Below, one piece after another: positions 1 through 64,000 of a DNA stretch of 64,000 bases. Numbering within the stretch: position 1 is the stretch's first letter; every line of letters begins with the position of its first letter. The notes beneath the pieces are model-generated. The model was not told the DNA's origin. It searched no databases and saw only the letters and a program-made list of their open reading frames with translations. The stretch covers positions 18,680 to 82,679 of the forward strand of contig CANQXS010000008.1 in assembly GCA_947627875.1 (NCBI GenBank), written 5' to 3'. Position numbers and translations under genes: made by a program. Source of the DNA: an uncultured Clostridia bacterium (lineage in GTDB: Bacteria; Bacillota; Clostridia; Oscillospirales; Ruminococcaceae).

Positions 1-215
1 TGTCTCACTTTTTTCTGATGCAGTTTCATAAACGAGTCATTATCTATCAGCCCTGCATCAAGCAACATGTGGGAGGTTCCGTCTTTACTGTTGTTGTCAT
101 AAATCAGAATAGCAGCAAGCGAAAATGTTTGGATCAGCAAATTATCTAATAGCTTCCTTAAATATTCTTTTCTGTTATATGTTACAACGACGGCGCATAC
201 CTTTGCTTTTTCCAT
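1..215 (-). CDS. Glycosyltransferase family 2, N-terminal 71 codons only; the gene continues past the window start
   Basis: Reverse-strand ATG at 215-213. The translation MEKAKVCAVVVTYNRKEYLRKLLDNLLIQTF...IYDNNSKDGT fits the GT2 (GT-A) N-terminal pattern. It is missing from the ORF track because it is open at the window edge. Confidence 0.55.
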   Translation of the reverse strand, partial: MEKAKVCAVVVTYNRKEYLRKLLDNLLIQTFSLAAILIYDNNSKDGTSHMLLDAGLIDNDSFMKLHQKKVR

Positions 216-952
216 TTTTATAACCATACCTTTCTGCTACGCAGAAGGAACAAAAGAAGATGAAAAATTCCAGTGCTCCAACGCAGCATTAATTTATTGC
301 ATTAAAACATAGCTTGAAGAAACAGGCATGCTACAGAGTATGTAGAGGGAGAGTAGGCCCAGCGTCTGCTGGACCGAATTATTATGTGTACCGACTGCTC
401 TTTCAAGCAAATGTGTGGAGCAATGTGCCCCGTAGATTTATCTTTGGAAAGATTAACTATTCTTTTTTCCGTGATAGATCAATCGAGCTGTCTCTTGAGC
501 TATTAAACAATCTGTTTGCGAAAGACAAATGATAGGACAGATTATGCTCAAGATCTTTTATCTCCATCTGCTGTGGCTTGAATGTTCACAGAAGTTTTAT
601 GTACGCTTGTATCGCGGTCACCGAAAACGGAGGTGTTGCCTACAAGAGCACAAGCCCTTTATCTACCTCCAGGGAATACAACGACAACTCGTTACGTTAA
701 AATCAAATATAGCAAACTTTTTCGTTTTCACTCATATATGCTCGTCGTTATAAATCTCACTTCCATCGCACGGCGTAAATTATCAAAATAGATTTTCATT
801 GTATATTCATATCCTAGCTATTCTTAAACTGCGCAATCAAGATAAGGTTCTGCAATCAACCCAAAGCTATAAAGCTACTTTTTGCTAGAAGGAATGTTTT
901 ATATAGTGTTGATTTCGCGTATGCACAATGTCTGACGATTCATAAGATGTGT

Positions 953-1888
953 CTAATTTGCGCGAATCATTTCACGGATTGGCCAAAGAAGTTTGACAGG
1001 GTAATACCCAAGCATAATAATCATAATACTGATTTTTGTATTTATGGAAGTGTGCTTATTACGCAATACATCTTTTGCATACTTCTTGATATAAGTCCTA
1101 ATTCTGCTAAAATTATCTTTTGAATTATCACATTTTAGCACATTATGACGTGAAATCATTTCTAAAGCATTACTTACGCATCTATATTTTGCAGCGTTTA
1201 CAGCATCAGGATAATTCTTTCTCATATATTCAATTTGATCCTCCGAAGCAATCAAATGGTCAAATTGTTCTTCGCTGATTGCACGTCTTTGTATGCTGCC
1301 AGGTCTTTTAATGACAATATATGTTTTCTTAGTACTAACAGCAATCCTAGTACACTCAGAAAACAATTTATAAATAGTCGCTAAATCCTCATAAATTCTG
1401 CCATCAGGAAAAGGATGTTTTTTCAGTATATGTTTTTTATATAATTTGGCACACGGCGAAATACTCACATGCTCGTTGTAACAGGAACGAATAATTGCTG
1501 TCTCTGCGTTCAAAACTTCTTCCTTATATGATCCGTCTTTGGGTGGGGTCTCATTTTCCGACAAATCAGAGCAAGAAATATCTGCATCAGTCATATCCAT
1601 AAGCCTAAACAGATGTTCCAAATAATCATTAGTAACAAGATCATCCGAATCTATAAACGAAATAAGGTCGCCGCTTGCTGCCGCGACGCCGTAATTTCTT
1701 GCAACTGACGGACCGCTGTTCTTTATGTGAAATGTTTTTATGTTTTTATGAATAGCTGCATAATCATCACATAATTTCTCGCTCCCATCATTTGAACCGT
1801 CATCAATAAGGATAATATCGTAGTTTTCATAAGTCTGATGAATAATTGACTGAACACATCTGTCAAGATAAGGTTTTGCGTTATACAC
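953..1888 (-). CDS. Glycosyltransferase family 2
   Basis: 311-aa ORF. YNAKPYLDRCVQSIIHQTYENYDIILIDDGSNDGS is the classic GT2 motif region. The conserved first strand PLISVIVP is encoded upstream of the first GTG, so the true start is unclear (see finding). Confidence 0.8.
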   Translation of the reverse strand: MYNAKPYLDRCVQSIIHQTYENYDIILIDDGSNDGSEKLCDDYAAIHKNIKTFHIKNSGPSVARNYGVAAASGDLISFIDSDDLVTNDYLEHLFRLMDMTDADISCSDLSENETPPKDGSYKEEVLNAETAIIRSCYNEHVSISPCAKLYKKHILKKHPFPDGRIYEDLATIYKLFSECTRIAVSTKKTYIVIKRPGSIQRRAISEEQFDHLIASEDQIEYMRKNYPDAVNAAKYRCVSNALEMISRHNVLKCDNSKDNFSRIRTYIKKYAKDVLRNKHTSINTKISIMIIMLGYYPVKLLWPIREMIRAN

Positions 1889-1924
1889 CGGAACAATAAC
1901 GCTTATTAGCGGTCTCGTAAGAAA

Positions 1925-3178
1925 TCACCTCTGTTTAATATTACTGTCTGTTTCGCTTTTTAAAACACATGCTGATAATAAATAGAAGAAAAACCAGTTA
2001 AACCATTGCTGATCTACTAAAAAAATCAGCAGCATAATAATGAAATATATATGATTTTCCTTTTCCACCCTGTCAAACAGCCTTTTTAGCAAAAATATAA
2101 ATCCCAAGAAACCTATTATGCCGTAATTCAAGATGATGTTGATAATGTTATTACTATAATTTACGACCCTGAAATGTGAAGCATATTGATTCGCACCCAT
2201 TCCAAATAACTTTTGCCATAAATTATAACCGCTAAACAAGTATATGTTGCCAAGTAAGCGCCATTTTGTTGAACCCATTCTTTCGGCTTGAAGATCAGAA
2301 GTAATATTAGAGAGTCTGCGTGTAACATATTGCAAAAGTGATTGAATGGCGGAATTTTGAGAAATAGTGAAAAATGCAAATAAAATTATTATTCCCAAAA
2401 GCATAATCCACTTATATTTTTTGGACACTCTATCATTGCTGAATAGCATATAATACAGCATGACTATCACTGCGCCCAAAATTCCAACTAACGAAGTAGT
2501 CAAAATTAACGATATTCCGAACAGCCCGACCATAAAATATTTGTTTTTCTTTAAGCAGTATGTCAACGCAACAAGTAAATATATTCCGCAATATGACGGC
2601 TCTTGAAATATTCCGCAGGGCCTAATATCAAAAGTATTTCTATCAATATAACCAGCCCAACCATCGTATTTGCTTAATTGAAAAATCGAAATCCTTCCGT
2701 CCCAAAAATTAATATTTAGATGACCACATATAAATTGCAAAATTATTACCATCGAGCAAACAATTCCGATTACAGTAACACAGTTCAAGAATTTTTCTCT
2801 GCAAGGAACCTTCCATAAATACATGATTAAAAATGAATAGACAGTCCAAATTATTATGTTCTTATAAGCTGCAAAAAAACTAATTCCGTTTTTACCTAAA
2901 GAACCCAATATTCCAAACAAGCTAATTACAGCCATAAAAAGGCACCAATAGATTAAAAAGCCTGAATGTCTATCTATTTTATAATTTTTTAAAAATCCAA
3001 TGATTCCCAACGTAACAGCAAAGACGTCATTTACTCTCAATGTAAATCCTGCGCTGATTTCCGCAACTATGTAGGGATCTAAGACGGGTGCAATCGCAAG
3101 AAACAAAGCAACAACACTTGAAAATGAGAGAGTCATATAACGGGAAAGCTTTTTTTCACCAATCATAACATCATCCAT
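1925..3178 (-). CDS. O-antigen polymerase/ligase-like (Wzy-type) polytopic membrane protein
   Basis: 417-aa ORF made almost entirely of hydrophobic segments, sitting inside a glycan operon. No soluble domain is visible. Confidence 0.65.
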   Translation of the reverse strand: MDDVMIGEKKLSRYMTLSFSSVVALFLAIAPVLDPYIVAEISAGFTLRVNDVFAVTLGIIGFLKNYKIDRHSGFLIYWCLFMAVISLFGILGSLGKNGISFFAAYKNIIIWTVYSFLIMYLWKVPCREKFLNCVTVIGIVCSMVIILQFICGHLNINFWDGRISIFQLSKYDGWAGYIDRNTFDIRPCGIFQEPSYCGIYLLVALTYCLKKNKYFMVGLFGISLILTTSLVGILGAVIVMLYYMLFSNDRVSKKYKWIMLLGIIILFAFFTISQNSAIQSLLQYVTRRLSNITSDLQAERMGSTKWRLLGNIYLFSGYNLWQKLFGMGANQYASHFRVVNYSNNIINIILNYGIIGFLGFIFLLKRLFDRVEKENHIYFIIMLLIFLVDQQWFNWFFFYLLSACVLKSETDSNIKQR

Positions 3179-3184
3179 ATTAGT

Positions 3185-4309
3185 TTATTCTGCTTGTGAA
3201 AGAATGAGCGACAACTGTTTTAACGTATCTACAGAATTATAATACTTTAATGAGTTATTGCTCATCGATTCATAATTTGACTCTATTGATTTGACAGCGG
3301 CGATAATGTTTTCTGTGTTTAATATATCTGCGCACTCCCCGCATCTTGCCATAGAGAAAGTATATCTCAATCCCGGAACATCATTTCCGAGCATCGGTAT
3401 CCCAAACATAGCATATTCAAATGTCTTATTCGGAGCGCAGTAAAGTGCATTCAGTATGGAGTATTGAGCTTTTGTCGGGAAATACGAAAGTACTCCAATG
3501 TATGCATGACTTGTTATCTGCAAATGATACGGTGCCTTTACATACGGAATAAAGAAACAATTTTTAGATCCGATGTCTGAATATATATTTTCTCCGCTTG
3601 ACATTATCACAAATGCATACTCGTCGCCTAATTTATCAACTGCTCTGATATATTGATCTAATGGACGTTCCCTATGAATAATGCCTTGATACAAAATAAT
3701 TTTTCTATTGCCAATTTTATTTATTATGTCTCTGGCAGTCGGATCGTCGATTTCAGAGTTTTTTTCAAGGGGCGTATTTATGTATGGCTTGTTTTCAAGG
3801 ATAAGCGGAAGCTTATCTAAATTCCACCAAGCTTTTGTTATATGTGCGCGGTTATATTCGGGTACAACGACCGCTAATGCTTTATTGCCCAAAAGAGTTG
3901 CGTTCATTTTAAACGGAAGATTTTTTTGATACCTGATATCTTCCGATAATTCCATAAACTGAAGAATATATCTTTTTTCCTTTATTTTTTCTCCGACATG
4001 TTTTAATGCGGTATCAGAAGTTACCCAGATAAAATCATCGTTGCAATAGTTGTTATCAATATATTGCCATATGATCTTCCTTAAACGAAACATATCCGCA
4101 AATTTCGCATAAAGGCTCCTATCCTGCTCATAATTACACGGAAGAACAAATATTGAAATTCGGTCAATATTTGTTCTTGCATACTCGCTCTCAGTGCATA
4201 TCAAATGTACATCAATTTTGAGATCTTTAAACATGCGTATTAAGTTAAGAACAGGCGGGCACTTCAGTACGTCGCCGATATGTATGATAAAAGCTTTCAT
4301 AGAAAACAC
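3185..4309 (-). CDS. Putative GT-B fold glycosyltransferase
   Basis: 374-aa ORF. The C-terminal FEYAMFGIPMLGNDVPG... resembles the GT1/GT4 nucleotide-sugar binding region. It is packed 6 nt from its neighbours. Confidence 0.5.
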   Translation of the reverse strand: MFSMKAFIIHIGDVLKCPPVLNLIRMFKDLKIDVHLICTESEYARTNIDRISIFVLPCNYEQDRSLYAKFADMFRLRKIIWQYIDNNYCNDDFIWVTSDTALKHVGEKIKEKRYILQFMELSEDIRYQKNLPFKMNATLLGNKALAVVVPEYNRAHITKAWWNLDKLPLILENKPYINTPLEKNSEIDDPTARDIINKIGNRKIILYQGIIHRERPLDQYIRAVDKLGDEYAFVIMSSGENIYSDIGSKNCFFIPYVKAPYHLQITSHAYIGVLSYFPTKAQYSILNALYCAPNKTFEYAMFGIPMLGNDVPGLRYTFSMARCGECADILNTENIIAAVKSIESNYESMSNNSLKYYNSVDTLKQLSLILSQAE

Positions 4310-4318
4310 CTTTTTGAT

Positions 4319-5404
4319 TTATTTTTGTTCGTTCAGTCTGATTATCAGTTCCGTTTCTTTGTCAACAGTATTTACGGAATAGTATTCAGTCCATTTACTT
4401 ATCCCAGAATCTAAATCTAAATTATTAACTGCTTCTTTCAAATTTGGGCAATCATTATTAATAAAAGATACTTTGGGACATTTTTCGAATACTTCTCTAC
4501 ACACTTCAATATCAGATGTAATAAGCGGTATTCCAAATGAAGCCATCTCGCATGCTATAAGCCCTTGCGTATCTTCGCGTGTCGGCAACAAAGCTATTCG
4601 CGACGAATTGATATATTGTGCCATTTCTTCGTGCGAAAGCTCTTTGTTTATCCAGTCAACATTTTGAGGCTTTTTATAATGAGAAAAGAACTCGCCTTTT
4701 CCAATAAGCAAAAATTTGTACTCCGGATTCTGCTCTGCCATTTTAATAATTATGTCAACACCGTACTTTGAGACGTCCATATTTACCCGAATTGAAATAA
4801 AATCGTATTTAATATTTTTCGGGCAATACATATTATTTTCAAAAAACTTCCCTATACTGTTGGATATTACAGCATAATGACCTGTTATCTCTTCAACTTT
4901 AATCTGCGTTTCCTTGATAAATTGCGAAAAAATCCACTGACTTACAAAAACGAGCCAAACTTTGTCGAGATTTTTCCTTATATATTTTTTCCATAAATGA
5001 ATTTTAAAAGAATCATATGCGTTTTGTGCCCAAAAAGGTATTTTTCTTCTCTTGGAAAAATAATACGGTTTGGGATAATATTTATTGATATGAAGAATCT
5101 CATGACCATGAAAGACAAACATTATTTTTGAAAATCTATCTTGATATTTCATAAGAAACCGATAATGGTTCCGTAAATTTGCCGCATGACAAATAAGCAA
5201 ATCAAAATTCTCACGGGATTTTTTATAATCTGAAAGGCCAATTACACGAATTCCGTCTATATTATAGGGATTTGAACAAGCAAAACTTAATGTTACAACT
5301 TCAATTCCTTTTTCATTATAATACAGATTACGGGAATGGATATAATATAACGGCCTCCTACCGTCAAGCGTAGGATATGCTGCGGCTAATACCAGTACTT
5401 TCAT
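4319..5404 (-). CDS. Glycosyltransferase family 4 (GT-B)
   Basis: 361-aa ORF. REDTQGLIACEMASFGIPLITSD matches the GT4 E-x7-E region. Its start overlaps the upstream wecB stop by 4 nt. Confidence 0.75.
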   Translation of the reverse strand: MKVLVLAAAYPTLDGRRPLYYIHSRNLYYNEKGIEVVTLSFACSNPYNIDGIRVIGLSDYKKSRENFDLLICHAANLRNHYRFLMKYQDRFSKIMFVFHGHEILHINKYYPKPYYFSKRRKIPFWAQNAYDSFKIHLWKKYIRKNLDKVWLVFVSQWIFSQFIKETQIKVEEITGHYAVISNSIGKFFENNMYCPKNIKYDFISIRVNMDVSKYGVDIIIKMAEQNPEYKFLLIGKGEFFSHYKKPQNVDWINKELSHEEMAQYINSSRIALLPTREDTQGLIACEMASFGIPLITSDIEVCREVFEKCPKVSFINNDCPNLKEAVNNLDLDSGISKWTEYYSVNTVDKETELIIRLNEQK

Positions 5405-6513
5405 ATTTGTTCTCCGAAATTGTATTTTCTTAGCACCCTCGCTATTCTCTCACACGCATGCCCGTCTCCATAAGGATTGCTCGCCTTAGCCATAGCGTCA
5501 TATGCCGTCTTATCCGTCAGCAGGCGTTGAAATTCTGTGTAAATCGTTTCCTCGCCTGTGCCGACGAGTTTGAGCGTTCCGGCTTTGATTCCCTCCGGTC
5601 GCTCGGTCGTATCGCGCATGACAAGGACGGGTTTTCCTAGGCTCGGAGCCTCTTCTTGAATGCCGCCAGAGTCGGTCAAAATCATGTAACTGCGTGCCAT
5701 GAAGTTGTGGAAATCCAGCACGTCGAGCGGTTCGATGATGTGTATTCTCTCATCGTCGCCGAGGATCGCGTCCGCAGTCTCGCGCACGACGGGGTTCATA
5801 TGTATCGGATAAATCGCCTTGACGTCGGGGTGCTCGTCCATTACGCGGCGGATCGCGCGGAACATATGCTTCATCGGTTCGCCGAGGTTCTCGCGGCGGT
5901 GGGCGGTGATGAGGATCAGCCTACTGCCCTTCGCCCAGTCGAGTTCGGGGTGATGATAGTCGTCGCGCACGGTAGTTTTAAGCGCGTCGATGGCGGTGTT
6001 GCCGGTGACGTAGATCGTGCTTTCGTCCTTGCCCTCGCGGATAAGGTTCTGCTTCGACAGTTCGGTCGGCGCGAAGTTATACTGACTTATGATGCTGACC
6101 GCCTGCCGGTTGAATTCTTCGGGGTACGGGCTGTAAATGTTGTATGTACGCAGTCCCGCCTCGACGTGACCGACCGAAATTTGGAGATAGAAGCACGCGA
6201 GCGCGGTTACGAATGTTGTCGTGGTGTCGCCGTGAACGAGAACGACGTCAGGTCTGACTTCTTCAAGAACTGACTTGATGCGATTCAAGATGTTCGTCGT
6301 GATGTCGAACAGCGTCTGCTTGTCTTTCATAATCGACAAGTCGAAGTCTGGCACGACGCCAAACGCTTCAAGTACTTGATCAAGCATCTGGCGGTGCTGA
6401 CCTGTCACACAGACGACAGTGTTTATTTCTTTGTGTCGCTTGAGTTCGTTGACCAGCGGGCACATTTTTATTGCTTCGGGGCGCGTGCCGAAAACGAGCA
6501 TGACTTTCTTCAC
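5401..6513 (-). CDS. wecB: UDP-N-acetylglucosamine 2-epimerase (non-hydrolysing)
   Basis: 370-aa ORF. MKKVMLVFGTRPEAIKMCPL...VHGDTTT...DSGGIQEEAPSLGKPVLVMRDTTERPE is diagnostic for WecB/MnaA. Confidence 0.92.
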   Translation of the reverse strand: MKKVMLVFGTRPEAIKMCPLVNELKRHKEINTVVCVTGQHRQMLDQVLEAFGVVPDFDLSIMKDKQTLFDITTNILNRIKSVLEEVRPDVVLVHGDTTTTFVTALACFYLQISVGHVEAGLRTYNIYSPYPEEFNRQAVSIISQYNFAPTELSKQNLIREGKDESTIYVTGNTAIDALKTTVRDDYHHPELDWAKGSRLILITAHRRENLGEPMKHMFRAIRRVMDEHPDVKAIYPIHMNPVVRETADAILGDDERIHIIEPLDVLDFHNFMARSYMILTDSGGIQEEAPSLGKPVLVMRDTTERPEGIKAGTLKLVGTGEETIYTEFQRLLTDKTAYDAMAKASNPYGDGHACERIARVLRKYNFGEQI

Positions 6514-6535
6514 TAATAATTTCCCTCTAATCTAT

Positions 6536-7723
6536 TTAATCCTTCAGGAATATATCCCTCGTATATACTTTTTCTTTCACATCACTCAGGCAATCTTCAA
6601 ATCTGTTTGCAAGAATAACATCGCAGCTTTTCTTGAATTTACCAAAGTCATTTACAACTTCATTCCCGTAAAACTCTGTTCCATTTTCAAGCATCGGTTC
6701 ATAGATGACTACCTTTACGCCTTTTTCGTTTAGGCGCTTGATGATCCCTTGAATACTGCTCTGCCTGAAATTGTCGCTTCCGGATTTCATCGTCAATCTA
6801 TAAACACCGACTGTTTTCGGATCTCTTGACAAAATCTGCTCGGAGATAAAATCCTTACGCGTTCTGTTTGCTTCGACGATTGCGGAAATGATATTCTGTG
6901 GAATGTGGCTGTAATTTGCTAAAAGCTGTTTAGTATCTTTTGGCAGACAATATCCACCATAACCAAAAGACGGATTATTATAGTGGCTTCCGATTCTCGG
7001 ATCGAGGCAGACGCCATCTATTATGGATTTGGTATCAAGACCGCGCACAGCTGCATATGTATCAAGCTCGTTGAAAAAGCTGACGCGCAAGGCAAGGTAT
7101 GAATTTGCAAACAACTTAACTGCCTCTGCTTCTGTCGGGTTCATATATAGCGTCTCAATATTTTCTTTTAAGGCGCCTTGCTGCAACAGCCCTGCAAAGG
7201 TTTCGGAATCTTTATGAAGTCTCTCGCTGTTTGCAGGAACTCCGACTATAATACGGCTCGGATAGAGATTGTCATATAAAGCTCGTCCTTCTCTTAGAAA
7301 TTCGGGGCTAAAAAGAATATTAATATCACCGTATTCTTTGCGAATCTGCTCGGTAAAGCCCACCGGCACGGTCGATTTAACTACCATTGTTGCATTCGGG
7401 TTTATAGCTATGACCTGACGAATCACGCTTTCAACCGACGATGTGTCAAAGTAGTTCTTTGTCTCATCGTAATTAGTCGGAGTGGCTATGATAACAAAAT
7501 CTGCGTTTTTATATGCGTTGTTGCCGTCGGTCGTAGCGGTAAGATCAAGGCTTTTATTTGCAAGATATTCTTCAATTTCTTTATCAGCAATCGGCGATTT
7601 CTTGTTGTTGATTAAATCCACTTTCTCAGGGACAACGTCCACAGCTGTCACTTTATTGTGCTGTGCCAACAGCACCGCCATTGACAGACCAACATATCCG
7701 AGCCCTGCTACTGCTATATTCAT
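6536..7723 (-). CDS. ugd: UDP-glucose 6-dehydrogenase
   Basis: 395-aa ORF. It has an N-terminal GLGYVGLS Rossmann motif, and [24 protein letters not shown] and [10 protein letters not shown] match Ugd closely. Confidence 0.9.
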
Positions 7724-7860
7724 AAAAATATCCTTTCTTTAAATATCTATTAGAAAGCAAAGAGATTGTAGAATCTAAAATAGGCTAATATGCTTGAATT
7801 ATTTTATAATTTAGCCTAATTGCGCTATGATACAAAATAGCACTTATTTCGAATATTCCT

Positions 7861-8637
7861 CTATAATCTTATAAGCTTTTTTACATATATTTTTTTCTTA
7901 ATAGTGCCAAACATTAAATTTCTAAATGTGTTGAATCCGGCTCTCAATACTGACTCATTTTGCGCATCTCGAAACAGTTTATAATGCCACCCTATCAATT
8001 CTTTTATATTGTGATTGCTGATGCTGCCTTTTCTTCCTCTTCTATATAAACTAAGATTCTCGTTTAATAGATAACAGTCGGCTTTCCTGCAAACCTTCAG
8101 CCACATCGCATAGTCATTATTCTTTTTAATATCTGCAATTTGTATCAGACCTACCACATTGGCGTCATACATAACCGTTAAGCATCCGGGCCAACAATAA
8201 TTATAGAATCCTGACTTTGTAATTTTCTTTGGGCCGGTAACTACAACACCATTCTTTTGCCCTGACTCATCAATTTCGGAATAATTAGTGTAGGAAAAAT
8301 GATAGTCATTACGTTTCATAAAATTTACTTGCTTTTCAAGCTTTTCTGGCAGCCACAAATCGTCTGAATCCAAAAAAGCTATCCACCTACCTTTTGCTTC
8401 CCTCAACGCCTTGTTTCTCGAAACAGCTGCACCGCTGTTTCTTTCATTTTTGAAATACGTTATTCTTTCATCACTGAGATATTTTTTAATGACTTCATCG
8501 GTATTGTCAGTAGAACAGTCATCGACAATAATTAGTTCCCAGTTGCTATAGGTTTGCGCAATTACCGACTCAATCGACTGAGCTATATATTCAGCGGTAT
8601 TGTAAGAAGGCATTATGACAGAAACTAAGTCTTTCAA
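7861..8637 (-). CDS. Glycosyltransferase family 2
   Basis: 258-aa ORF. VSVIMPSYNTAEYIAQSIESVIAQTYSNWELIIVDDCSTDNT and FLDSDD (DxD) are present. Confidence 0.88.
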   Translation of the reverse strand: MKDLVSVIMPSYNTAEYIAQSIESVIAQTYSNWELIIVDDCSTDNTDEVIKKYLSDERITYFKNERNSGAAVSRNKALREAKGRWIAFLDSDDLWLPEKLEKQVNFMKRNDYHFSYTNYSEIDESGQKNGVVVTGPKKITKSGFYNYCWPGCLTVMYDANVVGLIQIADIKKNNDYAMWLKVCRKADCYLLNENLSLYRRGRKGSISNHNIKELIGWHYKLFRDAQNESVLRAGFNTFRNLMFGTIKKKIYVKKLIRL

Positions 8638-8643
8638 TATTCC

Positions 8644-9351
8644 TTACACTCCCAACAGCTGTTTTGCTTCATTCTGCTTCTGCTCAAACTGGTTTTGAGC
8701 AACATTTCCCACTCTGAGCAAATATTCCCCAAGATCCTCAGCGGTTGCCATTCCTTCTTCGGTTATCCCGTCGCGCTTAAAGACCTTGCCTACGGTTTTC
8801 AAAACTATCTTAAAATCACCGATAAACGTGATTCTATTTATGTACTCCAAATCATATTCAAATTTTTCTTCCCAGCTTATATTGTTGCGCCCGCTGACCT
8901 GCGCAAGTCCGGTCAGTCCTTGTCTAACGGTGTGCCTTTTCCTCTGCTCAGGCGTCATAAAGACCATATCCCTGACCAACTGAGGTCTCGGTCCCACAAT
9001 CGCCATATCTCCCTTGACGATGTTCACCAGCTCAGGCAGCTCGTCGAGGCTCGTCGAGCGCAGGAATCTGCCGTAGCGGTTCAGTCTGTCCTTGTCGGGC
9101 AGCAGGTTGCCGTCCTTGTCCTTGGCGTTGGACATCGTCCTGAACTTAATCAGGCTGAAAATCTTCTCCTGGCCTGTCTTTTTACTGATTCGCCCCGGAC
9201 GCTTCTGCACGAAGAACGGATTACCTTTCATCGCTATCGCGCCGACGATCGTAAGTATCAGCAGCAGCGGCGAAAGGATTATCAATGCGGTCAGCGACAG
9301 CACAAAATCAAGCGGCCGCTTAACGTATTTAGCGTACATATGTAACCTCAT
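8644..9351 (-). CDS. Small (PglC/WcfS-type) undecaprenyl-phosphate sugar phosphotransferase
   Basis: 235-aa ORF. It has one N-terminal membrane segment plus the bacterial sugar-transferase core (KRPLDF...FVQKRPG...DELPEL.NI.KGDM..VGPRP). TAATG stop/start overlap with the upstream gene. Confidence 0.85.
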   Translation of the reverse strand: MRLHMYAKYVKRPLDFVLSLTALIILSPLLLILTIVGAIAMKGNPFFVQKRPGRISKKTGQEKIFSLIKFRTMSNAKDKDGNLLPDKDRLNRYGRFLRSTSLDELPELVNIVKGDMAIVGPRPQLVRDMVFMTPEQRKRHTVRQGLTGLAQVSGRNNISWEEKFEYDLEYINRITFIGDFKIVLKTVGKVFKRDGITEEGMATAEDLGEYLLRVGNVAQNQFEQKQNEAKQLLGV

Positions 9352-10616
9352 TATTCAAAACATTTGCGTATTATTTTAATTACGACGTCCTGTTCCTCTT
9401 CGGTCATCTTATTGTCGCTCGGCAGGCACAAGCCCCTCTGAAAGATATCCGCCCCCACGTCTGTAGCCTTCTCCCCCGCAATATAAGCGTTGCTGTTCGC
9501 CCTGCCGTTGCCGTCTTTCGTGATGAACGCGTTCATTCGGTAAATCGGCTGTAGGTGCATCGGCTTCCAGATCGGCCTGCCCTCGGCGTTATAGCTCGCA
9601 AGGGTTTCAAGTATCTCGGTCGGGCAGCTCTTACCGTGCTCTTTGATGAATGTCGTCTCGCTGTCTCCCCTGACCTGTTTACACATTGCCTCGGGGTCGA
9701 TTATCAGGCAGCTCAGCCAGAAGTTGGGCTCGCTGTCAGGACTGTAAGGGTTCATCGTTATTGGGAGGTCTTTCAAGCCCTCTTTGTATCTCTCATAAAT
9801 CGCCTTTTTCTGCGCGATGTGTTCCTCGAGGTGAGGTATCTGCCCGCGCACAACTCCGGCAATGACATTTGACATTCGGTAGTTGTAGCCAATCTCCTCA
9901 TGCTGGTACCAAGGAGCATTCTCGCGGCTCTGGGTAGACCATTTGCGCACTTTCTCGGCGTCCGCCTTGCTGTCAGTCAGGAACATTCCTCCGCTTGAGC
10001 CCGTGATGATCTTGTTTCCGTTGAAGCTTATAGCGTTGTAGTCTCCGAAAGTGCCCGTCTGCTGACCCTTATAGGTCGCGCCGAGCGACTCCGCGGCGTC
10101 CTCAATAATCAAAGCGTTGTGGGCTTTGCAGATTCTCTTTATTTCGTCCATCTTAGCGGGTGTGCCGTAGAGATGTGCGACGACTACAAGTCTCACATCG
10201 GGATAAATCTCAAACGCCTTTTCAAGAGCTTTGGGATCCATATTCCAAGTGTCATATTCGGTGTCGATGAACACCGCCTCGCCGTTTTCGTAGGCGATCG
10301 GGTTGACGGTCGCGTCGAAGGTCATGTCGGTGCAAAAGACCTTGTGACCTTGAAGCGTTCCTTCATTAGTTTTCGGCATACCGTATAGCTTTTCGCCCGC
10401 AAGTTTTGTGCAGAGGTGAAGCGCCGCCGTACCCGCGGAAAGCGCCACGGCATACTTGCAGCCGACCTTCTCGGCTATCTGCCGCTCGACCTCGTTGATG
10501 TTCTCTCCGACGGTGGACATCCAGTTAGTCTCATACGCCTTTTTGATGTATTCCAATTCCTCGCCGTGCATGGTCGGGCTCGAAAGCCAGACCTTCTTTT
10601 CAAACGGTTTAATCAA
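9351..10616 (-). CDS. DegT/DnrJ/EryC1/StrS-family (PglE-like) sugar aminotransferase
   Basis: 421-aa ORF. It has the typical N-terminal PTMHGEELEYIKKAYETNW, FNGNKIITGSSGG with the PLP lysine context, and YNYRMSN. Confidence 0.88.
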   Translation of the reverse strand: MIKPFEKKVWLSSPTMHGEELEYIKKAYETNWMSTVGENINEVERQIAEKVGCKYAVALSAGTAALHLCTKLAGEKLYGMPKTNEGTLQGHKVFCTDMTFDATVNPIAYENGEAVFIDTEYDTWNMDPKALEKAFEIYPDVRLVVVAHLYGTPAKMDEIKRICKAHNALIIEDAAESLGATYKGQQTGTFGDYNAISFNGNKIITGSSGGMFLTDSKADAEKVRKWSTQSRENAPWYQHEEIGYNYRMSNVIAGVVRGQIPHLEEHIAQKKAIYERYKEGLKDLPITMNPYSPDSEPNFWLSCLIIDPEAMCKQVRGDSETTFIKEHGKSCPTEILETLASYNAEGRPIWKPMHLQPIYRMNAFITKDGNGRANSNAYIAGEKATDVGADIFQRGLCLPSDNKMTEEEQDVVIKIIRKCFE

Positions 10617-10631
10617 TCCTGTTACCTTCTT

Positions 10632-12641
10632 TTACGCTATCGTCTGCAATTTCTTGCTTTTATCATTCGTGGGGTGAAACGTCGTAACTACGCTCTTTGT
10701 GAGCTCGTAGACCTCCGCCTCGTCCTCGTTATATGCCGCTTCCATAAGCTTTTTGAGCTCCTTGAAGAAGCCTTCATACTCAAACGGAATAGGTTGTCCG
10801 ATGTGTATCTTCTTGTTTTCGGTGGTCTTGAGACCTTCCTCCGCCATTAACTTTTCCTCATACAGCTTTTCGCCCGGTCGAAGTCCGATGTATTCAATCT
10901 TTATATCAACATCAGGGACTTTGCCGGAGAGCCTTATGAGGTTTCTTGCCAGAGTATCTATTTTTACGGGCTCGCCCATGTCGAGAACATAAATCTCTGA
11001 ACCCTTGCCCATCACGCTCGCCTGAAGCACGAGGCTTACCGCTTCGGGTATCAGCATAAAGTAACGAATTATGTCCGGGTGGGTGACCTTTACCGGTCCG
11101 CCCTGAGCTATCTGCTGCTTAAACAACGGAATGACTGAGCCGTTGGAGCCTAAGACGTTTCCAAACCGAACTGCGCAAAATCTTGTGTGCGAAACTATCT
11201 TTTCGTCGCTGTACGGAATATCCCACTCGCCGTCGGATTGATGAGCGTGGAGCCGCGGAATGTCGTTCTCGCGATGATTCTTCACCATATAGTCGAAAGT
11301 CTGAATAATCATCTCGCAAAGCCGCTTCGATGCGCCCATTATATTGGTCGGATTGACGGCTTTGTCGGTTGAAATCAGGACAAACCTCTCGCAGCCGTTG
11401 CGCATAGCGGCGTAGGCTGTTTTGTATGTCCCGATTGCGTTGTTTTTGATGGCTTCGCAGGGGCTGACCTCCATCAACGGGACGTGTTTATGTGCAGCGG
11501 CGTGGTAGACGATTTGCGGCTTGTATGTCGAGAAAACTTCCTGCAAACGCCCGCTGTCGCGGACAGAGCCTATAAGCACAACAAGATTTAAGTTCGGAAA
11601 TTTGCTTATAAGCTCCTGCTGAATCGCGTATGCGTTGTTTTCGTAGACATCAAAAATTATGAGCTGTTTCGGGCTGTGGCTTGCAATTTGTCGGCAAAGT
11701 TCGCTTCCGATTGAGCCTCCCCCGCCGGTGACCATAACCGTCTTGCCGGTGAGCATTTTGTAGACGGGCTCGAGGTCAAGTTTTATTATTTCTCTGCCGA
11801 GCAAGTCTTCTATAGCTACATCTTTAAGGTCGGTCACATTGACCTCGCCGTTCGCTATCTGGTAGATGCCGGGGAGTGATTTAAGCTCGCAGCCGGTCTC
11901 GTGGCAGATGTTCAGAATCTCCTTTTTCTCGTCCGCGGGGGCGGAGGGAATTGCAAAGAAAATTTTCTTAACTTTATATTTTTCGACGGCGGAAAGAATC
12001 GTGTCCCGCCCGCCGACGACCGGCACGCCTTCGATGTATCTTCCCCACTTGTTGCGGTTATCATCAATTATGCAAACTACATTTCCGTCGGAACGGTCGC
12101 TCCTGATTAAATCCTGAATAATCATGCGACCGGCGTTTCCCGCGCCGATTATCATTATATTTGCATCACTTTTCGCTTTCGCGCTTTCAAGCATTGAGCG
12201 TTGGAAGAGGATAAAACGGTATGAAAAACGAACCGTCAGGACGAGGATAAATTGAATAACCGGGCCAATTAAATAGTAGCTGATGGGCATACGACCGTAA
12301 AGCAAGCTGATTAAGATTCCGTGGAAAATTGCGGTAATCGCGGTTGATGTAGTAACGCGCAAAAGCTCGGTATAGCTTGCAAAACGCCAGATGCTTTTGT
12401 ACATTCTGAGAAGCCAGAAGATAATTAAGCTGAATATTGTATAGATGGGCGCGAACTTCAGAAATGAAAAGAAATATTCCTGCGGAATGGCGGTGTAGCG
12501 GCAGTCAAACCTCAGCCAAAGGGCGAGGAAATACGACAGGTTTATAGCTATGGCGTCATAAATCATCAAATACACCGTCACGACCTGCCAGTGCTCGAAG
12601 CCCTTTTTCATCTTTTCTCTCATTTTCCTCACCTCTGCCAT
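10632..12641 (-). CDS. CapD/PglF-type membrane-anchored UDP-sugar 4,6-dehydratase
   Basis: 669-aa ORF. N-terminal transmembrane segments are followed by two Rossmann regions (IIGAGNAG, VTGGGGSIGSEL) and FVLISTDKAVNPTNIMGASKR. Confidence 0.88.
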   Translation of the reverse strand: MAEVRKMREKMKKGFEHWQVVTVYLMIYDAIAINLSYFLALWLRFDCRYTAIPQEYFFSFLKFAPIYTIFSLIIFWLLRMYKSIWRFASYTELLRVTTSTAITAIFHGILISLLYGRMPISYYLIGPVIQFILVLTVRFSYRFILFQRSMLESAKAKSDANIMIIGAGNAGRMIIQDLIRSDRSDGNVVCIIDDNRNKWGRYIEGVPVVGGRDTILSAVEKYKVKKIFFAIPSAPADEKKEILNICHETGCELKSLPGIYQIANGEVNVTDLKDVAIEDLLGREIIKLDLEPVYKMLTGKTVMVTGGGGSIGSELCRQIASHSPKQLIIFDVYENNAYAIQQELISKFPNLNLVVLIGSVRDSGRLQEVFSTYKPQIVYHAAAHKHVPLMEVSPCEAIKNNAIGTYKTAYAAMRNGCERFVLISTDKAVNPTNIMGASKRLCEMIIQTFDYMVKNHRENDIPRLHAHQSDGEWDIPYSDEKIVSHTRFCAVRFGNVLGSNGSVIPLFKQQIAQGGPVKVTHPDIIRYFMLIPEAVSLVLQASVMGKGSEIYVLDMGEPVKIDTLARNLIRLSGKVPDVDIKIEYIGLRPGEKLYEEKLMAEEGLKTTENKKIHIGQPIPFEYEGFFKELKKLMEAAYNEDEAEVYELTKSVVTTFHPTNDKSKKLQTIA

Positions 12642-12798
12642 TGCAGGTTTTATACAGCCGCATGATTTCCGTTCATGCCGAAAAAATTCAACTTACCAGA
12701 CCCGAATGCCGCACTAATGGAAATCATCAAGAATTAAAGTATCGGTATTGAGGGCGCTTCGTAGGCTATTCGGCTATGCTCAAATAGCTTTTCTCTCG

Positions 12799-15318
12799 TT
12801 AAAGCGCTCCGACTGCGCGAAGTTTCCGCTTTCGATCGTCGCTCATTCTGCCGGATTTCGCCGACTGCTTCTGATTCGTCAGCCAGACATACAGGTTCTG
12901 CCCGCTTGAATCGGTATAGTTGGTCGGTATGTGGCTGTTCCCGTGAGTGTCGTAGTAGTGTTTCAGCTCGGCATACCGTTGCTGCCACCTGATGTCGCGC
13001 GGTTCCTCGGCGGTCAAACCAATGGAGGCAAGTTTAGCCTTTTGAACCTCGGTCAAAGTCTTGCCCTCACGCTTGCCTTGCAGAATCAACTTCTGCTCGT
13101 TCAGCCACTTGTTCAGCCAAACGCCGTCTGCAACATAGCTCGGCGGGACGTTGAGATTGCCGTACTCTTTATAATAGGTACTCGCCTTCTCAAAGCACTC
13201 GTTCCAATCGTTCTTGCGTGATTTATTCCAAACAATTTTGATGTCTTCAAGTTGCTTTATCTGCGAATCCGTCAGCGTTCCTTTTGCATACTTTTCGCGG
13301 CATTTACTGAGCCAAACGCCCAGCTTATAGCCATCGTCGCAAACATAGCTGAGCGGTGCATCGGCTGAACCGTGCTTATCCGCATACGCTTTCGCATGCT
13401 CAAACCCGTTCTCCCAAGCGATGTCGTTTTTTGACTGCCACCGCATACCGAGAGCGTTCAACTGCTCGATCTGCTCATCGGTCAAACTCCCGCGAATCTG
13501 CTCATAATGGCGGTACTTTTTCCGCAGATCGTGAAGCCAGTTATCCAACTTCACGCCGTCCTGAATCCAGCCTTTCGGCACTTCGAGGTCGCCGTGCTCA
13601 TCAAAATACGCCTTTGCAGCGCGGTAGTTGCGCTCCCAGAGGTTGTCAATGCAGTCCCAAATCATGCCCAAATCGTCGAGCATTTTCTCCCGCTCGGGCG
13701 TGAAATAGTTGCTTTTAATGCCGGTTTTGCGGTATCTGCGCACGCTCATAATCCACTTGCCGAGGTTCAAGCCGTCGTCGGTGACGTAATCGCCCGGCAC
13801 ATTCAGGTCGCCGTGCTCGTCGTGATACTTAACGCACGCGGCGTAGTGCCTCTTCCATGAAACATCATTGACACTCTCCCAGCGCATGCCGAGCTTGTCA
13901 AGCTTCGCGATTCGGCTCTCGTCGAGTATGCCGATTGCCTTGCCCGCGCGGATTTGCCGCTGATATTGCAGCCAATGCCCGAGCGAGTAGCCCTCGGGTG
14001 TTTTGTATCCGACAGGCGCGAAGAGATTGCCAAATTGCGCGTGATAAGCCTTCGCGCAGGCGTACATCGTATCCCAAGAATTGGTGAGAGCTTCTTCAAG
14101 CTCATTAAAGATTCTGCGGCAGTCGCGCACCTCGTCGATGACCTGAAACCGCTCTGCAACGACCTTTTCGCCGTCGCCGAAGAAGTTGTAATAGGTGATT
14201 GCGGCGCGCATTTCCTCCTCGATTGAGCCGATGCTGTATAGATTTTCAAAGTTATTAACTATGTCAAAAATCACCGGGGTGTGAGATTTTCCCGAGGACA
14301 GCGCCCTGCCAATCTGCTGTTTATAGATAATGGGTGAAACCGTCGGGCGGAAGAGAATCACGCCGTCAATGTCGTCAACATGAATGCCCTCGTTGAGCGC
14401 GTCGATGCAGAACAAAAGGCGCAGATGGTCGCTCTTGTCCGCCTTGAATTCGTCAAATGACTTAAGCGTTTCGCGCTCTAAGGTGTAGAGGCTGTAGACG
14501 TGCGGGGCGGGGTCGACCTTGCCGAACCATTCCGAAACATGCTCCATGCTCTCGCGCATAGCGTCGATGTTTGCGGTGAAAACGAGATATTTGCCGTGGC
14601 GGTTCGCCATGTGTTTGTCAAAAATAATGTCCAGACCGTCGGCTTTTTCGAGCGCGCGGCGGAGGGCTTCGTAGTATCTCTCGGCAGCGTCACGCACTGC
14701 TCGACTGCGCTGTCTTGCGATTCTGCGCTGCAAACGGTCGAGCTCGTTTTGATAGACGAACGCCGCCATGACATACTTCGGGGCCGGCAGGATTCCCCTG
14801 ACGATCGCTTCGCCGAGGGTCATTTCGCTCGCGATATTGCCGTCGAAAAGTTCCGCCGCCATATCTCGCTGGTTGTCGAGATACCTTATATTAGTTGCCG
14901 AGAGACCGAGCATAGGGACGTTGGGGTATTTGGCAAGCAACTTCAGGACTGCTTCGTTCCAAGTTTCTGCCCCTGCGCGGTGATACTCATCGCAGATAAG
15001 ATAGTCGGGCTGCAAATCCGAAAGCTCGTCGTCGGTCACAAGCGTGAGCTTCTTGTAGGTCATAAAGGTGATGTTCCGGGGAACGTCAGCGCCTGTTTTC
15101 GCGAGGTTTTCAAGCTGCGTTTTGAAGATGTATTCCGACGGAGAAAGCCATAAAACAGTCTTTTCCGGATTATCCTCGCAGAGCTTGAAGCCGATGAAGC
15201 TTTTGCCGGTTCCTGTGGGGTGGATAATGGCGGCTTTGCCTGTCGATGCGAGCATAGCAACGGCGGCGCTATACGCCTGCTGGTTGTGCTCAAAGAGCTC
15301 GATTGCCATACCCGTCAC
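12799..15318 (-). CDS. SF2 (ResIII/DEAD-like) helicase with six C-terminal helicase-associated (HA) domain repeats
   Basis: 839-aa ORF. It has Walker A HPTGTGKS, DEYH box and QQIGRALS. From about residue 414 there are six repeats of about 66-70 aa of the form W..Y..AK.Y...HG.L.VP....DG..LG.WL...R. GGAGGTGA RBS upstream. Confidence 0.85.
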   Translation of the reverse strand: MTGMAIELFEHNQQAYSAAVAMLASTGKAAIIHPTGTGKSFIGFKLCEDNPEKTVLWLSPSEYIFKTQLENLAKTGADVPRNITFMTYKKLTLVTDDELSDLQPDYLICDEYHRAGAETWNEAVLKLLAKYPNVPMLGLSATNIRYLDNQRDMAAELFDGNIASEMTLGEAIVRGILPAPKYVMAAFVYQNELDRLQRRIARQRSRAVRDAAERYYEALRRALEKADGLDIIFDKHMANRHGKYLVFTANIDAMRESMEHVSEWFGKVDPAPHVYSLYTLERETLKSFDEFKADKSDHLRLLFCIDALNEGIHVDDIDGVILFRPTVSPIIYKQQIGRALSSGKSHTPVIFDIVNNFENLYSIGSIEEEMRAAITYYNFFGDGEKVVAERFQVIDEVRDCRRIFNELEEALTNSWDTMYACAKAYHAQFGNLFAPVGYKTPEGYSLGHWLQYQRQIRAGKAIGILDESRIAKLDKLGMRWESVNDVSWKRHYAACVKYHDEHGDLNVPGDYVTDDGLNLGKWIMSVRRYRKTGIKSNYFTPEREKMLDDLGMIWDCIDNLWERNYRAAKAYFDEHGDLEVPKGWIQDGVKLDNWLHDLRKKYRHYEQIRGSLTDEQIEQLNALGMRWQSKNDIAWENGFEHAKAYADKHGSADAPLSYVCDDGYKLGVWLSKCREKYAKGTLTDSQIKQLEDIKIVWNKSRKNDWNECFEKASTYYKEYGNLNVPPSYVADGVWLNKWLNEQKLILQGKREGKTLTEVQKAKLASIGLTAEEPRDIRWQQRYAELKHYYDTHGNSHIPTNYTDSSGQNLYVWLTNQKQSAKSGRMSDDRKRKLRAVGAL

Positions 15319-15422
15319 CTCCGTACAACAACAGCGCCCCCACGATCATGAGAGCGTGCCAAAAAACGGCTGTTTTAAAGCCTTTTTGCCTATCCTTTTA
15401 CTCTCATTCCATCGATTTTCGC

Positions 15423-15452
15423 TTTTCGCAAAGTTAGTACATTTGCGAAAGG
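15423..15452. repeat. Left copy of an inverted lox/dif-like site (TTTTCGCAAA GTTAGTACA TTTGCGAAAGG)
   Basis: Read directly. Palindromic arms flank a 9-nt asymmetric spacer. The partner site is at 15779-15808 with the spacer reverse-complemented. Confidence 0.8.
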
Positions 15453-15468
15453 GTCAAATCTTGAGAGA

Positions 15469-15497
15469 ATTATAACACATCACCAAAGAAAAAGCAA
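15469..15497 (-). promoter_or_regulatory. Sigma-A-type promoter (TTGCTT-17 nt-TATAAT with TGn extension) inside the bracketed segment, pointing toward the helicase and glycan genes
   Basis: The minus strand reads TTGCTT TTTCTTTGGTGATGTGT TATAAT. The -10 lies 17 nt inside the left repeat. Confidence 0.5.
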
Positions 15498-15778
15498 TAG
15501 CTTTGTTGAAATTTCTAAAAATTCAGCAAAAATATACGAACGAAATGCCAAAAAATAATCAAATATAGCCCAAAATGAGCGCTTTTTTGACTTCTCCGCA
15601 GTCAGATTTTTAGTCAATTTTGATCCGTGTAGATCCGCAGAAATAAACATTTTTGAGCAGTGTTTTTAAAATTTATTCGCATTTTCTCCGCAGTCAAAAA
15701 GTGTGTCAAAGCCGTCTTTGAGATACAAAAGTATCAAAAAGGCGGCTTTTTTGCGCTTTTTTGTACACTTGCTCCAAC

Positions 15779-15808
15779 TTTTCGCAAATGTACTAACTTT
15801 GCGAAAGG
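15779..15808. repeat. Right copy of the inverted lox/dif-like site (TTTTCGCAAA TGTACTAAC TTTGCGAAAGG)
   Basis: Exact reverse complement of the core of the 15423-15452 site. Confidence 0.8.
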
Positions 15809-15889
15809 ATCTTTTTATTAAAAGCGCCTCCTGCCAAGCCTGACAGAAAGCGCTTATATACTATTTAAATAGGTCGAGTTTGGAACAAA

Positions 15890-16981
15890 TTACTCCGCAA
15901 AAAGCTCCCCTATCTCCTTCATTCTCGCTTCCTGCTTCACATGGAACGGGCAGCGGCTCTCGCAGTGTCCGCACTGCAAACACGCGTCGGCGCGGACTGG
16001 CAGCTTCAGGTAGTGCTCCTTCGCCATTTCGTCGCCGGCGAGGGCGAGGTCGTAATACTTGTTAATCAGCCCGACATCGAGCCCCGCTGGGCAGGGCTGG
16101 CAGTGATTGCAGTAGACGCAGATCCCGTCGGCGTCCTGCGGCGTGAACTCGCCGATTACTGAGTAATCCCGCTCCTCAGGCGAGGCGTTCACATACCTAA
16201 GAACCGTTTTTAGGTCGTCCATATTACGCACGCCGGGCAGCACCGTCAGGACGGCTGGGCGGTCGAGGGCGTACTGTATGCACTGGGTATGGGTGAGCGC
16301 GCGCCTGAACATCGACCGCTTTGCGTCCAAAAGCTGACCTCCCGCAAACGGCTTCATCACCGAAATGCCCACGCCCATTTTCTCGCAGTCGCGGTAGAGC
16401 ACGGCACGCTCGCCGACGCCGCCGATGGCATACTCGCCGTTCTGGTAGTCGTAGGACGGGTTGACGCTGAACATGAAGATGTCCACAAGCCCCGTTTCGA
16501 GGACTTTTCGGGCGATTGCGGGGTTGTGCGAGGAAAAGCCGAGGTGGCGTATCACGCCGTCCGCCTTGAGGGATTTCATATACTCCCACAAGCCGCCGGT
16601 CATCACGTCGCCGAGGTCGTCCTCGTCATCTACGCAGTGGATAAAGCCGACGTCGGTGTAGTCGGTTTTAAGCAGGTCAAAATTCCGCGCGATTTGCCGC
16701 TTGATTTCGCCGATGTCGCGCGTCCAGCCGTATTTGCCGCCCGTGTAGACCGCGCCGAAGTGCATTTGGGTGATCACTTTATCGCGCCGACCCGAAAACG
16801 CCTCAGCATAGGCATACCACGGCGCCTCCACCGACGGTGCGAGGTCAAAGTAGTTGATTCCGTTTTCGATTGCAGCGTCGATGACCGCGGTCATCTGCTT
16901 TTTAGTGCCCGAGAGGCTTCCCGCTCCGAGCCCGATCACGCTGATTCTTTCGCCGCCATGCGGCAGTGTGCGATATTCCAT
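15890..16981 (-). CDS. Aldo/keto reductase fused to a C-terminal 4Fe-4S dicluster domain
   Basis: 363-aa ORF. The N-terminal AKR pattern is MEYRTLPHGGERISVIGLGAG...FDLAPSV. The C-terminal part carries CVYCNHCQPCP and CLQCGHCESRCP. Confidence 0.85.
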   Translation of the reverse strand: MEYRTLPHGGERISVIGLGAGSLSGTKKQMTAVIDAAIENGINYFDLAPSVEAPWYAYAEAFSGRRDKVITQMHFGAVYTGGKYGWTRDIGEIKRQIARNFDLLKTDYTDVGFIHCVDDEDDLGDVMTGGLWEYMKSLKADGVIRHLGFSSHNPAIARKVLETGLVDIFMFSVNPSYDYQNGEYAIGGVGERAVLYRDCEKMGVGISVMKPFAGGQLLDAKRSMFRRALTHTQCIQYALDRPAVLTVLPGVRNMDDLKTVLRYVNASPEERDYSVIGEFTPQDADGICVYCNHCQPCPAGLDVGLINKYYDLALAGDEMAKEHYLKLPVRADACLQCGHCESRCPFHVKQEARMKEIGELFAE

Positions 16982-16984
16982 AGT

Positions 16985-17521
16985 TCACTCCCCCATCGAA
17001 ATTGTAATCGTTACGTCCCCGCCGCTCAGAAGCTCCGACATCTCCTCGGCGGTCTTGTCGGTGACATGCCCGAGGCGGGTGTACGCCCACGAGTTGGAGC
17101 CGTAGAACACGACGATCTGGTTGCCCGAATATAGCACGATGTCGCCCGCCTCGGTTGTGGTCTGCTTGTCGTTTCGAGGCAGGCTTTCGCCGAGCGAGCC
17201 TACCTGCTCGAACCCGCCGTACATCGACATCTCTATGACGAGCGGCTCGGTTTCGGCGAGCTTCGCGAGTGCCTCGACCGATTCATTGTCCTCCCATTCG
17301 ACCTCAACCGCCGTGTCGCCTATCGACATTTTCAGTAATTTTTCCTGCATCGGTTCGTCCTCCTCTTTGAGATTTGTTGTGTCAGTATTTTCCATATCGG
17401 TGCTGCTTTGGGTGATTTCTTCCTGAAAAGTCTGTGCGGAGTTTGACATATTCTCATCACCGCAGGCAGTCAGAAAGAGAGCAAAAGCAGTCGTCAAAAG
17501 TAAAATAATGGATTTTTTCAT
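16985..17521 (-). CDS. Lipoprotein with cyclophilin-like domain
   Basis: 178-aa ORF with a signal peptide and lipobox (LFLTAC). The C-terminal half (AGDIVLYSGNQIVVFYGSNSWAYTRLG) resembles the cyclophilin-like family. It lies 3 nt from the AKR gene. Confidence 0.6.
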   Translation of the reverse strand: MKKSIILLLTTAFALFLTACGDENMSNSAQTFQEEITQSSTDMENTDTTNLKEEDEPMQEKLLKMSIGDTAVEVEWEDNESVEALAKLAETEPLVIEMSMYGGFEQVGSLGESLPRNDKQTTTEAGDIVLYSGNQIVVFYGSNSWAYTRLGHVTDKTAEEMSELLSGGDVTITISMGE

Positions 17522-17592
17522 AGCTCACCTCGGGCTGAATTCTGATACAATTATAACGCTTTTTGACGGTGAAGTCAAACATTTTCGCACAA

Positions 17593-17637
17593 CTTCACAA
17601 AACAAATCTCCCCGACAGAGGCCTTGCTCTGCCGGGG
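17593..17637 (-). terminator. Possible intrinsic terminator for a minus-strand transcript coming from the right
   Basis: Stem CCCCGaCAGAG/CTCTGcCGGGG (17610-17637), followed on the minus strand by AGATTTGTTTTGTG. Confidence 0.35.
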
Positions 17638-17644
17638 TTGCTTT

Positions 17645-17766
17645 GATGTGGCCGAAACGGCCACATCAGAAAGCAGAAATTAGATGTCAGAAGTCAGAAT
17701 TTCAAGGTGTCGCCTGCGGCGACGCATCTAAATATTTCTGATAATGCGTGCGGAATGGACACTCCC
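17645..17766 (+). mobile_element. Diverged MITE copy A
   Basis: The ends GATGTGGCCGAAACGGCCACAT and ...GGAATGGACACTCCC resemble copies B and C. The flanking 9-mers GGTTGCTTT and GATTGCTTC match at 7 of 9 positions. The interior differs from B and C. Confidence 0.45.
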
Positions 17767-17781
17767 GATTGCTTCACTTTG

Positions 17782-17810
17782 TTGACATGCTGCCCGCTCG
17801 GTAGTATAAT
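17782..17810 (+). promoter_or_regulatory. Perfect-consensus sigma-A promoter (TTGACA-17 nt-TATAAT) firing into the island
   Basis: Read directly: TTGACA TGCTGCCCGCTCGGTAG TATAAT. Confidence 0.6.
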
Positions 17811-17814
17811 AATC

Positions 17815-17985
17815 TCAATCACTTGCTGCGGCTGTCCTGCCGCGCTTCACCTTTCGCTCTCTCGCCTCGCGTATCGCCCGCTCGGCTTTGGGCTTGTTCG
17901 CTTCGATCAGCTCTTTCAGTATGTACTCCGCGGCGACCCCCGGTGGGTTCGGGTCGTGGAACCTGAAATTCAATTTTTTCTTCAC
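17815..17985 (-). CDS. Small basic protein (56 aa), paralog of the ORF that precedes the large serine recombinase
   Basis: GTG start 8 nt after GGAGG. VKKKLNFRFHDPNPPGVAAEYILKELIEANKPKAERAIREA... aligns with 26955-27125 (VKKKLNFRFHDPNPTGVAAEHILKELVAANMPKAERAVREA...). The ORF track lists a different frame here. Confidence 0.6.
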   Translation of the reverse strand: MKKKLNFRFHDPNPPGVAAEYILKELIEANKPKAERAIREARERKVKRGRTAAASD

Positions 17986-18238
17986 AGCGGCCGCCTCCTT
18001 TGCTCTTGGTCAATCATATGTCCATGCTTTACAGAATATTCCATTGGCTATCTCCTTTCGGTTTGATTACCGAATGGTTAGGAGCGCCGTGAAGTTTTAT
18101 TGCGCGAAATATAAATTAAGATTTTGCGCAACTTTTTAAGAGCTCTAAAGTGCCTATTTTAGCGCATTTGAAGGCTTTTTATATATTTTTGCCATTTTTT
18201 GCTATCTGGAATAATTTTCAAGATGTGGAGATGATTTT

Positions 18239-20314
18239 TTGGTTATACCGACGACGTTGATGCCCCATAATATGATGGCTCTTGACCCTGTTGACCGCGC
18301 GCTTAAAATGAATGACATAGGCATGGCAAAATTCCTTGAAGCACGGGATATCAACGAAATAAAGCACTCGCATAATTTTTGCCGTGTTTCAGAGGCCATC
18401 GGAGATGATTACTTAAGATGGAACTGTGCAGACCCAGTCTTTATCGATGCTCCGACAGGTACCGGCAAGACCACCTTCGTGTATGAAAAGCTGATACCCG
18501 ACGCTCTTGCCGAAGGGCATGGCGTTCTCATTGTAAGCAACAGAATAGCGCTCAGCATGCAGCAGAAGCGGCGCATTTTTCGGATTGTCAGTAATATTGA
18601 TCCCAGACTGCTCAATGGGCTTTCGGAAGAGAATATAACGCCTGAGACATATATGATAGGTCCGGTATGCGTGACAACTTATCAAGGTCTTTACGCTTTG
18701 TTCAATCCGGATGTTGCCGCAGAGTACACGCTTGACTTTTATTCCGTGAAACGGGGCAAAGCTGAGGACCTTCTCATGTGGAGCCGTACACTGAGATATG
18801 CCGTTTTTGACGAAATTCACTTCCTGTATTCCGACGCTACTTTTAACAGTTTTTGCCATATGCTGTTGAAATATATTCCCTTCGTTTTCAGGAACGTAAT
18901 CCGAATCTATATGACTGCAACCAGCTGGGAAATTTTTGAATATATTTGCAAATACGAGAAAGAGAAATACTCCCAGAACCTCAGTAATCCTCCGATGGCT
19001 CCCTTTATGGATCAATTTTTCGTCCGAATTTTTAACTTGCCGCAATCCGATGTGCCTTTTAAGCCCATAAGCATCTATCACTACGTTATCAGCCCAAACT
19101 TTTCCAGCTATAACCTTCGGTTTTTCTCGACTCCGAGGAAGAAAAAATCTTCTGAAGATCAAGGTGAAGACATTTCAAAAAAGGCTGCCGCTACTGTTAA
19201 ACTGCTCAGTGACACTATAGACCCCAATGAGAAAACCATTATCTTCATTGATAACAAAGCTGACGGGAATCAGATCTATCAACGCCTTGCAAAAGAGAGA
19301 ATATCCGCTGTTTATGTTGATAAGGACGGCTCTGTTCCTGAAAATGCAAAAGCGGATATAATCAATAATGAACGGTTTGATGCTAAGGTTCTGATAGCGA
19401 CTTCAGCTTTAGACAGCGGGATAAATATCGTTGATGATGAAGTTAAAAACCTTATTGTTTTCTACACCGACAGAACGCAGTTCATACAGGCTCTCGGCAG
19501 AAAACGTCTTAAGTCCGAGGAAACTGTTAACGTGTGGGCATTTGCTCCGAGCAAGCAGGCACTTAAATGGCAGGAAACCGCTTACTACAAAAGCGCTCTG
19601 TCAGTTATACAGCTTATGTATGCATGGCACTACAATCCAAAAAATCCCTATAATGACATAAATAATGTCTTAAAAAAAATCGCGACACCGATCCTGACGG
19701 CAGAAGACTTTTCCTCTTTCTGTAGGCTGTCAAAAAACAAGCATAGCAGTGATTATGCATATTACGGTGGGCTTCAAAAAATAACTGCAGAGCTTTACAA
19801 GAGCAACCCTGAACCGCCGACGCTGACCTTCATCAACTTTGATGGGAAGATAGACTGTAACCCTTATGTTCTCGGCGTCATACTTCGCAAAATGAACTTT
19901 CTCAAGCAATTCGTTTTCCCCAACAAAGACGGCTTAATCAACGACTACCGCCAAGCTGTCGGTGAATGGCTCGGCAAGCCGGATATTATGGAAGAAATAT
20001 CCCGAGAAAGCGAAACGGCGAATCAAAGCGAAAAGTCAGGGCTTGAAAACCTACTTAATGCCTCATTGGAGCGTGAACTGTCCGATAAGGACTTTGGACC
20101 GATTCGTGCAGCTATCATCACCGCGCATATCAACGCGATTCCAAACAGCGAGCTTAAGAAAAGAAACAGCGAGTACAAACGCAAAATGGGTGATAAGGCT
20201 CTGAGCAGGCTGCTTTCCGAACTCGGCTTGCCGTATGAAATTTCCTCCAGCAGAAAGAACAGCGGAGGAAAAAACAACAGTGTCTGGCATGCATGGATTA
20301 TAAGCCGCCTGTAA
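18239..20314 (+). CDS. SF2 DEAD/DEAH-type helicase with an uncharacterised C-terminal half
   Basis: 691-aa ORF. Motif I is DAPTGTGKT, motif II is VFDEIHF, LIATSALDSGINI is present, and motif VI is QALGRKR. The TTG start is tentative. Confidence 0.75.
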   Translation: MVIPTTLMPHNMMALDPVDRALKMNDIGMAKFLEARDINEIKHSHNFCRVSEAIGDDYLRWNCADPVFIDAPTGTGKTTFVYEKLIPDALAEGHGVLIVSNRIALSMQQKRRIFRIVSNIDPRLLNGLSEENITPETYMIGPVCVTTYQGLYALFNPDVAAEYTLDFYSVKRGKAEDLLMWSRTLRYAVFDEIHFLYSDATFNSFCHMLLKYIPFVFRNVIRIYMTATSWEIFEYICKYEKEKYSQNLSNPPMAPFMDQFFVRIFNLPQSDVPFKPISIYHYVISPNFSSYNLRFFSTPRKKKSSEDQGEDISKKAAATVKLLSDTIDPNEKTIIFIDNKADGNQIYQRLAKERISAVYVDKDGSVPENAKADIINNERFDAKVLIATSALDSGINIVDDEVKNLIVFYTDRTQFIQALGRKRLKSEETVNVWAFAPSKQALKWQETAYYKSALSVIQLMYAWHYNPKNPYNDINNVLKKIATPILTAEDFSSFCRLSKNKHSSDYAYYGGLQKITAELYKSNPEPPTLTFINFDGKIDCNPYVLGVILRKMNFLKQFVFPNKDGLINDYRQAVGEWLGKPDIMEEISRESETANQSEKSGLENLLNASLERELSDKDFGPIRAAIITAHINAIPNSELKKRNSEYKRKMGDKALSRLLSELGLPYEISSSRKNSGGKNNSVWHAWIISRL

Positions 20315-20345
20315 CCGACAAATTCCAATTTTTGGAATATATATT

Positions 20346-20386
20346 ATCCTCCTGAAGCGTCGCTTCAATAAACACTTCAGGAGGAT
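20346..20386 (+). promoter_or_regulatory. Perfect 12-bp hairpin that sequesters the Shine-Dalgarno of the DUF3846-like gene
   Basis: ATCCTCCTGAAG (20346-20357) pairs with CTTCAGGAGGAT (20375-20386). The right arm contains the AGGAGGA RBS, 5 nt before the ATG at 20392. Confidence 0.55.
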
Positions 20387-20391
20387 TTATC

Positions 20392-20760
20392 ATGTCTAAA
20401 ATCACTATTTTGGTCATCGAGCCCGGCAAGAAACCCTATGTCAAAGAAATCGAAAACACCCTCAAATCACTTCAGCACGAGGTCGAAGGTTATATTCAAG
20501 CCGTCTATCCTTGGAAGGAACCTGTTGCTCTGATCTGCGACGAAGAATCAAAGCTAAAGAACAAGCCTTTCAACCGAGCACTGCGAGATGAGGACGGCAA
20601 AATCTATGACTATATCGCCGGCACTTTTATTATTACCGGTCTCGGTGAGGAAGACTTTGCTTCACTGTCACCAGAGCTTATTGCTCACTTCTCCTACCTG
20701 TTCTCTGTCCCAGAAATGCTCGTCAGCATTGACGGGCAGCTGACCGTCCTACCCTGCTGA
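20392..20760 (+). CDS. DUF3846-like protein
   Basis: 122-aa ORF. ITILVIEPGKKPYVKEIENTLKSLQHEVEGYIQAV...ICDEESKLKNKPFNRAL...IAGTFIITG fits my recollection of the DUF3846 family that is common on plasmids, ICEs and phages. Confidence 0.55.
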   Translation: MSKITILVIEPGKKPYVKEIENTLKSLQHEVEGYIQAVYPWKEPVALICDEESKLKNKPFNRALRDEDGKIYDYIAGTFIITGLGEEDFASLSPELIAHFSYLFSVPEMLVSIDGQLTVLPC

Positions 20761-20773
20761 CGGATACCCCTGC

Positions 20774-21103
20774 TTACTCGGCAGGGGTTTCTTTTTTGCA
20801 AAATTTGCCGCCATCGCACATTCCCAGTTTATATAGGTCACACTCTTCACATCTGCACTTCACTTTGTTCTCGCCTCTATACCTCTTGCTCGCATTGCAA
20901 GCGCCCAGATTATCAAGCTGCTTCTGCGTGGCAGACTCGCTATGCCCGAGCCGCATTGCAATCTCTGTGATGGTATAACCCTCTTCATACATCGTGACGA
21001 CTTTCTCTTTTTCGTCTTTCGTCCATATGGCAGACTGCTTTTCTGGCACGCTTTTTCGGAATTCTATTATCATATCTCTTGTTATGGTTTCGGATTCATG
21101 CAT
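20774..21103 (-). CDS. HTH DNA-binding protein (Myb/SANT- or sigma70-region-4-like) with a Cys-rich C-terminal tail
   Basis: 109-aa ORF. WTKDEKEKVVTMYEEGYTITEIAMRLGHSESATQKQL is followed by CRCEECDLYKLGMCDGGKFC. Confidence 0.5.
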   Translation of the reverse strand: MHESETITRDMIIEFRKSVPEKQSAIWTKDEKEKVVTMYEEGYTITEIAMRLGHSESATQKQLDNLGACNASKRYRGENKVKCRCEECDLYKLGMCDGGKFCKKETPAE

Positions 21104-21255
21104 TATAATGCCACCTCACTTTAAATATTTTTTATTCGTATGTTATCTTTTTACTTCGCAAAACCCGATTATTTTCGGCAAAAAAACGCGATGAATTTAA
21201 TTATCGGATCGAAGATAACATATTATTAAAAAATAAGCTGGGAGGCATTAAAACT

Positions 21256-21456
21256 ATGCTCGAACAATACGAAGATTTAATGACCGTGCAGGATATTCAG
21301 GATGTCTTGCACATCGGAAAGAACCGTGCCTACGATCTTTTGAGAGACGGGACTATATCCTCTATCCGTCTCGGCAAGAGTTGGAAAGTGCCAAAGGAAG
21401 CGGTCATATCATTTTTAAGAAGCTGGCAGAACAGCAAAGGCTCAGGGGCAAGATAG
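21256..21456 (+). CDS. Excisionase-family (MerR-like HTH_17) DNA-binding protein
   Basis: 66-aa ORF with GGGAGG RBS. MTVQDIQDVLHIGKNRAYDLLRDGTISSIRLGKSWKVPKEAVISFL is the typical excisionase-type HTH pattern. Confidence 0.7.
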   Translation: MLEQYEDLMTVQDIQDVLHIGKNRAYDLLRDGTISSIRLGKSWKVPKEAVISFLRSWQNSKGSGAR

Positions 21457-21560
21457 CTCCTGAGCCTTCGTCTTTTGCGAATATTTGAATTGTATATCAT
21501 CTCCTTGTAGCACGGGGCGACGCACCCCGGAACATAAAAAATCTACATGGAGGTATTACT

Positions 21561-22691
21561 ATGAAACCAAACGCACCAACCCAAACAACAACCCATGTCT
21601 GCTGCTACTGCGAGAAGACGCTCCCAGAATCCCAGCTCCATTTCATCGAGGAGGAATACTGGCTCTGTGACCACTGTATGCACGAACACACGACAACCTG
21701 CTCCCATTGCGGCGAACATATCCTGCTCGAAAATAACGCAGGAGGTTCAGAAACTCCGCTCTGCAACGATTGCTATGATGATCACTACAATACCTGCGTT
21801 CATTGCGGCAGAGTTATTCACACGGACGATACCTACTATCGGGACAGATATGACGATGAGCCCTACTGTTATGACTGCTACAGTCGTTTTGAGCGCGACG
21901 GCGGCATACAAGACTATTACTACAAACCCGACCCAATCTTCTATGGCAGTGGCAGTAGATACTTTGGCGTGGAATTGGAGATCGACGAAGCCGGCGAAAG
22001 CGACGATAACGCGGAGCAGGTCATGTCTGTAGGCAATCGTGACGCCGAACACATCTATTGCAAGCATGACGGGTCACTCCACGACGGCTTCGAGATTGTC
22101 ACTCACCCGATGACCCTCGATTATCACATGAACCAGATGCCATGGGCTGATGTTCTCAAAGAGGCCAGAAGCATGGGGTACATATCCCACCAGGCAGGCA
22201 CCTGCGGACTTCACATTCATGTCAACAGAGATTCATTCGGGGATACTAATGAAGATCAAGAAGCAAGCATCGGACGCTTGCTTTTCTTCTTTGAGAAACA
22301 TTGGGACGAGCTGCTCAAATTCAGCCGCCGTACGCAAAGACAGCTCGACAGCTGGGCTGCAAGGTACGGTTACAAGGACAACCCTAAAGCTATGTTGGAA
22401 CACGCTAAGAAAGGTTCAAACAGGGGCAGATACGCGTGTATCAATCTCTTAAACTACAATACGGTCGAGTTCCGCATATTCCGAGGCACACTCAAACTCA
22501 ACACCCTGCTCGCAACCTTGCAGTTAGTCAATAAAATCTGCGACCTCGCAACCTGTCTTTCTGATGACGAGATTCATAACGTCTCTTGGACGACCTTCGC
22601 CAAGTCCTGCACATCGCCGGAGTTAGTTCAGTACCTAAAAGAGCGGCAAATATACGTCAATGAACCTGTTGCTATTGAAGAGGAGGTCTGA
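21561..22691 (+). CDS. Amidoligase (Amidoligase_2, glutamine-synthetase/GCS2-like fold) with three N-terminal CxxC...CxxC zinc-ribbon units
   Basis: 376-aa ORF. The N-terminal 100 aa carry repeated CxxC pairs. The core has FGVELEIDE, HDGSLHDGFEIVTHP, CGLHIHVN and VEFRIFRGT. Confidence 0.7.
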   Translation: MKPNAPTQTTTHVCCYCEKTLPESQLHFIEEEYWLCDHCMHEHTTTCSHCGEHILLENNAGGSETPLCNDCYDDHYNTCVHCGRVIHTDDTYYRDRYDDEPYCYDCYSRFERDGGIQDYYYKPDPIFYGSGSRYFGVELEIDEAGESDDNAEQVMSVGNRDAEHIYCKHDGSLHDGFEIVTHPMTLDYHMNQMPWADVLKEARSMGYISHQAGTCGLHIHVNRDSFGDTNEDQEASIGRLLFFFEKHWDELLKFSRRTQRQLDSWAARYGYKDNPKAMLEHAKKGSNRGRYACINLLNYNTVEFRIFRGTLKLNTLLATLQLVNKICDLATCLSDDEIHNVSWTTFAKSCTSPELVQYLKERQIYVNEPVAIEEEV

Positions 22692-22693
22692 TT

Positions 22694-23635
22694 ATGTGCT
22701 GTTTATTCGGAGTTTTGGATTACAACCACAGCCTTAGCAAGAGGCAGATGAACCGCATTCTCAATGTACTCTCAACCGCCTGCGAAGTGCGAGGCACTGA
22801 CGCCACCGGCATCGCTTACAATCACAACGGAAAACTGAGAATCTACAAGCGCCCAATTCCTGCTCATCTTATGAGGTTCAACGTGCCTGATGGCGTGAGC
22901 TCAGTTATGGGTCACACCCGTATGGCCACACAGGGTAGCGAAAAGCTGAACTTCAACAACCACCCGTTCTACGGCAAAGCCGATGTTCCTTTTGCACTTG
23001 CACACAACGGCGTAATTTATAATGATGAACGGGTCAGGGAGAATGAAAGGCTTCCAAGCACTCACATCAAGACGGATTCGTACATTGCTGTTCAACTCAT
23101 CGAGAATAAGAAACGGCTCGATTTTGATAGTCTGAAGTATATGGCTGAGCAACTCCAAGGGAGTATGACTATAACAGTTATGGATTCTGCGGACAACCTG
23201 TACGTCGTGAAAGGCGACAATCCTTTGTGCCTCTACCATTATCCGGAGCGAGGTCTCTACATCTATGCCTCTACCGAGGAGATTTTGAAGGCTGGTCTGA
23301 AGAAGCTGTATCTCAACTTTGGCAAGTGCGAAAAGATTTCAATCGAGAGCGGCGAGATTCTGAAGATAGACAGCACGGGATATAGAACAAGGTCAGAGTT
23401 CAATGATTCCGGGCTTTATTACAGCTACTATTTCCCTTGCCGCCACGGCTGGGACGATGATTGGTGGACATCGGCAAAAACAACGTCGAGTAAAATGGAT
23501 CCCGCCGAGAAACAATACTTCGAGGATCTCAAAGGCGTAGCCTGTCACTGTGGGTATATGCCCGAGGACATTGAAGAACTATATGAAGATGGGTACACGT
23601 TGGACGAAATCGAAGAATTTCTGTTTGCCATATAG
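22694..23635 (+). CDS. Class-II (Ntn) glutamine amidotransferase
   Basis: 313-aa ORF that begins MC (Cys nucleophile after Met removal). GTDATGIA, GHTRMATQG...NNHPF and HNGVIYN are present. It starts 3 nt after the amidoligase stop. Confidence 0.75.
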   Translation: MCCLFGVLDYNHSLSKRQMNRILNVLSTACEVRGTDATGIAYNHNGKLRIYKRPIPAHLMRFNVPDGVSSVMGHTRMATQGSEKLNFNNHPFYGKADVPFALAHNGVIYNDERVRENERLPSTHIKTDSYIAVQLIENKKRLDFDSLKYMAEQLQGSMTITVMDSADNLYVVKGDNPLCLYHYPERGLYIYASTEEILKAGLKKLYLNFGKCEKISIESGEILKIDSTGYRTRSEFNDSGLYYSYYFPCRHGWDDDWWTSAKTTSSKMDPAEKQYFEDLKGVACHCGYMPEDIEELYEDGYTLDEIEEFLFAI

Positions 23636-23643
23636 TCCCGTTT

Positions 23644-25071
23644 GAGTGTACTCCAACGTCAACAGGTTAAGCCTCAAACCGGTTTTTTCGGTGGACGGTT
23701 TTTGTATTTGAGAATAGTGCGAGAACGGTCGGGAAGCCTGTTGCTTCGTATCGGTACCGGTCGCGCAGACAGAGCGGATAAAGCATTTCGAAGAAGTTTT
23801 CGCCGCAAGTATGCAGAAGGAAGATAGAGTACAAGAGGAAGAATCGGCTTTAAAACGGCAAGAATGGTATATCGGCTTGCCTTGTACTTGTATTTGCTGC
23901 CTTTGCTTTCTGTACGTTCGGCAATTTGAGAGTCAGCAACATAGGCGGCAAATGCGGTCAAATTAAAGATCGCCATGATGGCATAAAAATCCTGAAGCAC
24001 TGTCAAAAGCGTTCTGGAAGATATGTTGTTCATGGCAAGAAGATTTTTCAGACCGTCATAAGCTGTTTCTATATTCCAACGCAAGAAATAAAGTTGTACA
24101 ATATCCTGATCCGTAAATTCAGTATCCGAGAGATTTGTTATCAAGGTTTCTGTTTCACCTGACGGCAGAGTAAAACGTATTACACGAAGAGTATACCGTT
24201 CGGTATCCGAGGGTATGGTTACGGTTGATGATCCATATTTCAGCTCTTTTGTCATTTGATTACGCACCCTTGCAACAATAGAATGTCCCATTGAGAGTAT
24301 TTTTGCATATAGCTCCACTCTCCAATATCCGCGATCCAACAGATAGATACGTTTTCCATCTACATAATTCTCTGTTTCTTCAATGGCGTTGGCTGCAAGA
24401 AGTCTTTCCCCTTCATTAAAAGGCGCAAGCCTGGCGTCTATGATTATATGATTTAGAACATCATAAACACAAGATACACGTCCGAATACGTCGTTAGGCA
24501 CAGGCGATGTTTTTGCAAAATACTCACGCAGTTCGTCAGATTTTTTCAGTGGGATTGTACTTCCGTCAATAGCAAGCAGTCTATAGCCGCGAAAAGTCTT
24601 CGCGTCTGATGCAGATAATCCCATAGAAACTGTTTGCTGAAATATTTCTTTAAAAGCCTGATAACGAATCTTCTGACGCGCCTCGCTGAAAGACTGTTGC
24701 GCAGGCTGAGATACGCCATCTTTCAGCTTGTGGAATAAGCCGCACAATTCCGAATGAATTGGTTTTGTCATGATGCTCATGATGATAGAAACTACGGTCG
24801 GAAAGTCCAGCTTGCGATTACGGGTAAAGTCAGTAGCTTTCATGCGGTTTCTGTCCATGAAATCCTTACTGATAATCAAATTGTGCAATGCATTGACGGC
24901 TGTCTGAAATAATTTAATTTGTTTCATCGTATTAACCTCGCAAACAAAATCCGTTTTTTCAATTTTGTTGCGAGGCTTAATTTGTCAATTCGTTTTTTAG
25001 ACAAATTTCGATAGCGCTGGTTGTGTATTTTGTCCCGGAATGTCTTATCCTGTTGACGTTGAGGTACACCC
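23644..25071 (-). mobile_element. IS4-family insertion sequence (about 1.43 kb)
   Basis: Terminal inverted repeats are GAGTGTACTCCAACGTCAACAGG (23644-23666) and CCTGTTGACGTTGAGGTACACCC (25049-25071), matching at 20 of 23 positions. They enclose a DDE transposase. No flanking direct repeat is seen. Confidence 0.8.
23674..24927 (-). CDS. IS4-family DDE transposase
   Basis: 417-aa ORF. AIDGSTIP (D), YLLDRGYW (D) and YFLRWNIETAYDGLK give the exact Y-2-R-3-E-6-K signature. Confidence 0.88.
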   Translation of the reverse strand: MKQIKLFQTAVNALHNLIISKDFMDRNRMKATDFTRNRKLDFPTVVSIIMSIMTKPIHSELCGLFHKLKDGVSQPAQQSFSEARQKIRYQAFKEIFQQTVSMGLSASDAKTFRGYRLLAIDGSTIPLKKSDELREYFAKTSPVPNDVFGRVSCVYDVLNHIIIDARLAPFNEGERLLAANAIEETENYVDGKRIYLLDRGYWRVELYAKILSMGHSIVARVRNQMTKELKYGSSTVTIPSDTERYTLRVIRFTLPSGETETLITNLSDTEFTDQDIVQLYFLRWNIETAYDGLKNLLAMNNISSRTLLTVLQDFYAIMAIFNLTAFAAYVADSQIAERTESKGSKYKYKASRYTILAVLKPILPLVLYLPSAYLRRKLLRNALSALSARPVPIRSNRLPDRSRTILKYKNRPPKKPV

Positions 25072-25167
25072 TAAAGTCACATTCAAAAAGTGTGCCACTG
25101 GGGTCGGATTTCGCATTTTGGCATATGACATTTTGTGAGCCGACCCTATTGGCAGTTTGGAGGAGTT

Positions 25168-25719
25168 ATGAAAATTGGTTACATTCGCATCAGCACCGTT
25201 GACCAAAACACAGCTCGGCAGGAGGTGCTGATGAAAGAGTTGGGCGTGGATCAGGTCTACATCGACAAGATGAGTGGAAAGAACACGGACAGACCACAAC
25301 TCAGGAAGATGATGTCGTTTGTCCGTGAGGGTGACACCGTCATCGTTGAATCTATAAGCAGGTTTGCGAGGAACACAAGAGATCTGCTGGATTTAGTCGA
25401 GCAGCTCACAAAGAAAAAGGTCGAGTTTGTATCCAAAAAAGAAGCAATCGACACAACCACCCCGACCGGCAAGTTTATGCTTACGATCTTTGGAGCGGTG
25501 GCTGAACTCGAAAGAGAGTATATTTTGCAAAGGCAACGCGAAGGTATAGCAATCGCAAAAGAGAACGGCATTTACAAGGGCAGGGTTGCAAAGCCCTGCC
25601 CCGAGTTCGAGGCGGTAGTTTCTCAGTGGAAAAGCGGCAGAATTTCTGCGGTCGAGGCTATGAAACAACTCGGTATGAAAAAGACTACGTTTTACAGACG
25701 TATCAAGGGGGTGAAATAA
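25168..25719 (+). CDS. Small serine recombinase (resolvase/invertase family)
   Basis: ATG at 25168 after GGAGG. MKIGYIRISTVDQ (catalytic Ser), VESISRFARN, and a C-terminal HTH (KKTTFYRRIKG). The ORF-track start at 25135 is probably too early. Confidence 0.88.
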   Translation: MKIGYIRISTVDQNTARQEVLMKELGVDQVYIDKMSGKNTDRPQLRKMMSFVREGDTVIVESISRFARNTRDLLDLVEQLTKKKVEFVSKKEAIDTTTPTGKFMLTIFGAVAELEREYILQRQREGIAIAKENGIYKGRVAKPCPEFEAVVSQWKSGRISAVEAMKQLGMKKTTFYRRIKGVK

Positions 25720-25802
25720 ATGTTACAGTTTTTAGGCTTTTTGTCAATGATCGTTCTGCTTATAATCGCGAAGCCGAATCCGGCAATGAGGAGGTGATCA
25801 AG

Positions 25803-25910
25803 ATGAATGACGAAGCAAAGAAAAATTTTGAGAAGGTAATAACGGTGATAGGAGAGATACTGGAGGGGGCGTTGCTTGCGATTACCGTTTACTTTTCAAA
25901 GAAAGAATGA
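25803..25910 (+). CDS. Possible 35-aa small protein with a hydrophobic C-terminal half
   Basis: Strong RBS GAGGAGGTG 7 nt before the ATG. MNDEAKKNFEKVITVIGEILEGALLAITVYFSKKE. A hairpin (GGGCAG...CTGCCC) follows. Confidence 0.3.
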   Translation: MNDEAKKNFEKVITVIGEILEGALLAITVYFSKKE

Positions 25911-25935
25911 GTGCGGGGCAGAGAAATCTGCCCTG

Positions 25936-26403
25936 CTATCCGTTCGTGTAATCGGCTATTATTTTGTCAATCTGACACGAAAGTTTGTCAATATAGGCAA
26001 GGTTCATATCCAACTTTGGATTACTTCCTGCTTTCATCTCGACAGGGTTTACCGCAAAATGTGCGTGAAGATTATCCTGCCGAACGTGAACGCCGCATAA
26101 TATCTGATACGGAGGATAAAACAAATCTGAAATTTTGCGCGAGATTTCAAGCATATCTTCGCCGCCGAGACCGAGGGTATCCGGCAGACTCACCATAAGG
26201 TGATAGGCTCGTCTGCCGGAATCCTTTCCGAAAAGCTCCTGCATTTCGGTTATATCTTCATAGGCGGTATCCGAGCGGATTCCCCTACCGAAAACATACC
26301 TGCCCGAGTTGCCTACTTTTTCAGGATTGATTATGTAGTTGCAAAGATTCTGCAAGTCTTTGTCACTGTTGCAGGGATTAGATATCAACTTAGTAATTGC
26401 CAC
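25936..26403 (-). CDS. Relaxase/mobilisation nuclease domain protein (MobA/VirD2-type), apparently truncated
   Basis: 155-aa ORF with AYHLMVSLP and the histidine motif NLHAHFAVN. This is much shorter than typical relaxases. It overlaps the mobC-like gene by 19 nt. Confidence 0.6.
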   Translation of the reverse strand: MAITKLISNPCNSDKDLQNLCNYIINPEKVGNSGRYVFGRGIRSDTAYEDITEMQELFGKDSGRRAYHLMVSLPDTLGLGGEDMLEISRKISDLFYPPYQILCGVHVRQDNLHAHFAVNPVEMKAGSNPKLDMNLAYIDKLSCQIDKIIADYTNG

Positions 26404-26657
26404 AGGTCATCTGCCTCCTTTATGATTTTTGACGAATGAACGTCCTCATAATCTCTCACTATTTGACGAGCACTATCCTTTATAATATTTAGATGAGCAT
26501 AAATCCTCTGTTTATCAAGCGTAGAAAGCCCCTCGCTCGCAAGTGCTGAATGTTTAAGCAGGTCGCTCATCGTAACACCTTGGGCATCTGCTCTTTTTCT
26601 GAGTTCAGACAGCTCATCGTCCGATACTCTTAAAGTAATAATCTTTGTTTTTGGCAT
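26385..26657 (-). CDS. MobC-like ribbon-helix-helix relaxosome accessory protein
   Basis: The likely start is at 26657 (MPKTKIITLRVSDDELSELRKRADAQGVTMSDLLK...). The longer ORF-track N-terminus looks spurious. Confidence 0.6.
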   Translation of the reverse strand: MPKTKIITLRVSDDELSELRKRADAQGVTMSDLLKHSALASEGLSTLDKQRIYAHLNIIKDSARQIVRDYEDVHSSKIIKEADDLWQLLS

Positions 26658-26954
26658 GTAGTAACCTCTTTTCGTAGTAACATTATATTGAGATAAATGA
26701 ACTGTAGGGTATATACAGTATAGGAATATAACGAATAATGTGAAACAAAACGCGAGAATCACCACAACTGACAGCCTCCCCATAGGAGGATAATAGGAGC
26801 GAGGATGTGCAAACGTAATACACACCCTTAAAAATATGTTAGGTCAATGTAAAACTTAAAAGCAGAGTGGTCGGACGGCTGCTCTCGTTTCGCATTTTCG
26901 CAAAATCTCAGCTGTATATCATATTTCTGAAATAATATGATTGGAGGCACCGCC

Positions 26955-27125
26955 GTGAAGAAAAAGCTTAACTTCCGCTTCCATGACCCCAATCCGACGG
27001 GCGTCGCCGCTGAACACATTCTCAAAGAACTTGTTGCTGCTAATATGCCGAAAGCTGAGCGGGCTGTCAGGGAAGCGAAGATGAGGGAAACCGTTTTGAA
27101 AAACAAAAATAACCGCTCTGCCTGA
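26955..27125 (+). CDS. Small basic protein (56 aa) immediately upstream of the large serine recombinase
   Basis: GTG start 7 nt after GGAGG. It is a paralog of 17815-17985. Confidence 0.55.
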   Translation: MKKKLNFRFHDPNPTGVAAEHILKELVAANMPKAERAVREAKMRETVLKNKNNRSA

Positions 27126-27142
27126 CGGAGCGGTTTCCCCTC

Positions 27143-27171
27143 TTGCATTTTATTTTTTGTTGTGATATAAT
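27143..27171 (+). promoter_or_regulatory. Sigma-A-type promoter (TTGCAT-17 nt-TATAAT, TGn-extended) for the recombinase gene
   Basis: Read directly: TTGCAT TTTATTTTTTGTTGTGA TATAAT. Confidence 0.5.
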
Positions 27172-27210
27172 AGTAGTAACGGAATGTCATTTTCAAATTA
27201 GAGAGGTATT

Positions 27211-28749
27211 ATGATGAATATTGCCGCATACTGCCGAGTTTCGACAGATAAGGAAGATCAGCTCAACAGCCTTGAAGCGCAGAAATCCTTCTTTTCGGAA
27301 TACTGCGAAAAGACCGGAGACAACCTTGTCAGGCTCTATGCCGATGAGGGAATCTCGGGCACAAAGACTAAAAACCGCAGGGAATTTCTTCAGATGATGT
27401 CGGACGCCGAACACGGACTTTTCCAGATGGTCGTCGTCAAGGACATTTCCCGCTTTGCGAGAAACACCGTAGATCTTTTGCAGAATATCCGCAAGCTGAA
27501 AGCGATGGGCATTGAAACGCAGTTTCTGACCGCGAATATGACGAGCATGGGCAACAGCGAGTTTGTGCTGACCGTTTTCGGCGCACTCGCGCAGGAGGAG
27601 AGCAACAACACCTCGAAGCGCGTAAAATTCGGCAAGAAGATAAATGCCGAGAAAGGGCGGGTGCCGAATATCGTCTACGGCTATGATAAGACCATCGGCG
27701 ACTATTTCAATCTGACTATAAACGAGGAAGAAGCCGAAGTTGTCCGGCAGATTTTTAAATGGTACACCAAAGACGGATACGGAGCATCGAAAATCGCGTC
27801 GATGCTTAATGAGCGAAAACTGCGCACAAAGCGCGACTGCCAGTGGAGCCAGAACGCGATTTGCCGTATTCTTACAAATGAGCTTTACACCGGCAAAATC
27901 ATCAACGGCAAGCAGGAGGTCGCCGACTTTCTGACTGGCAAGCGCACCGAAAAGGATTCGGAGGAGTGGATAGTCGTCGAAAGGTCGGAGCTTGGAATTA
28001 TCGAGCCTGAGGTCTTTGACGAGGCCCAGAAAATCCTCAGCGAAAGAAGCAAAGCCTTTAAATTCACAAGCGAGCGGCACAGTAATCAGTATCTGTTTTC
28101 AACGCTGATAAAGTGCAAGCATTGCGGCTGGTCGTTTAGGCGAATGGTCAGGACATATAAAAACACCTATGTGCGCTGGGTCTGCTCGGGGCATAATATG
28201 CAGGGCGCAGAAAGCTGCCCGAACGCGGTCGCCGTCGATGAGGACGAGCTCATTAACGCTCTTGAGGAGTATTTTGCAGGACTGCTCAAAGACAAAAAGA
28301 ACGTCATACGCCGCGTGGTGAGCGAGTTTGAGCGAGTCTACAAGGCGAAAGATGAAAACGAAAATCTTGAAAAAGAGCTGAAAGCAAAGATCTCGAAGCT
28401 CGAAAAGACGCGCAAAAAATATATGGACATGTTCACCGACGAAATCATCTCCCGCAAGGAGCTGAACGAAAAACTCGGCGGGTCGCTTAAGGAGATGGAG
28501 CGGCTTGAAAACGAGCTGAAGATGGTATCGTATCATATCACCCGCAGTGAGCAGCTCGAAAACATTCTCAACAACACGTTTAAGGAGATTGAGAATATCA
28601 CCGACCTGCGGAGCATGACTAACGCGCAGCTAAAGCGGATAATCCAGAAAATCGAGGTCGATAAGGACGGCAATGTTGACATTTACCTGCGGCTTTTCGG
28701 GGATTTGGGGCTCGACAGTACCGTTCTAATTTGCGACGACCATACATAA
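27211..28749 (+). CDS. Large serine recombinase (integrase/excisionase of the SpoIVCA/SprA/TndX class)
   Basis: 512-aa ORF. AAYCRVSTDKEDQLNSLEAQ holds the catalytic Ser. It also has the recombinase domain, a Cys zinc-ribbon (CKHCGWSF...WVCSGH...CPN) and a coiled-coil region. Confidence 0.92.
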   Translation: MMNIAAYCRVSTDKEDQLNSLEAQKSFFSEYCEKTGDNLVRLYADEGISGTKTKNRREFLQMMSDAEHGLFQMVVVKDISRFARNTVDLLQNIRKLKAMGIETQFLTANMTSMGNSEFVLTVFGALAQEESNNTSKRVKFGKKINAEKGRVPNIVYGYDKTIGDYFNLTINEEEAEVVRQIFKWYTKDGYGASKIASMLNERKLRTKRDCQWSQNAICRILTNELYTGKIINGKQEVADFLTGKRTEKDSEEWIVVERSELGIIEPEVFDEAQKILSERSKAFKFTSERHSNQYLFSTLIKCKHCGWSFRRMVRTYKNTYVRWVCSGHNMQGAESCPNAVAVDEDELINALEEYFAGLLKDKKNVIRRVVSEFERVYKAKDENENLEKELKAKISKLEKTRKKYMDMFTDEIISRKELNEKLGGSLKEMERLENELKMVSYHITRSEQLENILNNTFKEIENITDLRSMTNAQLKRIIQKIEVDKDGNVDIYLRLFGDLGLDSTVLICDDHT

Positions 28750-28894
28750 AGACGTCAGCGAGCGGCTGAAAAAGGTTAAGCCGTCGCTTTACAAAGAGGT
28801 TCGTGTAATTTTAGACATAAACAAGCAGGAGCGCCACATTCGCGGCGGAGAAGCAACGAAGCAGAAATACAGGGAACTCTCGGGAATAAAATAG
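28742..28894 (+). pseudogene. spoIIID: 3' fragment (about 50 codons) of sporulation regulator gene spoIIID, lacking its start and 5' half
   Basis: The translation IHKDVSERLKKVKPSLYKEVRVILDINKQERHIRGGEATKQKYRELSGIK* matches the SpoIIID C-terminal half (..VHKDLTERLP...HKSIRHLRGGEATKLKYKK). An in-frame stop lies at 28727-28729 and there is no start codon. Confidence 0.85.
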
Positions 28895-28899
28895 CAAGA

Positions 28900-28932
28900 G
28901 CCCGCCTCCGTTCTGGGGGCGGGTCGCTTTTA
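28900..28932 (+). terminator. Intrinsic terminator of spoIIID
   Basis: Stem CCCGCCTCC / GGGGGCGGG followed by TCGCTTTTAATT. Confidence 0.65.
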
Positions 28933-28965
28933 ATTGCTTCGCTTTTAGCCGCACTGTATCCGTTC

Positions 28966-29076
28966 GGGAATGTCCGAAACGACCACATTTAATTGAAATG
29001 TGGTAAGTGGAAAGTGTTTAGTAACGGCGAATTGTCCGGCAAAAAATTTTATAATGTGGTGGAAATGGACACTCCC
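28966..29076 (+). mobile_element. MITE copy B (111 bp)
   Basis: Terminal inverted repeats are GGGAATGTCC...ACCACATT and AATGTGGT...GGACACTCCC. It is flanked by a perfect 9-bp direct repeat TATCCGTTC (28957-28965 and 29077-29085). Confidence 0.75.
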
Positions 29077-29092
29077 TATCCGTTCATAAGTC

Positions 29093-29121
29093 TTGCAATT
29101 TTCCGAAAAGCGTAGTATAAT
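29093..29121 (+). promoter_or_regulatory. Sigma-A-type promoter (TTGCAA-17 nt-TATAAT) for the cysteine desulfurase-thiI cluster
   Basis: Read directly: TTGCAA TTTTCCGAAAAGCGTAG TATAAT. Confidence 0.55.
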
Positions 29122-29224
29122 TATGGTGTATATATTATCAGTCGGAAAATGTGACGGAAAAATAAAATTTTTCGGCGCCGCAAGCTTTTGGCGGTGCAAA
29201 AAGTATTATTATCGGGAGAAAAAT

Positions 29225-30370
29225 ATGATATATCTTGACAACGCGGCGACTACAAAGGTCTGCCGCGAAGCCTCGGAAGCCGCCTGCTATGCGATGACCG
29301 AAGTTTTCGGGAACCCTTCGAGCCTCCACCGCCTCGGGATAGAAGCCGAAAAGCTCGTAAGCTTTTCCTCGGAAATAATTTCTCGGGCGCTGGGCTCTCA
29401 GCCGTCGGAGGTTATTTTCACATCGGGAGCGACGGAATCGAGCAACCTTGCGATTTTCGGTCTCGCCGAGAACTACGGGCGCAGAAAAAAGCGGATAGTC
29501 ACCACCTCTATAGAGCACCCGTCGGTGCTCGAGCCGATGAAAAAGTTAGCCGAAAGAGGCTTTGAGCTCAAAATCGTCGACCCGGACGAAAACGGCGAGA
29601 TAACCGAAGAAGCGCTCGTCTCAGCCGTAGACGGCGGCACCTGCCTGATAAGCGCGATGCTCGTAAACAACGAGACCGGCTATATCCTGCCGATAGAGCG
29701 CGCGTTTTCGAGGATAAAAAAGCTCTATCCCGACTGCATGACCCACTGCGACTGCGTTCAGGGGTTTATGAAGCTTCCGGTAAAGGCGAAAGCCCTTTCC
29801 GCCGACGCGATATCGCTCAGCGGACATAAGATACACGCACCGAAGGGTATCGGCGCGCTTTGGATAAAAAAGGGCGTCCGCGTTGCCCCAACGGTATTCG
29901 GCGGAGGGCAGCAGGGAGGGATCCGCTCGGGGACCGAAGCTGTTCCGTCGATATATGCCTTTGCAAAGGCTGTGGAGGCGCTTATGCCCACCGTTTCGGA
30001 AAGGTTCGAACACGCCTGCGGGATTCGGGACTACGCCGTTAAAAAGCTTTCGGAGGCGGGAGCGATAATAAACTCGAAGAGCGGCGGAAGCCCTTATATC
30101 CTGAGCGTTTCGCTGCCCTGTATAAAGAGCGAAACTCTGCTCCATTTTCTTGAAAGCAAGGATATATTCGTTTCGAGCGGTTCCGCCTGTTCGCGCGGAA
30201 AAAAGAGCGGCGTTCTTAGGGCGTTCGGGCTCTCGGACGGAATTATCGACTCGACAGTAAGGATAAGCACTTCTCCGAAGACCTCAGAGAGCGACATCGA
30301 AGCCCTTGCGGAGGGCTTCAGGGAGGCATCGAAGACGCTTGTAAAGACATCTAAAATACGGAGGATATAA
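29225..30370 (+). CDS. Cysteine desulfurase (NifS/IscS family)
   Basis: The start is MIYLDNAATTKV. SGHKIHAPKGIG holds the PLP lysine. GSACS is present near the C-terminus. The ORF-track start at 29093 is too early. Confidence 0.88.
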   Translation: MIYLDNAATTKVCREASEAACYAMTEVFGNPSSLHRLGIEAEKLVSFSSEIISRALGSQPSEVIFTSGATESSNLAIFGLAENYGRRKKRIVTTSIEHPSVLEPMKKLAERGFELKIVDPDENGEITEEALVSAVDGGTCLISAMLVNNETGYILPIERAFSRIKKLYPDCMTHCDCVQGFMKLPVKAKALSADAISLSGHKIHAPKGIGALWIKKGVRVAPTVFGGGQQGGIRSGTEAVPSIYAFAKAVEALMPTVSERFEHACGIRDYAVKKLSEAGAIINSKSGGSPYILSVSLPCIKSETLLHFLESKDIFVSSGSACSRGKKSGVLRAFGLSDGIIDSTVRISTSPKTSESDIEALAEGFREASKTLVKTSKIRRI

Positions 30371-31546
30371 ATGAAAGAGATAATACTTTGCAAATACGGC
30401 GAGATCGTCCTCAAGGGGCTCAACAGGGGCACCTTTGAAAGCGAGCTTATGAAAAACGTCCGCCGCAGGCTCAAGCCCCTCGGCAATTTCAGCCTCAAAT
30501 CGGCGCAGTCTACGCTTTACGTCGAGCCGCTCGACGACGAAATCGATATGGACGAGGTATTTGACCGCCTTAAGAAGGTATACGGCATAACAAAGCTCAG
30601 CCGCGCCGTGGGCGTTGAGAAAAACGTCAAGAGCATTTTTGAGGCGGCATATGAGCGCTTCGGCGACATTTTAAAAGTGTCAAAGAGCTTTAAAGTCGCG
30701 GCAAAGCGCTCCGACAAGAGCTTTTACCTGACTTCGCCCGAGCTCGCGGCACAGATAGGCGGAATGATCCTCGAAAAGCTCCCGCATTTAAAAGTCGATC
30801 TCTTCGAGCCGGACGTGACGATAGTCTGCGAGATACGCGCCGAGGGTGCGTATATACACGATATAGCCGAGGACGGCGCGGGGGGCATACCCGTGGGGAC
30901 GTCGGGACAGGGGCTATTGCTGCTCTCCGGAGGAATAGACTCCCCCGTTGCGGGCTGCATGCTCGCAAAGCGCGGAGTGATAATTTCGGCGATACACTTC
31001 GAGGCCCCGCCCTATACCTCGGAAAGAGCGCTGATGAAGGTTGAGAAGCTGGCGGCGAAGATGTCGGAATACTGCGGAAGGATAAGTTTTTACACGGTTC
31101 CGTTCACGAGGATTCAGGAAGAGATAAAAAACAACTGCCCCGAAGAATACTTCACGCTGATAATGCGCAGGCTTATGATGGAAATAGCCCAGAGAGTAGC
31201 CGAAAAGAACGGCATCGAGGCGATTATTACCGGCGAGAGCCTCGGGCAGGTAGCCTCGCAGACGATGGCGGCTATGGTCACTACCGACGCGGTATGCCGT
31301 ATGCCGGTGTTCAGACCCTGTATCGGGCTGGATAAACGGGAAATAATCGACATATCATACAAATTGGGGACATATGAGATATCCATAGAACCCTATGAGG
31401 ACTGCTGCACGGTGTTCACTCCGCGACACCCGAAGACAAAGCCGGTGCTCTCTGACGTCGAAAAGGCGCAGGCGATGTATGACTTCGAGCCGCTTATAGC
31501 CGAGGCAGTGGAAAACACAAGGGTCAAAAACATAAAGTCGTACTGA
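30371..31546 (+). CDS. thiI: tRNA 4-thiouridine(8) synthase
   Basis: 391-aa ORF with an N-terminal ferredoxin-like/THUMP region and the PP-loop LLSGGIDSPVA. Confidence 0.9.
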   Translation: MKEIILCKYGEIVLKGLNRGTFESELMKNVRRRLKPLGNFSLKSAQSTLYVEPLDDEIDMDEVFDRLKKVYGITKLSRAVGVEKNVKSIFEAAYERFGDILKVSKSFKVAAKRSDKSFYLTSPELAAQIGGMILEKLPHLKVDLFEPDVTIVCEIRAEGAYIHDIAEDGAGGIPVGTSGQGLLLLSGGIDSPVAGCMLAKRGVIISAIHFEAPPYTSERALMKVEKLAAKMSEYCGRISFYTVPFTRIQEEIKNNCPEEYFTLIMRRLMMEIAQRVAEKNGIEAIITGESLGQVASQTMAAMVTTDAVCRMPVFRPCIGLDKREIIDISYKLGTYEISIEPYEDCCTVFTPRHPKTKPVLSDVEKAQAMYDFEPLIAEAVENTRVKNIKSY

Positions 31547-31559
31547 CGGGAGAAACGAA

Positions 31560-32111
31560 ATGAGCAGTCTGAGAGACGGCAAGGTGCCTTTTACCGAAGC
31601 GGGAATAAGCGCATATATTGACAGAACGGCACGAAATGTGGTACAATATATGATTGAGAAGAATTTGACTGTCTCCGCAGCGGAGAGCTGCACCGGCGGG
31701 ATACTCAGCGCCGCGATAACCTCTGTCCCGGGGGCGTCAAAGATCTTCGAATGCGGGATAGTCTCATATTCCGAGAGGATAAAAGAGGAAATACTCGGCG
31801 TTCCGGCGGAGATAATCGACGGATACGGGGTAGTAAGCGCGCAGACGGCGGAAGCTATGGCAAAAGCCGTGAAAAAGCTCTCGGGAAGCGATATTTCGGT
31901 AGGGATAACGGGGCTTGCGGGTCCTGCCTCGCCGAGCGACGCTCTCCCTGTGGGAACGGTTTATGTATCAACAGCATATAAGGACAGAATAATTGCCGAA
32001 AACCTGAAGCTTTACGAGCTCGGCAGCTTCGACCGCGGGATCAACCGCCTGCTTGCGGCGGCTTTCGCCCTCGAAGCCATTCAGAAGCGGCTCGGGCTTA
32101 ACGGGAACTGA
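31560..32111 (+). CDS. CinA C-terminal domain protein / nicotinamide-nucleotide amidohydrolase (PncC-like)
   Basis: LTVSAAESCTGGILSAAITSVPGASKIF and ITGLAGP are present. The start codon is uncertain. Confidence 0.8.
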   Translation: MSSLRDGKVPFTEAGISAYIDRTARNVVQYMIEKNLTVSAAESCTGGILSAAITSVPGASKIFECGIVSYSERIKEEILGVPAEIIDGYGVVSAQTAEAMAKAVKKLSGSDISVGITGLAGPASPSDALPVGTVYVSTAYKDRIIAENLKLYELGSFDRGINRLLAAAFALEAIQKRLGLNGN

Positions 32112-32123
32112 AAGGAAGATATT

Positions 32124-33260
32124 ATGTCAATGCTAAACGAAGCCCGCAGGGGCTCGATAACCGACGACCGCGACCGCTCGTTTATGGGCAGGGTCAAGGA
32201 GATCCTCCCCTGGAAGGGCGACAGCATAAAGGAACTGATAAGAAAAGCCGTATTCATCGGGGCGGTCTGCGTTTTGGCGTATTCGGCTTACGACGCTTAT
32301 ATCTACAATTTCGGCTCGAAAACGATGATAAACGACCAGGAACACCTATCCGAGCTCTATAACGGAGTGACTCCGCCGGCTGTGACTACTGCGCCCGTGG
32401 CAAATCCCGACGGCGCTCAGCCCGATACTCCCGAGCCCGACACGCCAGACACCCAGCCCGAGGGAGATACTCCTCAGACCGACCTCCCCGCTTCGAAATA
32501 TCCCGCGGGAATGAGCTTGAATTTTGAGCAGCTCTACGATATTAACCCCGATATAGTCGGCTGGATAAAGGTGGACGGCATCTTCCTTGAAGACACCGAT
32601 ACCCTCGCGATAAATTACCCCGTTGTATTCGGTATCGACAACGACCATTACCTTCACTACGACTTCTTCGGGAACGAAGCCGACTACGGCACACTCTTCA
32701 CCGACTGCCGCGCGAAGGTGAGCGGCGAGGACCGCTCCTCTAACGTTACCATCTACGGTCACAATATGAAGACGGAGTATTATTTCCACCACTTAAGAGA
32801 CTACAACCGCACCAGTCCCACATTTGTCTCGGAGCACAGGCTCGTTGAGTTCGACACGCTCTACAGTCAGGACCAATACATCATTTTCGGCTGCTTCCTC
32901 GTTTCTATCCACGAGAAGGACGACAATCAGCCCATATTCAGATACCACAACTGCGTTGAGTTCAACACCGAAGCCGATTTCGACTACTGGTATAAAAACG
33001 TTCTCTACCGCAATTACTACAAGACCGATATAGAATGCACCTCGAGCGACGAATATCTCACCCTCTCGACCTGCGCTTACGACATCTCGGATTCGAGGTT
33101 CGTCATAGTTGCGCGAAAGCTCCGCGAGGGCGAAGACCCCGCCGCCTATACCTATCTCCAGAATCCCGACAGGCATATGCCTGCGAAGTGGTATAAAGCA
33201 TACGGATACACCGTTCCCGAGGACGACGGTCCCGACTACGAAGCCTACGTCCCCGAATAA
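32124..33260 (+). CDS. Class B sortase with an N-terminal membrane anchor and a Pro/Thr-rich linker
   Basis: 378-aa ORF with NPDIVGWIKVDG...INYPVV, YGHNM and TLSTC...RFVIVARK. Confidence 0.8.
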   Translation: MSMLNEARRGSITDDRDRSFMGRVKEILPWKGDSIKELIRKAVFIGAVCVLAYSAYDAYIYNFGSKTMINDQEHLSELYNGVTPPAVTTAPVANPDGAQPDTPEPDTPDTQPEGDTPQTDLPASKYPAGMSLNFEQLYDINPDIVGWIKVDGIFLEDTDTLAINYPVVFGIDNDHYLHYDFFGNEADYGTLFTDCRAKVSGEDRSSNVTIYGHNMKTEYYFHHLRDYNRTSPTFVSEHRLVEFDTLYSQDQYIIFGCFLVSIHEKDDNQPIFRYHNCVEFNTEADFDYWYKNVLYRNYYKTDIECTSSDEYLTLSTCAYDISDSRFVIVARKLREGEDPAAYTYLQNPDRHMPAKWYKAYGYTVPEDDGPDYEAYVPE

Positions 33261-33280
33261 GCGCTGAAAGGAAAGTATAA

Positions 33281-34192
33281 ATGGAAACACTCAGGAATAA
33301 AATTTTAAGAGCGGCTGCGCTCTCTGCAGCGGCTGTTATCGCTTCGGCGTCGCTCGCCGGCTGCGGAAAGAAAATCGATCCCGAGCCGGAGGTAACGACT
33401 CCGCCGGTAACCAAAGTTACCGAGGCGACGACCGTTCCGACGACGGTTACCGAGGTAACGACCACCGAGCCCCCGCCGGTAGAGCCCGACCCGCTCGAAA
33501 AATATCTTGAGTATTATGAGGAAAACAACGATTTCGTTGGCTGGATAAGGATAGACGGCATAACCCATTCCAACGGCGACCCTTGGATAGACTACCCCGT
33601 TGTTCAGGGCGACGACAACTCGTATTACATAGACCACAGCTTTGAGAACAAAAAATCCTCCTCGGGAGCGATTTACGCCGACTATAAGATCCCGATAACC
33701 GGTCTCGATATGGCGGACAACGTCACTCTTTACGGTCACAGCATGAAAAACGGCACCTTCTTCCGCCACCTGCTCGACTATGAGACCACGAGCACCAAGA
33801 CCGTAAACAAAGCCTATATCATCAACTTCGACACCCGCTGGGAGGAGGCGCAGTATGTTATCGTCTCCTGCTTCCAGATAGGTATTTACGACTGGCAGGA
33901 CGACCTCCCTCTCTTTGAATACTTCAAGTGCCGCAATTTCGACACCGAAGACGACTACAACTACTTCTACGAAAACATAATGCTCCGCAGCTTCTTCACC
34001 TCCGGCGTTGAATGCGAATTCGGAGATCAGTTCCTGACCCTCTCGACCTGCGAATACAACATCGGCGACGATTCGAGATTCGTGGTAGTTGCGAGAAAGG
34101 TCCGCGAGGGCGAGGACCCTTCGGTATATGCCGGAACCTACGAATTTAACGAGCATCGGCACAGACCCTCGCACTATTATTCCAACAAGTGA
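33281..34192 (+). CDS. Class B sortase paralog (lipoprotein-type signal peptide, Thr/Pro-rich linker)
   Basis: 303-aa ORF with NNDFVGWIRIDG...IDYPVVQGDDNSYY, YGHSM and TLSTC...RFVVVARK. Confidence 0.8.
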   Translation: METLRNKILRAAALSAAAVIASASLAGCGKKIDPEPEVTTPPVTKVTEATTVPTTVTEVTTTEPPPVEPDPLEKYLEYYEENNDFVGWIRIDGITHSNGDPWIDYPVVQGDDNSYYIDHSFENKKSSSGAIYADYKIPITGLDMADNVTLYGHSMKNGTFFRHLLDYETTSTKTVNKAYIINFDTRWEEAQYVIVSCFQIGIYDWQDDLPLFEYFKCRNFDTEDDYNYFYENIMLRSFFTSGVECEFGDQFLTLSTCEYNIGDDSRFVVVARKVREGEDPSVYAGTYEFNEHRHRPSHYYSNK

Positions 34193-34241
34193 TTATTTTT
34201 ACAGAATATGGCAATAATTCTGACGGAAAGGACGTGACAGA

Positions 34242-35732
34242 TTGAAAAAGGTATTTACCTTAAGGCGGGTCATACTGCTTATGGGTCTGCTGTTTGTGTA
34301 TTCCTGCGCGTTTTTGTTCGTCAAGATTTATGCCGAAAAATCGATACTCGACGCCTCTGCGCCGGTGAGCGGCAGCGAATACCAGGAGACCGAGGACATA
34401 ATGCAGCCCGCCGACAAAACCGAGGAAAGCAACGACGCCGAAGAGCCTGCGGCTTTCTCGGAACCCGTTGAGCGCATCGTCGAGAAGATGAGCGCCGAAA
34501 ATTACCCGATGTTTATGGCTGCCGCAACGAGCGTTCCCGACGTTATCGAGGCGGTGACCACCACAGAGGAGACCGAGGCGACCTCGGCTCCGACCACCGT
34601 GACCGAAGCCCCCGCGACAACGACCAAAAAGACCGAGGCTACAACCTCGGCGACTACGGTCCCGCCGGAAACGAAGGCTCCGGAGCCCACCTTTGAGGAG
34701 AGCGAGGAGGCATTCGACGACGAGACGGTTGATGACAGCGAGACCGCGGACGACGCGGAATCCGTCGACGACGAGCCGAACGACGAGGATCCTCAGCTTG
34801 ACGACACCGAAGGCGGAATGACCGAAGAGGAATTCGAGGAATATCTGAAATCGCTCGGAATAATCGGCGGAAGCCAGCCGGCTCAGCCCGCGCCCTATTA
34901 TCCCGGAGATTCGCTCGTTGCCTCTAAGAGCTATAAGGACGAGATGATAACGATATACGACACGGCTCAGAAGCGCTACCGCACCGAAAACGCCTTCGAC
35001 CTTGTTTGCGAGATAACGAGCTCTGAGGTAGGCACCTCGATGGACCCCGAGACCATAAAGGCGCAGGCAGTCGCGGCGTATACTTACATTAAATATTACG
35101 AGCAGAAGGGAACGGCTGCAAGGATCGGAACCAAATCGACTGTCCCCGACGAGATAAGGGAATGCGTTGAAGCAATCGACGGTCTTGCGATGTTCTACGA
35201 CGACAAGTATATTATGGCGTCGTTCTCGGCGTCGACCGGAGGCTACTCAGCCGCGAGCAAAAACGTTTGGGGCGGCGATCTCCCCTATCTGCAATCGGTA
35301 AAGAACGACTACGACCAGTTCGACGAAAAGAATTACGGCAAGGTAACCACCTATACCGTCGACGAGGTTCGCAAAAAGATAGAGTCGAACACCGATATAA
35401 AGCTCTCTGACAACTACAGCGAATGGATAAGGATTCTCAGCTGGAACGACAATATCTATGCCGACCAGCTCTCGATTGACGGTCATACTACCGCCTATAT
35501 CAACGGCAAGGAGAGAAAGATAACCGGCTATCAGTTCAGGACGTATATACTCAATATCCGCTCTACGGCGTTCACGGTAAGCTATAATAACGGCGTTTTC
35601 ACCTTTACCACCTACGGCTACGGTCATGGCGTGGGAATGGCGCAGGTGGGCGCAAACCTCTACGCGACCCTCGGCGGATATACCTTCGACCAGATACTCC
35701 ACCACTACTACACCGGAATCACCATTAAATAA
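34242..35732 (+). CDS. SpoIID/LytB-domain protein with a long acidic low-complexity N-terminal region
   Basis: 496-aa ORF. The C-terminal 260 aa carry AQAVAAYTY, FSASTGGY and GHGVGMAQVGA, typical of SpoIID. Confidence 0.8.
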   Translation: MKKVFTLRRVILLMGLLFVYSCAFLFVKIYAEKSILDASAPVSGSEYQETEDIMQPADKTEESNDAEEPAAFSEPVERIVEKMSAENYPMFMAAATSVPDVIEAVTTTEETEATSAPTTVTEAPATTTKKTEATTSATTVPPETKAPEPTFEESEEAFDDETVDDSETADDAESVDDEPNDEDPQLDDTEGGMTEEEFEEYLKSLGIIGGSQPAQPAPYYPGDSLVASKSYKDEMITIYDTAQKRYRTENAFDLVCEITSSEVGTSMDPETIKAQAVAAYTYIKYYEQKGTAARIGTKSTVPDEIRECVEAIDGLAMFYDDKYIMASFSASTGGYSAASKNVWGGDLPYLQSVKNDYDQFDEKNYGKVTTYTVDEVRKKIESNTDIKLSDNYSEWIRILSWNDNIYADQLSIDGHTTAYINGKERKITGYQFRTYILNIRSTAFTVSYNNGVFTFTTYGYGHGVGMAQVGANLYATLGGYTFDQILHHYYTGITIK

Positions 35733-35734
35733 CA

Positions 35735-36703
35735 ATGAAGTTTATAGCTGTGATAACCGCGGCGGCAATGCTTATATGCCTTGCCGCCTGCGCAAAAAAT
35801 GAGCCCGAAACGAATATTACTGCTCCAAAAACCGAAGCCTCAACGACCGTTTCGACCGTCGCAGAATCCGAAGGCTCCTCCCCTGCTCCCGAGACTTCTG
35901 CTCCAGAAACTGCCGCGATAGAAGGGCTTACGCCGGTTTATGACGGCACCGCCATAGCTGAGGCATATCTCAGCGGCGACGCCTCGGGGCTCGACGAAAA
36001 GCAGTCGGCGATATATGAGGCTGCAATCGAAGCGATAAACAGGTTTTACTCCGACTCGATGACCGACGAGGAAGCCGTCATCGCCGCTCACGACTGGATA
36101 GTCGAGAACATCTCTTACGACGAGAATATGCTGCTCGCGATCCCGAAGCAGAGCGAAGACACCGAAAACCCCTACGGCGCTCTGATAAAGCGCCAGGCGA
36201 TCTGTATGGGCTACACGACTACTTTTCAGCTGTTTATGGACATGCTCGGGATAGAATCGAAGGTAGTTCACGGCTCGGCAGAGGACGAGGAACACGCCTG
36301 GAACCTTGTGAACATCGGCGGGAATTGGTATCATGTAGACACGACCTGGGACGACTTCGTCCCCGAGGAAAAGGACCGTCCGGCGTTTCACCTCTACTGC
36401 CTTGTGCCGGACAGCGTTATGGAGATAAACCACGTCTGGGAGAAGGAAAGCTTCCCGAGCGCGGATTCCTCCGACCTCATTTACTACCCCTCTCACGGAA
36501 AATACGCCGAAAACAAAGCCGCAGCCTCGGAAATCCTCAACGAAGCATACCGAAGCGGTATGAAATTCGAGGAAATTATGTATGACAGGGTCCCCGACGG
36601 CTTCGGGGGCGTATCGCTCGACGGCGTAAGCTTCAATAAAACTGCGCAGTATTGGCTCAACGACTTCGGCGACTATATCGTCGTCGTATATTGGCTGCTT
36701 TAA
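35735..36703 (+). CDS. Transglutaminase-like (Cys-His-Asp) lipoprotein
   Basis: 322-aa ORF with lipobox LAAC. QAICMGYTTTFQLFMDMLGIE...HAWNLVNIGGNWYHVDTTWDD is the transglutaminase core. Confidence 0.8.
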   Translation: MKFIAVITAAAMLICLAACAKNEPETNITAPKTEASTTVSTVAESEGSSPAPETSAPETAAIEGLTPVYDGTAIAEAYLSGDASGLDEKQSAIYEAAIEAINRFYSDSMTDEEAVIAAHDWIVENISYDENMLLAIPKQSEDTENPYGALIKRQAICMGYTTTFQLFMDMLGIESKVVHGSAEDEEHAWNLVNIGGNWYHVDTTWDDFVPEEKDRPAFHLYCLVPDSVMEINHVWEKESFPSADSSDLIYYPSHGKYAENKAAASEILNEAYRSGMKFEEIMYDRVPDGFGGVSLDGVSFNKTAQYWLNDFGDYIVVVYWLL

Positions 36704-36717
36704 AGGCGGGTGATGGC

Positions 36718-37449
36718 TTGAAAACCGCAATAGTGACAGGCGCCTCGCGCGGGATAGGCGCAGCCTGCGCCGCAGAGCTCGCGCGGAACGGCTTTGCGGT
36801 GGCGGTGAACTACCGAGTGAATAAGAGCGCTGCCGAAAGCGTTGTAAACGCCGTTTCCGCCGCGGGAGGACAGGCTTTTGCCGTAAAAGCCGACGTTTCG
36901 GCTCCGGAAGAGGTCGCTGCGATGTTTGAAGCCGTTAAAGAGCGCTTCGGGAGCGTTTCGCTCCTTGTGAACAACGCCGGAATAAGCCATATCGGGCTTT
37001 TGCAGGATATGACCGACGACGAGATAAGGCGGCAGTTAGAGGTAAACCTTATGGGCGCGATAGTCTGCTCGCGGGAAGCCGCAAGGCAGATGATACCGCG
37101 AAAGAGCGGCTCGATAATAAATATCGCCTCGATGTGGGGCGAGGTAGGAGCCTCCTGCGAGGCGGTATATTCCGCCTGCAAAGCGGGAATCATCGGCTTC
37201 ACAAAGGCTTTGGCAAAGGAGCTCGGTCCGAGCGGGATAAGGGTAAACTGCGTTTCTCCCGGCGTAATAAGAACCGATATGAACTCGGAGCTCACCGCCG
37301 ATACCCTGCGCGAGCTCGAGGAGGAAACTCCCCTTTTGAGGATAGGCTCGCCCGAAGACGTTGCAAAGGCGGTCGCGTTTTTGGCAAAAGAGGAATCATC
37401 GTTTATAACCGGTCAGGTTTTGCCGGTAAACGGCGGGATCACCGTTTAG
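36718..37449 (+). CDS. Short-chain dehydrogenase/reductase (FabG-like 3-oxoacyl-ACP reductase)
   Basis: KTAIVTGASRGIGAA, NNAG and YSACKAG are present. TTG at 36718 was chosen as the start because the previous gene ends at 36703, so the start is tentative. Confidence 0.8.
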   Translation: MKTAIVTGASRGIGAACAAELARNGFAVAVNYRVNKSAAESVVNAVSAAGGQAFAVKADVSAPEEVAAMFEAVKERFGSVSLLVNNAGISHIGLLQDMTDDEIRRQLEVNLMGAIVCSREAARQMIPRKSGSIINIASMWGEVGASCEAVYSACKAGIIGFTKALAKELGPSGIRVNCVSPGVIRTDMNSELTADTLRELEEETPLLRIGSPEDVAKAVAFLAKEESSFITGQVLPVNGGITV

Positions 37450-37463
37450 AAAGGAGCCCACTT

Positions 37464-37955
37464 ATGGAAGGAATAAGGGAACAGCTCGTTAAACGTCCGA
37501 GAGGCAGGCGGGAATCCGTCGGCACCGCGGCGGTGCTTTTCGGCGCGCTTGTTTTAGCGTCGCTGATATTCGGCGCGATATACGTTTTCAGCGGAGGAAT
37601 GCTCGCGGCTATAGCAGTCTTGCTGGCGGGGCTCATTCTCTGGGGCGGCTGGTGGCTCACCGGAATGTTCAACGTTGAATACGAATACGCGGTCGTAGGG
37701 AACGAGCTTTCAGTCGACAAGATAACGAACAAGCGCTCAAGAAAGACCCTCTGCACCGTGAATCTGAGAGCGGCAGAAGCGTTCTACGGCTCGGAAAAGC
37801 ACCTTCGCGACGCCACCGAGATAGAAGCCTGCGGCGAGGGCGACAGGTATACCGTTGAATACAGCGACCCCGCGCGCGGCAAGACCCTTCTTATCTTCAC
37901 TCCGGACGAGCGCACGCTCGAAATGATAAAGCCCTACCTTCCGAGGCAGCTATGA
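37464..37955 (+). CDS. Hypothetical membrane protein (two transmembrane segments)
   Basis: AAGGAG RBS then ATG at 37464. MEGIREQLVKRP... has two hydrophobic helices and overlaps the acpS start by 4 nt. Confidence 0.6.
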   Translation: MEGIREQLVKRPRGRRESVGTAAVLFGALVLASLIFGAIYVFSGGMLAAIAVLLAGLILWGGWWLTGMFNVEYEYAVVGNELSVDKITNKRSRKTLCTVNLRAAEAFYGSEKHLRDATEIEACGEGDRYTVEYSDPARGKTLLIFTPDERTLEMIKPYLPRQL

Positions 37956-38302
37956 CGGTCGGGATAGACACCGTGGAGATAACGCGGATACAGAAGGCGC
38001 TCGAGATCCGCGGCTTCAAGGAGAGGGTGTATTCGCCCGCAGAGCTCGAGATGCTCGAAAAAAAGGGCAGACCCGCGCAGTCGTTCGCAGCGAATTTCGC
38101 CGCCAAAGAGGCGTTTTCTAAGGCTCTCGGGACGGGAGTAGTGGGATTTTCGCTCAACGAGGTCTCAATTCTTAGAGACAAAAGGGGCGCGCCTTACATA
38201 GAGCTCAGCGGACGCGCCGAAGAGCTTGCAAAGGAAAAAAGCTTTACAGTCAGCCTCACTCACACGCGGCTCGACGCCACCGCGATAGTCATCGCATACT
38301 GA
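37952..38302 (+). CDS. acpS: Holo-[acyl-carrier-protein] synthase
   Basis: 116-aa ORF with MTVGIDTVEITRI and FAAKEAFSKALGTG. Confidence 0.9.
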   Translation: MTVGIDTVEITRIQKALEIRGFKERVYSPAELEMLEKKGRPAQSFAANFAAKEAFSKALGTGVVGFSLNEVSILRDKRGAPYIELSGRAEELAKEKSFTVSLTHTRLDATAIVIAY

Positions 38303-38306
38303 AATT

Positions 38307-39296
38307 ATGAAAGACAGAATTACGAACACCGATTTTATAAAAGCCGAGAAAACCGCATCGGAGCGCGATCTGCACATAAGAAGGGCAATCGCTCCTTACC
38401 GAAGCGGTTCGGGAGAAATCGAGATTTTAAATCCCCGTAAAGTAATAAAGCTTGTCAAACCTCGCCCCGAGAATTCTCACAAGGGCAGCTTCGGCAGGCT
38501 TGTTTTGATTGCCGGCTCCGACCGTTTTCCGGGCGCTGCTCAGCTTTCGGCGCTTGCGGCTCTTCGCTCGGGCGCGGGGCTTGTTACAGTCATAACCACC
38601 CGCCTTGCGGCTGAGGCGCTCGCCTCATCGATAAGGGAAGCTACTCTTTTGCCTCTCGATTCCGACGGCGCGGGATTTATGCTCCCGAACGGAAAAGAGG
38701 AAACCGCCGCGGGGCTTATCTCTTCGGCTGACGCGCTGCTCATAGGTCCCGGGCTCGGAACGGCGGACAGCTCGCTGAAAATGCTCGAAATCGCGCTCGA
38801 AAACGCGGCTTGCCCGATAATACTTGACGCGGACGGCATAAACCTTGTCAGCACCCGCATAGAATTTCTCAGGAAAGCAAAGACGGGTCTGATACTCACT
38901 CCCCACCCCGCCGAGCTCGCAAGGCTTTCGGGAGCGCCGCTCGCTGAGGTTCTGGGCGACAGGCTGAAATATGCGCGCAAGATCGCCGAGGAATACGGCT
39001 GCACCGTTGTTTCAAAGTCGTCGGGAACGCTGATAACCGGCGGCGGAAAGGCTATGCTGTCGGTCAGAGGGAACAACGGTCTTGCCCGAGGCGGGAGCGG
39101 AGACCTCTTGGCAGGGCTCATCGCTTCGTTCGCGGCGCAGGGATATTCCCCTGCCGAAGCCGCGGAAATAGGCGTTACGCTTCAGGGTCTTGCCTGCGAG
39201 TTCGCTGCGAAAAGGCTGTCGCGGCGCGGGGTTTTGCCGAGCGACATCATCGGCTGTCTGCCTCTGCTTTTCAAGAAAATTGAAAGGCTGATTTGA
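38307..39296 (+). CDS. nnrD: ADP-dependent NAD(P)H-hydrate dehydratase (YjeF C-terminal/carbohydrate-kinase domain)
   Basis: 329-aa ORF with HKGSFGRLVLIAGS...GAAQLSALAALRSGAGLV and GGSGDLLAG. Confidence 0.82.
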   Translation: MKDRITNTDFIKAEKTASERDLHIRRAIAPYRSGSGEIEILNPRKVIKLVKPRPENSHKGSFGRLVLIAGSDRFPGAAQLSALAALRSGAGLVTVITTRLAAEALASSIREATLLPLDSDGAGFMLPNGKEETAAGLISSADALLIGPGLGTADSSLKMLEIALENAACPIILDADGINLVSTRIEFLRKAKTGLILTPHPAELARLSGAPLAEVLGDRLKYARKIAEEYGCTVVSKSSGTLITGGGKAMLSVRGNNGLARGGSGDLLAGLIASFAAQGYSPAEAAEIGVTLQGLACEFAAKRLSRRGVLPSDIIGCLPLLFKKIERLI

Positions 39297-39297
39297 T

Positions 39298-39807
39298 TTG
39301 AAAAGATTTTTTGCAATTTTTGCCGTGCTCGCGCTCCTGCTCACAGGCTGCGCGGGCAGTCCTTCGTCGAGCGTCGCGTTGCCGCCCTGCTTTAACTCCG
39401 AAGCCGAGATAACCGTCGGCGATACCGCCTACGGCGTATATCTTACGCGCTACGCCCCGGGCTGCTGGCAGGTCGAGCTGAACCAGCCCGCTGCTGTAAA
39501 GGGGCTGCTCTTTACAGTCAAAGACGGCGGAACTGAGGTCTCTTACGACGGTCTGAGGTTCACTTTTGACACGTCGCGGTTCCCCGTCGGGTCGGTAGTG
39601 GCGGCTTCGATCGACAGCTTAGACAGGCTTTTCGCCTCGCCGATAGAGGTTATCGAGGGCGAAGAGCAATGCCTCGCGGCGGGAAAGATAGGCGAAGAGA
39701 GCTTCACGCTCTCGCTCTCGAAAACGATGATACCGCAGAAGCTCGAGCTTGCAGACAAGATGACGATAGAGTTTCTGAGCTTCGACGTTATTCAGACGGA
39801 GAGCTGA
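39298..39807 (+). CDS. Hypothetical lipoprotein
   Basis: 169-aa ORF with a signal peptide and lipobox LLTGC. Confidence 0.55.
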   Translation: MKRFFAIFAVLALLLTGCAGSPSSSVALPPCFNSEAEITVGDTAYGVYLTRYAPGCWQVELNQPAAVKGLLFTVKDGGTEVSYDGLRFTFDTSRFPVGSVVAASIDSLDRLFASPIEVIEGEEQCLAAGKIGEESFTLSLSKTMIPQKLELADKMTIEFLSFDVIQTES

Positions 39808-39843
39808 AAAGAAGGTTTGCGGCAAAACTCAAAAGTTTTCGGT

Positions 39844-40030
39844 CCACCCTTTTTCAAAAGGGTGGCGAGAGTCCAGAGGCGAGAAGCCTCTGGTCGCAGC
39901 CCTCAGGCTGCGAAATCCTTATATAAACAAAAATCAGGAGGGTAGCCCGAATCCGTCCTGTGGACGGTTCGGGCGCAGGGGACCCTATTAAGGGGTCCCC
40001 TGATTTGCCGAACGGCGAGTGAGGCAAATA
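39844..40030. repeat. Cluster of five perfect or near-perfect GC-rich hairpins, followed by a 29-nt motif shared with 55525-55553
   Basis: Hairpins lie at 39844-65, 39873-93, 39896-911, 39946-73 and 39976-40002. The motif GATTTGCCGAACGGCGAGTGAGGCAAATA lies at 40002-40030. Confidence 0.6.
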
Positions 40031-40043
40031 CAGATACTGCAAT

Positions 40044-40077
40044 ACAAAAACCCGCTCCCCTATTCAGAGGAGCGGGC
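40044..40077 (-). terminator. Intrinsic terminator of pnp
   Basis: On the minus strand CCCGCTCC tctgaatag GGAGCGGG is followed by TTTTTGTATT. Confidence 0.7.
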
Positions 40078-40089
40078 GATTTTATTCAG

Positions 40090-42234
40090 TTATTCCTCGG
40101 CTTTGGCTGCCTTTTTCGCGGCGATATCGAGGAGCGCGTCTCTGCGGGAGAGGTTTATTCTGCCCTGATCGTCGATCTCTACGACCTTGACGACTATCTC
40201 GTCGCCTATTGAGACAACGTCTTCGACCTTGTCTACGCGGTGAAGGTCGAGCTTAGAGATGTGGACCAAGCCGTCCTTGCCGGGGGCGATCTCAACGAAC
40301 GCGCCGAAGTTCATCAGGCGGACGACCTTGCCCTTGTAGATCGAGCCGATCTCGGGATCGAAGGCGATGGTCCTGATGATGTCGATGGCTGCCTGAGCCT
40401 TTTCGCGGTCGAGACCGCTGACAAATACGGAGCCGTCGTCCTCAACGTCGATCTGAACATCGCAGTCTGCGGCGATCTTCTGAATGACCTTGCCGCTCTT
40501 GCCGATAACGTCGCCGATCTTCTCGGGCGGAATCTTGGTCGAGAGCATCTTGGGAGCCCACTTTGAAACGTCGGGGCGGGGCTCGGCGATAGCCTTTGCC
40601 ATTATCTCGTCGAGAATGTAGTCGCGAGCCTTGTGGGTCTTCGCGAAAGCCTCCTCGATTATCTCGTAGGTCAGACCGTCGACCTTGATATCGACCTGAA
40701 TGGCAGTGATTCCCTTGTGGGTGCCGCCGACCTTGAAGTCCATATCGCCGAAGAAGTCTTCAAGACCCTGAATGTCGACCATAGTCTGGAAGGAGCCGTC
40801 GTCGCGGGTAATAAGTCCGCAGGAAATGCCGGCTACGGGAGCCTTTATCGGAACGCCGGCGTCCATAAGGGCGAGGGTGGAGCCGCAGATAGAGCCCTGA
40901 GAAGTGGAGCCGTTGGAGGAAAGGACCTCGGACACCACGCGAATGGCGTAGGGGAACTCGTCGACGGAGGGAAGAACGGGAACGAGCGCCTTTTCGGCGA
41001 GCGCGCCGTGACCTATTTCACGTCTGCCGGGACCGCGGGAGGGCTTTGTTTCGCCGACGGAGTAGGACGGGAAGTTGTAGTGATGCATATATCTCTTCTC
41101 TTCCTCGTCGTCGATGCCGTCGAGCTTCTGAGAGTCGCTGACAGGACCGAGAGTGACTATAGAGAGCACCTGAGTCTGACCTCTTGTGAAGAGACCCGAG
41201 CCGTGTACTCTCGGAACGAGACCTACCTCGGCGCTGAGAGGACGGATTTGGTCGATAGCTCTGCCGTCGACGCGCTTGCCCTCATAGAGCCAGTTGCGGA
41301 CTATCTTCTTCTGGAGCTTATAGATGCACTCGTCTATCATCGCGATCTTTTCGGGATACTGCTCGTCGAACTTCTCGTGAACGGCGTTCACGATGGGGGC
41401 GAGGCGCGCCTCGCGGACGTTCTTGTCGTCGGTGTCGAGGGCTTCCTTTACGGAATCAGAAGCCATTTCCTCGATGGCGTCGAAGAGGTCGTGATCGACT
41501 TCCATCGACTCGAATTCAAACTTCGGCTTGCCTATTTCGGCTTTGATGCCGTTGATGAACTCGACCATCTTCTTTATCTCGGCGTGACCGGTCTTGATGG
41601 CTTCGAGCATAACGTCGTCGGGGACCTCGTCGGCTCCGGCTTCGATCATAACTATTTTTTCAAGGGTACCCGCAACGGTGAGGTTGAGGTGGTTGTTAGC
41701 CTTCTGGGCGCGGGTGGGGTTGAGGACGATCTCGCCGTCGACCAAACCTACGTTTACTCCGGCGATAGGACCTGCCCACGGGATATCCGAAATGGATATG
41801 GCGACCGAAGTTCCGAGCATACCCGCTATTTCGGGCGAGCAGTCGGGATCGACCGAGAGAACGGTCATAACAACGCTTACGTCGTTGCGCATATCCTTCG
41901 GGAAGAGCGGGCGGATAGGACGGTCTACCATACGGGAGGTAAGGATAGCCTTGTCCGAAGGCTTGCCCTCGCGCTTGGTGAACGAGCCGGGAATTTTCCC
42001 GACGGAATAGAGCTTTTCTTCAAAGTCGACGGAAAGCGGGAAGAAGTCGACTCCTTCGCGGGGCTTAGCCGAGGCGGTAACGTTTACCATAACGGTGGTC
42101 TCTCCGTAACGGACCCAGCAGGAGCCGTTGGAGAGCTCGCAGGTCTTGCCCGTTTCGATAACGAGCGGACGGCCCGCAAATTCGGTTTCATACTTTCTGT
42201 ACCTGTCAAACTGCTTGATTTCTGACATTGCCAT
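40090..42234 (-). CDS. pnp: Polyribonucleotide nucleotidyltransferase (PNPase)
   Basis: 714-aa ORF with two RNase PH domains, KH and S1 (GKVVRLMNFGAFVEI). Confidence 0.95.
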   Translation of the reverse strand: MAMSEIKQFDRYRKYETEFAGRPLVIETGKTCELSNGSCWVRYGETTVMVNVTASAKPREGVDFFPLSVDFEEKLYSVGKIPGSFTKREGKPSDKAILTSRMVDRPIRPLFPKDMRNDVSVVMTVLSVDPDCSPEIAGMLGTSVAISISDIPWAGPIAGVNVGLVDGEIVLNPTRAQKANNHLNLTVAGTLEKIVMIEAGADEVPDDVMLEAIKTGHAEIKKMVEFINGIKAEIGKPKFEFESMEVDHDLFDAIEEMASDSVKEALDTDDKNVREARLAPIVNAVHEKFDEQYPEKIAMIDECIYKLQKKIVRNWLYEGKRVDGRAIDQIRPLSAEVGLVPRVHGSGLFTRGQTQVLSIVTLGPVSDSQKLDGIDDEEEKRYMHHYNFPSYSVGETKPSRGPGRREIGHGALAEKALVPVLPSVDEFPYAIRVVSEVLSSNGSTSQGSICGSTLALMDAGVPIKAPVAGISCGLITRDDGSFQTMVDIQGLEDFFGDMDFKVGGTHKGITAIQVDIKVDGLTYEIIEEAFAKTHKARDYILDEIMAKAIAEPRPDVSKWAPKMLSTKIPPEKIGDVIGKSGKVIQKIAADCDVQIDVEDDGSVFVSGLDREKAQAAIDIIRTIAFDPEIGSIYKGKVVRLMNFGAFVEIAPGKDGLVHISKLDLHRVDKVEDVVSIGDEIVVKVVEIDDQGRINLSRRDALLDIAAKKAAKAEE

Positions 42235-42462
42235 AGATGTTTTCCTCCTTGATTTTTTGGTTTTGTATTCTCAAGCAGCGTTTTAGCAATAAATTCAGCC
42301 GCCGAATGTCGGCGGTTCAACTTATTACTAAAAAACGCGCTCGAAAATATCTCAAAAGGCAGATAGCCTCAGCCTCTGCCTTTTTGACGCGCGGTTACGC
42401 AAAGCCTGCGCCCCGCCCCGAGGCGGTTTAAGCCGCTCGGGGCAAGACTTTAAAGCTTTGTA

Positions 42463-42729
42463 TTACTTTCTGAGACCGAGCTTTTCGACGATCGCTCTGT
42501 AGCGCTCGATATCGGTGCGCATAAGGTAGTTGAGCAGGTTGCGCCTGCGTCCGACCATCTTCAGAAGTCCTCTTCTGGAATGGTGGTCGTTCTTATGGAC
42601 CTTGAGGTGCTCGGTGAGGTCGTTGATCCTCTTGGAGAGGATAGCTATCTGGACCTCGGGCGAACCGGTATCGTTCTCGGAGAGCCTGTTGGCTTCGATG
42701 ATAGCGGTTTTTTCTTCCTTCAAAAGCAT
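42463..42729 (-). CDS. rpsO: 30S ribosomal protein S15
   Basis: 88-aa ORF with [40 protein letters not shown]. Confidence 0.95.
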
Positions 42730-42894
42730 TCTTTTATACCCCTTTCGTAAAATTTCCCGTCAAACATAGGCTGCGGCAGGTACTGTCCGCTTTGCGGCTC
42801 GTCCCGCAGTCTGCGTATTGCGGAGCCATAGGCTTTAAGCCTCGAATATTCTATCACAGTTTTTTTGATTTGTAAAGACCTTTTTGCGACTTTT

Positions 42895-43749
42895 TTAAAG
42901 TTTTGCCGCGAGCTTCGCGGCGGTAAGGGTGTTGCACATAAGCATAGCTATCGTCATAGGTCCGACTCCGCCGGGAACGGGGGTTATAAACGATGCCTTG
43001 GGCTCGACGTTTTCAAAGTCGACGTCGCCGCAGAGCTTTCCGTTTGAATCGCGGTTCATTCCGACGTCGATGACCACGGCGCCCTCTTTGACCATATCCG
43101 CGGTTATCAGCTTTGCCTTGCCGACGGCGGCAACGAGTATGTCCGCCCTGCGGCACTCGTCGGCGAGGTCGGCGGTCTTTGAATGGCAGACGGTGACCGT
43201 TCCGTTTTCGTGCAACAAAAGCATCGACATAGGCTTGCCGACGATATTAGAGCGCCCCACTACCACGCATCTCTTTCCGCCGACCGAAACGCCGGTCGAA
43301 TGAATAAGCTCCATAACGCCCGCAGGGGTGCAGGGGAGAAAATCGTAGTCGCCGATCATTATCTTTCCGACGTTTACGGGGTGGAAAGCGTCGACGTCCT
43401 TTTTGGGGGATATCGCCGCTATAACTGCGCGCTCGTCGATATGCTTGGGCAGCGGGAGCTGGCAGAGGATACCGTGGACGGCAGGGTCTTCGTTGAGCCT
43501 TTCTATCAGCTCCAAAAGCTCCTGCTGAGTCGTTTCGGCGGGGAGAATATGCTCGAAGGAGTTGAAGCCGGCTTCGAGGCAGGCTTTCTTTTTGTTGCCG
43601 ACGTAGATTTTAGAGGCCGGGTCGTCGCCTACGAGAATTACGGCAAGCCCGGGGACTACGCCCGTTTTCTCCCTGAGCTCGGCAGCTTCGAACCTTACCC
43701 TTTTGCGGACGGAAGCCGCTATCTCCTTGCCGTTAATCAGCTTCGCCAT
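42895..43749 (-). CDS. folD: Bifunctional methylenetetrahydrofolate dehydrogenase/cyclohydrolase
   Basis: The start is taken at [15 protein letters not shown] (ATG 43749-43747). [20 protein letters not shown] and PGGVGPMT are present. The longer ORF-track N-terminus lies inside lgt. Confidence 0.9.
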
Positions 43750-44944
43750 CGCCGTTTTCCTCCTCATCTTCAGCTTCGTCTTCCTCCTCGGAGGGCTCTT
43801 CGAACTGCTCCTCGGACAAAGATTCTTCGGGCTCGCCGTCGGGCTCTTCGGAGGTCTCGGCATCTTCAACGCCTTCCGCAAGGATATGCTCGGAAACGGC
43901 GGCGTCGGCGTTCTTGCCGCGGCGGTTGCGCGAAGCCTGAAGCTTTTCGTCCTTGAGCCTCAGAAGCTCTTTCGATTCCTCGGTCTCGTAATAGAAGGTG
44001 TTGCCGTTTTTCTTTATGAGAATGTATTTTACCGTAAGAAGTACTATCGAGAATATAACGCAGGTTCCCGCGACGAGCTGAGAGACCTTGAGCGGAGTCC
44101 CGGGGATAAAGAGGCTGTCGGTCCTGAGGGCTTCTATCCAGAATCTGCCCGCGCCGTACCAGCCGATATAGAGAAGGAATATCTCGCCGTCGAACTTGCG
44201 GAATTTCTTGGAGTAGAAATGGAGCACGAGGAAGCCTATAAGGCACCAGAGCGACTCATAGAGGAAGCAGGGGTGTGCAGCCATATCGGTCGCGCGGTTT
44301 GTGATGACGCTCACGTTTTCGGGGTAATAGTAGAAATAAAGCCCGTTCGGTCCGCTGAGTATCTTGTTGCTTATCATCGCCCAGGGGAGGGAGGTTTTTG
44401 TTCCGAACGCCTCTTGGTTGAAGAAGTTGCCCCAGCGCCCGATGCACTGACCTATTAAGAGCCCGAGACCCATAAGGTCGAGCATAGGGGTTATCTTTAC
44501 TTTTCTTATCATCGCCGTTACGCCGCCGAATATCAGCGCGCCGATAACTCCTCCGTAAACGGCAAGACCGCCGTCGCGGATTCGGAGCACGGCTCCTATA
44601 TCGAGCCCGCCCTCATCGGTGAGGTATGCACTGAGGCGGAAGATAACGTAATAGGCTCTCGCACCGATTATCGCGCCGACGAGACCCGCAAGAACGACGT
44701 CTATCGCCCTGTCGGAATCGAGACCGAATTTTCTCATGCGCCTTGAAGCATAGATCACCGCAAGGAGCATTCCGAGGGCAATAAGGAAGCCGTACCAGTA
44801 GATATCGAGGGTAGTGTCGTTGAACCAAGGAATCGAGAAGATGACGTTGTTTATTTTCAGACCGTTGGGGAAAAGCCAATCGCAGTAGGGAAAATATATA
44901 ACGTCCTCAGTCTCGAGCAGTTCGCGTATAAAATCAACTGTCAT
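43733..44944 (-). CDS. lgt: Prolipoprotein diacylglyceryl transferase with an acidic C-terminal extension
   Basis: [12 protein letters not shown] and [13 protein letters not shown] are present. The start is taken at MTVDFIREL (GAGGA RBS). The last 60 aa or so are Glu/Asp-rich. Confidence 0.88.
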
Positions 44945-45045
44945 AAAACGATCCTCATTTCTTGTTAAGCTGCCGGAAATCATAGAACGCTTATATTCTA
45001 CCACAATGCAAAGGATTATGCAAGACAATTTTTAATTTTGAAGGA

Positions 45046-45078
45046 CAAAAAAATCCGCCCTTTTCAGGCGGATTTTTA
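45046..45078 (-). terminator. Intrinsic terminator downstream of abrB (bidirectional shape)
   Basis: AAAAAAA ATCCGCC cttttca GGCGGAT TTTTT. Confidence 0.7.
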
Positions 45079-45153
45079 TGATTGAAGATGCAAAACCGTA
45101 ATATGCGGCGCTGCCGCGGCATAATATTTACCGTGGACAGCCGTGACCGGCTC

Positions 45154-45396
45154 TCAGATAGACTTGAGCTTGTCGAGGCAGTCCTTGCAGACGATCTTTC
45201 CTTCAAAGCGCCTCACGTCGTCTGCGTTGCCGCAGAAAATGCAGCTGTCGGTGTACTTCCTGAGAATAATGCTGTCGCCGTCGGTGAAGATCTCTATGGG
45301 GTCTTTTTCCTTGATGTCCATAGTCTTTCTCAGCTCCATGGGAACGACAATTCTTCCCAGCTCGTCGACTTTTCTAACAATGCCAGTAGATTTCAT
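45154..45396 (-). CDS. abrB: AbrB/SpoVT-family transition-state regulator with a C-terminal CxxC...CxxC tail
   Basis: MKSTGIVRKVDELGRIVVPMELRKTMDIKEKDPIEIF with AAGGAGGA RBS. The ORF-track start is too early. Confidence 0.85.
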   Translation of the reverse strand: MKSTGIVRKVDELGRIVVPMELRKTMDIKEKDPIEIFTDGDSIILRKYTDSCIFCGNADDVRRFEGKIVCKDCLDKLKSI

Positions 45397-45631
45397 AATT
45401 GTCCTCCTTGATGATATAAAGTGATTGCCTGTTTCGGTTACGAACGTTGAGGTTGGGGCGAATGCTCTTTTGGGCATTCTCGGGGAGCGTTAAATAATAC
45501 AAAAACAGATGCCGTCGCTCTTAATATCCTTGGTGCTCAGACCTTCTGTATCCGGTTTTCGACATATTACCATAATTTTTATAATTTGTCAATACACAAT
45601 TTCGACAAAAAAACGCTAAAAAGGTACCAAA

Positions 45632-46213
45632 ATGATAGGTTATTTGCTTTTTTTTATGATTTTGGGGTCGTTTGCCTATTCCATGTGGGCGGGAACCTCG
45701 GCGGAGGTGTCAGCGGCGGTAATATCCTCGGGAGCCGACGCCGTATCCCTCGTTCTCACCCTCGCGGGGTCGATGGCAGTATGGGGAGGAGTTATGAAGA
45801 TAGCCGAGCGTTCGGGGCTCACCGAAGCCCTCACAAGGGTTATGCAGCCGCTGCTGAGACTGATTTTTCGCGGACTCAAAAAGGAGTCGGAAGCGCTGCG
45901 CTCGATAGCTATGAACCTGAGCGCCAACCTTATGGGGCTCGGCAACGCAGCCACTCCCCTCGGGATAGAGGCTATGCGCGCCCTTGAGCGCGAGGAAAAC
46001 CCGCGCGACGCCGCAACGCCGAATATGATAAAGCTCGCGGTTATGAACGCCTGCTCGGCAGAGGTAATACCCGCGACGGTCGCCGCTCTGAGGGCAGATG
46101 CGGGCAGCCGCGCTCCTATGGAGATACTCCCCTGCGTTCTGCTCGTTTCGTTCGCCTCGCTTGCAGCAGCCCTCGCCGCCGCAGAGCTCTTTGACCTGTG
46201 GAGAAAAGAATGA
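45632..46213 (+). CDS. spmA: Spore maturation protein A (nucleoside-recognition domain)
   Basis: 193-aa polytopic ORF paired with spmB. It has the typical N-terminal pattern and MNLSANLMGLGNAATPLG. Confidence 0.8.
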   Translation: MIGYLLFFMILGSFAYSMWAGTSAEVSAAVISSGADAVSLVLTLAGSMAVWGGVMKIAERSGLTEALTRVMQPLLRLIFRGLKKESEALRSIAMNLSANLMGLGNAATPLGIEAMRALEREENPRDAATPNMIKLAVMNACSAEVIPATVAALRADAGSRAPMEILPCVLLVSFASLAAALAAAELFDLWRKE

Positions 46214-46740
46214 ACCTGAGCGTTATAGCCGTCCCGCTGATAATCTCGCTGATATTCGCCTGGGGACTATATAAGCGGGTGAATATCCTCGACACCTTCA
46301 TCGAAGGCGCGGGGGAAAATCTGAAAACAGCCGTAAGCCTGCTGCCTACTCTTGCGCTTTTGATGCTCGGGGTGGGAATGTTCCGCGCCTCGGGCGCCCT
46401 CGACGCCCTTACGGGGCTTTTATCGCGCTTTACCGACGCGATAGGCTTTCCTCGGGAATGCCTTCCGCTCGCGCTTTTAAGACCCGTCTCGGGAAGCGGC
46501 GCGCTCGCTATACTCAAAAACATTCTCGACGAAAACGGTCCCGACAGCTTCGCGGGCAGAGTCGCGAGCGTTCTTATGGGTTCGACCGAAACGACCTTTT
46601 ATACAATAGCGGTGTATTTCGGCGCGACGAGGGTAAAAAAATCCCGCCACGCGCTTCCTGCCGCGCTGACGGGAGATATTACCGCTTTTCTGCTTTCTTC
46701 GCTTTTGGTCAGGCTGTTTTTCGGCTTCACCGCTCGATGA
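46210..46740 (+). CDS. spmB: Spore maturation protein B
   Basis: ATGA overlap with spmA. MNLSVIAVPLIISLIF...LLRPVSGSGA are present. Confidence 0.8.
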   Translation: MNLSVIAVPLIISLIFAWGLYKRVNILDTFIEGAGENLKTAVSLLPTLALLMLGVGMFRASGALDALTGLLSRFTDAIGFPRECLPLALLRPVSGSGALAILKNILDENGPDSFAGRVASVLMGSTETTFYTIAVYFGATRVKKSRHALPAALTGDITAFLLSSLLVRLFFGFTAR

Positions 46741-47494
46741 AGGGCGTTATGCTCCTCGCCCTGCCGGTCTTTTCGTCGAAATCGACCGACACGCCGTTTA
46801 TAAAGCAGGGAGTCTGTGCCTCGACGAACCTCGTCGGGAACCTGAATCTGAGCTTTGATATTGCAAGCTCCTTCTCTACCCCTAAGACCGATTCCTCCGG
46901 TCCGGTCATTCCGGCGTCGGTTATATAAGCAGTCCCCTTCGGGAGAACGCTGGCGTCGGCGGTCTGGACGTGGGTATGGGTCCCGATAACTGCGGTCACT
47001 CTGCCGTCCAAATAGTAGCCCATCGCCTTTTTCTCGGAGGTCGCCTCGGCGTGAAAATCGAGGATTATATTCGGAGTATCTATTGTTTTAAGAACGCCGT
47101 CGATCACAGTAAAGGGATTGTCGAGCGGCTCTAAATAGGTAACGCCCATAAGGTTTACGACCGCCACGCTCGTTCTGCCCATATCGAGGATATGCACTCC
47201 CCTGCCGATAACTCCCTCGGGAAAGTTTGCGGGGCGGATAAGATGGGGCAGCTCGTCGTAGAGCTTCTGAGCCTCGTGGCGCTTGAAAGCGTGGTTGCCG
47301 GTGGTTATAACGTCGGCTCCGAGCTGGGTTAGCATATTCGCCGAAACGCCGGTTATGCCGTTTCCGGTCGCGGAATTCTCGCCGTTGACAATAAGTATGT
47401 CGGTCTCATAGCGGATGCGCAGCTCCTTTATCTTTGAGGCGAGGAACCTGCACCCCGCCGCTCCGACTACGTCTCCTATAAACATAAGCTTCAT
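46727..47494 (-). CDS. ymdB: YmdB-family metallophosphoesterase (2',3'-cyclic-nucleotide 2'-phosphodiesterase)
   Basis: 255-aa ORF with MKLMFIGDVVG...IVNGENSATGNGIT and DFHAEATSEK. Confidence 0.85.
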   Translation of the reverse strand: MKLMFIGDVVGAAGCRFLASKIKELRIRYETDILIVNGENSATGNGITGVSANMLTQLGADVITTGNHAFKRHEAQKLYDELPHLIRPANFPEGVIGRGVHILDMGRTSVAVVNLMGVTYLEPLDNPFTVIDGVLKTIDTPNIILDFHAEATSEKKAMGYYLDGRVTAVIGTHTHVQTADASVLPKGTAYITDAGMTGPEESVLGVEKELAISKLRFRFPTRFVEAQTPCFINGVSVDFDEKTGRARSITPFIER

Positions 47495-47507
47495 ATGAAT
47501 CGCTCCT

Positions 47508-48233
47508 TTATTCTTCGTCAGTCCCCCAGCCGTCGATGCCCGCGCGGCGCATAGCCCCGAAAACCCTGTCGGTAAAGCCGCGGTCGAGCTTCTCGCGCTC
47601 GGCGATGAATTTCTTTATCTCCTGCCTCATCGTATGGCCGTCGGCGGGGCAGCGGGATCTGACTGCCTCGAGCCCGTTCCGCCTTGCGGCGGCGCTTATT
47701 TCCCACTCCCGCGCAAGGGCGAGCGGACGTATCAGCCCGACGCTGTCGGTCTTCGGCTCGCTCACCGGCGAAAAACAGCCTATCCTACCGACGACGAAGA
47801 GGTTCATAAGAAATGTTTCGACGGCGTCGTCTAAGTGATGCCCGAGGGCGAGCTTGTTGCAGCCCTCTCTTCGCGCGATGTTATGGAGCGCTCCGCGGCG
47901 CATTCTCGCGCAAAGCGAACAGGGGTGGTCTTCCTTTCTTACGTCGAAGACTATGCTCCCGATATGGCTCGGCTCAAGAACGTAGCGGACGCCTTTCTCG
48001 GAACAGAACCGCGCCACCTGCGAATAGTCGCCGTCGACGCCGTTGAAGCGCGGGTCGACTGTCACGGCAATAAGCTCGTAGTCGATACCGATAAAATTTC
48101 TGAGCAGAATAAGCCCGTCGAGCAGGACAAGGCTGTCCTTCCCGCCCGAAACGCCTACCGCTATCCTGTCGCCGTCGGAGAGCATACCGTACTCCGTCAC
48201 GGCTTTGCGCATATATCCGAGAATCTTCTGCAT
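47508..48233 (-). CDS. PP-loop ATPase of the TtcA/tRNA 2-thiocytidine family
   Basis: The start is taken at MQKILGYMRKA. The PP-loop is VGVSGGKDS. CSLCARMRRG is present. Confidence 0.8.
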   Translation of the reverse strand: MQKILGYMRKAVTEYGMLSDGDRIAVGVSGGKDSLVLLDGLILLRNFIGIDYELIAVTVDPRFNGVDGDYSQVARFCSEKGVRYVLEPSHIGSIVFDVRKEDHPCSLCARMRRGALHNIARREGCNKLALGHHLDDAVETFLMNLFVVGRIGCFSPVSEPKTDSVGLIRPLALAREWEISAAARRNGLEAVRSRCPADGHTMRQEIKKFIAEREKLDRGFTDRVFGAMRRAGIDGWGTDEE

Positions 48234-48523
48234 AGTCTCACCCCGCGTAAACATTATACACCGTTTTTTCGGGTTTGAAAAGACCGAACCGCAAAAAAAC
48301 ATCTTAAAAGCGAAATAAGAGAACGAAACCGCTCTCTTACTCCGCCATTTACTTGGAACATTATATTATGAGGATGTCTTTAATTCGGGGAAAAAGCCGC
48401 TTCGCTTTTTCCAATCATTATTATACACAAAAAAACCGATTTGTAAATAGTCATAATGACGAAATTTAGTAGTAGAAAAAATCAATTTAACCTCATTTTC
48501 TACAAATCAGGGCAAAATTGCCG

Positions 48524-48556
48524 GAAAAAGCCCCCCGACGCGCCGCCGAGGGGCTT
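48524..48556 (-). terminator. Intrinsic terminator of pck
   Basis: On the minus strand GCCCCTCGGCGGCGCGTCGGGGGGC is followed by TTTTTCC. Confidence 0.6.
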
Positions 48557-48594
48557 TTCAGAGGAGGCTTTAAAAGCGCTCCGGACTATGCAAT

Positions 48595-50382
48595 TTAAGC
48601 AAGCCTTGCTTCGAGAGCCTTGAGCTCGTCTGACATCTCCTTCGGGAGCTTTTCGCCGAACTTCTTGTAGAACTCTTCGATGCCCTTGGCTTCTTCCTTC
48701 CAGAGGTTCTTATCTACGCTCAGGAGGTCGGCGACGGTCTCGGTGGTGATTCCGTCAAGACCCTCGACGTTGATATCCTCGGGCTTGGGCTCGTAGCCGA
48801 TAGGAGTTTCGACGGCGTCGACGGTGCCTTCGCAGCGGTCGATTATCCAGTCGAGGACGCGCATATTGTCGCCGTAGCCGGGCCAGATGAAGTCGCCGTT
48901 GTCGTCGGTGCGGAACCAGTTGACGTTGAAGATCTTGGGTGCCTTGTCGCCGAGGATCTTGCCCATTTCAAGCCAGTGCGCCCAGTAGTCGCCCATATGG
49001 TAGCCGCAGAACGGGAGCATAGCCATCGGGTCGCGGCGGACGACGCCTACCGCGCCGGTTGCGGCGGCGGTGGTCTCGGAGGCCATTATCGAGCCGACGA
49101 AGGTGCCGTGCTGCCAGTTGAAGGACTGATATACCAGCGGAGCGGTCTTGGCGCGCCTTCCGCCGAAGATTATAGCCGAGATCGGAACGCCGTTGGGGTT
49201 GTTGAACTCGGGAGAAATGCAGGGGCAGTTCTCGGCGGGAGCGGTGAAGCGGGAGTTCGGGTGAGCGAGCTTGTTGCCGGCGGCGACGTATTCGGGTCCG
49301 TTGACCTTTTCGCCCTTCCACTCGGTCGCGTTGACGGGAGGATTCTTATCGAGCTTCTCCCACCAGACGGTCATATCGTCGTTGTTGATAGCGACGTTGG
49401 TGAAGATGGTGTTCTTTCTCGTAGAGGCGAGAGCGTTGTAGTTCGACTTTTCGTTGGTGCCGGGAGCTACGCCGAAGAAGCCGTTCTCGGGGTTGATGGC
49501 GTAGAGCCTGCCGTCCTCGCCGGGCTTGAGCCAGGCGATATCGTCGCCGACGGTCCAAACCTTATATCCCCTCTTGGTGTAGCCCTCGGGAGGAATGAGC
49601 ATCGCGAGGTTGGTCTTGCCGCAAGCCGACGGGAACGCCGCGGTGACATACTTGATTTCGCCGTTGGGCTTCTCGATGCCCAAAATGAGCATATGCTCTG
49701 CCATCCAGCCCTCGTTTTTGCCCTGATAAGAGGCTATTCTGAGGGCGAAGCACTTCTTGCCGAGGAGAACGTTTCCGCCGTATGCGGAGTTTATGGACCA
49801 GATGGTGTTGTCCTCGGGGAACTGAACGATATAGCGCTTCTCGGGGTCAACGTCCGCCTTGGAGTGAAGACCTCTTACGAAGTCGTCCGAGACGTCGCCG
49901 AGGTTCTTGAAGGCGTCGGCGCCCATACGGGTCATTATCGCCATATTGAGGACGACGTAAATCGAGTCGGTGACCTCAACGCCGACCTTTGCAAGAGGCG
50001 AGCCGATAGGTCCCATAGAATAGGGAATGATGTACATTGTTCTGCCCTTCATAACGCCGTCGTACATCGGGGTGAGCTTGGCGTACATCTCCTTGGGGTC
50101 GCACCAGTTGTTGGTCGGACCTGCGTCCTCCTTCTTGCGGGAGCAGATAAAGGTCCTGTCCTCAACTCTTGCTACGTCGTTGGGAAGGGTGCGGTGATAA
50201 AGACAGCCGGGGAGCTTTTCCTCGTTGAGCTTTATCATTTCGCCGGTGGCGATGGCTTCATTTCGCAGACCGTCGAGCTGAGCCTTGCTGCCGTCTATCC
50301 ATACAACTTTATCCGGCTTGCAGAGGGCGATCATCTCGTCGACCCACTTGTTGACATTCGGGTTTTTGGTCAACGTTGACAT
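48595..50382 (-). CDS. pck: Phosphoenolpyruvate carboxykinase (GTP)
   Basis: The start is taken at MSTLTKNPNVNKW. FPSACGKTN and the overall GTP-PEPCK pattern are present. Confidence 0.92.
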   Translation of the reverse strand: MSTLTKNPNVNKWVDEMIALCKPDKVVWIDGSKAQLDGLRNEAIATGEMIKLNEEKLPGCLYHRTLPNDVARVEDRTFICSRKKEDAGPTNNWCDPKEMYAKLTPMYDGVMKGRTMYIIPYSMGPIGSPLAKVGVEVTDSIYVVLNMAIMTRMGADAFKNLGDVSDDFVRGLHSKADVDPEKRYIVQFPEDNTIWSINSAYGGNVLLGKKCFALRIASYQGKNEGWMAEHMLILGIEKPNGEIKYVTAAFPSACGKTNLAMLIPPEGYTKRGYKVWTVGDDIAWLKPGEDGRLYAINPENGFFGVAPGTNEKSNYNALASTRKNTIFTNVAINNDDMTVWWEKLDKNPPVNATEWKGEKVNGPEYVAAGNKLAHPNSRFTAPAENCPCISPEFNNPNGVPISAIIFGGRRAKTAPLVYQSFNWQHGTFVGSIMASETTAAATGAVGVVRRDPMAMLPFCGYHMGDYWAHWLEMGKILGDKAPKIFNVNWFRTDDNGDFIWPGYGDNMRVLDWIIDRCEGTVDAVETPIGYEPKPEDINVEGLDGITTETVADLLSVDKNLWKEEAKGIEEFYKKFGEKLPKEMSDELKALEARLA

Positions 50383-50607
50383 AAAACAATCTCCTTTTCT
50401 ATATAATATGCTTAATATAACTTGGCTTGGGAAAGCGGTTTCCGCAAAAATCGGAAAATCCAACTTTTCCTCGAATACTATTTTATTCTTGTTTTGTCAA
50501 TATGTCAAGGGCGCAAATTCAAATTTCACTGAATTTTCAATAACCGTGTGGAAATAATAAAATTGTTGTGATATAATGAGTAAAATGCACTAAAAGGAGG
50601 CACCATT

Positions 50608-50817
50608 ATGAAATACCTTATAAAGGACACCACCCGCGAGGAGCGCGAATGGATAGTTAAAAACGGTCTCGGCTGCGACGCGAACGAATGCGAGAACTGC
50701 TCTGCCTGCGGGCTTTACGGCGCGGGGAATATGCTCGAAGTCTACGGACCTTATATCGAGGGCTTAAAGGAGCTCAGCGAGATAAACGCGGAATTCCGCG
50801 GCGGGACGGTAAAATAA
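50608..50817 (+). CDS. Small Cys-rich hypothetical protein
   Basis: 69-aa ORF with strong RBS AAGGAGG. It contains CDANECENCSAC. Confidence 0.55.
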   Translation: MKYLIKDTTREEREWIVKNGLGCDANECENCSACGLYGAGNMLEVYGPYIEGLKELSEINAEFRGGTVK

Positions 50818-50854
50818 AATCAAGGCGCTTCCTTAAATCGGGAGCGCCTTTTTC

Positions 50855-51547
50855 TCAGATAAAGAACCTCTTATCGAGCGAGCTCTTGAGCGGCTTGCAG
50901 ACGGCTATCGCTATAAGCAGGAGCCCGACGAGCACGAACGCCGCAAGCGGATAGACCGACCAGAATATGAACTTAAGCTTAAAGGTGATGCAGATAAACA
51001 TCTCGATGAGCATACTGTAGCCTCCGAGGGCTATAAAAGCTCCGCCGAAGATATAGAGCTTCCCCCGCTTTATATATTTGAGCAGCGCGGTCACGGCGGT
51101 TAAGATCAGCGAGCCTATTCCGGCTATCGGGAAGGCAAGCGGCAGGAACCAATGCCCGCCGACGGCGAGGTCGATATATAAAAGATAGAGTATCGCCGAG
51201 GCGCAGGCGCAGGGAATGAATATTACGGGATTCGGATGGCGGAACCAGAACGGCAGGACGAAGGCAACGTATCCGACCGCGAGCCCGCCGATAACGTAGC
51301 CCGACCATACGACCGAGGCATTGAGCTTAAGGTCGATAAGAAGCGTGATTATTACCGGTATGAGAAAGACGAACGTAAGGACGAACATAGCCCCCGCGCG
51401 GTTGAATTTCTTTACCGGAGCGACGTATTCGGGATACGGCTTCTCGCCGTCGGGAACGGGGATATCGGGATGAAAAACTATCGTTTTGCAGAGAGGGCAG
51501 ACCTTTTCGCTGTCCTTAAGCTCTACGCCGCATTTTATGCAGTACAT
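50855..51547 (-). CDS. Zinc-ribbon membrane protein
   Basis: 230-aa ORF. MYCIKCGVELKDSEKVCPLCKT is followed by about six transmembrane segments. It starts 5 nt after the upstream gene ends. Confidence 0.65.
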   Translation of the reverse strand: MYCIKCGVELKDSEKVCPLCKTIVFHPDIPVPDGEKPYPEYVAPVKKFNRAGAMFVLTFVFLIPVIITLLIDLKLNASVVWSGYVIGGLAVGYVAFVLPFWFRHPNPVIFIPCACASAILYLLYIDLAVGGHWFLPLAFPIAGIGSLILTAVTALLKYIKRGKLYIFGGAFIALGGYSMLIEMFICITFKLKFIFWSVYPLAAFVLVGLLLIAIAVCKPLKSSLDKRFFI

Positions 51548-51551
51548 ATAT

Positions 51552-53723
51552 TCACAGCCTTTCCTGATTGCTTTTCGAGTTGCTCTCTATCACGACGTGG
51601 TGACCGAGCCTTACAAGGTTGCGGAAGAATTCCCGCTCGAGCTCGGGCTCCTCGGAACGGCGGATAAAGTTGATCCTGAGGTCGTTTCCGTAGGTGCAGA
51701 CGGCGCAGTTATGGGGCGCTCTCGCCTGGGGTCCGATTATAAAGTCGAAGCCCTTTACATACTCCTTCATTTCGTCAGGGATCTCGACCTTTCCGAGGTT
51801 TGAAAGGGTTATGCAGGCCTGAGCCTCGCCGACGGTATCGAATACCGCTTTCATAACGATGTTCTTTATAAACAGCGGGACGAGCTTTACCGCAAAGACC
51901 TTCTCGGAATTTACGTTTGTCGTAAAGACCGCCTGCATATTCTTCGGAGTTACGCCGAGGGCGAGCTGTTTGCTGACTATCCCGAGTATCTCCTCGAAGG
52001 TGAAGTCCCCCATTCTCGGGTCGACTCCTACGTTCACGACCATAACGAAGTTGCGCATCGTTGTGCTCGGGAAGAGCCTTCTTAAATTCACGGGTATCTG
52101 GACTTTTACCGGCAGACGCCTGTCAAGCTTGAATACTTTACGCTTCTGGATAGTTATCAGCGACATTATCATTACCGTCGAAAGGTAGGCGGTTATAGAT
52201 ACCCCAAGGCTGCGGCAGCGCTCTAACAGGTCGTCTGCGCGAAGAGTTCCGCAGGTGAGATTTAAAAAACCGTCGGGCTCTTTTGTGCCTGTCAAGTGAT
52301 ATGCCTTGCCTTCGCTGCGCTTGAGCCCGACCGCTCCGGCGTTCTCGGCGAAGCTGTCTTCAAGCTCGTCGTCGGTGGGGCTCGCGAGCCTGTCCGCGAC
52401 TCCGCAGGTGTTCGGAACGGTAACTCCGTATTTTTGCGAGATATATTCGGCAAGAAGGGTCTTTAAGAAGATGAGTCCGCCGCTGCCGTCGGTAACGGCG
52501 TGGAAGAATTCAACGGCGATACGGTTTTTATAATAGAGCACCCTTATCGCGCACTGCCTTACCGCCCCGAAGCCGCGCTTCATTATCGGCTGAGGACCGT
52601 CGGGGATTATCTGCGGGGCGTCGGTCTGTTCGAGATAATACCAGAAAACTCCCGCGCGGAGCCGCGAGGATATGAGCGGGAAGCGCTTTACGGTCACCTC
52701 GAGCGCCGACTGCATAACGTCGCGGTCGACAGGCTCGGAAAGCTCGGCGGAAATTCTGAAAACGTTGTGCCAGCCGCGGCGCTTGGAGGCGGGAAAGATG
52801 AGCGCGGCGTTGTCGAGCCTGCGCCAGAAGCGGTTTTCCGAGCCGAGGAGTTTATCCAAGAACCTCCCCATTTTTTCGTAGTCGTTGCGGTATTCCTTAA
52901 GGTTGTAAAGCACATAAGCATGCCAGAGGTTCGGGCGGACTATAAGCTGAGACTTGAAGCCCGATTCGGTCAGCCTTTTGTGCATAAGCACCGAGTCGTC
53001 AAGAAGGACCTCGTCGCCGCCGGCAAATATAAGCGAGGGCGGGAAGTCGGCGTCCTCGGGCTTGAAAAACACCGGCGAGACAAGCGGGTTGGTTCTGTCG
53101 TCGCTGTAACATTCCGCGAAAAACTTGACCCTGTCGGTGGTCATAGAGGGATCGATTTCGTCGTTGACCTTGTGGGAGTTGCCCGAGAGCGTAAGGTCGG
53201 TCCAGGGGGAAATAGCGATTATTCCGGCGGGCTGGGCGAGCCAGAGCTCGTTGAGCTTAAGGCTGAGGGCGTAGCAAAGACCTCCGCCCGCGCTTTCGCC
53301 GCAGAGAACGATCTTGTCGTGGGAAAATCCGCTTTTGAGAAGGTATTCGTAAGCCTCGGCGGCGTCTTCGACGGCGGCGGGAAATGGGTTTTCGGGCGCA
53401 AGGCGGTATGCGCAGCAGAAGACCCTTATTCCGAATTCGTTTGCGAGGACGGTCCCGAAGCCCTTGGCGTAATCGATGTTTCCGCAGGTATAGCCTCCGC
53501 CGTGGAGATAGAGTATGACTCCCGAGAGCTTTTCCTCCTCGGGGATTATCCATTCGCCCTCGAAATTCGCGAACGAGCGGCGCTCGCTGCGCACTCCGGA
53601 ATGATGCGAGGCAGCCATAAAGTCGCCGAGGAGGACGTGGGTCTTCCTCGCGGCGGAGAGCGAGCTTTCGTTTATAAAGTCCTTGAGATATTTAAGGTTC
53701 GCGCGGACAAGTTTTTCGGTCAT
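51552..53723 (-). CDS. Fusion protein: N-terminal alpha/beta-hydrolase-3 (esterase/lipase) and C-terminal condensation/alcohol-acyltransferase-like domain
   Basis: 723-aa ORF. HGGGY and GESAGG form the oxyanion hole and nucleophile elbow. The C-terminal half carries the FHAVTDGSGG (HxxxDG) acyltransferase motif. Confidence 0.75.
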   Translation of the reverse strand: MTEKLVRANLKYLKDFINESSLSAARKTHVLLGDFMAASHHSGVRSERRSFANFEGEWIIPEEEKLSGVILYLHGGGYTCGNIDYAKGFGTVLANEFGIRVFCCAYRLAPENPFPAAVEDAAEAYEYLLKSGFSHDKIVLCGESAGGGLCYALSLKLNELWLAQPAGIIAISPWTDLTLSGNSHKVNDEIDPSMTTDRVKFFAECYSDDRTNPLVSPVFFKPEDADFPPSLIFAGGDEVLLDDSVLMHKRLTESGFKSQLIVRPNLWHAYVLYNLKEYRNDYEKMGRFLDKLLGSENRFWRRLDNAALIFPASKRRGWHNVFRISAELSEPVDRDVMQSALEVTVKRFPLISSRLRAGVFWYYLEQTDAPQIIPDGPQPIMKRGFGAVRQCAIRVLYYKNRIAVEFFHAVTDGSGGLIFLKTLLAEYISQKYGVTVPNTCGVADRLASPTDDELEDSFAENAGAVGLKRSEGKAYHLTGTKEPDGFLNLTCGTLRADDLLERCRSLGVSITAYLSTVMIMSLITIQKRKVFKLDRRLPVKVQIPVNLRRLFPSTTMRNFVMVVNVGVDPRMGDFTFEEILGIVSKQLALGVTPKNMQAVFTTNVNSEKVFAVKLVPLFIKNIVMKAVFDTVGEAQACITLSNLGKVEIPDEMKEYVKGFDFIIGPQARAPHNCAVCTYGNDLRINFIRRSEEPELEREFFRNLVRLGHHVVIESNSKSNQERL

Positions 53724-53773
53724 ATTCCGGTTCCTCTTTCACGTCGGTTGAAATGCTGAGCGCAATTAGGATA

Positions 53774-53802
53774 AGTATAGCATATACTGCGGGAAAATGC
53801 AA
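53774..53802 (-). promoter_or_regulatory. Sigma-A-type promoter (TTGCAT-17 nt-TATACT) for the hydrolase-acyltransferase gene
   Basis: The minus strand reads TTGCAT TTTCCCGCAGTATATGC TATACT. Confidence 0.5.
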
Positions 53803-53818
53803 GAGCGGGCGGTGCCGG

Positions 53819-53930
53819 GGGAGTGTCCCAAACGACCACATTATAAAAAATTATTGTCTGATGATTCGCCGCTACTAATCGCTTTCCATTAACTGCTTTG
53901 GGCTTAAATGTGGGCGGATGGGACACTCCC
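53819..53930 (-). mobile_element. MITE copy C (112 bp), inverted relative to copy B
   Basis: The ends are GGGAGTGTCCCAAACGACCACATT... and ...GGGACACTCCC. The flanking 9-mers CGGTGCCGG (53810-18) and CGGCGCCGG (53931-39) match at 8 of 9. The body aligns with the reverse complement of copy B. Confidence 0.7.
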
Positions 53931-54077
53931 CGGCGCCGGGATTCGGTTCAAATTGTCAGAGCACACAATAAATCTTGAACGCCGCCCCGATTTCCCCGTT
54001 TTTGTTCAAGACAGTCACTCAAAACCGTGTTATAATAGGTTTACGAACCGCGGTTTAAACTTTTGTGAGGTGATAAC

Positions 54078-55259
54078 ATGGAAAACACGGAGATAATCAA
54101 CAAAGCGGGCGAGTATGCCAAGCGGTGCTGCTGCTCGCCCGATATTTCGGTCTCGGAGGTCGCCGAGAACGCCGGCTTTTCGCTCGACTATTTCAGCCGT
54201 ATCTTTCTTGCGCATACCGGCTTCACGGTATCGGGATATATCAATTATCAGCGGCTTAAAAAGGCAGCTGTCCGCCTGCGCATGACTAACGACAGCATTC
54301 TTGAAACGGCTTTAAATGTGGGTTTCGAGAGCCACGAGGGCTTTATCAAGGCGTTCAAAAAGCGCTACGGTATGACTCCGAGCGAATACCGGAATAAGAA
54401 TAAGTCAACAACTCTTAATCTTGCCGACGTTTCCGACAGCTCGGTCGTCTCAAGATTTCTGTACGAAAATCCCGACCTAAAGCCGCTGCCCGACAGCGTG
54501 TGGGACGACCTTTTGGAGCGCGATTTCAAGCTTTATGCGTATCTTTTTGAGTGCGCCGCCGCCCAGGGCGTAAGGCTCGCGGAATACTCCGACGGCGAGG
54601 ATAAGGCGCTTCTTTATCTTTTTGACGACCTCAGCGGAACGCTGCCCGTAAACATAATAAGCGATAAGCCCGACACGGCCGTTAAGCTGATAAAGCGCTT
54701 TTTAGAGAACTTCCCGAATACCGCGCTGACGTCGGCGCTGAGCCCCGACGGGATGAAAAGCGCTTTTGAACGCGCCGGACTTACACCGACCCACGTCCGC
54801 GTAATATCTCACTACTGCGGTGAAAAGCCGAAGTACAGTCTGCCCGAAGGAATAACTGTCAAACGCCTTTGCCAAGCCGATATTCCGGAAATCGAGAAGG
54901 TCGAAGATAAACTGCCGAGGGGCTATGCGCGCCACCTGACAAGCCCCTGCGACTACGCCGACCCGAACGTTTTGGAGTACGGGGTGTTTAAAAACGGCGG
55001 GATCATAATGATCGCGGGCTGCGGTCTGTCCGACCGCTCGGGAACGGTCATCAACGACAGCATCACATATTATCTCACGGCGGAAAAGCCGGACAACAAT
55101 CTTTTCCGTCAGGTTTTCGCGGCGGTCGTCGCCGACGTTATAGACCTCGGCGCGGTGCCCTATGACGACAATCAGTACGGAAAATACGCCGAGAACCACG
55201 GCGGCTTTACGGCGCTCGATATGGGCTTCGAGCCGGTGGGGTATGTCTATAGGTTTTGA
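54078..55259 (+). CDS. AraC-family transcriptional regulator with an uncharacterised C-terminal domain
   Basis: 393-aa ORF. The N-terminal AraC HTH pair is SVSEVAENAGFSLDYFSRIF...GFESHEGFIKAFKKRYGMTPSEYR. Confidence 0.8.
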   Translation: MENTEIINKAGEYAKRCCCSPDISVSEVAENAGFSLDYFSRIFLAHTGFTVSGYINYQRLKKAAVRLRMTNDSILETALNVGFESHEGFIKAFKKRYGMTPSEYRNKNKSTTLNLADVSDSSVVSRFLYENPDLKPLPDSVWDDLLERDFKLYAYLFECAAAQGVRLAEYSDGEDKALLYLFDDLSGTLPVNIISDKPDTAVKLIKRFLENFPNTALTSALSPDGMKSAFERAGLTPTHVRVISHYCGEKPKYSLPEGITVKRLCQADIPEIEKVEDKLPRGYARHLTSPCDYADPNVLEYGVFKNGGIIMIAGCGLSDRSGTVINDSITYYLTAEKPDNNLFRQVFAAVVADVIDLGAVPYDDNQYGKYAENHGGFTALDMGFEPVGYVYRF

Positions 55260-55342
55260 TTTACTGCCCCGATGAAATGCACAAAAAACCGCTCTCAGGC
55301 GCTTTGCCCGTGGGCGGTTTTTCTTGAGAGGAGTTCAATCGG

Positions 55343-55466
55343 CAGCAGCCGCTCCGAGGGCGAAGCCCGAGCCGCCCGCAGGGCGGCTGCCCTGCGCGGC
55401 GAAGCCGCGCGGGGACCGCGCGAAGCGCGGCGGGCTTCGCCGCACCAAGGCGCAGATACGCTGCTG
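55343..55466. other. GC-rich nested-palindrome element that folds as a four-way junction with three triloop hairpins
   Basis: Outer helix 55343-49/55460-66 (7 bp). Inner helix 55359-69/55431-41 (11 bp). Hairpins at 55370-88 (8 bp, loop GCA), 55394-410 (7 bp, loop GAA) and 55416-30 (6 bp, loop GAA). All pairs are Watson-Crick. Confidence 0.6.
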
Positions 55467-55579
55467 AAACCTTTAGCTCGCGCTCTCCTCCCCGTATGCC
55501 CTGCATAGCGCCGCATTGGTCCTCGATTTTCCGAACGGCGAGCGGGGCAAATAAAAGCCGTCTTTCAAATCTATCTCCC

Positions 55580-55608
55580 TTGACTTCCTCCCAGCAATGG
55601 TGTAAAAT
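55580..55608 (+). promoter_or_regulatory. Sigma-A-type promoter (TTGACT-17 nt-TAAAAT) for rsmE
   Basis: Read directly: TTGACT TCCTCCCAGCAATGGTG TAAAAT. Confidence 0.5.
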
Positions 55609-55629
55609 CGTAAAAAAGGAGTGGTGAAA

Positions 55630-56349
55630 ATGCCGAGATTCTTTGCCTCAGAGCCGCCGGAAAACGGCGCGTTCATTATCGCCGGCGACGACGCGCGCCA
55701 TATCGGCAGGAGCTTGAGAATGGCTGTCGGCGAGGAGATAACCGTATGCTTTGAGCGCCGCGACTATATCTGCCGCCTCGAAAAAATCGGCGGCGATTCG
55801 GCGGTCGCAAAAATCCTCTCGGAGGAGCCCTCGAAGGAGCCTACGGTCGCGCTCACGCTCTATCAGGCGCTCCCGAAAGCCGACAAGCTCGAGCTCATAA
55901 TCCAAAAAGCGGTAGAGCTCGGCGCGGTGAAGATAGTACCCGTGATGACCCGCCGCTGCGTAGCAAGGCCGGAGGGCGCGCAGTTTTCAAAAAAGCTCGA
56001 CCGCCTCGGCAGGATAGCCGCCGAAGCCGCAAAACAGTCTGGTCGCGGAATTATCCCCGAGGTTTCGGGAATAATATCCTTTGAAGAATGCCTCGAAAAT
56101 ATCAAAAACCTCGATCTGGGCATAATATGCTACGAAAAGGGCGGAAAGCGCCTTAACGAGCTGAGTTATCCGGACGGCGGAAGCGTCGGAGTTATAGTCG
56201 GTTCCGAGGGCGGATTCGAGCCCTATGAAGCCGAAAAGGCGCGGGAATCGGGCGTTACGCCGGTCTGGCTCGGCGACAGGATACTTCGCTGCGAGACCGC
56301 TCCCCTCGCCGCGATATCGATAATTATGAATATTACGGGAAATATGTAA
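55630..56349 (+). CDS. rsmE: 16S rRNA (uracil1498-N3)-methyltransferase
   Basis: MPRFFASE..., LYQALPKADKLELIIQKAVELG and GSEGGF are present. ATG at 55630 follows AAGGAG. Confidence 0.88.
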   Translation: MPRFFASEPPENGAFIIAGDDARHIGRSLRMAVGEEITVCFERRDYICRLEKIGGDSAVAKILSEEPSKEPTVALTLYQALPKADKLELIIQKAVELGAVKIVPVMTRRCVARPEGAQFSKKLDRLGRIAAEAAKQSGRGIIPEVSGIISFEECLENIKNLDLGIICYEKGGKRLNELSYPDGGSVGVIVGSEGGFEPYEAEKARESGVTPVWLGDRILRCETAPLAAISIIMNITGNM

Positions 56350-56417
56350 ATAAATACTTGCATTATTTCGGATAACGTGATATAATATTATAAAATATTG
56401 CGAAAGGATCTGACATT

Positions 56418-56963
56418 ATGGGAAATTTTCTTAAAGTAATTCTTGGTCTCGGCGCCGCTGCCGCCGCAGCCGCTCTTGCCGTATCGCTCGCGAAAAAGCA
56501 CAGCGAAGAAGACGAATGCACCTGCGACGAATGCTGCGAAGACGAGGAGCCCGCAGAGACCCTCGAAGAGACGTCCGAAGATATCGGCGAGGAAGCCGAC
56601 GAAGAAGACGTTGCCGAAGAAGATGAAAGCGAAGAAGAAGACGATGACGATGCCGGAGTTGAAATAAACGTAAACGAAACTCTTAAGGAGTCGGTAAACA
56701 ATATCATCAACGGCGTTATGGGCGGAGTTGTCGTCGCCTCAGACAAGGTCTCGGAGCTCGCCGGAAGGTTCGCCGACTTTATGGCGGATAAGCTCGCCGA
56801 AAGGAACACCGCCGCATTCGACGAAGACCTCGACATCGGCGGAGATTTTGAGGATTTCGCCGACGACGCAGTCGAAGCGGTTGAAGACGTCGCCGAAGAT
56901 GTTGCCGACGCGGTAGAAGACGCCGTAGAAGACATCAAGGAAGACCTTGGCGGCGAGGATTAA
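56418..56963 (+). CDS. Membrane-anchored, extremely acidic hypothetical protein
   Basis: 181-aa ORF. An N-terminal hydrophobic helix (FLKVILGLGAAAAAAALAVSLA) is followed by Asp/Glu-rich sequence. An RBS and a downstream terminator support the plus strand over the Ser-rich antisense ORF. Confidence 0.55.
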   Translation: MGNFLKVILGLGAAAAAAALAVSLAKKHSEEDECTCDECCEDEEPAETLEETSEDIGEEADEEDVAEEDESEEEDDDDAGVEINVNETLKESVNNIINGVMGGVVVASDKVSELAGRFADFMADKLAERNTAAFDEDLDIGGDFEDFADDAVEAVEDVAEDVADAVEDAVEDIKEDLGGED

Positions 56964-56984
56964 GCCGAAAAGCTGCAAAAGTCA

Positions 56985-57026
56985 TCAAAAAACGGGGAGA
57001 AGCTCTCCCCGTTTTTATTTTTGGTT
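56985..57026. terminator. Bidirectional intrinsic terminator between convergent genes
   Basis: AAAAAA CGGGGAGA agc TCTCCCCG TTTTTATTTTT. Confidence 0.75.
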
Positions 57027-57028
57027 TT

Positions 57029-57757
57029 TCAGTGCCGCTCGTCCCAGTCCTCGTAGCGCTCGCAGAAGCGCGCCGAAAACGCAGGCTCCTCGCCCGCGGC
57101 GTAGAGATGCGATATATCGCCGAAGCTCTGGCAGCGGAACACCGCTATCCCCTGCTCGCGCTCCTCGGTTATCAGCGTTGTGACCGAAGTGGGCGCGGCG
57201 CAGAAATTCTGAGCCAAAATGACCGGCGAGAGCCCCAAAATATGCCCCAAAATCTGGCACTCTATCCCGAAATGGCAGAAGAGCACGACGGTATCGCGGT
57301 TGGGGCTTACGGCGTCGTAATACCTGCCGTTGCGGCGGTAGCCGTGCTTTTCGAGAAGCGCGTCGACCCCGTCGGCGATGATCTTAAAGAGCTCGGGATA
57401 GTTCCCCTCTCGCATAAAATCGAGCTCCTTGAATTTTTCGACGTCATAGAGCCCGTCCACCTTAGTGTAGAACGACGGCATAAAGTCCCAGCAGATCTGG
57501 GTCTCCTCGGCGCCCGGGACCTTTACCTGGCAATAGTAAAACTCGCGGAGCCAATCGAGTATTTCGGCTTCGCGCCCCATTTTTTCAAGGGTAGCCTTGG
57601 CAGTATCCTTTGCGCGCCCGAGGGGTGAGCAGTAAAACGCCTTGACGTCGAGCTTGGATATCCGCTCGCTCAGAAGCTCGGCTTCGCGCCAGCCCTTTTC
57701 GGTGAGGGAGTCGATGGAGTAATCGGGGTCGCCGTGGCGTATGATAAGCAGTCGCAT
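57029..57757 (-). CDS. Histidine phosphatase (phosphoglycerate-mutase-like) family protein
   Basis: The start is taken at MRLLIIRHGDPDYS (RHG motif) after GGAGGA RBS. Confidence 0.8.
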   Translation of the reverse strand: MRLLIIRHGDPDYSIDSLTEKGWREAELLSERISKLDVKAFYCSPLGRAKDTAKATLEKMGREAEILDWLREFYYCQVKVPGAEETQICWDFMPSFYTKVDGLYDVEKFKELDFMREGNYPELFKIIADGVDALLEKHGYRRNGRYYDAVSPNRDTVVLFCHFGIECQILGHILGLSPVILAQNFCAAPTSVTTLITEEREQGIAVFRCQSFGDISHLYAAGEEPAFSARFCERYEDWDERH

Positions 57758-57910
57758 AAAATCGTCCTCCGAGATTTGTTTTTGATATTGTATCACAAAC
57801 CTCGGGAAATTTCAATATGCGGGGAAGGGCGGATCAGGGGGAAAATCAAAAGTTTTCTGCCGAACCGCCGCGGAAGTTCTTTCACGCGCAAGCCCCCTTC
57901 TTCTTAATTC

Positions 57911-57938
57911 ACCTACCCCGCTCCGCCGGCATAATTTG
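57911..57938 (+). promoter_or_regulatory. Possible sigma-K-type promoter upstream of dpaA (AC-17 nt-CATAATTTG)
   Basis: This is a pattern match to AC-N17-CATAnnnTA with one mismatch. spoVF is sigma-K dependent in B. subtilis. Weak evidence. Confidence 0.25.
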
Positions 57939-57975
57939 AAGCATAGAACCTTGGCTTTATTGGAGTGACACATAT

Positions 57976-58812
57976 ATGAAAAAAACACTGCTGGTGATGG
58001 GCGGCGACAGGCGTATGGAATATGCGGGCGAGGCCCTTGCCGACACCTTCGACGTTTATACCTACGGCTTCGCGGGGAGCCCGCCCATATGGGAACTCAG
58101 GCAGACGGATATCCTCGTTCTGCCCTATCTCTCGCTCTCGGGGGAATACCTCAACACCCCGCTGATAAGTCAGAAAATTCCCGCCGTTTCGGCTCTCGAT
58201 ATGCTCAGATACGGCGGCTCGCTCTACGGCGGCGGGCTTTCCGAGAGCTTTCTGACCTACTGCGCCGAGCGCGACGCAAAGGTCCGCGATTTCTTCCTCG
58301 ACGAAGAGCTCACACTCAAAAACGCCGACCTCACCGCCGAAGGCGCCGTCGAAACGGTCCTTCGCGAGACCGACGCAGCGATAAAAGGCTCCGAGGTTAT
58401 GCTCCTCGGCTTCGGAAGGGTCGGAAAAGCCTGCGCGGGGCTTATGTCGGCTCTCGGGGCGTCGGTAACCGTCTCGGCGAGGTCGGAAAAGGCAAGAGCT
58501 GAAGCCCTCGCCCTCGGATACCGCGCCTGCGATCTCTGCGACGGCGATGCGCTCGCGCGCGCAGACACCGTTATAAACACCGTTCCTCAGATAATTCTCG
58601 GAAAAGAAGAGCTAATAAAGCTCAGAAAAGACGCGTTTATCCTCGACCTCGCCTCGAAGCCCTACGGCACCGATTTTGAAGCCGCGAAGGAGCTCGGAAT
58701 AAAGGCGCTTACTGCTCCCGGGCTTCCCGGGAAGACTGCTCCGAAAACGGCGGGACTTATGATTGCGGATATGATAATCCGCTCGGAAAAAGAGGGTGAA
58801 AAAGTTGGATAA
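57976..58812 (+). CDS. dpaA: Dipicolinate synthase subunit A
   Basis: 278-aa ORF with a Rossmann region LLGFGRVGKA. It is paired with dpaB. Confidence 0.85.
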   Translation: MKKTLLVMGGDRRMEYAGEALADTFDVYTYGFAGSPPIWELRQTDILVLPYLSLSGEYLNTPLISQKIPAVSALDMLRYGGSLYGGGLSESFLTYCAERDAKVRDFFLDEELTLKNADLTAEGAVETVLRETDAAIKGSEVMLLGFGRVGKACAGLMSALGASVTVSARSEKARAEALALGYRACDLCDGDALARADTVINTVPQIILGKEELIKLRKDAFILDLASKPYGTDFEAAKELGIKALTAPGLPGKTAPKTAGLMIADMIIRSEKEGEKVG

Positions 58813-59392
58813 GCCGAAAATCGGATACGCTTTCACCGGCTCGTTCTGCACCTTTGCGGAGTCATTCGAGGCGATGCGCGAGCTCGCGGAGGAGGGCTGC
58901 GAGATAACCCCGATAGCCTCGTTCAACGCCTTCGGGCTCTCGACCCGCTTCGGTTCTGCCGAGGAAAACCGCGAAAAAATGCGCTCGATAAGCGGGCGTG
59001 AAATTATCTCGACGATAGAGGGCGCCGAGCCGATAGGTCCGAAAAAGATGTTCGACCTTCTTATTGTCGCGCCCTGCACCTCGAACACCCTTGCAAAGCT
59101 CGCCAACGGCATAAACGACACTCCGGTCACGATGGCGGTCAAAAGCCATCTGAGGAATATGCGCCCCGTTCTTATTGCCGTTTCGACGAACGACGCCCTC
59201 GCCGCCGCCGCGCGAAATATAGGCGCGCTGCAAAACTTCCGCAACTATTTCTTCCTCCCCTACCGCCAGGACGACGTCCTTAAAAAGCCGATGTCGATGG
59301 TCGCAGATTTCGGGCTTATGAAAAAAGCCGCAGAGGCGGCTCTCGCCGGCGAACAGCTCCAGCCGACAGTCCTCGGGGCAAAACCACACTGA
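58796..59392 (+). CDS. dpaB: Dipicolinate synthase subunit B (flavoprotein)
   Basis: KIGYAFTGSFCTF and LIVAPCTSNTLAKLANGI are present. The start may be GTG 58796 or TTG 58805. The gene is uninterrupted. Confidence 0.85.
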   Translation: MKKLDKPKIGYAFTGSFCTFAESFEAMRELAEEGCEITPIASFNAFGLSTRFGSAEENREKMRSISGREIISTIEGAEPIGPKKMFDLLIVAPCTSNTLAKLANGINDTPVTMAVKSHLRNMRPVLIAVSTNDALAAAARNIGALQNFRNYFFLPYRQDDVLKKPMSMVADFGLMKKAAEAALAGEQLQPTVLGAKPH

Positions 59393-59579
59393 AAAAGGCT
59401 GAGCAAAAACCTCTCAGCCTTCCTACCGACAAAAGCTGCACCCTGACCGGCGCGGCTTTTTCGGTTTTTTTCAAAAAATTTCTTAAAAATCGAAAATATC
59501 TCTTTATTTTTTATTTTAAATGTGTTATTATAGAAATATACAACCTTTAGGGCGTCATAAAGAACGGAGGCACAAAATA

Positions 59580-60755
59580 ATGGCTGACTACAAATATCCG
59601 AAGAAGAAAAAGCGCTACAAGATAAAATATAAGAACCTCGCGATCCTGCTCGCGGTCCTTCTGCTGATAATCCTGCTTATATCAAAGGGCTGCTCGGCGA
59701 TTTTCGGCAATAGGGATAAAAAGGACGGCGCGGTCACCACTCCGGCGAGCGGCGATATCTCGACCCCCGATATCCCCGACGACGCGCTCAACGCACCCGT
59801 TGACCCGACGGACCAGCACGCCTATCAGTTCACCTCGATATCCGTTACCGACGCCGACCTCGGCAGCGGCAGCCTCGTTCTGGTGAACAACAACATAAAA
59901 TTCCTCGGCACTGTGACGGACGACGATCTCGACGTTGTGCGCGAGCGCAAGAACGGCGCCTACTCGGTCAAGGACTACAACGTTAAGCTCAAGCCCGTAG
60001 CGATGGACGCCCTCAACAGCATGATGCTCGACTTCTATACCGTTACCGGCAAGGACACCGTTATGGTAAACAGCGGCTTCAGGACCGTTGAATATCAGGA
60101 AGAGCTCTATCAGGAAGAGCTCGAGTCGACCGGGCAGGACAGCTCGACGCTCGTTGCCAAGGGCGGCTACAGCGAGCACCACACCGGTCTCGTAGTCGAC
60201 TTCACCGTTTCGGAGGACGGTCATTACGACCAGTCGCTCATCGGCACCGGCGATTATAAGTGGATAAACGACAACTGCTATAAATACGGCTATGTCAACC
60301 GCTATCCCGCGGGGAAGGAAAGCCTCACCCTTATCGACAACGAGCCCTGGCACTTCCGCTATGTCGGAGTCCCTCACGCGACGGTCATGCACAACTACGA
60401 CTACTGCCTCGAGGAGTATATAAGCTTTGTAAAGAACTATACTATATCGAGCGGATTCTTAAGCGTTACCACCGACGACGGCTCGCGCTATATGATTTAC
60501 TACACTCCCTCTAACGGAGCCGACGGCACTACGATATTCATACCGGTTATGCCCGACGGCGACGGCGACGACAGCAACAACCAGCCCTACCCCTATGAGA
60601 TATCCGGCAATAACGTTGACGGCTGGATAGTTACCTTCCTCTATGAAAAGGGAACCGGCAGTATAAGCCCTCTGCCCGAAGGGACTCCCGACAATACCGT
60701 CGACGCGGATAATACCGGCGACGGCGGCGAGGAAGATCAGGATACACAGGAATAA
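59580..60755 (+). CDS. M15-family D-alanyl-D-alanine carboxypeptidase (VanY-like) with an N-terminal membrane anchor
   Basis: The start is taken at MADYKYPKKKK. SGFRTVEYQ, SEHHTGLVVD and EPWHFRYVG are present. Confidence 0.82.
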   Translation: MADYKYPKKKKRYKIKYKNLAILLAVLLLIILLISKGCSAIFGNRDKKDGAVTTPASGDISTPDIPDDALNAPVDPTDQHAYQFTSISVTDADLGSGSLVLVNNNIKFLGTVTDDDLDVVRERKNGAYSVKDYNVKLKPVAMDALNSMMLDFYTVTGKDTVMVNSGFRTVEYQEELYQEELESTGQDSSTLVAKGGYSEHHTGLVVDFTVSEDGHYDQSLIGTGDYKWINDNCYKYGYVNRYPAGKESLTLIDNEPWHFRYVGVPHATVMHNYDYCLEEYISFVKNYTISSGFLSVTTDDGSRYMIYYTPSNGADGTTIFIPVMPDGDGDDSNNQPYPYEISGNNVDGWIVTFLYEKGTGSISPLPEGTPDNTVDADNTGDGGEEDQDTQE

Positions 60756-60774
60756 ATTATAAAGGAGAAACAAT

Positions 60775-61596
60775 ATGTCTGAATGCACGCACGACTGCTC
60801 GACCTGCTCGGAAAACTGCTCCTCGAGAAACGCCCCGCAGGACTTTCACATCGAGCCGCACGAAATGAGCCACATAAAAAAGGTAATAGGGATAGTGAGC
60901 GGCAAGGGCGGAGTGGGAAAATCGCTCGTGACCTCTATGCTCGCGGTTGAAGCGCAGAGGCGAAACCTCAAAGCCGCTATCCTCGACGCCGATATAACCG
61001 GTCCTTCTATTCCGAAGGCCTTCGGGATAAAGGAAAAGGCAAAATCGACCGGCGACGCGCTTCTTCCCGTCATCACAAAAACGGGTATCAAAATTATGTC
61101 GGTAAACCTGCTTCTTGAAGACGAGACCCAGCCCGTAGTATGGCGCGGTCCCGTTATCGCGGGGGTCGTAAAGCAGTTCTGGAACGAGGTCATCTGGGAC
61201 GACGTAGACTATATGTTCGTCGACATGCCTCCGGGAACCGGCGACGTTCCGCTTACCGTCTTCCAGTCTATAAGGCTCGACGGGATCGTCGTTGTTGTAT
61301 CGCCGCAGGAGCTTGTAGAGATGATAGTCGAAAAAGCCGTTAATATGGCTAAGCTTATGAGCATTCCGATACTCGGAATAGTCGAGAATATGAGTTATTT
61401 TGTCTGCCCCGAATGCGGCGCGAAGCACGAGATATTCGGTCCGAGCAGGGCGGAAGAGACCGCGAAAAGGTTCGGCACCGAGCTTTTGGCGAAGCTCCCC
61501 TTCGACCGCGAGCTTTCAAAGCTCTGCGACTCGGGGCTTATAGAGCTCTACGAAAACCGCGCGCTCGAGCCGGCAGCCGACAGGATTTTTGACTGA
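60775..61596 (+). CDS. Mrp/NBP35 (ApbC-type) iron-sulfur cluster carrier ATPase
   Basis: 273-aa ORF with SGKGGVGKS, DMPPGTGD and CPECG. Confidence 0.88.
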   Translation: MSECTHDCSTCSENCSSRNAPQDFHIEPHEMSHIKKVIGIVSGKGGVGKSLVTSMLAVEAQRRNLKAAILDADITGPSIPKAFGIKEKAKSTGDALLPVITKTGIKIMSVNLLLEDETQPVVWRGPVIAGVVKQFWNEVIWDDVDYMFVDMPPGTGDVPLTVFQSIRLDGIVVVVSPQELVEMIVEKAVNMAKLMSIPILGIVENMSYFVCPECGAKHEIFGPSRAEETAKRFGTELLAKLPFDRELSKLCDSGLIELYENRALEPAADRIFD

Positions 61597-61611
61597 AGAA
61601 AGGACTTTAAA

Positions 61612-61869
61612 ATGAACGAGACCGAATACAGATACGACACACAGCTCCTCATAGAGGGCGAAAACCTCGACGAAGACGAAATCAACGACTACTTCACCGA
61701 AAACTTCAAGGGCGACTGCCTGCTTGCCGTCGGCGACGAGGATCTAATAAAAATTCACTTTCACACCAACGAGCCCTGGAAGGTCCTCGAATACTGCCGC
61801 TCGCTCGGCGAGATTTACGACATCGTAATAGAGGATATGGACAGGCAGAGCCGAGGGCTCCACGGATAA
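61612..61869 (+). CDS. Small protein resembling the middle domain of DAK2-fusion/fatty-acid-kinase (YloV/FakA) proteins
   Basis: 85-aa ORF. GDCLLAVGDEDLIKIHFHTNEPWKVLEY...IEDM recalls the YloV pattern GDSLvVvgd...kvHvHTn.P. It is followed by a terminator. Confidence 0.5.
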   Translation: MNETEYRYDTQLLIEGENLDEDEINDYFTENFKGDCLLAVGDEDLIKIHFHTNEPWKVLEYCRSLGEIYDIVIEDMDRQSRGLHG

Positions 61870-61882
61870 ACAAAACGCTTTT

Positions 61883-61911
61883 GGGGAGAGTGATGAGCTC
61901 TCCCCTTTTTT
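61883..61911 (+). terminator. Intrinsic terminator
   Basis: GGGGAGAG tgatgag CTCTCCCC TTTTTT. Confidence 0.75.
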
Positions 61912-61922
61912 GGGAGGAAAAA

Positions 61923-62147
61923 ATGTATAAAACCGAATTTCTGCCGAAGGAAAAATGGCAGGGCTTTCTGCTGAATATGGACTATCAGACAAGCGAATAT
62001 TACAATATGTCAATATCCGCGAGCGCGGGCGGGTTTGAAATGAAGCTTGAAAAGAAGACCGCCGACCCGCCTATCGTTCACACCTCGGAGGAGTACGATT
62101 TTCCGGACTCGCTCTATCAGCCGCACCGGCAGAGCGGCGGGAGGTAA
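61923..62147 (+). CDS. 74-aa hypothetical ORF, possibly a gene remnant
   Basis: GGGAGGA RBS then ATG at 61923. I recognise no domain. A 75-nt gap precedes the next gene. Confidence 0.35.
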   Translation: MYKTEFLPKEKWQGFLLNMDYQTSEYYNMSISASAGGFEMKLEKKTADPPIVHTSEEYDFPDSLYQPHRQSGGR

Positions 62148-62221
62148 GGCTCGACCTCGGGTGGTTCCCCGAGGAATGGAGAGGCGCGGCAAAAAGGCAC
62201 TGATGAGTTTGAGGTGATGAA

Positions 62222-62626
62222 ATGATAAGATATGCCGATATGCGGGACTTCGAGGTCTTAAAGGAATATGACCGCCATATTTCTGAGCGGGAGCTGAAAA
62301 ATGTCCTGCCCCTGAAAAGAGTTTTGGTCAATTATGAAGCCGATAAATTTATCGGCTGGCTGAGGTTCGGGCTCTTCTGGGACAGTATCCCGTTTATGAA
62401 TATGCTGTATATTCTCGAAGAGCACAGAGGACAGGGGCGAGGGACGGAGCTCGCCGCGTTCTGGGAAGCCGAGATGTCAAGGGCGGGTTACGGTCGGGTT
62501 ATGACCTCGACCCAATCGGACGAGCGGGCGCAGTTCTTTTACCGAAAGCTCGGCTATTGCGAATGCGGAGCGCTCCTGCTCCCGAAGGAGCCGCTCGAAA
62601 TGATCTTTATAAAGGAATTGCGGTGA
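62222..62626 (+). CDS. GNAT-family N-acetyltransferase
   Basis: 134-aa ORF. YILEEHRGQGRGTELAAFWE...FFYRKLGY is the acetyl-CoA binding motif A region. Confidence 0.8.
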   Translation: MIRYADMRDFEVLKEYDRHISERELKNVLPLKRVLVNYEADKFIGWLRFGLFWDSIPFMNMLYILEEHRGQGRGTELAAFWEAEMSRAGYGRVMTSTQSDERAQFFYRKLGYCECGALLLPKEPLEMIFIKELR

Positions 62627-62687
62627 ACAGAGTACATAAAAAAGCTCCCTCATTGAGGGAGCTTTTCTTCGCGTTTTTATGCCTTGA

Positions 62688-64000
62688 TCACTTGCCGAAC
62701 TTGATGGCAGCCTGAGCCGCGGCGAGCCTTGCGATCGGGACGCGGAACGGCGAGCAGGAAACGTAGTCGAGACCGATCTGGTGGCAGAACTCGATGGAGG
62801 ACGGGTCGCCGCCGTGCTCACCGCAGATACCGCAGTGGAGCTCGGGTCTTACCTTCTTGCCGAGGGTGACCGCCATACTCATCAGCTTGCCTACGCCGGT
62901 GGTGTCGAGCCTTGCGAACGGGTCGGACTCATAGATCTTGTTGGAGTAGTAGGCGGGCAGGAACTTGCCTGCGTCGTCTCTCGAGAAGCCGAAGGTCATC
63001 TGAGTGAGGTCGTTGGTGCCGAAGCAGAAGAACTCGGCCTCGGTGGCGATGTCGTCGGCGGTGAGAGCCGCTCTCGGGATCTCGATCATAGTGCCGACTT
63101 CATAGTGGAGGTCGATTCCGGCTTCCTTGATGACTGCGTCGGCGGTCTTTACTACGACGTCCTTGACGAACTTAAGCTCCTTGACCTCGCCTACGAGCGG
63201 GATCATAATCTCGGGAACGATGTTCCAGTCGGCGTGGCGCGACTTGACGGCGATAGCCGCCTTTATAACCGCCTTGGTCTGCATAACGGCTATCTCGGGA
63301 TAGGTTACGGTAAGACGGCAGCCGCGGTGACCCATCATCGGGTTGAATTCGTGGAGGTCGTTGATGACCTGCTTGATATAGGCGACGGTCTTGCCCTGAG
63401 CCTTGGCGAGAGCCTCGATATCGGCTTCGTCGGTGGGGACGAATTCGTGGAGCGGCGGGTCGAGGAAGCGGATTGTTACGGGTTGTCCGCCGAGGGCTTC
63501 GAACAAGCCTTCAAAGTCTGCCTGCTGCATAGGCTCGATCTTCGCAAGAGCGGCTTCGCGCTCCTCTGCGGTCTCGGAGCAGATCATCTCGCGGAAAGCG
63601 CCTATTCTTGCGGGGTCGAAGAACATGTGCTCGGTGCGGCAGAGACCGATTCCCTGAGCGCCGAAGGCGGCGGCCTGCTTGGCGTCGGCGGGAGTATCGG
63701 CATTGGTCCTTACGCCGAGGGTCTTATACTTGTCGGCAAGCTCCATAATTCTGCCGAAGTAGCCGCTGTTCGGGTCGGCGGGAACCGTCGGGATAATCTC
63801 GCCGTATATGTTGCCGGTGGAGCCGTCGAGAGATATAGCGTCGCCCTCGTGATAAACCTTGCCGGCAAGGGTGAAGCACTTGTTCTCTTCGTCCATCTTA
63901 ATGTCGCCGCAGCCGGAAACGCAGCAGGTTCCCATTCCGCGGGCAACAACGGCGGCGTGCGAGGTCTGACCGCCGCGGACGGTGAGGATACCCTGGGAGT
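62688..64000 (-). CDS. ppdK: Pyruvate, phosphate dikinase, C-terminal part; the gene continues past the window end
   Basis: The reading frame stays open to the window edge. GGQTSHAAVVARGMGTCCVSG is the phosphohistidine region. The PEP-utilising TIM barrel carries CGEHGGDP. Confidence 0.92.
   Translation of the reverse strand, partial: SQGILTVRGGQTSHAAVVARGMGTCCVSGCGDIKMDEENKCFTLAGKVYHEGDAISLDGSTGNIYGEIIPTVPADPNSGYFGRIMELADKYKTLGVRTNADTPADAKQAAAFGAQGIGLCRTEHMFFDPARIGAFREMICSETAEEREAALAKIEPMQQADFEGLFEALGGQPVTIRFLDPPLHEFVPTDEADIEALAKAQGKTVAYIKQVINDLHEFNPMMGHRGCRLTVTYPEIAVMQTKAVIKAAIAVKSRHADWNIVPEIMIPLVGEVKELKFVKDVVVKTADAVIKEAGIDLHYEVGTMIEIPRAALTADDIATEAEFFCFGTNDLTQMTFGFSRDDAGKFLPAYYSNKIYESDPFARLDTTGVGKLMSMAVTLGKKVRPELHCGICGEHGGDPSSIEFCHQIGLDYVSCSPFRVPIARLAAAQAAIKFGK

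Follow-up and report, generated by a model that had tools for sequence, protein, structure and literature searches.

Phase variation of surface polysaccharides influences colonization, resistance to phages, and interaction with the immune system. To our knowledge, much has been established about it in Bacteroides and hardly anything in the Clostridia that are abundant in the gut (Oscillospiraceae, Ruminococcaceae). In the hCom2 survey, the capsular-polysaccharide invertons of Bacteroides are described as flipped in trans by the master recombinase Mpi, with UpxY/UpxZ as the first genes of the operons (PMC11892184). The same report describes inverton group 139 with invertase group 35, comprising 33 invertons from 17 strains, 32 of them in Clostridia; these invertons are tightly linked to a nearby tyrosine recombinase, flip in read data, and include one example with 26-nt repeats (PMC11892184). 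In Clostridioides difficile, inversion by a tyrosine recombinase switches a surface structure at cwpV (PMC2784873).

Here we describe a 383-bp element from a Clostridia bacterium, found in a stretch of 64 kb that is referred to below as the window. The element is probably an invertible promoter switch, or inverton, worked by a tyrosine recombinase; sequence comparison across genomes strongly supports the inverton reading. The switch most likely sets a helicase-led surface-sugar operon on or off. The inverton type itself is already known, and the element is a new inverton within a large, little-described family; flippable promoter-bearing DNA of this type is widespread in gut Clostridia. The features of the locus are as follows.

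953 to 12641, minus strand: polysaccharide biosynthesis genes behind the helicase, from gene annotation, putatively cotranscribed
12799 to 15309, minus strand: HA-domain SF2 helicase, 836 amino acids (aa), first gene downstream of the switch (Pfam HA ×6, ResIII, Helicase_C)
15310 to 15423, minus strand: leader (5' UTR), from the left site to the helicase start codon
15424 to 15450, plus strand: helicase-proximal (left) core recombination site, TTTCGCAAA-GTTAGTACA-TTTGCGAAA, a perfect inverted repeat with 15780 to 15806
15451 to 15779, no strand: invertible segment, 329 bp, a recombinase-less miniature cassette, from comparison with L086, L107, L068, and L034
15453 to 15458, plus strand: single GTCAAA motif, candidate accessory site, 2 nt inside the left core site
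15469 to 15497, minus strand: predicted outward promoter P_out, -35 TTGCTT at 15492 to 15497 and -10 TATAAT at 15469 to 15474, read from the sequence
15592 to 15618, plus strand: direct repeat copy 1, the 13-nt TTCTCCGCAGTCA at 15592 to 15604, with a tandem GTCA(A/G)W pair at 15601 and 15613
15684 to 15710, plus strand: direct repeat copy 2, TTCTCCGCAGTCA at 15684 to 15696, with a tandem GTCA(A/G)W pair at 15693 and 15705
15696 to 15761, plus strand: strong hairpin with T-run, putative terminator of the lost recombinase gene, from folding and the L068 homolog
15780 to 15806, minus strand: core recombination site on the AKR side, identical to the left site when read as the reverse complement

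A repeat search found the two 27-nt sites to be 100% complementary and 329 nt apart, so that a short segment is bounded by a pair of inverted repeats. The 27-mer occurs at these two places only in the 64-kb window, on opposite strands, with 0.00 occurrences expected (100 shuffles), and the arms-only pattern, TTTCGCAAA-N9-TTTGCGAAA, matches the same two places only. Each site consists of perfectly palindromic, inverted 9-bp arms around a 9-nt asymmetric spacer that is the same in both partners, the spacers GTTAGTACA and TGTACTAAC being exact reverse complements. An earlier sequence-only reading of this DNA had put the palindromic arms at 9 to 11 bp; 9 bp is correct, and positions 10 and 11 are not symmetric. 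Its description of the sites as inverted copies of one another agrees with both the arms and the spacers.

The same arms were found in more than 200 public contigs, mostly from gut Clostridia (at least 119 contigs in scans of genomes and at least 120 in scans of metagenomes); an exact scan of the metagenome collection with the 27-mer gave zero matches. Among the matches listed, two exact-arm sites on one contig had reverse-complement spacers in 24 of 25 and 53 of 54 loci, 30 further single matches had an inverted partner with 1 to 5 mismatches, and 46 distinct spacers were present in 56 pairs. Spacer positions 2 and 8 are semiconserved, and approximately 5 to 7 central bases are variable. Not one direct-repeat pair was seen among the >200 contigs, and the inverton proposal thus withstands an objection raised when it was made, namely, that many such sites might lie in direct or solitary arrangement. 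Sites with no partner detected are still numerous, some of them in unrelated phyla, at contig ends, or with a partner possibly outside the stretch compared. Matches of the arms pattern in Saprospiraceae were rejected as full palindromes from an unrelated phylum, and P0073, a cassette-sized contig, had no recognizable sites. At least one relative, L122, has sites with nonmatching spacers, which indicates that decayed or locked cassettes do occur. Literature searches gave only unrelated primer and sequence matches to the arm sequence in full text, and searches on Clostridia, Ruminococcus, or Flavonifractor invertons and on the helicase-associated domain with polysaccharide found no description of this family.

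CIRCE is an operator with a 9-N9-9 palindrome layout, which the present sites resemble, and the left site lies just downstream of a promoter, a typical roadblock position; the palindromes might therefore be operators of a dimeric transcription factor, possibly one that loops DNA, and not recombination sites. An operator needs no partner with a reverse-complement spacer, however, and that relation holds throughout the counts given above, across 46 spacers. Most of the pairs also enclose a tyrosine recombinase. The intervening DNA has moreover been inverted in related loci, the breakpoints falling at the sites (see below), which largely refutes the operator reading and leaves it highly improbable. 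The reverse-complement spacers and the inverted DNA between them are equally in line with the original view that these are not two independent palindromic operators.

We conclude that the sites belong to a recombination system, and the enzyme to which they are linked is evident from the other members of the family. Among the matches listed, approximately 42 of 55 site pairs with 1.2 to 1.5 kb between them contain an ORF ≥280 aa in length, which ends in LRH..LGH..YVH in 17 of 18 inspected; in one relative the recombinase gene lies just outside the segment. The enclosed recombinase is approximately 365 aa in length, with Pfam domains Phage_integrase and Phage_int_SAM_3, and the candidate catalytic residues R201, K246, H308, R311, H334, and Y344 are invariant in the alignment. 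The sites are thus physically associated with a tyrosine recombinase bearing a candidate R-K-H-R-H-Y catalytic set, in agreement with the first suggestion that they are tyrosine recombinase sites of the lox/FRT kind. The closest solved structure is Tn1549 Int (sequence E = 4e-14, fold E = 8.8e-12), and full-length lambda Int aligns over 360 to 369 columns of the AF2 recombinase model. The N terminus of the model contains strands at residues 6 to 8, 14 to 22, and 28 to 35 and a helix at 38 to 52, with a pLDDT of ∼65 to 84 in this region; Pfam (E ≤ 10) and PDB sequence searches with the N-terminal 72 to 80 residues gave no meaningful match. To judge by the model, this three-stranded sheet and helix form a candidate arm-binding domain. 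At least 7,980 recombinase clusters were found at E ≤ 1e-30.

The window itself contains no recombinase of this family: tblastn with 18 family recombinases gave a best E value of 0.16, consistent with the earlier report that it holds no tyrosine recombinase. None of the closest recombinase clusters (P0001, P0002, P0004, and P0010) is from the window's samples (ERZ27249395/ERZ27249389). MAGs that contain a mini-inverton do, in several cases, also contain recombinase-bearing cassettes (L017 with L034, L104 with L039, and L109 with L011 and L028). The sole recombinase gene recognized in the window, at 25135 to 25719, encodes a small serine recombinase (194 aa, Resolvase domain) of a size that fits invertases and resolvases, and it could in principle be the invertase, acting in the style of Hin or Gin. 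It lies 9.3 kb away, however, between a DDE transposase (23674 to 24927) and a relaxase fragment (25936 to 26403), which is a mobile-element setting, and an unsystematic look at the ORFs beside other family members noticed no serine recombinase. Since most loci of the site family have a tyrosine recombinase within or next to the segment, and the resolvase is so distant, we rejected this assignment; the serine recombinase is very unlikely to be the invertase.

Comparison of related genomes showed the segment both ways round against fixed flanks. The segment of L086 matches that of the window at 302 of 329 positions only as the reverse complement, and the helicase-side leader and site match at 110 of 121 positions in direct orientation; blastn showed the same flip relative to the helicase side in L107, and the inversion breakpoints of both lie at the sites. 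L068 is an orthologous AKR-switch-leader locus, in which the promoter end faces the AKR gene; this is the orientation in which, according to the sequence-only reading, the flipped promoter would fire antisense into that gene. Three of three near-identical contigs of the window strain (the window, L001, and L002) have one and the same orientation, with the promoter directed at the HA-helicase and the polysaccharide genes that follow it; the assembly thus represents the ON state, as had been claimed.

The two ends of the segment are split by a 1.1-kb recombinase insert in L068 and L034. The deletion architecture is common to the window, L086, L107, L043, and L017 (69 to 93% identity), and mini-invertons with intact sites and covarying spacers were found, in both orientations, in at least five MAG species. 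Among 47 independent human-gut assemblies of one species, 11 carry a sibling mini-inverton of 153 nt, which lacks an internal recombinase, in an orientation reversed against both flanks. The presence of recombinase-less miniatures in both orientations implies that inversion took place after loss of the recombinase gene. The window segment is such a miniature, which has kept the sites, promoter, short GTCA repeats, and terminator.

These findings bear on two further explanations. A short AT-rich segment with terminal inverted repeats, derived from a longer enzyme-carrying element, might be a MITE-like nonautonomous transposable element, with its 27-nt TIRs moved by a transposase and its two orientations produced by independent insertions; family members adjoin many different genes, and several sites are at contig ends, as this would predict. 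The MITE or insertion-sequence reading was nevertheless rejected, since there is a single copy in the window and no target-site duplication in the flanks, the ends of different elements are not identical, each element having a spacer of its own, and the enzyme of the long form is a tyrosine recombinase, not a DDE transposase. Opposite orientations were also seen with the junctions unchanged, next to one and the same leader and within one species, which argues against independent insertions, and we consider a MITE very improbable. Alternatively, the element might be a once-invertible cassette that no longer flips here and serves as a fixed promoter for the helicase-glycan operon. The lack of a cognate recombinase in the window, the uniform orientation of the three strain contigs, and the existence of a decayed relative with mismatched spacers (L122) are all compatible with a locked relic. 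On the other hand, both 27-nt sites are still perfect, miniatures persist across the MAG species described above with intact sites, covarying spacers, and both orientations, the MAGs concerned also carry recombinase-bearing cassettes, and the recombinase-less sibling does occur flipped. A locked relic is therefore unlikely, and we favor an inverton that remains able to flip.

P_out has a 17-nt spacer that ends in a TGT extension, and its -10 element ends 18 nt from the 27-nt site; transcription is predicted to start near 15462 and to read through the left site toward the helicase. A generic promoter scan did not list P_out, because its weak -35 element matches at only three of six positions, and the same scan gave no promoter-like site in the leader (15310 to 15423). 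We accept P_out as a probable promoter on comparative grounds, since relatives throughout the family keep both its position and its sequence. The same predicted promoter, 18 nt from the site, is present in eight relatives (L034, L068, L049, L043, L017, L086, L104, and L107), and 27 of 42 cassettes have a near-consensus outward promoter (score of at least 11) on the recombinase-5' side, compared with 0 of 42 at the other end. The outward minus-strand promoter proposed earlier, TTGCTT-17-TATAAT with a TGn extension, is thus present to the letter and at a family-conserved position.

The 13-nt direct repeat had also been noticed before, with the second copy correctly placed at 15684; the first copy begins at 15592 and not at about 15594. 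In L068, copy 1 lies just upstream of the recombinase gene and copy 2 directly after its stop codon. In L068, L034, and L059, tandem GTCA(A/G)W pairs (motif spacing, 12 to 13 nt) stand on either side of the recombinase gene, and the single GTCAAA motif is at the same position in L086, L107, L104, and L068. The segment contains five GTCA(A/G)W motifs on the plus strand, compared with 0.33 expected (five or more in 0 of 5,000 shuffles), and this motif enrichment makes the repeats candidate accessory, arm-type binding sites; the 153-nt sibling inverton has none of them. The plus-strand hairpin with its T-run, described previously as terminator-like, does fold strongly (15696 to 15768, -31.2 kcal/mol, z = -6.2; minus-strand version, -22.6 kcal/mol, z = -5.7), and L068 has a homologous hairpin 3' of its recombinase gene. 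Neither the direct repeat nor the hairpin is a chance feature; both were kept from a recombinase-bearing ancestor cassette. The leader and segment matched no described RNA family in an Rfam scan of 14800 to 16500 at E ≤ 1.

The site-proximal 70 to 80 nt of the leader are almost identical to those of L086 and L107; the helicase gene is only ∼81% identical. In nine other loci the 5' end of a helicase homolog abuts a family site, and the gene reads away from the segment in all of them. In L044, L070, and L087 just ∼20 nt separate the site from the helicase ATG, which leaves only the inside of the segment for a promoter. The helicase of the window more likely starts at ATG 15309 (MAIELFEH, with GGAGG upstream) than at the GTG at 15318 proposed earlier. 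PADLOC returned only generic SF2-core matches for the helicase, with no defense-system assignment. The genes behind it encode a CapD-like dehydratase, a DegT aminotransferase, an initiating sugar transferase, glycosyltransferases, a UDP-sugar dehydrogenase, and a 2-epimerase, together with a weak Wzy-like match. No minus-strand terminator was found in the helicase-CapD gap, and the helicase and the polysaccharide genes are presumably cotranscribed. Polysaccharide genes also adjoin other family members (L087, L034, L075, L104, and L074); the Wzz-like ORFs beside L011 and L030 are so called on N-terminal sequence resemblance only.

A mechanism can be proposed in which each 9-bp arm would bind one recombinase monomer and the spacer would hold the crossover region; with spacers that are identical but inverted, recombination between the sites would flip the 329 bp. 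One end of the segment would present an extended -10 promoter directed outward, and the opposite end a strong terminator. In the ON state, transcription from the promoter would cross the left site and the conserved leader and enter the HA-helicase gene and, we infer, the polysaccharide operon of ∼12 kb. In the OFF state the promoter would be directed antisense into the AKR gene, and the terminator would separate the AKR gene from the helicase and be oriented toward the latter; the flipped-state junction would read ...GATTTTCGCT-site-AGTTGGAGCAAG. The ancestor would have been a self-contained cassette with its own three-domain tyrosine recombinase of ∼365 aa between sites of the same kind, and the window copy would have dropped the recombinase gene and kept two tandem GTCA(A/G)W pairs, the sites, the promoter, and the terminator. 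With that gene lost from the element, inversion in the window's genome would have to be catalyzed in trans, by a family member encoded elsewhere. Tyrosine recombinases need spacer homology between partner sites, and for this reason private spacers should confine recombination to the partners.

A wider reading, which we put forward tentatively, is that the element may be a nonautonomous representative of a family of self-contained invertible cassettes that is very large in gut Clostridia and has so far gone essentially undescribed. Such cassettes may comprise a lambda-Int-like three-domain tyrosine recombinase, an outward promoter, a terminator, and candidate arm-type repeats between lox-like sites; with arms constant across species and a spacer for each locus, the sites may be a natural, mutually orthogonal set for one enzyme family. 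The cassettes may shed mini-invertons that are flipped in trans, much as MITEs relate to insertion sequences, and may recurrently be placed before an HA-domain helicase that leads phase-variable glycan operons. The cassette is situated between two helicase genes in some genomes, where it may work as a toggle. By analogy with UpxY in Bacteroides, whose position is comparable, the helicase might serve as an expression factor specific to its locus. The locus provides a concrete, testable switch for a Clostridia glycan operon and points to the enzyme family that runs such switches. Constant arms and private spacers suggest how one type of recombinase could run many independent switches without scrambling the chromosome, and the private-spacer sites provide a ready natural set of orthogonal sites for genetic tool development in Firmicutes. 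The recurrent association with an HA-domain helicase places that protein family in a functional context for the first time.

The Bacteroides capsular-polysaccharide invertons resemble this locus in having a short invertible promoter before a long surface-polysaccharide operon in a gut bacterium, in an operon led by a nonbiosynthetic gene, and in the lack of a recombinase gene at the locus, which implies flipping in trans in both. Mpi, however, is a serine recombinase acting on other repeats, whereas the present family has tyrosine recombinases and lox-like sites with private spacers; the leading gene is NusG-like UpxY in Bacteroides and an HA-domain helicase here, and the host is a Clostridia bacterium. 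Inverton group 139 with invertase group 35 may be the same family. The arm motif does not appear in the accessible text of that report, supplement text included, and the same text gives no account of constant arms with private spacers, of recombinase-less derivatives, or of a link to a helicase (PMC11892184).

At E. coli fimS (FimB/FimE) and at C. difficile cwpV and flgB (RecV), as here, tyrosine recombinases invert a promoter or regulatory segment of a few hundred base pairs and so turn a surface structure on or off. RecV can act on several sites in trans. FimB and FimE are only ∼200 aa, have no N-terminal arm-type domain, and are encoded outside the switch, whereas the present family has a three-domain recombinase of ∼365 aa, usually inside the invertible DNA; it differs from both fimS and RecV systems in that the arms are conserved across many species and the spacers differ from locus to locus. 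Hin of Salmonella and Gin of phage Mu are like the full-length relatives L068 and L038 in that the recombinase gene and an outward promoter lie inside the segment, but both are serine recombinases, whose hix/gix sites are 26 bp long, whose crossover spans 2 bp, and which rely on a Fis-dependent enhancer, and the enzymes here are of the tyrosine type (Pfam Phage_integrase). The sequence and fold matches and the predicted three-stranded sheet and helix at the N terminus of the model liken the recombinase to the heterobivalent integrases of Tn916/Tn1549 and lambda. Those enzymes integrate and excise mobile DNA, whereas members of the present family sit between inverted sites and would invert the enclosed DNA.

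The sites themselves are most like those of Cre/loxP and Flp/FRT, with two inverted arms and an asymmetric spacer that sets orientation, inverted sites giving inversion. In lox variants the spacers of partner sites must be identical, and sites with different spacers consequently do not cross-react; the matched pairs and 46 private spacers found here suggest that the same rule may apply. The arms and spacer are of 9 bp (up to ∼11) and 9 nt, compared with 13-8-13 in lox, and the system described here is a natural chromosomal gene switch with an enzyme that resembles the Tn1549 and lambda integrases more closely than it does Cre.

Two 27-nt arms, at 15424-15450 and 15780-15806 with 329 nt between them, form a 100% complementary inverted repeat in a repeat search of the window. 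The 27-mer has only these two occurrences in the window, on opposite strands (0.00 expected from 100 dinucleotide-preserving shuffles), and a window scan with the arms-only pattern TTTCGCAAA-N9-TTTGCGAAA returned the same two places only. Each site has perfectly palindromic 9-bp arms around a 9-nt spacer, which reads GTTAGTACA in one copy and its exact reverse complement, TGTACTAAC, in the other. The sequence-only reading of two inverted copies with reverse-complementary spacers is thus borne out; of the 9-11 bp it gave for the palindromic arms, 9 bp are perfectly palindromic.

Features of the proposed switch and its surroundings, with the basis of each assignment
15424-15450, helicase-proximal core site, inverted repeat with 15780-15806
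15780-15806, second core site, reverse complement of 15424-15450
15469-15497, minus strand, predicted promoter: TTGCTT 15492-15497, 17 nt ending in TGT, TATAAT 15469-15474 (sequence reading)
15592 and 15684, 13-nt direct repeat (repeat search)
Start ATG 15309 (likely), left of the switch, minus strand, SF2 helicase of 836 aa with six HA domains (domain search)
Down to about 953, minus strand as the helicase, polysaccharide genes behind it (gene and domain calls): CapD-like dehydratase, DegT aminotransferase, initiating sugar transferase, glycosyltransferases, UDP-sugar dehydrogenase, 2-epimerase, and a weak Wzy-like match (each by domain search)
Right of the switch, minus strand, 3' end of the aldo-keto reductase (AKR) gene (domain search)
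25135-25719, serine recombinase, between a DDE transposase and a relaxase fragment

The proposed minus-strand promoter with its TGn extension was confirmed in the sequence, as was the plus-strand terminator-like hairpin, which folds with its T-run at -31.2 kcal/mol (z = -6.2). Both copies of the direct repeat exist, the second at 15684; the first lies at 15592, not about 15594. For the helicase, whose start had been placed at 15318, the ATG at 15309 with GGAGG upstream is the likelier start. No minus-strand terminator was found in the gap between the helicase and the next gene, and an Rfam scan of 14800-16500 gave no match.

Elsewhere in the window, a DDE transposase (23674-24927), the small serine recombinase and the relaxase fragment (25936-26403) form a cluster that looks like what is left of a mobile or mobilisable element with no relation to the switch. 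Immediately upstream, at 21561-23635, are Amidoligase_2 and glutamine amidotransferase genes. The stretch 18239-20760 holds a second SF2 helicase (691 aa), for which PADLOC gave weak Cas3-like core matches only, and then a DUF3846 protein; the pair is kept in the near-identical contigs L001 and L002.

Scanned against one genome per species, the arms pattern matched at least 119 contigs, and the matches listed come mostly from gut Clostridia (Ruminococcus, Oscillospiraceae, Lachnospiraceae and many MAGs labelled Lapin). Spacers were exact reverse complements in 24 of the 25 listed contigs with two exact-arm sites, the exception being off by one base. For a further 30 single matches, a partner site was identified in inverted orientation, carrying 1-5 mismatches and a reverse-complement spacer, at a distance of either 1.2-1.5 kb or 220-360 nt; no direct-orientation partner was found among these 30. 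The same scan of metagenome contigs added at least 120 loci, with reverse-complement spacers in 53 of the 54 two-site loci listed. The pattern also matches full palindromes, such as TTTCGCAAATCTTCAAGATTTGCGAAA, in Saprospiraceae MAGs (L003, L008, L009, L032, L046, L071, L106). We rejected these matches, which come from an unrelated phylum and have no inverted partner; they are probably a different repeat or hairpin element.

The spacers are diverse, with 46 distinct versions in 56 pairs. Oriented by promoter end, they carry T at position 2 (38/46) and C or A at position 8 (44/46); with these positions semi-fixed, the variable centre is about 5-7 bases. Where a MAG holds several family members, the spacer differs from one to the next, with one exception: L086 (2161-2541) and L107 (1573-1953), contigs of MAG CANRLU01, carry near-identical mini-invertons (recombinase-less segments between family sites), both with spacer GTTAGTACA and the same leader, beside different helicase paralogues. 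Should one genome contain both loci, they could recombine with each other; the alternative is a bin that mixes two strains.

Comparison to lox and FRT, as sites of a tyrosine recombinase, had been drawn from the site layout, and it is upheld by same-arm pairs elsewhere, about 42 of 55 of which enclose a Phage_integrase-type ORF of at least 280 aa. One example, from Flavonifractor porci (L038), is a 387-aa ORF ending in HTLRH..LGH..YVH, a motif present in 17 of 18 inspected. Pfam assigned the family Phage_integrase and SAM-like N-terminal domains, with no NCBIfam equivalog at cut-off. An alignment shows no variation at the candidate catalytic residues R201, K246, H308, R311, H334 and Y344, or in the N-terminal block ENIxKRKDGRWEAR. 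The nearest solved structure is Tn1549 integrase (sequence E = 4e-14; fold E = 8.8e-12), and full-length lambda integrase aligns over about 360 columns. In the AlphaFold model (mean pLDDT, 78.8), residues 1-52 form a three-stranded sheet and a helix; sequence searches with the N-terminal part alone gave no match, and the modelled fold makes it a candidate arm-binding domain. The family comprises at least 7,980 protein clusters at E <= 1e-30, with generic source names only. Many clusters (e.g., P0008, P0009, P0049, P0051, P0071) have contigs of about 1.2-1.5 kb, approximately cassette size, as their sole source; one cassette-sized contig, L123, starts exactly at a site. This is consistent with assemblies that break at invertible segments. 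In the 64-kb window, tblastn found no recombinase of this family (best E = 0.16), in agreement with the earlier statement that no tyrosine recombinase is present there.

How the window came to have sites and no enzyme is suggested by L068, the orthologous locus in a related MAG. Its order is AKR 3' end, site, outward promoter, repeat TCTCCGCAGTCAG, a 364-aa recombinase gene, TCTCCGCAGTCAG again directly after the stop codon, hairpin, site and a window-like leader. The window segment aligns to both ends of this cassette, without the 1.1-kb recombinase part, and retains both repeat copies, separated by 79 unrelated nt. Judged by this alignment, the window element is a miniature of a recombinase-bearing cassette. 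The segment also contains GTCA(A/G)W five times on the plus strand (15453, 15601, 15613, 15693 and 15705; 0.33 expected, with five reached in 0 of 5000 shuffles). Four of the copies make up two tandem pairs with a 12-nt spacing, and the fifth is 2 nt from the left site; L068, L034 and L059 have comparable tandem pairs on either side of the recombinase gene. These repeats are candidate accessory arm-type sites for the predicted recombinase N-terminal domain.

The window promoter recurs 18 nt from the site in eight loci (L034, L068, L049, L043, L017, L086, L104 and L107). A near-consensus promoter, TTGACA-17-(TGn)TATAAT, is present in 27 of 42 recombinase-bearing cassettes at the end where the recombinase gene begins (its 5' end), and it reads outward through the site on the strand opposite to that gene; none has a promoter of equal quality at the other end. 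An HA-helicase homologue abuts the site with its 5' end in nine other loci, always transcribed away from the segment, and in L044, L070 and L087 a mere 20 nt or so separate the site from its ATG, which leaves the segment as the only place for a promoter. The position of the promoter end puts the helicase in the ON state in the window, L087, L044 and L070, and in the OFF state in L086, L107, L068, L034, L053, L075 and L250. Polysaccharide genes follow the helicase or switch in L087, L034, L075, L104 and L074; L011 and L030 are flanked by ORFs whose N termini resemble Wzz as judged by eye. In L245-L247 a recombinase-bearing cassette (sites at 2775 and 4203 in L245) lies between two outward-reading HA-helicase genes, the left one called as two pieces of 78 and 810 aa; here one promoter could alternate between two helicase-led loci, as a toggle.

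Inversion is seen in L086, where the leader and site match the window in direct orientation (110/121 identical) and the segment matches only as its reverse complement (302/329), with breakpoints at the 27-nt sites. L107 shows the same flip by blastn. In L068 the orientation is likewise opposite to that of the window, with the promoter end beside the AKR gene, as expected from the earlier proposal that the flipped promoter would fire into that gene. The recombinase-less layout is common to the window, L086, L107, L043 and L017 at 69-93% identity, in differing orientations. Inversion therefore came after loss of the recombinase gene, which requires a trans-acting enzyme; three MAGs with mini-invertons also hold family recombinase-bearing cassettes.

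For a sibling mini-inverton with spacer GTAACATAC, which measures 152-153 nt site to site and belongs to an Oscillospiraceae species of the human gut, 47 independent contigs with at least 92% identity were recovered. Judged against both flanks, the 126-nt interior lies in the reference orientation in 22 of them and is flipped in 11; the other 14 offer a single flank, and against it the orientation is again that of the reference. A family recombinase gene (33% identity to P0001, E = 1e-48) lies just outside the segment, and the sibling promoter now points antisense into it. Human gut metagenomes commonly contain this element (L029 6035-7411 and about 45 human-gut contigs, L126-L242), with both orientations frequent. 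Contigs also start or end exactly at sites (L040, L065, L085, L067, L018 and L123), as would happen if an assembler found two ways to continue there; repeats could have this effect too, and we take this as supporting evidence only.

The window, L001 and L002, three near-identical contigs, are all ON. It is improbable that the switch is a locked relic that no longer flips in this genome, although locked or decayed versions exist: the family-recombinase cassette of L122 (4753-6217) has mismatched arms and non-complementary spacers, GTTACCACT and GTTGATACA, and by sequence may be such a switch. That cassette adjoins a cyclophilin-like gene, as does the window locus.

L086 and L107 have nearly the same helicase leader as the window next to the left site (15357-15423, minus strand; 73 nt at 100% in L107), whereas identity over the helicase gene drops to about 81%. 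A block shared by these leaders, GGAATGAGAGT, is found in L068 too, and a similar block, GAAATGAGAGT, occurs in the longer leaders of L034, L053 and L075. The leader has no Rfam match and could be an additional regulatory element of the operon. At 15335-15356 (minus strand), within the leader and just upstream of the helicase ribosome-binding site, a terminator-like hairpin of nine pairs with a T-rich tail could be an attenuator or a chance match; this stretch differs in L086.

We propose that, as assembled, the predicted promoter would start transcription at about 15462, and the transcript would cross the left site and a leader of 150 nt to reach the helicase and, presumably, the glycan operon beyond it. 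Inverted, it would aim into the convergent AKR gene, and the strong hairpin, now on the minus strand beside the helicase-proximal site, would stop transcription from the AKR side or from weak promoters within the segment. The four arms would be bound by a family tyrosine recombinase encoded at another locus, with strand exchange inside the identical spacers. Homology between partner spacers is needed in Cre/lox and related systems; a private spacer should therefore block recombination with other invertons of the same genome.

A survey of a defined gut community describes an inverton group, 139, comprising 33 invertons (32 in Clostridia) in tight linkage with a group of tyrosine recombinases, and gives read evidence that members flip in Clostridium sp. 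D5 and in Intestinimonas (PMC11892184). By that description, group 139 may be the same family as the window sites. Our literature search found no description, for this family, of constant arms with private spacers, of recombinase-less derivatives or of a link to the HA-helicase, and these family-level features merit follow-up. The window feature itself would be functionally ordinary, an invertible promoter before a surface-polysaccharide operon, like those flipped in trans in Bacteroides. The family's enzyme is of the same class as those of fimS with FimB/FimE and the C. difficile RecV switches, and its sites are built like lox and FRT. The full-length relatives share the layout of Hin, with the recombinase inside the segment; unlike Hin, they use a tyrosine recombinase nearest to the Tn1549 and lambda integrases.
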